Origin: Candidatus Saccharimonadota bacterium
GTDB taxonomy: Bacteria; Patescibacteriota; Gracilibacteria; UBA1369; 2-02-FULL-48-14
Length of the DNA stretch: 32,000 bases
Direction of reading: 5' to 3'
Assembly: GCA_041661045.1 (NCBI GenBank)
Contig: JBAZVE010000001.1
Span: 510,001-542,000 of the forward strand
Program-made: the position numbers and the translations under genes
Notes under the pieces: model-generated
What the model saw: only the letters and a program-made list of their open reading frames with translations
Told to the model about the DNA's origin: nothing
Database searches by the model: none
Part shown: one piece after another, positions 1-32,000 of the stretch
How the letters are laid out: each line of letters begins with the position of its first letter
Position numbering within the stretch: position 1 is the first letter of the stretch

Positions 1-846
1 GATAATATTATCTAATTCTTTTCTTTTCTTGAGGGCTTCTCTTTCCGGTGAATCCTCAAGAGGAATTACGCTAGCCACCAGGTTCTCCATAGGAAGTAAT
101 GCTATTCTTCCGTCCGCCCCTCCCCCCCTTGCTTCACCATGAACTCCTAATACGTGGCGATCCAAGATATATAAAGTGTCAGTATCTCCTCCAACATTAC
201 AGCCATGAAGGGACCGTAATTCATGAAGATTACTTACTATTGTGATATTTTCTTCCGCTATGCCTAGCTCGGTCATCCATGTCTTAATGTGTTCTGCTCG
301 TGTTTTTCCGTTAAAAAATGAGTTTCTAATACTTGAAAATGGTGGATGATCGCCGAGGTTGCTTCCTACTATACAAACTTTTGTGAGGCCTTTCGCTTCC
401 ATGTGGGGCGCTATAAGCTCTTTCAACCTTTCCCCAAATGCATCCATTTTTTGTTTGTAAAATTCGTCTGAGAATCCATCGATTGAGTAAAGCATTTGCC
501 TACGTTTTCCTTCGTCATCAGGTAATTGGTCAGCGTATTTCAAAGCATCGTCAAACACCATATCTAGAGTCTCACCGGCTATGAGCCTTTCCTGACCTTT
601 AGGAGTAGCCTCTCCTAGTGCAATTGAAGTTGTACGGTCAAGTATATGCACATGTGTTGAAAGATCTTTCCCTAGTACATCTAGTATTTTATTTTGGATT
701 TCCTCATTAGTGGCTTCCACCGGGAATGCCACCAATGTTGTAGGATGGCCTTCAGCTTCAAGCCTGGCTCTTATCTCTGGGAGTTTGGTCGCATATAGGT
801 CATTGTCTCTGTAGACAAGTGCGATCGGGGTGTGTTTTCCAGACAT
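1..846 (-). CDS. hypothetical protein, 3' end cut by window edge (absent from the supplied ORF track)
   Basis: Manual reverse-strand translation from ATG at 846 (MSGKHTPIALVYRDNDLYATKLPEIRARLEAEGHP...) stays open to position 1. That is 282 codons with no tta/cta/tca triplet in plus frame 1. In-frame ATGs at 894 and 906 are alternative starts. No family recognised. Confidence 0.6.
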   Translation of the reverse strand, partial: MSGKHTPIALVYRDNDLYATKLPEIRARLEAEGHPTTLVAFPVEATNEEIQNKILDVLGKDLSTHVHILDRTTSIALGEATPKGQERLIAGETLDMVFDDALKYADQLPDDEGKRRQMLYSIDGFSDEFYKQKMDAFGERLKELIAPHMEAKGLTKVCIVGSNLGDHPPFSSIRNSFFNGKTRAEHIKTWMTELGIAEENITIVSNLHELRSLHGCNVGGDTDTLYILDRHVLGVHGEARGGGADGRIALLPMENLVASVIPLEDSPEREALKKRKELDNII

Positions 847-918
847 GGTGATGTGGGTTAATTTGTTTAGAGCCAAGAGAGTATTATGACTCATTTTTGG
901 TATCATGTCGACAACAAG

Positions 919-948
919 CTGTCATTTTGTTTAATTACAGGGTATAAT
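919..948 (+). promoter_or_regulatory. candidate sigma70-type promoter of the TrmB-family gene
   Basis: Perfect TATAAT at 943-948 and CTGTCA at 919-924 (18-nt spacer), 24 nt upstream of ATG 973. Confidence 0.35.
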
Positions 949-972
949 TGATGTAGAAAGTTAATCTACAGT

Positions 973-1755
973 ATGCTTACTGCTACCGATTTAAGTCGAA
1001 TTGTGGCCTTGCTCAAGCAGTTTGAGTGCAATGAAAGCGAGGCGAAAATTTATGTGGAGTCGCTTAAGACGGGGCCCACGACCGTGCAAGAGTTGGCAAA
1101 GAAAATGAAGCGGAATCGCGTCACCGTGCACAGCGCGGTGGAACAACTTGTTGAAAAGGGCTTGCTGTATGAAACTCGAAAAGAAAATCGACGGTTGATT
1201 GGGGCGGAAGAGCCGGACATTTTGCATCGTTTGCTTCAAAAACGCGAGAATGAAATGAAGCTACTGAAGTCGAATTTGGACTATGTAACGGGTCTATTGA
1301 ATTCGGTGCAGGCGGTCGATAAAAGTATTCCGACGGTGAAGTTTTATGAAGGATTGGACGGGTTCAAGAAAATGCTCGAAGAGACTTTGACGGCGAGGGG
1401 TAAGGTCTTTGTTTTCACTTATGTTGACCTGTTCTCTAAGTTGCTTGGGCCCGAGTATTTAGAAGATTATTTTGTTCGCCGTGCTAAGAAAGGCATTTAT
1501 ACCCGTCTGATTTTTCCACCCTGCGCATTCGCCACGCGAGTGAACAAAAAGGCCAAGGAGTACAATATTGAGGTGAGACTTTTGCCACCGGAACTCCAGT
1601 GGAAATCCGGAATTTTTTCTTGGAACGACTCCATGTCTCTCATGTCTTACACGGAAGGCAAGCTCACCAATACGATCATCGAAAACAAGGACATCGCGTA
1701 CTTTTACCAGAATGTGATTTTTGAACTCTGCTGGGCGATGGCGAAACCCATGTAG
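973..1755 (+). CDS. TrmB-family transcriptional regulator
   Basis: N-terminal winged helix typical of TrmB ([45 protein letters not shown]), followed by a coiled linker and a TrmB-type C-terminal domain. 260 aa. Confidence 0.8.
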
Positions 1756-1784
1756 GCGTGTGTGCTATTGATTTCCATTCAATT

Positions 1785-2030
1785 ATGCCATTTTTTACTT
1801 ACATTCTGCGGTGCAGTGATGGGACGCTTTACACGGGGAGTACCGGGGATCTTGAGGGGCGGCTGCATAAACACAATAACTTAAAAAGTGGGGCGAAATA
1901 TACGCGGGCGCGGAGGCCGGTGGAATTGGTGTACAGCGAAGAGTGTGAGAGCTTGAGTGCGGCGCGGAAAAGAGAGGTGGAGATTAAAAAGCTTACGCGG
2001 AAGAAAAAAGAGGAGCTTTTCATGGTGTGA
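1785..2030 (+). CDS. GIY-YIG nuclease superfamily protein (UPF0213/YhbQ-like)
   Basis: [29 protein letters not shown]...[10 protein letters not shown] matches the GIY-YIG core. The track ORF starts at GTG 1758; ATG 1785 gives the usual N-terminus. Confidence 0.8.
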
Positions 2031-2047
2031 TGAGCTAAGATATTTGT

Positions 2048-2593
2048 ATGAATACAGCAGAACAAAAAGAGTTTCTTGGGGCACTGAAGGCGCGTTTTGA
2101 AAAAAACATGAATCGGCATAAAGGTTTTGAGTGGGCTAAGGTGCAGGCCAGGCTGGAGGGTAATGGCGAAAAGGTGGGGGCGCTTTATGAAATGGAAAGA
2201 ACGGGTGGAGAGCCGGACCTTGTGGGTCAGGATGAAAAAACGGGAGAATATCTTTTTTATGATTGCAGCGAGGAAAGCCCAAAAGAGCGGAGAAGTGTTT
2301 GTTATGATCGCGAAGCTTTGGATGGAAGGAAGGAACACAAGCCGGCAAACAGTGCCATGGATATGGCGGGGGAGATGGGCGTTGAGCTCTTATCTGAGGA
2401 GGAGTACCGAGGGTTGCAGGAACTTGGAGATTTTGATTTAAAAACATCAAGCTGGATTAAAACACCTGCGGCCGTCCGGAAACTGGGCGGGGCGCTCTTT
2501 TGTGATCGTCGCTACGACAAAGTTTTTGTGTACCACAATGGTGCGGAGTCCTATTATGCCGCCAGGGGATTCCGTGGGGTGGCGAGAGTTTAG
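2048..2593 (+). CDS. DUF4256 domain-containing protein
   Basis: Full-length resemblance to the DUF4256 family as I recall it: ARFEKNMNRHKGFEWAKVQ, ERTGGEPD, FYDCSEESPKERRSVCYD, GGALFCDRRYDKVFVYHNGAESYYAARGFRG. Confidence 0.75.
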   Translation: MNTAEQKEFLGALKARFEKNMNRHKGFEWAKVQARLEGNGEKVGALYEMERTGGEPDLVGQDEKTGEYLFYDCSEESPKERRSVCYDREALDGRKEHKPANSAMDMAGEMGVELLSEEEYRGLQELGDFDLKTSSWIKTPAAVRKLGGALFCDRRYDKVFVYHNGAESYYAARGFRGVARV

Positions 2594-3132
2594 CGGGAAC
2601 GCCTCTGACACGCCTTCGAGTCTTCCAGGATGAGGGTGAAAACCGTTTCAACGAGGGGGAGGGGCAGGTTTAGGGGTACTGCGGTTCTGGCATGTAAGGA
2701 TTTGAGCTCTGCTTCACGAGTGGAGTCGCAGACCGAAAGACCGAGAACTGCTTTTACTGCGCCGATTCGGTTGATGCAATTCAGGCGTTGAGCCAGCAGG
2801 GCAATGAGACTGAAGCTTGCGTCCTCGATCATTTTTTGACGGATCTCTGTGGTGCTGGGCTCAGGAACTTCCTCGACAGATTCTTTTGCAAGAAGCGCAA
2901 AGAGCCCTTCAACGAGGGGGAGGGGCACGCCTAAGGCAGCAGCATTTCTGGCGCGCAAGGGGCTGAGCCTGGCCTCCAGGACCTTCATCTCGTTTCTGTA
3001 GCTGTGGAGCTGAGCCAAGTGTGCGAGGAGGCTCTCATCCACCGCTTCAATTTCCCCCCGCAGCTCGTCTATGCGAGCGAGGTTGGGAGGAGTATCGGGT
3101 TCATATGTGTCGGTATGGGAGTCGAGGCTCAT
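2590..3132 (-). CDS. tandem (duplicated) AroQ/type II chorismate mutase-like protein
   Basis: Two CM_2-like halves. The C-terminal half carries equivalents of the EcCM catalytic residues: IRQK, AQRLN, GAVK, CDSTRE, LEDSKACQ. The N-terminal half is degenerate but keeps the ELRGEIEAVDESLL helix. Confidence 0.6.
   Translation of the reverse strand: MSLDSHTDTYEPDTPPNLARIDELRGEIEAVDESLLAHLAQLHSYRNEMKVLEARLSPLRARNAAALGVPLPLVEGLFALLAKESVEEVPEPSTTEIRQKMIEDASFSLIALLAQRLNCINRIGAVKAVLGLSVCDSTREAELKSLHARTAVPLNLPLPLVETVFTLILEDSKACQRRSR
2647..2666. repeat. copy 1 of a perfect 20-nt intragenic direct repeat (ttcaacgagggggaggggca)
   Basis: Identical 20-mer at 2908-2927, 261 nt (87 codons) away. It encodes PLPLVE on the minus strand in both halves of the CM-like protein. 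Confidence 0.9.
2908..2927. repeat. copy 2 of the perfect 20-nt intragenic direct repeat
   Basis: Identical to 2647-2666. Confidence 0.9.
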
Positions 3133-3248
3133 TTGGGGGAAGGGTTTAGGTGCGAATTATACAACACTTCATTTAGATAGCAAGAGATTGAATTCGAGTC
3201 TGTGCCTTTACAGAGAGGTGATTTTTCATTAAAACGGGTCTGCTTCGT

Positions 3249-3255
3249 TAAAAAT
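3249..3255 (+). promoter_or_regulatory. candidate -10 box (TAAAAAT) of the U32 gene, leaderless-type spacing
   Basis: The A/T box ends 6 nt before ATG 3262. No SD motif in between. Confidence 0.25.
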
Positions 3256-3261
3256 AGATTT

Positions 3262-4509
3262 ATGCAAAAAATTGAAATCATGGCCCCGGTGGGTTCCTTT
3301 GAAGCGCTTTCGGCTGCGATAAATGCCGGCTGCGACAGTATTTATTTTGGCGTGGAGCAGCTCAATATGCGGGCGAGAGCGGCCCATAATTTCACCTTGG
3401 AAGAACTTAAGGAGGTGGTGAAGCTTTGTGAGGAGAGTGGGGTTCGGTCCTACCTCACCATGAATACGCTTTTGTATCAGCATGACCTTGTTTTGATGCG
3501 TAAAATTTTGGATGCGGCAAAGGCGGCGGGGATTTCCGCGGTTATTGTTCAAGACATCGCGGCCATTCAGTACGCACGATCCATTGGACTTTCCTTGCAT
3601 GCCTCCACGCAACTTTCCATTTCCAATTACGAAGCGGTGAAGTTTTATGCGCAGTTTGCGGACACCCTTGTTTTGGCACGAGAAGTGGATATGGAAATGA
3701 TGAGAGAAATCTGTAAAAAGATTGAAGAGGAATGGCTTAAAGGTCCGGGTGGAGCCTTGGTTCGTATTGAAGTGTTTGTGCATGGGGCACTTTGCATTGC
3801 CCAAAGTGGACGCTGCCAGATGAGTTTGATCACCAATAATACTTCTGCGCAACGAGGCGCGTGTTTGCAAGAATGCCGGAAAAAGTACCGGGTGACGGAC
3901 GAGGAGACCGGCACGGAAATGGTGATTGAAGATGGATTTGTGCTCAGCCCAACGGACCTCTGTTGCCTTCCTTTTTTGGATAAACTGGCGGAGACAGGGG
4001 TGTCTGTTTTTAAGATTGAAGGGCGGGGAAAAAGCGCGGATTATGTGAGCAAGGTGGTGCAGGTGTACCGTGAAGCGCGAGATGCGATTTTGGAAGGGAC
4101 TTTCACAAAAGAAAGGATTGAAGCATGGATGACGGAACTCAAAAGTGTATACAACCGCGGGTTCTCCGAAGGGTATTATTTGGGCCGAAAACTCCCCGAG
4201 TGGAGCGGATCTTCCGGCAGCAAGGCCACGGATGAAAAAATCTATGCGGGAGAGGTGAGCCACTATTTTGCAAAAGCAAAAATTGCGGAGCTGAACTTGC
4301 TCGCCCATGAACTGAAAAAAGGAGATGAATTTGTGGTTATTGGAAAAACAACGGGAGCGGTTTTTGGTCGGGTGGAGTCCATGATGAAGGATGGGGCGGA
4401 GGTGGAGGAGTGTGGTAGACAGGGTTTGGCGACCATCCCTTTGGTCGAAACGGTGCGAAAGAACGACAAGATTTATCTTCTAAAAAAACGAGCGCTCAAT
4501 GCCCTTTAA
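3262..4509 (+). CDS. peptidase U32 family protein (TrhP/RlhA-like Fe-S hydroxylase family)
   Basis: MQKIEIMAPVGSFEALSAAINAGCDSIYFG N-terminus. U32 signature EVFVHGALCIAQSGRCQMS plus RGACLQECR cysteines, and a C-terminal U32 beta-barrel-like segment. The track ORF start at 3202 is an upstream extension. Confidence 0.85.
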   Translation: MQKIEIMAPVGSFEALSAAINAGCDSIYFGVEQLNMRARAAHNFTLEELKEVVKLCEESGVRSYLTMNTLLYQHDLVLMRKILDAAKAAGISAVIVQDIAAIQYARSIGLSLHASTQLSISNYEAVKFYAQFADTLVLAREVDMEMMREICKKIEEEWLKGPGGALVRIEVFVHGALCIAQSGRCQMSLITNNTSAQRGACLQECRKKYRVTDEETGTEMVIEDGFVLSPTDLCCLPFLDKLAETGVSVFKIEGRGKSADYVSKVVQVYREARDAILEGTFTKERIEAWMTELKSVYNRGFSEGYYLGRKLPEWSGSSGSKATDEKIYAGEVSHYFAKAKIAELNLLAHELKKGDEFVVIGKTTGAVFGRVESMMKDGAEVEECGRQGLATIPLVETVRKNDKIYLLKKRALNAL

Positions 4510-4726
4510 GATTGTCCATTTCCAGAACGACTGCATTGGATGCAACTCTTGTGTGAATATTGCACCCCAGTCTTGGATGATGGACGAAAAAGAGGGGAAG
4601 GCGGTGCTGGTGGGAGGAAAAAAGAAGAAGGCTGTTTTTGTGGCTGAAGTTTTTGATTGTGACTTGGAGGCCAATGAGCGAGCGGCGGAGGCGTGCCCGA
4701 TGCGAATCATTCAGATCAATCGCTAG
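4499..4726 (+). CDS. small single-cluster ferredoxin
   Basis: 75 aa with CIGCNSC ... ACP (CxxCxxC...CP). The start overlaps the last 11 nt of the U32 gene. Confidence 0.75.
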   Translation: MPFKIVHFQNDCIGCNSCVNIAPQSWMMDEKEGKAVLVGGKKKKAVFVAEVFDCDLEANERAAEACPMRIIQINR

Positions 4727-4729
4727 GGT

Positions 4730-6154
4730 TTAACGGAGCTTGAGCGTTTTTGTGATGCCCACCTTTTTGATGAAATATTGGTCGTGGGAAATGAGCACCA
4801 TGGCGATTTCTTGATCCAAAAGAAAGCGTTCCAAATCTTCACGCAGGAAAATATCGAGGTGGTTGGTGGGCTCATCCAAAAGAAGAAGGTCGGGCTTATT
4901 GGTGAGCAGAATGGCGAACTCCAGACGGCGTTGTTGGCCGTAACTCAGGGTTTTAATTTTGCTGTCCACAAGTTCCGCCGGGAAAAGAAAATTGGCGAGA
5001 ACGCTACGGCCGGAAGTGTATTCAATGTGCGTGTTGGCTCCAAATTCGTCGAGCACGGTTTTGTTGGGGTCGAGCTTTGAAAACTGCCCCAAGTGACCAA
5101 TTTTGAGGTTGGCGCGGAGCTTGAGGGTGCCGTCAAAATCTCCATCCGTTCCACTTAAAATGCCAAGCAAAGTGCTTTTGCCGGAGCCGTTGGGGCCTTC
5201 GATGAGCACGCGGTCGCCCTGCTCCACTTTGAGCACGGTGTCTTTTAAAAGTTCGTGGTCCCCAAAGTGTTTGCTGTTGACGCGGAGGTTTAAAACCAAG
5301 CCCTCTTGTCCAGCCACCAAGGATTTCATTTTGACGCGGGGGTCGGGGACGGGAGCGGGTGGGGCTTTTTTCTCCATCCGTTCCAGGGCTTTCTTTTTTT
5401 GAGCCACCGTGGCGGTGAATTTGTATTTGGGGTGGTTCGCATTTTCCGCGAGCCAGGCCTCGAGCTCATTGACTTCTCGCTGACTGAACTCATGCAGTTG
5501 GAGTCGTTTTTGGTAGCGTTCAAATCGTTCCACCAAAAATCGGTCGTAGGTTCCGCTGTACACTTCCACTCCATGCTCCGCGGTGATCTCCCAAATTTGG
5601 TCCGCCACGGCGTTGATGAAACTGCGATCGTGCGAGACAAAGGCCACCGTTCCACGAAAAGCGTTCACAAAAGTTTTGAGCCACTCGATGCTCGCGTGAT
5701 CCAGGTGATTGGTGGGTTCATCCAAAAGAAGGATGGTGGGTTCCAGGAGTAGAAGCTCCGCGAGCGCGATGCGCACGCGTTGGCCCCCGCTCAGGCTTTT
5801 GAGGGGCTGAAGGAGAATTTCTTGCGCAAGGCCCACTTCTTCCAGGACCATGTCGATTTGATACGACATCCATTCTTCTTCCAATTTGCTTTCCAAATAA
5901 GTGCCCACCAGCTCCTCTTCGTTTGGGAAAAGGATGTCCTGCTTGAGGTAAGCAATGACTTCCTGAGATCGATTGACGCTCCCTTGCTCCGGCTCCAACT
6001 CTCCCGTGAGGAGCTTGAGGAGGGTGGACTTTCCACAACCGTTTTTCCCCACAATGGCCACGCGTTTTTTGGAAACTCCGTCCAAAGACACGCTGATTCC
6101 CTCGAAAAGGGGGCCGGCAGAAGTTTCGTAAGAGAGGTCTTTGGTGACGAGCAT
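4730..6154 (-). CDS. ABC-F family ATPase (two ABC cassettes, no membrane domain)
   Basis: Walker A GKNGCGKST and GPNGSGKST. Signatures LSGGQ and LSYGQ. LLLDEPTNHLD appears twice. Charged inter-domain linker. Confidence 0.85.
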   Translation of the reverse strand: MLVTKDLSYETSAGPLFEGISVSLDGVSKKRVAIVGKNGCGKSTLLKLLTGELEPEQGSVNRSQEVIAYLKQDILFPNEEELVGTYLESKLEEEWMSYQIDMVLEEVGLAQEILLQPLKSLSGGQRVRIALAELLLLEPTILLLDEPTNHLDHASIEWLKTFVNAFRGTVAFVSHDRSFINAVADQIWEITAEHGVEVYSGTYDRFLVERFERYQKRLQLHEFSQREVNELEAWLAENANHPKYKFTATVAQKKKALERMEKKAPPAPVPDPRVKMKSLVAGQEGLVLNLRVNSKHFGDHELLKDTVLKVEQGDRVLIEGPNGSGKSTLLGILSGTDGDFDGTLKLRANLKIGHLGQFSKLDPNKTVLDEFGANTHIEYTSGRSVLANFLFPAELVDSKIKTLSYGQQRRLEFAILLTNKPDLLLLDEPTNHLDIFLREDLERFLLDQEIAMVLISHDQYFIKKVGITKTLKLR

Positions 6155-6217
6155 ATTTTCTTATAGATTTTATTTTGGGATTTAGGGTAAAATCCCCGAG
6201 GTCTTAACCATTATACC

Positions 6218-6874
6218 ATGTCTGAAACGCAAGAAATCCGTTTGGCCGATGGGGCTTTTAAAAAGCTCATTTTGGCGCTCAGTATTTACCTTACTTCTTT
6301 GTTTGCTGCAAATACATTGGGCCTCAAAGTGATGCCTTTTTTGTTTGGAGGGCACCTTTCCGTGAGCGTGTTTTCGTTCCCCATTGTATTCTTGATGACG
6401 GATCTTATTGGAGAAGTGTATGGTAAAAAAGTAGCGCGGTCTTTTGTTTTGGCAGGGTTTGTGAGCACCGCACTTTTTGTGGCGTACTCCCTGCTCTCCC
6501 TTTGGATGCCGTGGTCTGATGACGGCCTTTGGGCAAGGGAAGGATATGAACTCATGTTCGGGGTCTCCACTCGAATTGCCGTGGCCTCTTTAGCCGCCTT
6601 TTTGATCGCGGAATACCAGGATGTATTCTCCTTTTTCTTTCTTAAAGAACGGTTTGGGAAGAAGTTGTTTTGGCTTCGATCTATGCTTTCCAACTTATGG
6701 TCTCAACTTTTGGACACCGTTATTTTTATGTTCATCGCCTTCTACGGAATTTATGAGCTCAAGATGATGATTAGTCTTATTGTGACATGGTGGCTTTATA
6801 AGGTTGCAATGGGGGCCCTCTATTCACCGCTTTTATATGTGGGGTTGCGACTTTTGAGGGGGAAGAAGGCGTAG
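6218..6874 (+). CDS. yhhQ: queuosine precursor transporter, YhhQ/VUT (DUF165) family
   Basis: Multi-TM protein with FSFPIVFLMTDLIGEVYGKK, RIAVASLAAFLIAEYQDV and LLDTVIFMFIAF motifs, as in E. coli YhhQ. Confidence 0.85.
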   Translation: MSETQEIRLADGAFKKLILALSIYLTSLFAANTLGLKVMPFLFGGHLSVSVFSFPIVFLMTDLIGEVYGKKVARSFVLAGFVSTALFVAYSLLSLWMPWSDDGLWAREGYELMFGVSTRIAVASLAAFLIAEYQDVFSFFFLKERFGKKLFWLRSMLSNLWSQLLDTVIFMFIAFYGIYELKMMISLIVTWWLYKVAMGALYSPLLYVGLRLLRGKKA

Positions 6875-6949
6875 GCTGGCAAAATTTGTAAAAAAATGTA
6901 CCTAAAATATAGATTTTGCTTGCAATGTCTGTATTTTAAGGTTACTTTG

Positions 6950-6958
6950 TGATAAAAT
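6950..6958 (+). promoter_or_regulatory. candidate extended -10 promoter (TGaTAAAAT) of ddl
   Basis: TG at 6950-6951 and TAAAAT at 6953-6958, 16 nt upstream of ATG 6975, in an AT-rich 100-nt intergenic region. Confidence 0.3.
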
Positions 6959-6974
6959 TTTACTGTAAAAATAT

Positions 6975-9338
6975 ATGAAAATTGCACTGATTTGTGGGGG
7001 GCCTTCGCTCGAAAGAGGAATTTCTCTCAACTCCGCGCGGAGTGTGCTCAACCACCTTGAGGGAGATGGAGTAGAAATCGTCCCTGTTTATTTTGACCAC
7101 AAAAAACGAGCCTATCATTTGTCGCCGGCGCAATTGTATTCCAACACGCCCTCCGACTTTGATTTTAAATTAGGGGAAACAGCCAAATTTTTGAGCGCCA
7201 CTGCCCTGAAAAATCTTTTAAAATCCTGTGATTTGGCCTTTCCTGTGATGCATGGACAGTTTGGGGAGGATGGTGGAATTCAGCGAATTTTGGAGCGATT
7301 CAAGGTTCCTTTTGTGGGCGCGGGACTCCAGGCGTGTAAACTGTGGGACAAATTTGAGGCCAATGGCTTTTTGAGGAAAAATGGATTTTTTACGCTGCCC
7401 TCGGCCTTGCTTAAAATTCATCACACGGATCACAAGAAAATTATTGAGGAGTTTTTTAGGAAAAATAAAATAAAGCGAGCGGTGGTGAAACCCGCGAGCG
7501 GGGGCTCCAGCATTGGGGTTTACTCGGTGAGCAGCCCGGAGGAAGCCCTGGAGAAGGCTAAATTGCTTTTTGGGCGAAGGATGGACACGCGGCTTGTTTT
7601 GGAGCCTTTTTGTGAGGGGACGGAATTTACGGTGATTATTTTGGAAAATCGATTCAATATGCCGGTGGCCATTTTGCCCACGGAAATTGAGACGGATTAC
7701 ACGAAGAATCAGATTTTTGATTTTCGGAAAAAGTACCTGCCCACGCACCAGGTTCGATACCACTGTCCACCACGATTTGATAACGAGACCATTGAGCGCA
7801 TTCAACTTCAAGCGGAACAGATTTTTAAGATCATGGGACATCGTGACTTTGCTCGTTTCGATGGGTGGCTGCTTCCGGACGGGAAAATCTGGTTTTCCGA
7901 TTTCAATACCATCAGTGGAATGGAGCAAAATAGTTTTCTTTTCCAACAAACGGCCCGCATTGGATTCAGTCACAGAGATCTTTTGTACAGCATTGTGCAG
8001 CATGCCGCGGATCGTTACGGCTTGACGATGCCGCCCAAAAAAGTTTCCGCTGCGGTGCAAAAGAAACCGGTGAATGTCCTTTTTGGGGGCAGCACTTCCG
8101 AGCGGCAGGTGTCTTTGATGAGTGGGACAAATGCATGGCTTAAACTACGGCGCAGCGAAAAATATACCCCCAGGCCTTATCTCTTGGATCTCAATGGAGA
8201 GGTGTGGGAGATCCCTTATGCCTTCGCGCTCAACCACACGGTGGAAGAGATTTTAGAGAATTGCGAGAAAGCGGAGGAAGGGGAAAAACGGCTCCGATTT
8301 TTGGAGGAAAAAGTGAGGCTTCGTTTAGCGCTTAGAGAGGGGGAGGCCAGCGAGCCCTTCTTCATCCCGCGAAAAATGAGCTTACAGAAATTTATTGAGC
8401 AGAGTTCATTTGTGTTTTTGGGCCTTCATGGTGGAATTGGAGAGAACGGGACACTTCAAGCGATGCTTGCGGACAGCGGAGTGAAATTCAATGGACCCAG
8501 CGCGGAAACTTCCAGGGTGTGCGCGGATAAGGCTGAAACGGGACACCGGCTCATGGGCCTGGAGAAGTCTGGGATTTTTGTGGCGCCCAAGCAAACCGCT
8601 CTTTCAAGTGGTTTTGACGGATGGGATGATAAAGATTTTGAAAAATACTTCACGGAACTCCAAAAGAATCTTGGCTCTAAAACGCTCATTGTTAAGCCTC
8701 GTGATGAGGGGTGCTCTTCCGGCATTGTGCGCCTCTTCACTTGGCATGATTTGCAGCAGTACATCCACTTCGTTTTGAGTGGAGAAACCCAAATTCCCGC
8801 CGGGTCTTTTAGTAAACAAAAGGACCCTATTGAAATGCCTCTGCAGCCCATTGCGCACCTCCTTTTTGAAAAATTTATTGAAACCGACACGGTTCGGGTA
8901 AAAGGGAATCGTCTCAAATGGCACCGTAAAGGGGGGTGGATTGAAGTGACGGTTGGGGTGCTTCAAATGGAGGGTAAAATTCATGCGCTCAGCCCCAGCC
9001 TTACCATTGCGGAAGGGGAGGTGCTTTCGGTGGAAGAAAAATTTCAAGGAGGGACGGGAATCAATCTCACCCCGCCTCCGGAGAAATATGTGAAGCCTGC
9101 TGTTTTGGCTCGAGTTAAAAAATCCATAGAAAAAGTGGCCCAAGTTTTAAAAATCGAAGGGTACTCTCGGATCGATGCCTTTATTCAAGTAGACACCGGG
9201 GACCTGATTTTGATTGAAGTGAATACGCTTCCCGGGCTTACTCCTTCCACGGTGCTCTTTCACCAAGGCATTGCGGAAAGCCCATCGGTTTATCCTCTGG
9301 AACTTTTGGAGAAATTCGTGGAGAATAAGGGCTATTAA
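6975..9338 (+). CDS. ddl: tandem-fused D-alanine--D-alanine ligase family protein (two ATP-grasp units in one 787-aa chain)
   Basis: Unit 1: MKIALICGGPSLERGISL, HGQFGEDGGIQ, KPASGGSSIG, FDFRKKYLP, ARFDG..DFNTISGM. Unit 2: VNVLFGGSTSERQVSL, HGGIGENGTLQ, KPRDEGCSSG, SRIDAF..EVNTLPGLTPSTV. Confidence 0.8.
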   Translation: MKIALICGGPSLERGISLNSARSVLNHLEGDGVEIVPVYFDHKKRAYHLSPAQLYSNTPSDFDFKLGETAKFLSATALKNLLKSCDLAFPVMHGQFGEDGGIQRILERFKVPFVGAGLQACKLWDKFEANGFLRKNGFFTLPSALLKIHHTDHKKIIEEFFRKNKIKRAVVKPASGGSSIGVYSVSSPEEALEKAKLLFGRRMDTRLVLEPFCEGTEFTVIILENRFNMPVAILPTEIETDYTKNQIFDFRKKYLPTHQVRYHCPPRFDNETIERIQLQAEQIFKIMGHRDFARFDGWLLPDGKIWFSDFNTISGMEQNSFLFQQTARIGFSHRDLLYSIVQHAADRYGLTMPPKKVSAAVQKKPVNVLFGGSTSERQVSLMSGTNAWLKLRRSEKYTPRPYLLDLNGEVWEIPYAFALNHTVEEILENCEKAEEGEKRLRFLEEKVRLRLALREGEASEPFFIPRKMSLQKFIEQSSFVFLGLHGGIGENGTLQAMLADSGVKFNGPSAETSRVCADKAETGHRLMGLEKSGIFVAPKQTALSSGFDGWDDKDFEKYFTELQKNLGSKTLIVKPRDEGCSSGIVRLFTWHDLQQYIHFVLSGETQIPAGSFSKQKDPIEMPLQPIAHLLFEKFIETDTVRVKGNRLKWHRKGGWIEVTVGVLQMEGKIHALSPSLTIAEGEVLSVEEKFQGGTGINLTPPPEKYVKPAVLARVKKSIEKVAQVLKIEGYSRIDAFIQVDTGDLILIEVNTLPGLTPSTVLFHQGIAESPSVYPLELLEKFVENKGY

Positions 9339-9357
9339 ATTGGCGCGAGCCGTACTT

Positions 9358-9762
9358 ATGGGTGATTTCCCCGTTCCGCTGAAGCAGAAATTTCTTGAAA
9401 AGGCCGAGAGGCTGCGGATTTTCCCTGAAGATATTGAGGAGAAATTTGTGAGAGGAAGCGGCAGCGGAGGACAAAAAATGAATAAAACCGCCAGTACGGT
9501 TTGGCTCAAACATTTACCCACCGCAATGGAAGTGAAAGTTCAGGATCAGAGGGAGCGGGAGGCTAATCGCATGGCGGCGTACAGGGTTTTGATCCTAAAA
9601 ATTGAAGAAAAGATACTGGGGAAGAAATCCGAGTTGATGCAAAAAGCTTTTAAGCTGCGCAAGCAAAAAAAACGCCGAAGCCGCAAGGCGAAAGAAAAAG
9701 TTTTGGATGAAAAAAAGCACCGAGGCGAGCTCAAAGAAAATCGCCGAACCCCTCAATTTTAA
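9358..9762 (+). CDS. arfB: ArfB-like GGQ-domain peptidyl-tRNA hydrolase (RF-1 domain protein)
   Basis: VRGSGSGGQKMNKTAS GGQ motif followed by a Lys/Arg-rich C-terminal tail. 134 aa from ATG 9358. The track ORF start at 9271 overlaps ddl and is an extension. Confidence 0.65.
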   Translation: MGDFPVPLKQKFLEKAERLRIFPEDIEEKFVRGSGSGGQKMNKTASTVWLKHLPTAMEVKVQDQREREANRMAAYRVLILKIEEKILGKKSELMQKAFKLRKQKKRRSRKAKEKVLDEKKHRGELKENRRTPQF

Positions 9763-9780
9763 TAAATCTCCTTCCGTTGA

Positions 9781-10491
9781 ATGATGTACGAAAAAGCTTT
9801 TTATTTAACCGGTAAGCGAGGGAACAATGTGTTTTCTTATGAAGACCGCGGGGAGGCGCCGCAACTTTTTATACCCGCCATTGTGGAAGGATCTTTGGAG
9901 GATATTCGGGAGGGTACAGAAGTTGTTTTTTCCGATCGGGATGAGTACGGGGTTTTGCAGAATTGTGTTGGACTTTTGCACTTTGTGAGGACTTCTTTTA
10001 ATGGGATCCCCGTTATTGTTGTGGACAATCACAATCATGTTTTTTACTTTTGGCATGAGGCGCGGGCCCGTGGGTTTTTACGAGAGGGCGCGACACTGAT
10101 TCATATTGATCAACACAAGGATGCGCGAGATCCCGGTGTGCCTTTTACGGGAGCAAGCCTTGAGGAAGTTTTTGCCTACACGAACGAAGTTTTGAATGTG
10201 GGCAATTATATTGTGCCGGCGCAGCGGGGTGGGCTTGTGGGGGAGGTGCAGTTTGTGACCAGCGAACAAGCGCTTGAGGATGAGTCCTTTTGTGCTCGAG
10301 ATAACAAAATCCTCAATATCGATCTCGATTTTTTTGCGCCGGAAATGAATTACATCGATTTTCAAAAGGCCCGGCGCTTTATTTTGAAGCACGCCCAAAA
10401 TGCTTCACTCATCACGGTGGCCACCAGTCCCTTTTTTATTGAGCAGAAGCGGGCACTAGAGATATTGACAACCCTATTAAGAGTTGTATAA
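9781..10491 (+). CDS. UPF0489 family protein (C5orf22-like), function unknown
   Basis: VVDNHNHVFYFWHEA and LIHIDQHKD motifs, as I recall them for UPF0489. Not verified by search. Confidence 0.5.
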   Translation: MMYEKAFYLTGKRGNNVFSYEDRGEAPQLFIPAIVEGSLEDIREGTEVVFSDRDEYGVLQNCVGLLHFVRTSFNGIPVIVVDNHNHVFYFWHEARARGFLREGATLIHIDQHKDARDPGVPFTGASLEEVFAYTNEVLNVGNYIVPAQRGGLVGEVQFVTSEQALEDESFCARDNKILNIDLDFFAPEMNYIDFQKARRFILKHAQNASLITVATSPFFIEQKRALEILTTLLRVV

Positions 10492-10499
10492 TTTCTTCT

Positions 10500-11390
10500 A
10501 TGTCACACTCTTTAGAGTCCGGTGAGGCTCGAGTAGAAGAAGAACTTAGTCCTACGCGCTTAGATCCTGCCGCGTGGACTCGTGTGGCGGACGAGGTGAA
10601 CTTAGCCTGTAAGGACTTGGTGCTTGATCCTTTTATTCCTTTAAATGTTCGTACAAGCCTTTCTGAATTGCAGGCGTCTTTGAGCATGATGATGCCGGGT
10701 GGAGACTTGAGCTTCGCCGACCAAGCAGTTTTTGAATTTTTGGCAGCCACTTTTCGGCCGGATCCGGTGGTGGTGAAAAGAAGATCTCGTCTTGATTTGG
10801 CACGACGCATCCATGATGTTCGAAACCTTACTATTGTACTTTTAAGCCTCTTGGAACGGCCAAATCCTACCGGTACAGATTTGGAGCATTCGCGGGTTAT
10901 TGTCCAGAAAATTTTAAGTGTTTTGGACGGTCAAGAGGGGGCTCCCGCCGCACTCTTTATGCACTTTGAAGAATTGTCACAGATCTTTGATGACATGCAT
11001 TTGCGGTACGGGGATCCCACGAAGATCCCTTTTTATTTCACGGGGAAGGAGATTCCGCTCAGCACCATGAACCTCAGCAGACTTCTCATCAACCTTATTG
11101 ATAATGCTAAGAAGGCAGGAGCTACTGAGGTTCAGTTTAGCTTTGATGTTGAAGGGAACAGCCTTGTCATCCACCTGCTCGACAATGGACCCGGGTTTCC
11201 TGCCGAGCCTTTTGCCAGTAGGCCCAATGCAGCGACGGGGCATGGGTATGGCCTTGATGAGTGCAAGACGCTTTGTGAAAAGGCCGGAGGAAGCCTGAGC
11301 CGTGGGTCGCTTAGGGGAGAGTCCGGGTGGACAGCTGGGGCGGAGTGGACTATTCGGCTTCCTTTGAATGAGGCAAGAGACCCGCAGTGA
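10500..11390 (+). CDS. soluble histidine-kinase-like protein (HisKA-like H box + HATPase_c), no membrane or known sensor domain
   Basis: H box ARRIHDVRNLT. N box LLINLIDNAKKAGA. G1 DNGPGF. G2 GHGYGL. H-to-N spacing is about 100 aa. Confidence 0.7.
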   Translation: MSHSLESGEARVEEELSPTRLDPAAWTRVADEVNLACKDLVLDPFIPLNVRTSLSELQASLSMMMPGGDLSFADQAVFEFLAATFRPDPVVVKRRSRLDLARRIHDVRNLTIVLLSLLERPNPTGTDLEHSRVIVQKILSVLDGQEGAPAALFMHFEELSQIFDDMHLRYGDPTKIPFYFTGKEIPLSTMNLSRLLINLIDNAKKAGATEVQFSFDVEGNSLVIHLLDNGPGFPAEPFASRPNAATGHGYGLDECKTLCEKAGGSLSRGSLRGESGWTAGAEWTIRLPLNEARDPQ

Positions 11391-12570
11391 TCCAAAAAGG
11401 AGCCATGAAAAGGGGGAAGAGGAGACTGTTTACAAAAATGGCGTGGATGAAGAGGCCGCAGAGACCGGCCAGGAAGCCCGCGGCGAAGCCGGATTTTTTG
11501 TGAACCCAGGCTTGTTTGGCGAGGAGGAGATAGGCCGCCAGAAAAGGAATGAAGCCGAGGAGTCCGGTGGTGGCCAAAATGTTGAGTAGACTGGAATCGG
11601 AACCGCTGGCGGAGTGAATTTCAAGATCTTTGAGCGTTCCCAGTTCCAGAGCGGCGTGTTTGTATCGATTGTAGCCATGCCCAATCCAGGGCTCCTTCAA
11701 AAAGAGTTGCCAGGCCTCTCCCCAAGAATCATAACGAAGTCGGGCGGAGGCGTCGGGGAGAAAATAATCTTCCACAAAGGCGGACTCGATGCTTTCCACA
11801 AGGCTCAAAAATCGAGATTGAACGGGGGGTAAAAAACTTAGGGTCACAAGAAGAATGGCCATAAAAACAAAGAGCAATTTGATGGAGCGAAGCAGTCCAA
11901 AAACAAAAAGTCCCGCCATGAGCGCCAGGTAGGCGCTGCGAGAAAGGGTGAGTACAAGAGCCAGAAGCATCACGAGAGCCAGGGCGGCGAGCACGGCGCG
12001 GTGTTTTTTAGCATCCCAGGCCACCCCCACCACAATGGGGAGCATGAAAGCCAGGAAGCCGCCCACGAAGTTGGGGTCAAACCAAGTGGAGAGCAGGCGG
12101 TTTTGGTGTGGGTCCCAGCCCAAGAGCTCCATGGTGGTGAAATCCGGCATGATTTTGAGTTGGATGAAGCCCGCCACGCACAAAAGGAAAATGAAAAAGA
12201 GCAGGGCGAGGAGGGAGTGTTTTTTTTCAGCCGCACTTTGATTCCAAACGACCACGGAAAGTAAAAAGAAGGCCGCGAAACGGACCCCGTAAAAAGTGGA
12301 TTCCAGCACTTCTTGCCCGGACATGTCGCCGGAATGAAGGAGCAGGGAAGCGAATCCAAAGAAGAGAAAGATAAGAACGGGGAGGGCCGTTTTGGGAAGG
12401 CGAATGGGGCGCTTTTGTATGGCTTGGATTGTGGTCCAGGTGAGAACAAACAGCGGGACGAAGAGGTCGATCCATAAAAACCCGTGGAAGCGACTCAGTT
12501 CACCCACCAAAGAGAGGAGGAGGGCAAGTCCAATGCCAATGGAACCGAAAGGGAAGGCTTTTTTAATCAT
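11350..12570 (-). CDS. O-antigen ligase (Wzy_C) family membrane protein
   Basis: 406 aa, about 10-12 hydrophobic segments, and an LTLSRSAYLALMAGLFVFGLL segment typical of the Wzy_C region. Confidence 0.7.
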   Translation of the reverse strand: MIKKAFPFGSIGIGLALLLSLVGELSRFHGFLWIDLFVPLFVLTWTTIQAIQKRPIRLPKTALPVLIFLFFGFASLLLHSGDMSGQEVLESTFYGVRFAAFFLLSVVVWNQSAAEKKHSLLALLFFIFLLCVAGFIQLKIMPDFTTMELLGWDPHQNRLLSTWFDPNFVGGFLAFMLPIVVGVAWDAKKHRAVLAALALVMLLALVLTLSRSAYLALMAGLFVFGLLRSIKLLFVFMAILLVTLSFLPPVQSRFLSLVESIESAFVEDYFLPDASARLRYDSWGEAWQLFLKEPWIGHGYNRYKHAALELGTLKDLEIHSASGSDSSLLNILATTGLLGFIPFLAAYLLLAKQAWVHKKSGFAAGFLAGLCGLFIHAIFVNSLLFPLFMAPFWITAGLLPHSKEAE

Positions 12571-12613
12571 TGGGGATATTGTACATTATACCAGGCCTTT
12601 TCAACTCGATTTT

Positions 12614-13201
12614 ATGAAGCTGCTTGTCGCCACAAAAAATCCAGGAAAATTTGAGGAAATTCGAGAAATGTTGCTTCCACTTGGTGCCGAGCTTTTGTCT
12701 TTGGCGGAAGTGGGGATTAGTGACGATTTTTTTGAGGGCGGGGATGGCTTTGAAGAAAATGCACTTGGAAAGGCGAGGTTTTATTTTGAGAAATCCGGGA
12801 TACCCGCCGTGGCCGACGACAGTGGTATTTTTGTGGAAGCGCTTGAAAGTGAGCTTGGGGTAAAGACGCGTCGATGGGGGGCGGGAGAACGAGCGAGTGA
12901 TGAAGAGTGGCTCGAACAATTTTTAAAGCGAATGGAGTCGGAAGAAAATCGGAACGCCGAATTTGTGTGCGCGGCGGCTTATGCCGGGCCCGAAGGGGAG
13001 CGAGTTTTTGTGGGGGACACAAAGGGAACCCTTGCAATGGCACCACAAGTTCCGGTTCGCCAGGGGATACCGCTCTCTTCGATTTTTTACCCCGAAGGAT
13101 ACCGTAAAGTGTATGCGGAACTTTCTTTGGACGAAAAAAATGCGGTGAGTCACCGCGGAAAAGCCTTTAACAAACTGCTCTCATGCTTGAAGATGTTTTG
13201 A
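12614..13201 (+). CDS. rdgB: RdgB/HAM1 non-canonical purine NTP pyrophosphatase
   Basis: MKLLVATKNPGKFEEI, VADDSGIFVEAL and SHRGKA motifs. The track ORF (12392) has a 74-codon upstream extension overlapping the neighbouring gene. Confidence 0.85.
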   Translation: MKLLVATKNPGKFEEIREMLLPLGAELLSLAEVGISDDFFEGGDGFEENALGKARFYFEKSGIPAVADDSGIFVEALESELGVKTRRWGAGERASDEEWLEQFLKRMESEENRNAEFVCAAAYAGPEGERVFVGDTKGTLAMAPQVPVRQGIPLSSIFYPEGYRKVYAELSLDEKNAVSHRGKAFNKLLSCLKMF

Positions 13202-13743
13202 AAAGAATAGAGACCGAAAATGAGGCGCAAGACCAATGGATTGTTGGCCCTGCCACCGGGAAAATGCTGCACTGGTTGGTGCGCGTTTTGGAGCCGGAAG
13301 TGGTGCTTGAAATTGGTACTTCGGTTGGATACAGCGCCCTATGGATGGCCTCCGCTCTCGAGAAAAATCAAAGGGGGCAGCTGTGGACCATTGAGTCTCA
13401 TGAGGAACGGTTCCACACGGCTCAAAGAAATATTGAAGCGGCGGGATTGGAGCACCGCATTTTGCAATTGAGGGGACATGCTCCGGAGATTTTTACGGAA
13501 AACCCCATCCTGCCAAAGCGCATCGACCTTGCTTTTTTTGATGCCACCAAGCAGGAGCACCAGTCTTATTTTGATGCTATTTTTCCACGCATCCCTTCAG
13601 GTGGCATGATTGTGGTGGACAATGTTCGGTCTCATCGTTTTGGAAAAATGCAGAGCTTTATTGAGGCCACGCACAAACATGCCGGACTCAAAGTGGTTGA
13701 GATTCCGGTGGGAGATGGGCTGCTTATTGCCCGCGTCGTTTAG
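13183..13743 (+). CDS. class I SAM-dependent O-methyltransferase, family 3 (TrmR/YrrM- and CCoAOMT-like)
   Basis: VLEIGTSVGYSALWMA, LWTIESHEE, IDLAFFDATKQEHQSYFD and GGMIVVDNV match the Methyltransf_3 layout. Confidence 0.8.
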   Translation: MLEDVLKRIETENEAQDQWIVGPATGKMLHWLVRVLEPEVVLEIGTSVGYSALWMASALEKNQRGQLWTIESHEERFHTAQRNIEAAGLEHRILQLRGHAPEIFTENPILPKRIDLAFFDATKQEHQSYFDAIFPRIPSGGMIVVDNVRSHRFGKMQSFIEATHKHAGLKVVEIPVGDGLLIARVV

Positions 13744-16498
13744 GAAGAATGCTGTCTAAAATATTTGTACTGTTGTCGCTGGGCTCAGCGGAGTTGCCGG
13801 AGTTATTGGAGTCCTCACCGTCGTCGCTCACTCGCAATTGAATGGTGCTTTCTGAAGAGTATCCATACTGATCCACCGCTTTTGCGGTGATTTCCAAAAC
13901 GCTGCCCGACCGGGAGGTGATGGGGATCACGATGATTCCGTCGTAAGGATATTCCAGAGAGGTGTAGCGAAGATCCTCGTTGACAAAATACTCTACGCGG
14001 TCGATGCCATTTCCCTCATCTAAAATTTCTACGGTGACATCGTGGAGTCGATCTTCTCTGGAAACAGAAGAGAGGCTTTGAGGGCTTGTGATGGCCAATT
14101 CAGGGACATTGGAGGCGGTCTCTGCGTTGTGAATATCGGAAGCGTATTCGGTGGGGGGCTGAGAATCTTCCTCCTGAGTTTTGGCCCAGGCATCAATATC
14201 GTCCTGCCAATTTCCCCAGGCCTCACGATGGATGCGATAACTTCGTTCTTCCACGGCATCTTCGGGGGAATATTCCGTGGCAAGCCGCTTTGTGATGGTT
14301 TCCACTTTAACGGTGACGAAGGCATCATCCACTTGGGTGGGAACCGCAAAGTCCGCAAAAATTTCTGTACCCACCATGTCGGGTGGAGTGCTTTCTCCCG
14401 CCAGTTTTCCGCTCGCCTTGCTCACCGCTATTTCACGAATTCCACTGGGGCGTTGCCATTCCGTGGGCTCCAGACGATTCAAAACTTTGCCCATGTAACT
14501 TTTCCAAATGGGGGCAATGGTGCTGTAGGACTCTCCATTGGAATTGAGGGCGCTTCCGTCGGCATTCCCGGCCCACCCAATGGTGACGAGCGTTGGGGTG
14601 TACGCGGCGATCCAGTTGTTGTTGGGCAGATTAGTGTTGGGTACATTGGAGGTCCCTGTTTTTGCCGCATTGTCGATGGCGGGGAGGTAAATGTTGGCGC
14701 CCAAGCCCGCGCTTGAGTCTGAGAGAATATCATTGATGATGTAGGCCACCTGGGGGTCCACGACTTTGGTTTTTTCTACTTTAGCTTCGTCCCATTGGTC
14801 CAGCACTTTTCCATCCGTGGTTTCTATTTTTAAGATGGAGCTCAGTTCGGTGTGGGTGCCATTGTTTGCAAAAACACTGTACGCCTCCGCCATTTCCAGC
14901 GGCGTTACTTCCGCAGTTCCCAGTGCCAAACTTGGGCCGGAGGGATATTCCGGATCGTAAACCAGACTGTCGAGGCCGAATTTTTTAGCATATTCTTTGA
15001 TGGCCTTCTCCTCTCCCGCAAGGAAGTAGGCTTTGATGGCGGGGATATTTCTGGATTGGCCGAGGGCGTAACGCATGGTCATTGGACCTTTGAAACCACC
15101 ATCAAAGTTATTAGGACTCCAGTTTCCAAAATTAGTTTTGACATCATAAAATACGGTGGCGGCCGTGTATTGGTTGAGCAGAGCCAGCGAGTACACGAAG
15201 GGCTTGAAGGAAGACCCCGGTTGACGAGCGCTGGTGACCATGTTCACTTGGCCATCTATTTCGGAATTTGTGAAGTCCACGGAGCCCACCATGGCAAGAA
15301 TTTGTCCGGTTTGAGGTTGCACCGAGACCAGTGCGGCGTTGCTCGCTCCATAAGTGTCCAGCAGCGTGTCTTTGCGTTCTTCGATGGCTTCTTCCGCAGC
15401 TTTTTGGAAGTCGGGATCGAGCGTGGTGTAGACGCGTAAACCTCCTTGTTCCACCACATCCGCCCCATAGGTCTCTTCCAATTCTTGTTTCACCCACAGC
15501 ACAAAGTGCTCGGCGGTATCGAGTTCGTTGTAATTTTTGAACTCAATACTTGCGATTTCTACCAGTGCGGCGTCGGCTTCTGACTGCGCAATCATGTCCA
15601 GTTCCACCATTCTTTCCAGCACCAAGTCCGATCGGCCTCTTATATAAAAGGTGCTTCCGTCCGGCATGGTGAACGCCGTCCCCAAAAGACCTCGAGTGAA
15701 TTCGTCCAAGCCCAAGTCCTCTTCACTCTTAATGACTCGTCCGTTCAAACTTTCTTCCGTGAGCTCAAAGGCCAAGACGGAATATTTGTAGTTTCCATAA
15801 GGGGAGTAACGCGTGGGCTTGTTCGGGATTCCCGCCAAAATAGCGGACTCTCCTAAAGTGAGTTCACTGGCATCTTTTTCAAAATAGCGCTTGGAAGCAA
15901 GTTCAATTCCGTAGGCGTTGTTTCCGTATGGAATTTCATTGAGATACATCAAAAGGATCTCATTTTTGCTGAATTTTACTTCCATCACCAAGGCGATGAG
16001 AATTTCACGGTATTTACGAATGTAGCTGTGCTCCAAATTGAGCATGGCGTTTCTTGCCAACTGTTGAGTGATGGTGGAACCTCCTCTTGGGGTGCCTATG
16101 CCAAATTGTGAAAGAACTGCTTTGAAAAGAGCGGGGACATCAATCCCAATGTGTTTGTAAAATTTATCGTCTTCAATGGCCAGTGTGGCATCGATCAAGT
16201 AAGGAGAAATCTCTTCAAGAGTTTTGAGGGACTCACGGTTTTCTTCACCGTGAATGGTGTAGAGGAGATTCCCCTCGCGATCCATGATTTGAGTGGAATC
16301 TTTAGCCTGTGCTTCACTAGGATTGAAGCTGATGAGGAGCCAAAAGGCGTAGACGAAGGTTAAAAAAGCGATGGACAGTCCTCCTCCGAGTATTCCAATC
16401 AACACAAAACGGAGACCGCGTTCTTTTTTAGACATGTGCGGGCGGGGTTTTAGCTTTTCCCAGCCGTCTCGAATGTGTTTTTTAGTCCAGGTTTTCAT
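13724..16498 (-). CDS. class A penicillin-binding protein (PBP1A family) with a C-terminal Ig-like extension
   Basis: N-terminal TM anchor. GT51 motifs EDDKFYKHIGID and GGSTITQQLARN. Transpeptidase motifs SSFK, SRN and KTGT. About 240 aa follow the transpeptidase domain. Confidence 0.9.
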   Translation of the reverse strand: MKTWTKKHIRDGWEKLKPRPHMSKKERGLRFVLIGILGGGLSIAFLTFVYAFWLLISFNPSEAQAKDSTQIMDREGNLLYTIHGEENRESLKTLEEISPYLIDATLAIEDDKFYKHIGIDVPALFKAVLSQFGIGTPRGGSTITQQLARNAMLNLEHSYIRKYREILIALVMEVKFSKNEILLMYLNEIPYGNNAYGIELASKRYFEKDASELTLGESAILAGIPNKPTRYSPYGNYKYSVLAFELTEESLNGRVIKSEEDLGLDEFTRGLLGTAFTMPDGSTFYIRGRSDLVLERMVELDMIAQSEADAALVEIASIEFKNYNELDTAEHFVLWVKQELEETYGADVVEQGGLRVYTTLDPDFQKAAEEAIEERKDTLLDTYGASNAALVSVQPQTGQILAMVGSVDFTNSEIDGQVNMVTSARQPGSSFKPFVYSLALLNQYTAATVFYDVKTNFGNWSPNNFDGGFKGPMTMRYALGQSRNIPAIKAYFLAGEEKAIKEYAKKFGLDSLVYDPEYPSGPSLALGTAEVTPLEMAEAYSVFANNGTHTELSSILKIETTDGKVLDQWDEAKVEKTKVVDPQVAYIINDILSDSSAGLGANIYLPAIDNAAKTGTSNVPNTNLPNNNWIAAYTPTLVTIGWAGNADGSALNSNGESYSTIAPIWKSYMGKVLNRLEPTEWQRPSGIREIAVSKASGKLAGESTPPDMVGTEIFADFAVPTQVDDAFVTVKVETITKRLATEYSPEDAVEERSYRIHREAWGNWQDDIDAWAKTQEEDSQPPTEYASDIHNAETASNVPELAITSPQSLSSVSREDRLHDVTVEILDEGNGIDRVEYFVNEDLRYTSLEYPYDGIIVIPITSRSGSVLEITAKAVDQYGYSSESTIQLRVSDDGEDSNNSGNSAEPSDNSTNILDSILPKRRGQ

Positions 16499-18918
16499 AG
16501 ACGCCCACGGATTATACCACCGGACCTCTCGATAGCAAGGAAGGCGGAGCCGTGAATTTTTTGGAACTCCTCTTCGGTCAGAGTCCTTTCGGGGTGGCGG
16601 AGGACAATCGTATAAGAAAGTGATTTTTTGTCTTCCGGGATATTCTTGCCTTCGTAGGAGTCAAAAAGCTCGACGGACTCTATTATTTTAGCTTCATCTC
16701 CTGAGCGAATAGCCCTCTCCAGCTCTGAGGATTTTGTTTTTTTATCAACCAGTACGGAGATATCAAAGCTCATGGATGGGAATTTGGGCAGCGGCTTGAA
16801 CCGTTTTTCTTCGCGGCCGTTTTGGACCAGAGCGCTGAAATTCAGTTCGAAGGCGCCACTGTTTGTAGTCAAGTCATAGGCCTTGAGCACCCCCGGATGC
16901 ACCGTGAAGAGGTGCCCAACGGTTTTGCCTCGCACGGTGATGTCCATGCATTTCTTGGGGTGCGCATAGGCCAGTGGTTTTTTGGATTCGTGCAGCTGGA
17001 AGGAAGTGACTCCAAACGCTTTTAAGTAGTTTTCCAAGGCCCCTTTGATGACGAAAAAAGGTTCGCCGGGCTCCGCCACCATGGCGGCCAAGTGTTTTTC
17101 TTCCCGAGGCATGTAGTCGCCGACTTCCTCGTAGGTGTGGCCAAGTTCAAAGATTCGCACCTTTTCAAAATTGCGTTGGTTCGTGGCGATATTGTCCAGC
17201 ATTTTGGGGATGAGCGAGCGGCGCATGTGAGTTTGATCTTCGGAGAGGTAATTCAAAACCTTAAGGTGCCCCTCTTCCTGAAGTCCGCAGTTTTCCAAAT
17301 GATTCTTGCTGTAGAAAGAATAATTCACCACCTCGGTGAAGCCCAGCCCAAGTGCAAAAATATTACGGGTGGCGTGTTTGTAAAACCGCTCCGGATTTTC
17401 GAGAGGGAGCTGCATGGGCTTGTGTGGGAGAACGGCGGGGATATTGTCGTAGCCATAGATGCGCGCCACTTCTTCCACAAGATCTTCTTCAATGCTCACA
17501 TCTCCCGTTGCGCGATGCGCCGGCACGGTGACTTTTAGATTTTTTCCCATGAGTGCCACTTCAAACTCGAGAGACTTTAAAATGCTCACCATCTCTTTGG
17601 TCGGGATTTTTACACCGATCTTACTATTCACCGATTCCGGACTCACCGTGACCACAATTTTCTTAGGCTTCCAAGTGCCTTCTGTTACGATTGGACCGGC
17701 CAGTTTTGCCGATGGGCAAAGCTCTTGCAACAAGTTTATGGCGCGGTTTATGGCCACTTCTGTCATACCGGGGTCCAGGCCTTTTTCAAATCGTTGGGAG
17801 GCGTCGGTGCGTAGGGCGTGCCGTGCGGAACTTTTGCGGACCACCACGGGGTTGAAGGCGGCGGATTCCAAAATGATTTCGGTCGTCGCATCACTGATCC
17901 CGGATTTTAGTCCACCCTGAACTCCCGCCAAGCCCAGCGCTTCGCCAGACTTATTGCAGACCAGTGGATCTTCCTCATGTAGTTTTTTCTCAGTTTCATC
18001 CAGGGTCACTAATTTCTCACCTTTTTTTGCAGTGCGCACGATGAAGCCATCATCGCCCACCACTTTGCGGTCGTAGGCGTGCATGGGTTGGCCAAGTTCC
18101 AGCATCACAAAGTTGGTGACATCCACTATGTTGTTGTGGGGATTCATTCCGGCTGCTCGTAGGCGGGCTTTCATCCACTCGGGTGACTCTTCAATCTTAA
18201 TTCCGGTCATAATGGCCGCTGAAAACCGCGGACACAGGGTAGAGTTTTCAATTTTAATGGAGACTTTTTCTTTGCCGCTTGCAGGCTTTATTTTCAAGAA
18301 AGGGTCGAGTTTTTTAAGCGGTTTTCCAAAGATGGCGCCGAACTCTCGTGCAAAACCATAATGACTCCATAAATCCGGACGATGGGTGAGGGACTTGTTG
18401 TCCACTTCCAGGAGTGTGTCGTTTCGATTCAAGGCTTCCGCCAGAGGCGTGCCCACCTTGGCTTTGGTGGCTGTGAGGTCGTGAATGCGCACTTCCTTGG
18501 TCTCTGCCGTGTTGTCTGGCGCGAGGCCGATTTCTTCGCCTGCACAAATCATTCCATAACTGCTTTCGCCGCGAATTTTTGCTTCGGTGAGCTCCGCAGG
18601 TTCTCCTTCACCATGCCAACGGACCCAAGCCCCCGGTTTCGCCACGGCCACCAGCATTCCTTCAAATAAATTTTGCCCGCCACACACAATTTGTTCGGTT
18701 CGGTCGCCGATATCTACTTGAGCCAAATTCAAACGATCAGCCCCCGGATGTTTTTTTACGGAAAGCACTTTCCCAATCACCATGTTTTCATAATTCTTGG
18801 CCTCGTCAATCACGCCTTCCACTTCCGCCGTGTGTACGGTGAGTTCCCAGCCAAACTCTTTGCCGCTCAGCTTGGGCAAGTCCACAAATTCCCGAATCCA
18901 ATTGAGTGAAATGTTCAT
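16495..18918 (-). CDS. pheT: phenylalanine--tRNA ligase beta subunit
   Basis: 807 aa with an MNISLNWIREF N-terminus and a tRNA-binding/B3-4/B5/anticodon-binding layout. Follows pheS with a TAATG junction. Confidence 0.95.
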   Translation of the reverse strand: MNISLNWIREFVDLPKLSGKEFGWELTVHTAEVEGVIDEAKNYENMVIGKVLSVKKHPGADRLNLAQVDIGDRTEQIVCGGQNLFEGMLVAVAKPGAWVRWHGEGEPAELTEAKIRGESSYGMICAGEEIGLAPDNTAETKEVRIHDLTATKAKVGTPLAEALNRNDTLLEVDNKSLTHRPDLWSHYGFAREFGAIFGKPLKKLDPFLKIKPASGKEKVSIKIENSTLCPRFSAAIMTGIKIEESPEWMKARLRAAGMNPHNNIVDVTNFVMLELGQPMHAYDRKVVGDDGFIVRTAKKGEKLVTLDETEKKLHEEDPLVCNKSGEALGLAGVQGGLKSGISDATTEIILESAAFNPVVVRKSSARHALRTDASQRFEKGLDPGMTEVAINRAINLLQELCPSAKLAGPIVTEGTWKPKKIVVTVSPESVNSKIGVKIPTKEMVSILKSLEFEVALMGKNLKVTVPAHRATGDVSIEEDLVEEVARIYGYDNIPAVLPHKPMQLPLENPERFYKHATRNIFALGLGFTEVVNYSFYSKNHLENCGLQEEGHLKVLNYLSEDQTHMRRSLIPKMLDNIATNQRNFEKVRIFELGHTYEEVGDYMPREEKHLAAMVAEPGEPFFVIKGALENYLKAFGVTSFQLHESKKPLAYAHPKKCMDITVRGKTVGHLFTVHPGVLKAYDLTTNSGAFELNFSALVQNGREEKRFKPLPKFPSMSFDISVLVDKKTKSSELERAIRSGDEAKIIESVELFDSYEGKNIPEDKKSLSYTIVLRHPERTLTEEEFQKIHGSAFLAIERSGGIIRGRL

Positions 18919-19958
18919 TAAAACTGTTTGTTAAAACGCAGATCGCCGCTTTGCAAATGGCGAATGTCGTCGATGCCGTAACGCATCATTACGAGGCGGG
19001 TGAGGCCAAAGCCAAAGGCCCAACCCTGGTATTTTTTGCTGTCCACGCCGCCGGCTTTGAGTACATTGGGGTGTACCATTCCACAGCCCATGAACTCAAT
19101 CCAACCTGTTCTTTTGCACACACGGCAGCCTTTTCCGTCACAAAACACGCAGGACATGTCCAACTCAATTCCGGGCTCCACAAAAGGAAAGTACCCCGGG
19201 CGGAACCGAACTTTCATATCTTTTTTAAAGAGGCGACTCAAGAAGTCTCGCATCACGGCCTTGAGACTTGCAATGGAAACATCGGTATCAATCAGAAGTC
19301 CCTCCACTTGGTCAAAAGTGTGCTCGTGGGAAGCGTCTGTGGCTTCGTTGCGGAACACGCGACCCGGCACGATGATTCGCAGCGGAGCGCCGTATTTACG
19401 CATGGCACGGATTTGATTGGGCGATGTTTGCGTTCGCAGCACCAGCTTTCCTTCTTCATGATCGGTATCTTTGTCCAAAAAGAAAGTATCCTGCATATCG
19501 CGCGCGGGGTGATGCGCGGGCACATTGAGCCCCTCAAAATTATAAAATTCACTTTCGATTTCAGGTCCATCCACCACGGTGAATCCCATTTGCTGAAAAA
19601 TCCGTTCCACCTCTTCTTGCGTCTGGGGAACGGGATGCACGGAGCCCATGGCGAACTTTTCTCCCGGCAAACTGAGATCTATCCAGTCGCTTTCCAGCGC
19701 TTTGTCGATTTGCTTTCGCTCAAGAACGCGAGCGGCTTGCTTGAACTCCGCTTCCAACACCACTTTAAGCTCGTTGATGGCCTTTCCGGTTTTCTGTTTC
19801 TCTTCAATAGAAAGATCCTTCACTCCTTTAAGAAGCTCCGTGAGCTCACCATTTTTACCCAAAACTTTCCGCTCCACTTCTTTGAGCTGTTCGAGAGTTT
19901 CGGCGGATTGGAGGTCTTTTAAAGCCTCGGTACGAAGAGATTTAAGCTTTTCTTGCAT
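18918..19958 (-). CDS. pheS: phenylalanine--tRNA ligase alpha subunit
   Basis: 346 aa. Class II motifs HPARDMQDTF, FRNEATDASHEHTFDQVEG and GWAFGFGLTRL. Confidence 0.95.
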   Translation of the reverse strand: MQEKLKSLRTEALKDLQSAETLEQLKEVERKVLGKNGELTELLKGVKDLSIEEKQKTGKAINELKVVLEAEFKQAARVLERKQIDKALESDWIDLSLPGEKFAMGSVHPVPQTQEEVERIFQQMGFTVVDGPEIESEFYNFEGLNVPAHHPARDMQDTFFLDKDTDHEEGKLVLRTQTSPNQIRAMRKYGAPLRIIVPGRVFRNEATDASHEHTFDQVEGLLIDTDVSIASLKAVMRDFLSRLFKKDMKVRFRPGYFPFVEPGIELDMSCVFCDGKGCRVCKRTGWIEFMGCGMVHPNVLKAGGVDSKKYQGWAFGFGLTRLVMMRYGIDDIRHLQSGDLRFNKQF

Positions 19959-19964
19959 GCGCGT

Positions 19965-19973
19965 AGTTTAGCA
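19965..19973 (-). promoter_or_regulatory. candidate extended -10 (TGcTAAACT) of pheS, leaderless-type spacing
   Basis: On the minus strand, TGCTAAACT ends 6 nt before ATG 19958. No SD motif. Confidence 0.3.
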
Positions 19974-19994
19974 AGGAGTGCCGTGACTGGCTAG

Positions 19995-20003
19995 AGGTGA
20001 ACT
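19995..20003. repeat. left copy of the 9-bp direct repeat AGGTGAACT bounding the low-GC islet
   Basis: Identical 9-mer at 23096-23104. It overlaps the vapC stop codon. Confidence 0.45.
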
Positions 20004-20439
20004 ACTTGTAGTCTTTTAGGAGCATGATGTTGCCGAAAGATTTCGCCTGATTGTAGTATTTTAGATCTGCCGTTAGAAAAATAGCCCCGTATTCCATTGC
20101 AAGAGAGTGGTAAGAGGCGTCATAGAAAGAAACTTTGGGATATTTTTTCATTATTTTAAAGGCTAGGAAGTTTGAGCCTAGTGTGAGAAATAACTGCTTG
20201 AACCTGTATAAACTAAAGGCACTAAACAAGTGAGTCGCCTCCGATACGGAGTACTTTCTCCCGAGGTGACTGCTCACTTCCCAAAATGCAAAAGCAGGCA
20301 GCAGAATTTCTATGTGCCTTTTCTTGAAATCCTCTTCGAACTTCTGGGCTTGCTCCAAATCCTCGATTTCTTTGCCAAACCATTTGATTAGCACCGAAGC
20401 ATCAGCAACATATTTAGAGCAGATCTTTTCTTGCTTCAT
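20002..20439 (-). CDS. vapC: PIN-domain toxin (VapC family)
   Basis: The acidic PIN quartet is positioned as expected: VADASVLIKW, FWEVSS, FYDASYHSLA, FLTAD. An RHH gene sits immediately upstream. Confidence 0.8.
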   Translation of the reverse strand: MKQEKICSKYVADASVLIKWFGKEIEDLEQAQKFEEDFKKRHIEILLPAFAFWEVSSHLGRKYSVSEATHLFSAFSLYRFKQLFLTLGSNFLAFKIMKKYPKVSFYDASYHSLAMEYGAIFLTADLKYYNQAKSFGNIMLLKDYK

Positions 20440-20671
20440 GTATGGATTTTAATAATTCTTCATCAGTCATTTTTTTGTGACGGTGAGTTTTTTTGAATGT
20501 ATCAATAAGCTCAAAAGCTTTTTCTCTGCTCAGGTCGATCATTTTTTCTTCCAAAAGAGTATTTACAAGACTACTCCTGTCACCTGAGGGCACGAGTGCC
20601 TCTAATTGCTCCAGAACACTTACATCGAGCATGAAGTTTACGCGTTTTCTTTGAGCTACTGCGGTGGGCAT
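20414..20671 (-). CDS. vapB: ribbon-helix-helix antitoxin (VapB-like)
   Basis: KRVNFMLDVSVLEQLEALVPSGDRSSLVNTLLEE gives a beta-strand/helix/helix pattern. ATG 20671 is preferred over GTG 20698, which lies upstream of the predicted promoter. Overlaps vapC by 26 nt. Confidence 0.65.
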   Translation of the reverse strand: MPTAVAQRKRVNFMLDVSVLEQLEALVPSGDRSSLVNTLLEEKMIDLSREKAFELIDTFKKTHRHKKMTDEELLKSIHEARKDLL

Positions 20672-20700
20672 ATGGTTTGGTGTAAGTTTATTACACACTC

Positions 20701-20729
20701 ATTATACACACGATTTTGATGGCGATCAA
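20701..20729 (-). promoter_or_regulatory. candidate vapBC promoter
   Basis: Minus strand: TTGATC (20729-20724), 17-nt spacer, perfect TATAAT (20706-20701). Confidence 0.5.
20717..20728. promoter_or_regulatory. imperfect palindrome TGATggcgATCA, candidate operator
   Basis: 10 of 12 positions are self-complementary. It overlaps the -35 and spacer of the vapBC promoter. Confidence 0.3.
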
Positions 20730-20760
20730 GGGCCACCCCTCGCCTTTCATGCCAAGCCTA

Positions 20761-20789
20761 TTGACAGCCTGGCTACTCGTTGATACGAT
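20761..20789 (+). promoter_or_regulatory. candidate padR promoter
   Basis: TTGACA (20761-20766), 17-nt spacer, TACGAT (20784-20789). It ends 6 nt before GTG 20796. Confidence 0.45.
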
Positions 20790-20795
20790 ATAGCA

Positions 20796-21116
20796 GTGGA
20801 AAATCTTACCGAAATGTTGAAAGGTGCTCTCGAAGGCTGTGTGCTTGAAATCATCAGCCGCGGTGAAACCTATGGATATGAAATTGCTTCGTCGCTTCGT
20901 CAGCTCGGTTTCACGGATGTTGTAGAAGGTACGATTTATACCATTCTTCTGAGGCTCGAAAAAAATGGTCTCGTAAACATCGAAAAAAGGCCGTCCACCA
21001 TTGGCCCATCACGCAAGTTCTACACGCTCAACGCAGCTGGCCGTAAGGAATTGGAAAGCTTCTGGATAAAATGGGATTTCGTTTCGTCAAAGATTTATAA
21101 ACTTAAAAAAACTTAA
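20796..21116 (+). CDS. PadR family transcriptional regulator
   Basis: LKGALEGCVLEIISRGETYGYEI...EGTIYTILLRLEKNGLV..RKFYTLN is a classic PadR winged helix. The start is ambiguous: GTG 20796 or ATG 20814. Confidence 0.85.
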   Translation: MENLTEMLKGALEGCVLEIISRGETYGYEIASSLRQLGFTDVVEGTIYTILLRLEKNGLVNIEKRPSTIGPSRKFYTLNAAGRKELESFWIKWDFVSSKIYKLKKT

Positions 21117-21117
21117 T

Positions 21118-21468
21118 ATGTTAGATTTTTTCAGAAAAATAATCGGCGATAAGAAAGAATATAGATCGATGATGGCGCGGGTCAAAGCTATGCCCAAGGA
21201 TTATCAATTTGTGTTCAAAAAGATCCAGAATTATATGTTTAGTCGTGCGGGAGGTGATGGCATGGATATGTTGAAGGTTCAATACGAATTGATTGACCTG
21301 TTTGAATCCGGCGTTGCGGACGGCAGGCGCGTGCTGGAAATCACGGGTGAGGATGTGGCTGGTTTCTGCGACGAGCTTTTACGAAACACCAAAACCTGGA
21401 CCGCAGCATCTCACGAGGCCTTGAATAGAGATGTGTTGAAAATGCTCGGGGGTCAGGGCAAAAAATGA
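21118..21468 (+). CDS. DUF1048 domain-containing protein (usual PadR partner)
   Basis: KKEYRSMMARVKAMPKDYQFVFKKIQNYMF...VLEITGEDVAGFCDELL. Sits 1 nt after padR. Confidence 0.75.
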   Translation: MLDFFRKIIGDKKEYRSMMARVKAMPKDYQFVFKKIQNYMFSRAGGDGMDMLKVQYELIDLFESGVADGRRVLEITGEDVAGFCDELLRNTKTWTAASHEALNRDVLKMLGGQGKK

Positions 21469-21989
21469 TGAGCAGTTAAATGCCTTGCAGTATTGATATT
21501 TCTTACAGTCATAGACTTATAGAGTTTATTGCTAATGATTTTGGCCAACTGACTTTTGTAAACATCTTCTCTTTTAAGGTTCCAATAGATAGCGCCTTTG
21601 ATATAACGAACATCAATGAACTCTTTTTTGACAGGCAGTTCATCAATAACTTTTATCGAATCTATTTCCGGGAACAAGTACGCAACGTCGGTTCTTTGTT
21701 CTGAATCATTCACCCAGTTCTCAGGTATGGCCTCTGCAATCTTTTTCATTTCTTTTTCTGTCTTAACAATAGTGGGGATCTCAAAACCGAAATAGTTTTT
21801 CAAACCGATATTGATTTTTTCAGTAGCGTTTTTCAGCCCATCTTCTGACTCAAAAATAACATTCCCTGAATTGATATAGGTAGAAACATTAGTGTATCCA
21901 AAAGATTCAAAAAGGCTCTTTAGCTTCTTCATTTCAACCTTTCGATTTCCTCCAACATTTATTCCCCTGAGCAGTGCAATATATCTCAT
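21453..21989 (-). CDS. DUF1697 domain-containing protein
   Basis: MRYIALLRGINVGGNRKVEMKKLKSLFE N-terminus diagnostic of DUF1697. An AAGGA SD-like motif lies 10 nt upstream. Confidence 0.85.
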   Translation of the reverse strand: MRYIALLRGINVGGNRKVEMKKLKSLFESFGYTNVSTYINSGNVIFESEDGLKNATEKINIGLKNYFGFEIPTIVKTEKEMKKIAEAIPENWVNDSEQRTDVAYLFPEIDSIKVIDELPVKKEFIDVRYIKGAIYWNLKREDVYKSQLAKIISNKLYKSMTVRNINTARHLTAHHFLP

Positions 21990-22003
21990 AATTAGTTTAT
22001 TCC

Positions 22004-22564
22004 TTACAGTCCAAACTTCTTTTGAATTATCTCTGCTACTTGCTTGGCACTCAAGTTGTTGTTATCGATTTTTAAATAGTTCTTTCTATGAAATTCATTC
22101 TTTTTTGTATTAAAACGATAATCCCTTTCATGCTCGAGCAGGATTCTTTCAGAACTTTCAATATCTCGTTTGGTGGGTTTGTGCTCTAACCGTTCTGCTG
22201 TTTTATTTCGTCGAAGCCTTTCTTTGAGATCTGCTTCAAGTTCCACATAATATATTTTTGCCCCGACATCCTTGAAAATTTTTACTATTTTATCAACATA
22301 CTTTTCTTCCGACTTAAGATCAAAAGCCCATACGAATGTAAAAATGAGGCCTTTTAAATTGCTCTTTGCCACTTCTTTAAAAATTGATCTACGAAACAAA
22401 CCCACCAAACGATTGTGAGCCTGTGTTCCGAAATCAAAAAAGGGGATTACCAATTCGATCGTCATGTGATTATGAAATAACTTAAGTCCGGTAAGCTTTT
22501 CTAATTCTCTGCCCACACTCATTTTTCCGACAGCTGGTGGACCGAATAAAAGAATGAATTTCAT
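22004..22564 (-). CDS. P-loop AAA/kinase-like ATPase of unknown substrate
   Basis: MKFILLFGPPAVGKMSVG Walker A. 186 aa. Resembles small Firmicutes-type AAA_33-like ATPases. Confidence 0.75.
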   Translation of the reverse strand: MKFILLFGPPAVGKMSVGRELEKLTGLKLFHNHMTIELVIPFFDFGTQAHNRLVGLFRRSIFKEVAKSNLKGLIFTFVWAFDLKSEEKYVDKIVKIFKDVGAKIYYVELEADLKERLRRNKTAERLEHKPTKRDIESSERILLEHERDYRFNTKKNEFHRKNYLKIDNNNLSAKQVAEIIQKKFGL

Positions 22565-22609
22565 AGCTTTAAAAAAATCATAATTGCAATGCCATTTCCG
22601 CTAACGGTT

Positions 22610-22696
22610 GTGAATAACTGAAGTTTGCTAATGGTAAAATAGGCCGAAGGTGAACCATTAGCAACTTTGAGCGAACGAAGTGAGCCGGTTATTCAC
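22610..22696. repeat. 87-nt nested imperfect inverted repeat (long hairpin), candidate structured RNA or miniature element
   Basis: Outer stem 22610-22620 pairs with 22686-22696 (11 bp including one G-U). Inner stem 22621-22635 pairs with 22654-22667 (14 bp, 1-nt bulge). 18-nt loop and 17-nt asymmetric internal loop. Confidence 0.5.
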
Positions 22697-22730
22697 TGTT
22701 CTGTGATGAAGAAAAAAGCCCAAAATGCAC

Positions 22731-23024
22731 TTATCTTTCTAAATTTTCTTTTCCTTGATCCCAAATTAGAACCCATTGACTGCGTGAACTTTTTATTTGT
22801 TGAGTTATTCGAGGAGGCAAACTGGAAAAGTCTATGCCAGCTTCAGATCGGCTAGCAACACTACGTGGATCTGTAAACTGGTCTGGATCGAACCATTTAC
22901 GGACATTGCCTACTATTACTTGTAATTTGCCACTACGTGGGTCTTCGTCAACAATATCACCCATTGGGGTTTCGCCACCGATGACCTCTACCGTATCTCT
23001 AGCTTTTGGTACTTGATTTCGCAT
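22731..23024 (-). CDS. hypothetical protein (weak call; possibly decayed)
   Basis: Open frame MRNQVPKARDTVEVIGGETPMGDIVDEDPRSGKLQVIVGNVRKWFDPDQF... The C-terminal third is low complexity. Alternative starts at 23072 and 23081. No SD and no recognised family. Confidence 0.3.
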   Translation of the reverse strand: MRNQVPKARDTVEVIGGETPMGDIVDEDPRSGKLQVIVGNVRKWFDPDQFTDPRSVASRSEAGIDFSSLPPRITQQIKSSRSQWVLIWDQGKENLER

Positions 23025-23095
23025 ATTAAGTAAGATAAGGTTAATTGTTTGTATTTTAGCATAAATTTGCATTAATGGCAAATTGAGTGTAGGAT

Positions 23096-23104
23096 AGGTG
23101 AACT
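23096..23104. repeat. right copy of the 9-bp direct repeat AGGTGAACT
   Basis: Identical to 19995-20003. It lies at the GC-content step. Confidence 0.45.
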
Positions 23105-23136
23105 TGGGGGGCTACGAAATAGAAACGAGTTAACAA

Positions 23137-23150
23137 AAACCCCGCGGTTT
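23137..23150 (-). terminator. weak hairpin after the 154-aa gene
   Basis: Minus strand: AAACC-GCGG-GGTTT followed by TTGTT. The stem is only 5 bp. Confidence 0.25.
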
Positions 23151-23159
23151 GGGTGAGTA

Positions 23160-23624
23160 CTAATGCCCCCCACTTTCTAAGAATTTTTCTTCCAAGCCCC
23201 TCAGCTCCTCATCCGCCCTTTCTTGGTCCTCAAGCGTCCATGGTCTAATCACGGTGTTTCCATTTTCGTCCCATTCGAATGTCCATTCTCGTTGTCCGGC
23301 CGCTAGATCTGGAAGAGTTTCTCGGTCCATCGTGAGATAGACCAGCGATTCGGGGTAAAATGGACGGATTAAAGCTACAGCAATCTGTCCTTCGGGTGGA
23401 GTTAAGAGCGTCTCAGTGAAGCGTATGACCTCCGCGGAGTTTTCTTCTGGGCTGTGCAGGTATGCTTCTAGCCAAGCACGAACGCTATCTCGCGATTCGT
23501 CGTCCAGCAACATTAAGAAGTCTGATGGGCCTAATATTACCCCTTTGGTTAGAGTACTGCCGCGCTCTGGATTCAAGTTTAGGACCACAGGTATCTCAGT
23601 AGTTCCAATTATAGTGGGCGGCAT
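23160..23624 (-). CDS. hypothetical protein, 154 aa, acidic C-terminus
   Basis: Clean ORF with core-like GC (55% in 23161-23220). ATG start. No recognised motif. Confidence 0.55.
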   Translation of the reverse strand: MPPTIIGTTEIPVVLNLNPERGSTLTKGVILGPSDFLMLLDDESRDSVRAWLEAYLHSPEENSAEVIRFTETLLTPPEGQIAVALIRPFYPESLVYLTMDRETLPDLAAGQREWTFEWDENGNTVIRPWTLEDQERADEELRGLEEKFLESGGH

Positions 23625-23681
23625 CGGATGCTGGTTAAATTATGGTTCGTGAGTTTAGCTGGTGTGAGAAAAAACTACAAG

Positions 23682-23705
23682 AAAACCCCTCCGAAGAGGG
23701 GTTTT
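23682..23705 (-). terminator. rho-independent terminator of hup
   Basis: Perfect 10-bp stem aaaacccctc/gaggggtttt with a cgaa loop. On the minus strand the stem ends in UUUU and is followed by a U-rich stretch. It starts 26 nt after the hup stop. Confidence 0.7.
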
Positions 23706-23730
23706 GAATCACAAAGTGAGAGTCGAGTGA

Positions 23731-24006
23731 CTATCGAACGGCGTCCTTGAGGGATTTTCCAGCCTTGAAAGCAGGAAGAACCATTGCTGGGATCTTGATT
23801 TTTTGGCTTGGGTTGCGAGGGTTAACACCTGTGCGAGAAGCGCGCTTTGAAACTCGGAAAGTTCCGAATCCGGTCAGCGTAACGCTTTGTCCTTTGGAAA
23901 GGCTCTTGGTTACAGCTTCGAGAACAGACTCAAGAGCTTGAGTGGCTGCCTTCTTTGTGATGCCTGCACTTTGTGCGGCAATGTTGATAAGATCACCTTT
24001 TGTCAT
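23731..24006 (-). CDS. hup: HU family DNA-binding protein
   Basis: MTKGDLINIAAQSAGITKKAATQALESVLEAV...GFGTFRVSKRASRTGVNPRNP..IKIPA. 91 aa. Confidence 0.9.
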   Translation of the reverse strand: MTKGDLINIAAQSAGITKKAATQALESVLEAVTKSLSKGQSVTLTGFGTFRVSKRASRTGVNPRNPSQKIKIPAMVLPAFKAGKSLKDAVR

Positions 24007-24036
24007 GGCGGTGGAGTTAGAGATAAATCACGGCTT

Positions 24037-24064
24037 ATTATAAAGCTCAAACGCGTTAAGACAA
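24037..24064 (-). promoter_or_regulatory. candidate hup promoter
   Basis: Minus strand: TTGTCT (24064-24059), 16-nt spacer, perfect TATAAT (24042-24037). Confidence 0.45.
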
Positions 24065-24085
24065 GCAAAAAGAAATCTTCTTTAT

Positions 24086-24115
24086 TTGACAAAGATGCGG
24101 CTTCATCCCTATGGT
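24086..24115 (+). promoter_or_regulatory. candidate topA promoter, near-leaderless spacing
   Basis: TTGACA (24086-24091), 18-nt spacer, TATGGT (24110-24115). It ends 8 nt before ATG 24124. Confidence 0.35.
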
Positions 24116-24123
24116 ATGCCCGC

Positions 24124-26349
24124 ATGCCAGCAAAAAATTTAGTCATTGTAGAATCGCCTGGAAAGATCAAAACGATCTCCAAATATTTGGGGTCCGATTA
24201 TCTAGTTATGGCTTCTATGGGCCATGTTCGCGATCTTCCCAAGACTAAAATGGGGATTGATACCGAGCACAATTTTGAGCCCAAGTACATTATTCCCAAA
24301 GAGAAGCAAAAAGTCATCAGTGGGCTGAAGGCCAAAATAAAGAAAGACACCACCGTTTACATCGCGACTGACGAGGACCGCGAAGGGGAGGCGATTGGAT
24401 GGCATTTGGTGGAGGCGCTGGAACTCACGAAGCAAAAAGACTTGAAACGCATTGTGTTCCATGAAATCACCAAACCCGCGATTTTGGAGGCGATTGCAAA
24501 TCCACGAAGCATCGACAAACATTTGGTGGACGCGCAGCAGGCGCGCCGCATTTTGGACCGTTTGGTGGGATATGAACTCTCGCCGCTTTTGTGGAAAAAA
24601 ATCAAATACGGACTTAGTGCCGGACGCGTGCAAAGTGTGGCGGTGCGATTGGTGGCGGATCGTGAACGAGAAATCATGGCCTTTAAGCCGGAAGAATATT
24701 GGAGCCTTACCGCGGAGATGACTCCTGAAAAGAGTAAGGATGTCTTTACCGCCAAGCTCACAAAATTCAAAGGGGAGGCTTTAAAAGTTACGAACGAAAA
24801 GCAATCCACAGACATTTTAAAGGATCTCGACGGGGCGGCGTACGAAGTCACCAGCGTGGAGAAAAAGGAAAGCAATCGTAATCCGGCTCCGCCCTTCACC
24901 ACTTCCACTTTGCAACAGGAAGCAGCGCGAAAACTCGGCTTTTCCGTGAAGAAAACCATGATGGTGGCGCAACGATTGTATGAAGGTGTGGAACTGGACA
25001 CGGGGCATGAAGGTCTCATTAGCTACATGCGTACCGACAGCGTGAATATTTCACAAATTGCACTCAAGCAAGCTCAGGAAGTTATTGCTAAAGAATTTGG
25101 AAAAGAATATGGGCTCAAAGAACCACGGCTTTATAAAGGTAAAAAGGGTGCACAGGAAGCGCACGAGGCCATTCGACCTTCGGACCTTTCACGGACGCCG
25201 GATTCCATCAAAAAGTATCTGGAAAAAGATGAACTGCGACTCTATGAACTCATTTGGAAACGAACGCTGGCGTGCCAAATGGCGCCGGCTATTTTGGATC
25301 AAGTGGGCGTGGACATTGAGGCGAACGGATATACTTTTCGAGCCACCGGACAGACCGTTCGTTTTGCAGGATTCATGCAGGTGTATTTGGAGGGCATGGA
25401 CGATGAGGATGAGGAAGAAGAGGGCATTTTGCCCGAACTCACCGAAGGCGAGCACCCCAAACTCAAAAAACTTTTGCCCGAGCAGCATTTTACCAAGCCA
25501 CCCGCACGGTACACGGAAGCGAGCTTGGTTAAAAAGTTGGAAGCGGAAGGCATTGGACGACCATCTACTTACGCGCCCACCATTTCAACGGTGCTCACGC
25601 GAGGGTACATAGAAAAGGATGCGAAGCAGCTCAAGCCCACAGACATTGGATTTTTGGTGAATGACTTTTTGGTGGAACACTTTCCAAAAGTGCTCGATTA
25701 CCAGTTTACGGCGCGAATGGAAGAAATGCTTGATGAGGTGGAGGACGGAAAAGAGCAATGGCAGGAGGAAATCCGCGAATTTTATGAGCCTTTCCACAAA
25801 TTGGTGGAGGATAAAATGGAGAACATTAAAAAGGAAGATGTAATCACCGAAAAGACGGATGAAATTTGCGACCAATGTGGCAAACCGATGATGATTAAAT
25901 TTGGGCGCTATGGGAAATTCTTGTCTTGTACCAACTTCCCCGCATGTAAAAATGCCAAGCCGCTGGATGAGGCGACTGGAGGGGTGGACGAGGTGAAGGA
26001 AAAGGAAATGGAGGATTTGCAGAAAAAACTGGGAGGCAAAAAGTGTCCCAAGTGCGGCAAGCCCATGGAGGTGAAGACCGGGCGCTTTGGTTCGTACTTG
26101 GCGTGTACGGATTATCCTGCTTGTAAGACCAGCGAAACTATTTTGAAAACCATTGGAATTAAGTGTCCGGAATGTGGAAAGGGGGATTTGGTGGAGAGGC
26201 ACACTCGCAAGGGAGGCAAACCTTTTTACGGTTGCAATAAATACCCCAAATGTAAGTTCGCGGTTTGGGAAAAGCCTAGCTCAAGCGAGCACGCGGCTGA
26301 ATTGAAAGCGGCGCAGGGGAAAAAGAAAAAGGAGAAAGAAGAGGAGTAG
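24124..26349 (+). CDS. topA: DNA topoisomerase I
   Basis: Toprim LVIVESPGKIKTISKYLG and ATDEDREGEAI. Active-site region ISYMRTDS. Three C-terminal C4 zinc ribbons and a Lys/Glu tail. The track ORF start at 23887 overlaps hup and is an extension. Confidence 0.95.
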   Translation: MPAKNLVIVESPGKIKTISKYLGSDYLVMASMGHVRDLPKTKMGIDTEHNFEPKYIIPKEKQKVISGLKAKIKKDTTVYIATDEDREGEAIGWHLVEALELTKQKDLKRIVFHEITKPAILEAIANPRSIDKHLVDAQQARRILDRLVGYELSPLLWKKIKYGLSAGRVQSVAVRLVADREREIMAFKPEEYWSLTAEMTPEKSKDVFTAKLTKFKGEALKVTNEKQSTDILKDLDGAAYEVTSVEKKESNRNPAPPFTTSTLQQEAARKLGFSVKKTMMVAQRLYEGVELDTGHEGLISYMRTDSVNISQIALKQAQEVIAKEFGKEYGLKEPRLYKGKKGAQEAHEAIRPSDLSRTPDSIKKYLEKDELRLYELIWKRTLACQMAPAILDQVGVDIEANGYTFRATGQTVRFAGFMQVYLEGMDDEDEEEEGILPELTEGEHPKLKKLLPEQHFTKPPARYTEASLVKKLEAEGIGRPSTYAPTISTVLTRGYIEKDAKQLKPTDIGFLVNDFLVEHFPKVLDYQFTARMEEMLDEVEDGKEQWQEEIREFYEPFHKLVEDKMENIKKEDVITEKTDEICDQCGKPMMIKFGRYGKFLSCTNFPACKNAKPLDEATGGVDEVKEKEMEDLQKKLGGKKCPKCGKPMEVKTGRFGSYLACTDYPACKTSETILKTIGIKCPECGKGDLVERHTRKGGKPFYGCNKYPKCKFAVWEKPSSSEHAAELKAAQGKKKKEKEEE

Positions 26350-26409
26350 GGAAAGGCCTTGGAAAGGGACCTGTGGTTTGCTAAAGTGGAGCCACTCTAC
26401 ACCTCGTCT

Positions 26410-29199
26410 ATGAAAAAACTGTTCCATGTCTTGCTTGTTGCTTTGTTGGTGAGCCCTATTTTGGTAAATCAGGCGCAAAGCTTACTTTCATTTGATGACA
26501 ATCCGGGTGATGGTTTTGCCGTGGGGGATGAGTGTGGATTTATTTATGGAGCCGCCACGCCCGCTTCCGGCTATGGAACCCTTTCTTTTGACGAAGTTTC
26601 CAATATGGATCAAGGATGTGTGGAGCAGAGTGGATATTTTTATTCTGGTAGCGGTAGAGAATCTTTGGCGTATTACTATCCTGCGGATCCTGAGACCGAC
26701 CCCAATTCGTATACGCTTGATTTTGATTACGACGCCAACACCTCCGTTTTTGTGGACCCGGTCACGGGGCTTTGGAGCGGCAAGGCAAAGTTGCTCAGCT
26801 CGACGGCGACAATTCCTTTTGCACAAAGTGGAATTGAATTTGAGTGGAACTGTACGCCCGTGAACCCCAGTGCACTCTGCAATGAGGACCCTGCAAACTA
26901 TTTCGTCCGCACGAATCTTACGACGGGAGAAGTTGGAGGATACGCCTGGAGCCCTTACCTTAAGAAATTTATTTCTTTCCATGGATTTCAACAGGAACTG
27001 GCTCCGCAGAACATCGAAACTTATGTGAGCATTTATGCAAATGACAGTGCTTGGGATGCCGATAGCGTGGCTTATGAGAATGCTCCTCTTGCGGATGGAG
27101 CGGAATTTTGGCGCGTACAAGTGCAGTTTTGGGACAGCACGCGAGTGGAATTCATAGATCCTTATGAGCTCACTTCCATTGGAATGGAAGTGGTGGAGAC
27201 CGATGACTCCAGAGTGTACCTCAATCAGGTGGAGAACACCGGGGATGCCATTGTGGAAAGCCATAGCAATACTTATCCCTATGATTGTTCTTCGGCTTTT
27301 GATGCGATGGCTTCCACAGTGTGCACCATTCAAGAGGCTGGTGACGATGGGCTTATGAACACTGAGGACGATTCTTGGAGCTTCAATACTTTTATTTACT
27401 CCTCTTCGCCCACCTCCAATATGCTTGGGCTCAATGACGATACGGATGCGGCGATTGAATATTATTCCGATCGTGATGGATGCCGATGGATTTACCCGGA
27501 CCAGGAAGAGGGAGAAGAAACTCTTGTTAGCCCAGGCGTTGCTGACTGTCCGGATGGATCCGGAGACACGAGTCTCAGTAAGGCGGATGTTTTTCAGAAT
27601 CGACAAGTGGACCGGAATCAATATATTATTGATCACTTGGCCTTGGACCTTGAATTTAGGGCTGACCGAGAAGTGGTGCTTGGAACGAGCGATTCTTTGG
27701 TGCAGGTGGATGAGAACACCTGGCATTACTTCCCCGGCACCGATTTGGGAACACTTTCTTATCGCCCGAGATTCTTGCTCAACGAATTTGTGATGGTTTC
27801 GGATGGGGTGGAGTACAGCAGTCTTTTTAATGAAAATGAGGATGCAGAAATGCAGTTGCGGACGAGGGCCACCGTTTCTGATACCTCAGCGGCGTACCAA
27901 GCTCAGTGGGGGGCGGGCAGCGAACAGCCCACTTATTTTGTGAACTATCAAATGGATGTGAACTCGGATCCGGCTGAATTTGTGGCTGGGGATTTGAGGC
28001 TTTTGATTGATGTGGACGCTCCGGGTTCTGCTGATGCCGACAATGCGGATGAGACTCGTCGAATGGACACCCTGACGCCACCAAATTCCGCCTACACCAA
28101 TTACTTTAGATCTTATGTCCTTGAGTACGGGCAGTCGGATGCGGCTTGTGCGTTAACCATGATTCGTTGTGTTGTGGCACCTCGGAATACCGTGGACGAC
28201 CCCACGGCTGAACAGTGGGTGTGTGACACGGCGGCGCAGCGAGGAAACGGAGCAGATTCCTGTTACTACACGGATTACTTGCCTCACATCGACAGGCATG
28301 CGGATCCCGAAAGCATGTTGGTGATTGGTGCCATCAATGCATCTATTGATGCCAACGCGGTGCTTGAAGAAATGTCCGGCGGGGATGGGATTTCTGTTTT
28401 GGGAAACACGGAAACCATTGATTTGCGGAATCAAATGTATGCGCAAGTGGCGCGATATATTTTGGGTCAAAGCGCCAGCTCGGGAAGTTTTGATACCAGT
28501 GGCCGGGCTTCGGGCGGGCTCAAGCAGCTCATGGGTGGACGGTTGGTTTATGCCGAGGGAGATGTGAGCATTAATGGTTTTGACGGAAACCCCAAAACTT
28601 TGGTGGTGATTGGAGGCGATGTGTTCATCAATTCAGATATTGTGGATGGAAGAATGGGGATTATTGCTTTTAAAAAGGATGGAGTGGGGGGCAACGCCTA
28701 CATTCGTAATGATGTGACGGACTTGAACGCCAATATCTTTTTGGATGGAAGCCTCTTCAGCAGCACCGGTACGGCTCCCGTGGGGCAAGTGTATCCCTCT
28801 TGGGATAGCGATGAAGAACGATTGGAGGCCTTGATGCATCAGCTCTATTTGAGAGGATCTTTGGTCTCGCTCAACACGGTGAACGGAAGCATTGCGACTG
28901 GGGTGCTTGGTGGAGTGGACGCTATTGAGTACTACACGCTTGGAGACGGCACGACCACGGAGACTTATGACATTGCGCGAGAATATGACCTCAATTTGCT
29001 CCGTCAATTCCGCCGTTGTCACCCGGTGGTGGATGGAGTTTTGGATACCGGTGAATGGCTTGAGTGTGAAGAAGGCGAACAGCTCTCCAATTACGCGGCG
29101 GAGCATGGAGGGGAAGTGGTCTACAACTCCTTTATTTTAGAATACGAACCGGCGGATCAGTTGCCGGTGTTTCAGGTTGGAGCGGGCCTTTTTGATTGA
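26410..29199 (+). CDS. large secreted acidic protein of unknown function (929 aa)
   Basis: Signal peptide MKKLFHVLLVALLVSPILVNQAQS. 16 cysteines in apparent pairs. Asp/Glu-rich. The C-terminal segment GDVSINGFDGNPKTLVVIGGDVFINSDIVDGRMGIIAF..NAYIRNDVTDLNANIFLDGSLF looks beta-helix-like. Confidence 0.7.
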   Translation: MKKLFHVLLVALLVSPILVNQAQSLLSFDDNPGDGFAVGDECGFIYGAATPASGYGTLSFDEVSNMDQGCVEQSGYFYSGSGRESLAYYYPADPETDPNSYTLDFDYDANTSVFVDPVTGLWSGKAKLLSSTATIPFAQSGIEFEWNCTPVNPSALCNEDPANYFVRTNLTTGEVGGYAWSPYLKKFISFHGFQQELAPQNIETYVSIYANDSAWDADSVAYENAPLADGAEFWRVQVQFWDSTRVEFIDPYELTSIGMEVVETDDSRVYLNQVENTGDAIVESHSNTYPYDCSSAFDAMASTVCTIQEAGDDGLMNTEDDSWSFNTFIYSSSPTSNMLGLNDDTDAAIEYYSDRDGCRWIYPDQEEGEETLVSPGVADCPDGSGDTSLSKADVFQNRQVDRNQYIIDHLALDLEFRADREVVLGTSDSLVQVDENTWHYFPGTDLGTLSYRPRFLLNEFVMVSDGVEYSSLFNENEDAEMQLRTRATVSDTSAAYQAQWGAGSEQPTYFVNYQMDVNSDPAEFVAGDLRLLIDVDAPGSADADNADETRRMDTLTPPNSAYTNYFRSYVLEYGQSDAACALTMIRCVVAPRNTVDDPTAEQWVCDTAAQRGNGADSCYYTDYLPHIDRHADPESMLVIGAINASIDANAVLEEMSGGDGISVLGNTETIDLRNQMYAQVARYILGQSASSGSFDTSGRASGGLKQLMGGRLVYAEGDVSINGFDGNPKTLVVIGGDVFINSDIVDGRMGIIAFKKDGVGGNAYIRNDVTDLNANIFLDGSLFSSTGTAPVGQVYPSWDSDEERLEALMHQLYLRGSLVSLNTVNGSIATGVLGGVDAIEYYTLGDGTTTETYDIAREYDLNLLRQFRRCHPVVDGVLDTGEWLECEEGEQLSNYAAEHGGEVVYNSFILEYEPADQLPVFQVGAGLFD

Positions 29200-29218
29200 T
29201 ACAGCGGTGCGGTAGAGC

Positions 29219-29416
29219 CTAGAACAAAAACATTCCGTAAAACGACAGCAGGGCGATAATGAGCACTGCGCTGGATATCACAAAAAAGATGGTGAGGTAA
29301 ACGGTTCGTTGGCTTAAAAAGCGGAATCGGGCCGCGTGTTTGATGGTGAGGCTGGAATAAAAGAGATAAACCAGAATGAAAATGGCGATGGCAATTCCGA
29401 CAAGAAGCTGAGGCAT
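29219..29416 (-). CDS. small two-TM membrane protein (65 aa)
   Basis: MPQLLVGIAIAIFILVYLFY...VYLTIFFVISSAVLIIALLSFYGMFLF. ATG lies 8 nt after the phosphohexomutase stop. The longer track ORF (to 29590) overlaps that gene. Confidence 0.45.
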   Translation of the reverse strand: MPQLLVGIAIAIFILVYLFYSSLTIKHAARFRFLSQRTVYLTIFFVISSAVLIIALLSFYGMFLF

Positions 29417-29423
29417 AATGTGA

Positions 29424-30830
29424 TTATTTAAATTGTTTTGCCCACCAGAGGTCGATTTCCGGGTATTTTTCGAGCTCTTCCAACATGATTTGGATGATTT
29501 CTTTGAGGTGTTCCGGGGTGGGGGCCTCAAAGCGTAAAGTGAGGTTTGGCGAAGTATTGCTGCAACGCACGGCGCCCCAAGAATGGGCATCGAAGTTCAC
29601 GCGAATACCATCGATGGTGATGGAAGGATATTTGGCACCGAGGTTTTTGGCAATTTCTTCGACGATGGCGAATTTTTTATCGTCAGGGCAGGGAGATTTG
29701 AACTCCGGAGTGGAGGCGGTTTGCGGGACTTCTGTAAATAGTGAAGAGAAAGAATTTGGGCTGCGGGAAAGGATTTCCAGGAGGCGCGCCGCTCCAAGAA
29801 AGGCGTCGTCGAAACCATAATAGTTCTCAGCAAAAAACAAGTGTCCGCTGATCTCGCCGCCGAGCGGCGCGCCCTCTTCCAACATTGTTTTTTCAATAAA
29901 AGAATGTCCGGTTTTAGCCATCACCGGGATGCCTCCGTGGGCTTTGATGTCGTCGATGAGCACTTGGGAAACTTTGACATCAAACACAACTTTTGAGCCC
30001 GGTTTGCGAGAAAGCAGGTCTCTGGCAACCTGTAAAAGCAAGAGGTCCGCTTGGTAGTGCTTTCCGGTTTCGTCCACCACGCCCACACGGTCTCCATCTC
30101 CATCAAAACCCAAGCCCAAATCCGCATGCTCCGCCTTCACGGCAGCGATTAAATCTTGCATGTTTTCCACTTCTTCCGGGTTTGCCTCGTGATTGGGAAA
30201 GTTTCCGTCCGGTTCCGTGAAGAGTGGAATCACCGTACAGCCCAAGCTTTCGAAAAACTGTTTTACAAAAGGCCCCGTGGCTCCGTTTCCGCTGTCCACC
30301 ACCACTTTGAGTGGTCGTTCGATCTTTACAATGGATTGCAGCTTTTCCAGGTAAGCGGGGAAGGCATCGAGCGTTTTGAGCTCCCCTTGGCCGACTTCAA
30401 AATCTTCCGCTTGGATCAGTTTGAGCACTTCCTGCAACTCGTCTCCACAAATGGAATGGGCGTTTTTACCCACCAGCTTTACTCCGTTGTATTCTTTGGG
30501 ATTGTGACTTGCGGTGATGCTGGCCCCTCCGTCAAAGCCAAAATGGCAGACGCTGAAATAAAGGAGGGGAGTGAAGACCATGCCCAAAACCGTGACGGTG
30601 CATCCTGTACTGAGCACCCCATCAATAAAGGCATTCGCCAGCTCCGGGTTGCTGATGCGGCAGTCGTAACCCACGGCTAAATTTGTCCCAAAATGGCGCT
30701 TAAAATAAGTGCCGGAGGCCTTTCCTATCAGCCGGATGGTTTCCGGGGTGAGGTCGGGTGGATTTTCGCTCACAGGTTTGTGTGCAAATCCGCGGATGTC
30801 GTAAGCCCGAAAAATGAGAGGATTCACCAT
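29424..30830 (-). CDS. phosphomannomutase/phosphoglucomutase (alpha-D-phosphohexomutase)
   Basis: FRAYDIRG, the phosphoserine loop TASHNP, the Mg site FDGDGDRVG and the sugar loop GEISGH. ATG 30830 is preferred over GTG 30836. Confidence 0.9.
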   Translation of the reverse strand: MVNPLIFRAYDIRGFAHKPVSENPPDLTPETIRLIGKASGTYFKRHFGTNLAVGYDCRISNPELANAFIDGVLSTGCTVTVLGMVFTPLLYFSVCHFGFDGGASITASHNPKEYNGVKLVGKNAHSICGDELQEVLKLIQAEDFEVGQGELKTLDAFPAYLEKLQSIVKIERPLKVVVDSGNGATGPFVKQFFESLGCTVIPLFTEPDGNFPNHEANPEEVENMQDLIAAVKAEHADLGLGFDGDGDRVGVVDETGKHYQADLLLLQVARDLLSRKPGSKVVFDVKVSQVLIDDIKAHGGIPVMAKTGHSFIEKTMLEEGAPLGGEISGHLFFAENYYGFDDAFLGAARLLEILSRSPNSFSSLFTEVPQTASTPEFKSPCPDDKKFAIVEEIAKNLGAKYPSITIDGIRVNFDAHSWGAVRCSNTSPNLTLRFEAPTPEHLKEIIQIMLEELEKYPEIDLWWAKQFK

Positions 30831-30872
30831 GGACACATCTTAGCTCAAGATCTGGTAAAAAAACCACAAAAA

Positions 30873-30881
30873 TGGTAAAAT
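30873..30881 (+). promoter_or_regulatory. candidate extended -10 promoter (TGgTAAAAT) of the GH73 gene
   Basis: TG at 30873-30874 and TAAAAT at 30876-30881, 20 nt upstream of ATG 30902. Confidence 0.35.
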
Positions 30882-30901
30882 AGTAGGATTAACATGCGCG
30901 A

Positions 30902-31852
30902 ATGACTGCTTTAGACCAATTGCCGGAATCTCCTCGAGAGAGCACCAACCCCTTGGTGGGAGAGGTGCTCCCGGAGGATATTAAAGAAGGCGGAGTCCGG
31001 GCTGTCGATTTGAAACTGGCTGATGTGGATGCTCGAATGCGTGATCAGCAAGCGGATCCTGCGGTCGCGATCGCTGAAACGGAAACGGCCGAAACTCCTC
31101 CGGAAGAAGAAGCTCCGCAAGAAGAACCCGGCTTTTTGACCAGTCTTTCCACTTATTTTGAGCAGGCTAAAACGGGCGGTAAGGGTACTTTTATGGCCGC
31201 TCTTTCCACGCTCGGTTTCGCCCTCAGTTCCGGTAAAACCAAAATTTGGGATTGGGTGAAGGGGGTTTTTGGTGGGGAAGAGGAGGAAGCCGAGGTAGAA
31301 GCACCTGCGGTGGCAGAAGCACCTGAAGAAATTCCTGAAAACTCTTTTTTGGAAGACCTTCAAAATCTGCTTCAAGAATTTGGCATCACCGATAGTGGTG
31401 ATGAAAAAAAGAACTTTTTCTTGGTGGCCGTGGAGTTTGGGAAGGAGATTGAGAAAGAATTTGGAATCCCGTATCAAGTGGTGGTTGCGCAAGCCTGTTT
31501 GGAATCTGGTTTTGGGAAAAGTGGGCTGAGCCGCAAGGGCTTCAACTGTTTTGGGTATAAAGCGGGCAAGCATTACTCCGGCTCTTTTGTCACTATGGAA
31601 GCTACGGAGATCAAAGATGGAGCTCCAGTGAAAGGACCCGCAAAGTTCCGCTCCTACTCCAATATTCGTGAATCTTTTAGGGCGTATGCTCGCTTGATTT
31701 CGACTAGCCGTTACAAAGCAGCGTTCAAATTTAAAGATCAGCCGAAACGATTTTTGGAGGAAGTGATTAAGGGTGGGTATGCCACACTTGGCGGCCCTTA
31801 TATAAACAGAGCCATTGCTGCCGTTGAGCCTTATGGTCTAAGCTTTAGCTGA
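30902..31852 (+). CDS. GH73 glucosaminidase-domain protein with an acidic disordered N-terminal half
   Basis: C-terminal VVVAQACLESGFGKSGLSRKGFNCFGYKAG..FRSYSN..SFRAYARLI matches the mannosyl-glycoprotein endo-beta-N-acetylglucosaminidase domain. The N-terminus is Glu/Ala/Pro-rich. Confidence 0.75.
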   Translation: MTALDQLPESPRESTNPLVGEVLPEDIKEGGVRAVDLKLADVDARMRDQQADPAVAIAETETAETPPEEEAPQEEPGFLTSLSTYFEQAKTGGKGTFMAALSTLGFALSSGKTKIWDWVKGVFGGEEEEAEVEAPAVAEAPEEIPENSFLEDLQNLLQEFGITDSGDEKKNFFLVAVEFGKEIEKEFGIPYQVVVAQACLESGFGKSGLSRKGFNCFGYKAGKHYSGSFVTMEATEIKDGAPVKGPAKFRSYSNIRESFRAYARLISTSRYKAAFKFKDQPKRFLEEVIKGGYATLGGPYINRAIAAVEPYGLSFS

Positions 31853-32000
31853 TGTCTACTATAAACGGTCCCGAAAAAGCCGGTATGGCCCCTGGAACTG
31901 CTCCTGAAGCGGTGGATGTGCCAAGCCCGGAAGAACTGGCCGCAGCTGTTGAAGCGGCAGCGCATAGTGCGCAAAGACAAGAGCTCACTGAACTTGGTGC
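31852..32000 (+). CDS. hypothetical protein, 5' fragment running off the window (not in the ORF track)
   Basis: The ATG overlaps the upstream TGA (TGATG). MSTINGPEKAGMAPGTAPEAVDVPSPEELAAAVEAAAHSAQRQELTELG stays open to the window end. Confidence 0.4.
   Translation, partial: MSTINGPEKAGMAPGTAPEAVDVPSPEELAAAVEAAAHSAQRQELTELG

Follow-up and report, generated by a model that had tools for sequence, protein, structure and literature searches.

A tandem chorismate mutase gene beside genes for a U32-family Fe-S protein and a ferredoxin: a candidate prephenate-dependent hydroxylation unit in a CPR bacterium

Three neighboring genes in the 32,000-nt stretch of DNA analyzed here (the window) encode a chorismate mutase (CM) of tandem AroQ build, a U32-family Fe-S protein and a ferredoxin (Fd). 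The reading we favor, with modest confidence, is that the three function together as a unit for prephenate-dependent hydroxylation without O2. An earlier sequence-only reading had proposed such a three-part unit, and this proposal is supported by the conservation of the U32-Fd pair in 18 of 18 lineages and by the recurrent linkage of CM to U32 in at least five architectures, including an Fd::CM fusion, although the exact adjacency seen in the window is not conserved. We found no earlier description of a CM-U32-Fd arrangement in the searchable literature.

Layout of the locus and its linkage in relatives

All three open reading frames named in the sequence-only reading were found, between positions 2590 and 4726. 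The CM gene (2590..3132, minus strand, 180 aa) is supported by its ORF, its Pfam match and an AF2 model compared by Foldseek. The U32 gene (3262..4509, plus strand, 415 aa, ATG at 3262) carries a Peptidase_U32 match of 226 bits in Pfam. Their start codons are divergent, with a gap of exactly 129 nt (3133..3261, GC 37%) in which promoter-like sites stand back to back: a putative CM-side site, TTGCTA-16-TATAAT (3183-3156, minus strand, 10/12 match in a consensus scan), and a putative U32-side site matching the consensus, TTTACA-N17-TAAAAC (3207-3235, plus strand). The U32-side block is kept in the window, L009, L008, L003 and L005, whatever the upstream gene. The Fd gene (4499..4726, plus strand, 75 aa) shares 11 nt (4499-4509) with the U32 gene, confirming a further observation of that reading, and the position of the Fd start in the U32 stop region is consistent with translational coupling. 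Its product, of the single-[4Fe-4S] type, has the expected CxxCxxC...CP cysteines (C12-x2-C15-x2-C18...C66-P) and matches Fer4_15 (37.6 bits) and Fer4_13 (36.3 bits) in Pfam. No aro genes were found from ~7 kb left of the CM gene to 29 kb right, and weak searches found no DAHP synthase from the window's contig.

An orthologous Fd lies directly 3' of U32, adjacent or overlapping, in all 18 clade lineages (mostly CPR), while ~40 non-CPR U32 homologues, mainly from Bacteroidia, have neither an Fd nor a CM neighbor. CM or aro genes are absent within 10 kb of U32-Fd in 12 of the 18 related lineages. Where CM is linked to the clade U32, the architectures differ. Besides the window's own, with CM divergent across the 129-nt gap, L063 carries an ORF in which Fd and CM are fused (Fer4_13/15, residues 5-72; CM_2, residues 97-176, 74 bits); like the window Fd, this ORF has an 11-nt overlap with the U32 stop, and no aro genes lie within 10 kb of it. 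The L015 CM gene overlaps the U32 start by 4 nt, and this U32 lies inside a complete Phe/Tyr operon, between CM and aminotransferase-PDH-PDT genes. A CM-CS-DHQS-DAHPS-SDH operon lies 1.5 kb downstream in L005, and the aro operon is divergent from U32 in L009, L003 and L008. An HMM scan for further CM domains found none in 66 loci including the window. A rough estimate puts the probability that CM would be linked independently four times by chance at 1e-4 to 4e-3. Conservation of the neighborhood is thus partial: the U32-Fd pair and a linked CM recur, but a tandem CM divergent from U32 occurs in the window genome only, so that this particular adjacency is not conserved.

It is possible, if rather unlikely, that the CM is an ordinary Phe/Tyr biosynthetic mutase whose position beside U32 is historical, the ancestral aro operon having been moved or broken up, with no dedicated coupling to U32-Fd. 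The three closest species, whose U32 proteins are 81-86% identical to that of the window, speak for this history: a complete shikimate/Phe/Tyr operon (EPSPS-SK-DHQase-SDH-DAHPS-DHQS-PDT-PDH::CM-aminotransferase) holds the position of the window CM, on the same side of U32 and the same strand, and the right flank, U32-Fd-ABC-F, is syntenic. The CM beside U32 in L015 likewise belongs to a complete Phe/Tyr operon, and most lineages have U32-Fd without a nearby CM. The earlier suggestion that the mutase is kept beside an RNA-modification enzyme and not among genes of Phe/Tyr biosynthesis therefore fails for the clade, since U32-Fd adjoins the complete operon in the closest relatives and U32 lies within it in L015. 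However, the left flank is not syntenic, and the window CM has a tandem architecture of its own. Because it is only 34-36% identical to the relatives' PDH-CM domains and up to 44% identical to an unrelated stand-alone AroQ CM, it is, judged by sequence identity, not a remnant of their PDH-CM gene. History also leaves unexplained both the L063 fusion in its aro-free surroundings and the repeated, differently arranged linkages, and it is compatible with coupling, as one CM could serve both roles.

The U32 protein and its candidate substrates

The U32 protein consists of a U32 TIM-barrel domain and a divergent U32_C beta-barrel; Peptidase_U32_C was matched by 27 of 40 clade members and DUF3656 by none of the 40. 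Clade alignment placed a cluster-binding motif, C178-X6-C185-X15-C201-X3-C205, at 3793..3876 (plus strand), and all four cysteines of this CX6CX15CX3C pattern are invariant in 174 of 174 aligned clade members, so both cysteine motifs picked out beforehand are real. The four-Cys [4Fe-4S] motif of UbiU/UbiV is common to most U32 proteins (PMC10990095). Identity is 60-84% to many CPR homologues and 46-52% to Bacteroidia homologues, and U32 homologues are labeled 'collagenase' or 'putative protease' in the source annotation. The window protein falls under every NCBIfam equivalog cut-off, with TrhP the top match (172.7 bits, cut-off 534) and UbiU the second (159.6 bits, cut-off 440). It belongs to an uncharacterized subfamily and is a candidate prephenate-dependent hydroxylase.

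The prephenate-dependent tRNA U34 hydroxylases of E. coli (TrhP, YegQ) and B. subtilis (TrhP1/TrhP2, YrrO/YrrN) share the U32 + U32_C architecture with the window protein, and TrhP has conserved cysteines as well, although identity to E. coli TrhP is only 25% (114 bits). While yrrN and yrrO are paired U32 paralogues, the window U32 has no second paralogue alongside; none of TrmR, CmoA and CmoB adjoins it, and a nearby O-methyltransferase gave no specific TrmR signal. RlhA (YdcP), the 23S rRNA C2501 hydroxylase, has the U32 domain in common and is the top pairwise BLAST match among the E. coli paralogues over that domain (30% identity, 142 bits), but it is 653 aa long as against 415 aa, and DUF3656, which is exclusive to the RlhA subfamily and defines it, does not occur in the window protein. 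The O2-independent ubiquinone hydroxylases UbiU-UbiV(-UbiT) belong to the U32 family and carry the same four-Cys [4Fe-4S] motif, and UbiU is 28% identical to the window U32. They differ in that UbiU and UbiV form a heterodimer pair whereas the window has a single U32 gene, which has a U32_C domain and no UbiT/SCP2 partner in the window.

RlhA and TrhP depend genetically on prephenate (PMC5727448, PMC6599085), which is also the O donor of UbiUV, as proven by 18O labelling, with an electron acceptor that is required and 'yet unidentified' (PMC10990095). In E. coli and B. subtilis, CM and ferredoxin are not encoded with the hydroxylase, whereas they adjoin it in the window and are fused to each other in L063. 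The E. coli ferredoxin YfhL, reportedly needed with TrhP according to work by Lauhon in 2019, is a 2x[4Fe-4S] protein, in contrast with the single-cluster Fer4_13/15 type of the window Fd. By analogy with these systems, the window U32 subfamily may use prephenate too.

Most amino-acid biosynthesis is missing from Peribacteria, as are most components of the respiratory chain (PMC4736985), and a quinone substrate is unlikely because these components are largely absent from the host lineage. Since respiratory quinones are missing from the lineage and the protein has the TrhP-type U32 + U32_C architecture, the substrate is most likely an RNA base, which would be tRNA U34 or an rRNA pyrimidine.

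A unit of the same three genes could instead act within aromatic metabolism, the U32 target being not RNA but prephenate itself or a small aromatic compound from the chorismate/prephenate branch. We consider this unlikely, although the L015 U32 gene sits between CM and aminotransferase-PDH-PDT genes in one operon, aro operons border U32 in L009, L003, L008 and L005, and the by-product phenylpyruvate would feed the adjacent aminotransferase (as may be inferred from PMC10990095). The subfamily is, moreover, equidistant from RNA- and quinone-hydroxylating enzymes and has no assigned substrate. Against such a target, most family members, among them the ~40 non-CPR loci (mainly Bacteroidia) and 12 CPR lineages, have no aro genes near U32, the U32 + U32_C architecture is that of TrhP/TrhP1 (PMC6599085), and prephenate is a co-substrate, not the target, in the known prephenate-utilizing U32 enzymes. 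RNA-modification or translation genes also lie in or beside the U32-Fd unit at several loci: in L065 the U32-Fd pair is followed, in the same orientation, by an RlmA-like methyltransferase; L064 has an RlmI-like methyltransferase as well as AsnRS/AspRS, L005 has MiaA, and ABC-F genes occur in several loci.

Tandem build of the chorismate mutase

Pfam placed a CM_2 domain on residues 108-176 of the 180-aa protein (46.4 bits, E 4.8e-12, cut-off 27). A CM profile made from its C-terminal half and 34 AroQ homologues (a 35-sequence alignment) retrieved E. coli EcCM (1ECM) as the top PDB match (E 1e-18). The AF2 model computed with an alignment (pLDDT 87, pTM 0.73) has five helices, and its best Foldseek matches in the PDB were again EcCM 1ECM chains (target-normalized TM 0.84-0.85, rmsd 0.7-1.4 A). 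Both the domain match and the AroQ fold expected from the earlier identification were recovered.

The C-terminal half (residues 91-180; 2590..2862, minus strand) is the catalytic AroQ domain, scoring 98 bits against the CM profile and aligning to EcCM 1ECM ungapped at an offset of +2. The earlier reading had assigned the whole EcCM catalytic set to this half, and seven residues are indeed in register: R116, K127, D136, R139, E140, S172 and Q176 correspond to EcCM R28, K39, D48, R51, E52, S84 and Q88, with R116, K127, R139 and E140 in invariant columns of the 35-sequence alignment. The eighth is not, as the Arg11 column is occupied by Q99 and R98, the Arg of 'IRQK', misses the register by one residue. 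What does align with Arg11 is R25, which belongs to the N-terminal half (residues 1-90; 2863..3132, minus strand), where D32 falls on the Asp18 column. This half is a degenerate AroQ repeat whose match to the CM HMM is confined to two stretches, profile positions 4-25 (residues 20-41) and 50-83 (residues 53-86). It lacks the segment bearing the Arg28/Lys39/Asp48/Arg51 equivalents; of the eight catalytic residues it retains the Arg11 equivalent alone, the other seven being present only in the C-terminal half. The two halves are homologous to each other (36% identity, E 1e-8, BLASTP).

On this sequence evidence, the CM is a tandem duplication whose halves have decayed complementarily, and it is therefore predicted to form a pseudo-dimer from one chain, with a single active site. 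Such complementary degeneration is what would be expected under selection for exactly one composite AroQ active site, as opposed to random decay. EcCM, a homodimer, shares the helical AroQ fold, the seven in-register residues and the trans-acting Arg, but its type of bundle has six helices. In the window model the N-terminal half forms a long helix (18-67) followed by a helix at 71-84, and the count is five, not six, because this half lost a 24-position profile segment. Single-chain pseudo-dimeric AroQ forms include secreted *MtCM/AroQ-gamma and yeast CM, in which internal duplication likewise replaced the homodimer; the window CM nevertheless has no global match to AroQ-gamma structures (6cnz, TM about 0.2, Foldseek). 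It also differs from other AroQ CMs in adjoining a U32/Fd pair and not lying in an aro operon, and in lacking a close sequence relative, with no other protein below E 1e-8 among 1.84 billion representatives.

This singleton status, together with a score under every NCBIfam CM equivalog cut-off (46.9 bits against 66.95), the missing in-register Arg11 in the C-terminal half, the loss of most catalytic residues from the N-terminal half and the presence of PchB-type lyases of the same fold among the profile matches, could indicate an AroQ-fold protein that is not a mutase: an isochorismate-pyruvate-lyase-like enzyme, a chorismate/prephenate-binding regulator or a decaying duplicate. We regard this as very unlikely, given that the losses in the two halves are exactly complementary and leave one full catalytic set, that the ORF is intact with a promoter-like site and a confident helical-bundle model, and that EcCM is the top match by both sequence profile and structure. 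In addition, the other U32-linked CMs (L063, L015 and L005) have complete canonical catalytic sets. The 180-aa protein would thus be expected to act as a mutase.

Proposed function of the three genes

PrtC of P. gingivalis (PepU32#4) and HP0169 of H. pylori (PepU32#2), compared by description, resemble the window protein in length (~410-420 aa) and U32 + U32_C build but are presented as peptidases, with nothing known to connect them to Fe-S, prephenate or a ferredoxin. That the window U32 is a collagenase-type peptidase, secreted or cytoplasmic, with unrelated neighbors, as the family name, these old reports and the annotation labels of its homologues would have it, is scarcely credible in view of the invariant four-Cys Fe-S motif, the Fd partner in every clade lineage, the existence of an Fd::CM fusion, the lack of a known peptidase catalytic mechanism in the family and the fact that its genetically characterized members are all hydroxylases.

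In the three-gene hydroxylation unit that we favor, R25 of the N-terminal half would serve as the trans Arg and, with the seven residues of the C-terminal half, complete one active site converting chorismate to prephenate. The U32 [4Fe-4S] enzyme would then use prephenate as hydroxyl-group donor, yielding hydroxylated substrate, phenylpyruvate and CO2, a chemistry modeled on that proposed for UbiU/UbiV. The co-translated single-cluster Fd would take off the two electrons from substrate oxidation; this direction of electron flow, like any physical complex of CM, U32 and Fd, is conjectural. The L063 fusion suggests that dedicated partner genes supply the U32 enzyme with both its oxygen donor, prephenate, and its electron carrier. 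A tiny-genome CPR bacterium keeps an unusual single-chain CM beside a U32 Fe-S protein and a ferredoxin, an arrangement in which prephenate may be made for O2-independent hydroxylation.

The tandem chorismate mutase and its surroundings

The feature at window positions 2590-4726 consists of three genes, all of which were found with the coordinates and spacings that the sequence-only reading had given them. These are a gene for a predicted 180-aa chorismate mutase (CM; 2590-3132, minus strand), a gene for a 415-aa Fe-S protein of the U32 family (3262-4509, plus strand, with a conserved start ATG at 3262, MQKIEIMAPVG...) and a gene for a 75-aa ferredoxin (Fd; 4499-4726, plus strand). The start codons of CM and U32 are divergent with 129 nt between them, while the U32 and Fd genes overlap by 11 nt. 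Those relatives that bear names belong to the Peribacteria, Peregrinibacteria and Gracilibacteria, all within the candidate phyla radiation (CPR).

The proposal that the 180-aa protein is an AroQ chorismate mutase was supported by a Pfam CM_2 match of 46.4 bits against a curated cut-off of 27 (E 4.8e-12, residues 108-176) and by a score of 98 bits to a custom AroQ profile. At the NCBIfam equivalog level, all 21 CM models scored below their cut-offs (best TIGR01791, 46.9 bits vs 66.95). A phmmer search of CM against the PDB gave no match, and a profile search was needed: using a profile made from the C-terminal half (C-half, residues 91-180) and 34 AroQ homologues, the best PDB match was the E. 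coli enzyme (EcCM, 1ECM; E 1e-18), ungapped and with an offset of +2. Structure prediction likewise gave an all-helical AroQ fold. The alignment-based AF2 model, for which a single-sequence model (pLDDT 57) was set aside, has five helices (pLDDT 87, pTM 0.73), and its best Foldseek matches were the 1ECM chains, which cover one half of the model (target-normalised TM 0.84-0.85, probability 1.00).

The C-half and the N-terminal half (N-half, residues 1-90) are homologous (BLASTP E 1e-8, 36% identity), with a 13-residue deletion in the N-half relative to the C-half. The C-half had been said to carry the EcCM catalytic set in register. Seven residues do so (R116, K127, D136, R139, E140, S172 and Q176, equivalent to EcCM R28, K39, D48, R51, E52, S84 and Q88), but the Arg11 column is occupied by Q99, with R98 lying one residue off register. 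In the N-half, only profile positions 4-25 and 50-83 are matched, and the segment bearing Arg28, Lys39, Asp48 and Arg51 is missing; R25 and D32 of this half occupy precisely the columns of Arg11 and Asp18. In AroQ dimers such as EcCM, Arg11 reaches into the active site of the partner subunit. The EcCM set is thus present overall, with seven residues in the C-half and R25 at the position expected for the trans-acting arginine. Since the residues are split in this way and Arg11 acts in trans, the protein is predicted to be a pseudo-dimer formed by a single chain, with one composite active site to which the N-half would contribute R25 and the C-half the other catalytic residues; the two halves, we infer, would pack against each other accordingly.

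CM is a singleton in that, among 1.84 billion representatives, nothing but itself matched better than E 1e-8, and the next matches were ordinary 90-aa AroQ proteins or PDH::CM fusions. Similarity does not support the idea that it is a remnant of the PDH::CM gene of the relatives, whose CM domains share 34-36% identity with it, vs 44% for an unrelated AroQ protein. GC and GC3 of the gene gave no clear sign of horizontal transfer. The complementary decay of the two halves, together with the finding that CM is not a leftover of PDH::CM, argues that the 180-aa protein has been maintained for function.

The remainder of the window is housekeeping in character (ABC-F, a YhhQ-type transporter, a double Ddl, PBP1, PheST, TopA and PGM) and contains no shikimate-pathway gene. 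No aro genes were present from ~7 kb left of the CM gene to 29 kb right of it, a stretch that includes a leftward extension by 4.4 kb. A metagenome scan that used only two N-terminal peptide patterns, and is therefore weak, found two DAHP synthase loci, neither on the window contig; the 90% clusters of DAHP synthase likewise held no member from this contig, a weak result as well because an orthologue could be <90% identical. An Rfam scan of the window gave no match.

Several other features of the window were recorded. A promoter-like block, TTTACA-N17-TAAAAC, lies upstream of U32 (3207-3235, plus strand) and is kept in the window and in the comparison loci L009, L008, L003 and L005 despite the differing upstream gene, so the U32-Fd unit keeps its own candidate promoter. 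The gene for an ABC-F ATPase, a translation-factor family (4730-6154, minus strand), is convergent with Fd; L001/L009 and L003/L004 also have this neighbour, and in L064-L067 ABC-type ATPases are encoded within 0.6-7 kb of U32-Fd. A DUF4256 gene (2048-2593, plus strand) is convergent with the CM gene, their 3' ends overlapping by 4 nt, and a second DUF4256 gene lies 5.5 kb from U32 in L065 (16783-17625), a recurrence that may be coincidence. Farther away, a 787-aa protein (6975-9338, plus strand) contains the complete D-Ala-D-Ala ligase module twice in tandem (two copies each of Dala_Dala_lig_N and _C), and a 946-aa ORF with no Pfam match (26359-29199, plus strand) immediately follows topA. 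The GC content falls to 0.40-0.42 between 20000 and 24000, vs ~0.50, and to 0.35 in a DUF1697 gene; this patch, possibly an island that was acquired, holds unannotated ORFs besides the genes for PIN, DUF1048 and DUF1697.

The U32 protein and its ferredoxin

The U32 protein matches Pfam Peptidase_U32 with 226 bits (E 3.8e-67), and a phmmer search of it against the PDB gave no match. In the cysteine motifs pointed out earlier, C178, C185, C201 and C205 proved invariant in 174/174 sequences, which agrees with the four-Cys [4Fe-4S] motif known from UbiU/UbiV and the majority of U32 proteins (PMC10990095). Many CPR homologues are 60-84% identical to the window protein, and the recovered non-CPR homologues (~35 Bacteroidia, two MAGs labelled Methanosarcinales and a few others) are 46-53% identical.

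The protein was compared with the known hydroxylase systems. The U32 plus Peptidase_U32_C architecture of TrhP is shared at the level of the clade, in that a divergent U32_C domain (PF16325) was matched in 27/40 members (best E 2e-7), although the window U32 itself had no match at E <= 1; the window protein is 25% identical to E. coli TrhP and scores 172.7 bits against NCBIfam NF011996, below the cut-off of 534. TrhP1/TrhP2-TrmR systems of the yrrMNO type combine two adjacent U32 paralogues with an O-methyltransferase in an operon, whereas the window has a single U32, which is 33% identical to the yrrO-type protein of a Tenericute. For RlhA, co-occurrence of U32 with DUF3656 is the criterion (PMC5727448); DUF3656 is absent from the window U32 and from the 40 clade members, and identity to E. 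coli RlhA is 30%. UbiU and UbiV are encoded by paired genes together with UbiT, whereas the window has neither a second U32 gene nor a UbiT-like gene; its U32 is 28% identical to E. coli UbiU and scores 159.6 bits vs 440 and 48.1 bits vs 275 against NF047963 and NF047965. By these sequence comparisons, the window U32 is not an orthologue of any of the characterised enzymes. We know of no substrate for most U32 subfamilies. Twelve subfamilies are recognised, and those of the ~410-420-aa "collagenases" PrtC and HP0169 are without an assigned hydroxylation substrate (PMC5727448).

A 186-aa family-3 O-methyltransferase (Methyltransf_3; 13183-13743, plus strand) is encoded 9 kb from U32, and its top PDB matches include YrrM/TrmR of B. 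subtilis (5zw3) and a tRNA ho5U methyltransferase (8k1f). It was considered as a TrmR and rejected: YrrM ranks third among its PDB matches, no TrmR-type model of NCBIfam matched, and other CPR loci do not have the gene near U32.

The ferredoxin scores above the Pfam cut-offs for Fer4_15 (37.6 bits) and Fer4_13 (36.3 bits), and its ligands C12, C15, C18 and C66-P67 form the CxxCxxC...CP pattern of the single-cluster type. An orthologous single-cluster ferredoxin follows U32, mostly overlapping it or a few nt away, in 18/18 CPR-type lineages (the window, L009, L008, L003/L052, L005, L006, L010-L014 and L062-L068). The comparison also covered ~42 non-CPR loci, where Fd adjoins U32 in one Cytophagaceae and one Verrucomicrobiales locus and is absent at the Bacteroidia loci examined. 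Its adjacency or overlap throughout the 18 lineages makes Fd a candidate redox partner of U32. In E. coli, the ferredoxin YfhL was reportedly found by Lauhon in 2019 to be needed for TrhP-dependent ho5U formation.

Other genes accompany U32-Fd at individual loci. In L064 (10001-14550, plus strand), the genes that come after U32-Fd on its strand encode AsnRS/AspRS, a membrane FAD/NAD flavoprotein resembling ferric reductases and a protein with a cytochrome b5 domain; these products include a candidate electron sink for Fd. Upstream there is a gene for an RlmI-like methyltransferase. In L065 (11512-12384, plus strand), an rRNA methyltransferase of the RlmA type (Zn-ribbon) is encoded after U32-Fd and in the same direction, and a SUF Fe-S assembly operon is located just upstream of U32-Fd on the opposite strand in L068 (4333-8531, minus strand).

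Linkage of chorismate mutase and aro genes to U32

Linkage of CM or aro genes to U32 was found in five different forms. In the window, the tandem CM is divergent from U32. In L009, L003/L052 and L008, whose U32 proteins are 81-86% identical to that of the window, a complete operon is divergent from U32 (EPSPS-SK-DHQase II-SDH-DAHPS-DHQS-PDT-PDH::CM-aminotransferase, with chorismate synthase alongside); this cluster of shikimate, PDT, PDH::CM and aminotransferase genes spans 707-9793 in L009 and 830-7582 in L052, in records labelled "Candidatus Peribacteria" or "Candidatus Gracilibacteria". In the Peregrinibacteria locus L005, a CM-CS-DHQS-DAHPS-SDH operon lies 1.5 kb downstream. In L015, a record labelled Methanosarcinales, U32 is inside the operon (DAHPS-DHQS-EPSPS-SK/DHQase/SDH-CS-CM-U32-aminotransferase-PDH-PDT; 3451-15146, plus strand), with a 4-nt overlap between the CM stop and the U32 start. 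Among the products of the L015 operon is a 664-aa triple fusion (SK-DHQase I-SDH), and no Fd adjoins the U32 of this locus.

The fifth form, in the Gracilibacteria locus L063 (U32 63% identical), is a fusion of Fd and CM in a single ORF of 179 aa (11238-11777, plus strand, GTG start), which overlaps the U32 stop by 11 nt and comprises an Fd domain (residues 5-72) and an AroQ domain that is complete (residues 97-176, 74 bits). In the public gene call, this ORF had been shortened to a 152-aa "CM_2" protein, and L063 has no aro gene within 10 kb. The fusion is confined to the lineage of proteins P0064, P0060 and P0066, since L066 and L067, with U32 proteins 75-80% identical to that of L063, have plain ferredoxins; the idea that it is conserved across the wider P0064 clade was thereby refuted. 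Long alignments resembling the fusion in L009 and L012 were read-through artefacts of ORFs that encode plain ferredoxins, and no further CM domains emerged when every ORF of the 66 searched loci, including the window, was scanned with HMMs. Such a fusion is qualitatively stronger evidence than adjacency.

Counting the syntenic L009 clade as one event, four CM linkages in 16 lineages would arise by chance with a probability of ~1e-4 to 4e-3 under a simple positional null. Most lineages and all Bacteroidia have no CM near U32; the Bacteroidia neighbourhoods hold unrelated housekeeping genes (GH32, DXS, TonB, RRF) and gave no functional hint. Of the adjacency proposed from the window, the U32-Fd pair is conserved in every CPR-type lineage compared and CM linkage recurs in the forms described, but the window's exact arrangement is unique. 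In addition, a prephenate-dehydratase::CM fusion (281-aa reading frame) is encoded in L060 (13182-14027, plus strand), in another Peribacteria-type aro operon with no U32 within the locus.

The sequence-only reading had further held that the mutase is kept next to an RNA-modification enzyme rather than next to Phe/Tyr genes. This contrast fails for the clade, because the linked CM of the closest relatives belongs to a complete, ordinary Phe/Tyr pathway. The CM-U32 linkage in these relatives may instead stem from a common use of prephenate, with phenylpyruvate being recycled, and not from a dedicated mutase. The retention of the complete pathway of L009/L052 in a CPR lineage is itself unusual; Ca. 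Peribacter riflensis has been reported to be without most amino-acid biosynthesis (PMC4736985).

A possible prephenate-dependent hydroxylation unit

Both RlhA (PMC5727448) and TrhP (PMC6599085) need prephenate genetically. For UbiU/UbiV, the C4-OH that supplies the three O atoms belongs to a shikimate-derived molecule, which was identified as prephenate; phenylpyruvate is released in the proposed chemistry, and electrons must leave U32 via its Fe-S clusters to an acceptor described as "yet unidentified" (PMC10990095). Direct enzymatic evidence for prephenate-dependent U32 hydroxylases was missing as of 2024 (review PMC11574389), and we found no newer literature altering that picture. In the literature searched, whose coverage was incomplete and in which an earlier description may have been missed, we found no prior account in which U32, CM and Fd form a unit, U32 genes lie within aro operons or Fd is fused to CM.

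Judging from gene content and linkage, we consider it fairly probable that CM, U32 and Fd form one unit for O2-independent, prephenate-dependent hydroxylation. CM would make prephenate, U32 would use it as the hydroxyl donor, and the co-translated Fd would serve as the electron carrier. The substrate of the window U32 would most likely be RNA, since respiratory-chain components and amino-acid biosynthesis are mostly missing from Peribacteria (PMC4736985), the clade has a TrhP-like architecture, and RNA-modification or translation genes lie in or next to U32-Fd at several loci.

A more tentative extension, which we regard as rather unlikely as a whole, is that U32, Fd and CM form a physical complex, as the covalent joining of Fd and CM in L063 might suggest, in which unstable prephenate would be made and consumed at its site of use and the single-cluster Fd would be the long-sought acceptor; the shikimate pathway or a lone mutase would then be kept in these genome-reduced CPR bacteria, from which amino-acid biosynthesis is otherwise mostly missing, at least partly for prephenate as the O source of (RNA) hydroxylation. 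If this were true, a hydroxylase function would be assigned to the large "collagenase-like" U32 subfamily.

Prephenate-dependent U32 hydroxylases represent a recently recognised way of inserting O without O2. The locus and its relatives supply independent genomic evidence, in the form of gene fusion, translational coupling and recurrent linkage, for U32 working with CM and a specific small ferredoxin. They also provide concrete partner candidates and a minimal three-protein system (two-protein in L063) from small genomes, usable for the in vitro reconstitution that the field lacks. The tandem CM would add a new case from nature in which AroQ has subfunctionalised into a single-chain enzyme, with one predicted active site. 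Finally, the proposed partnership suggests a possible reason why a shikimate pathway is retained by organisms whose amino acids are otherwise imported.
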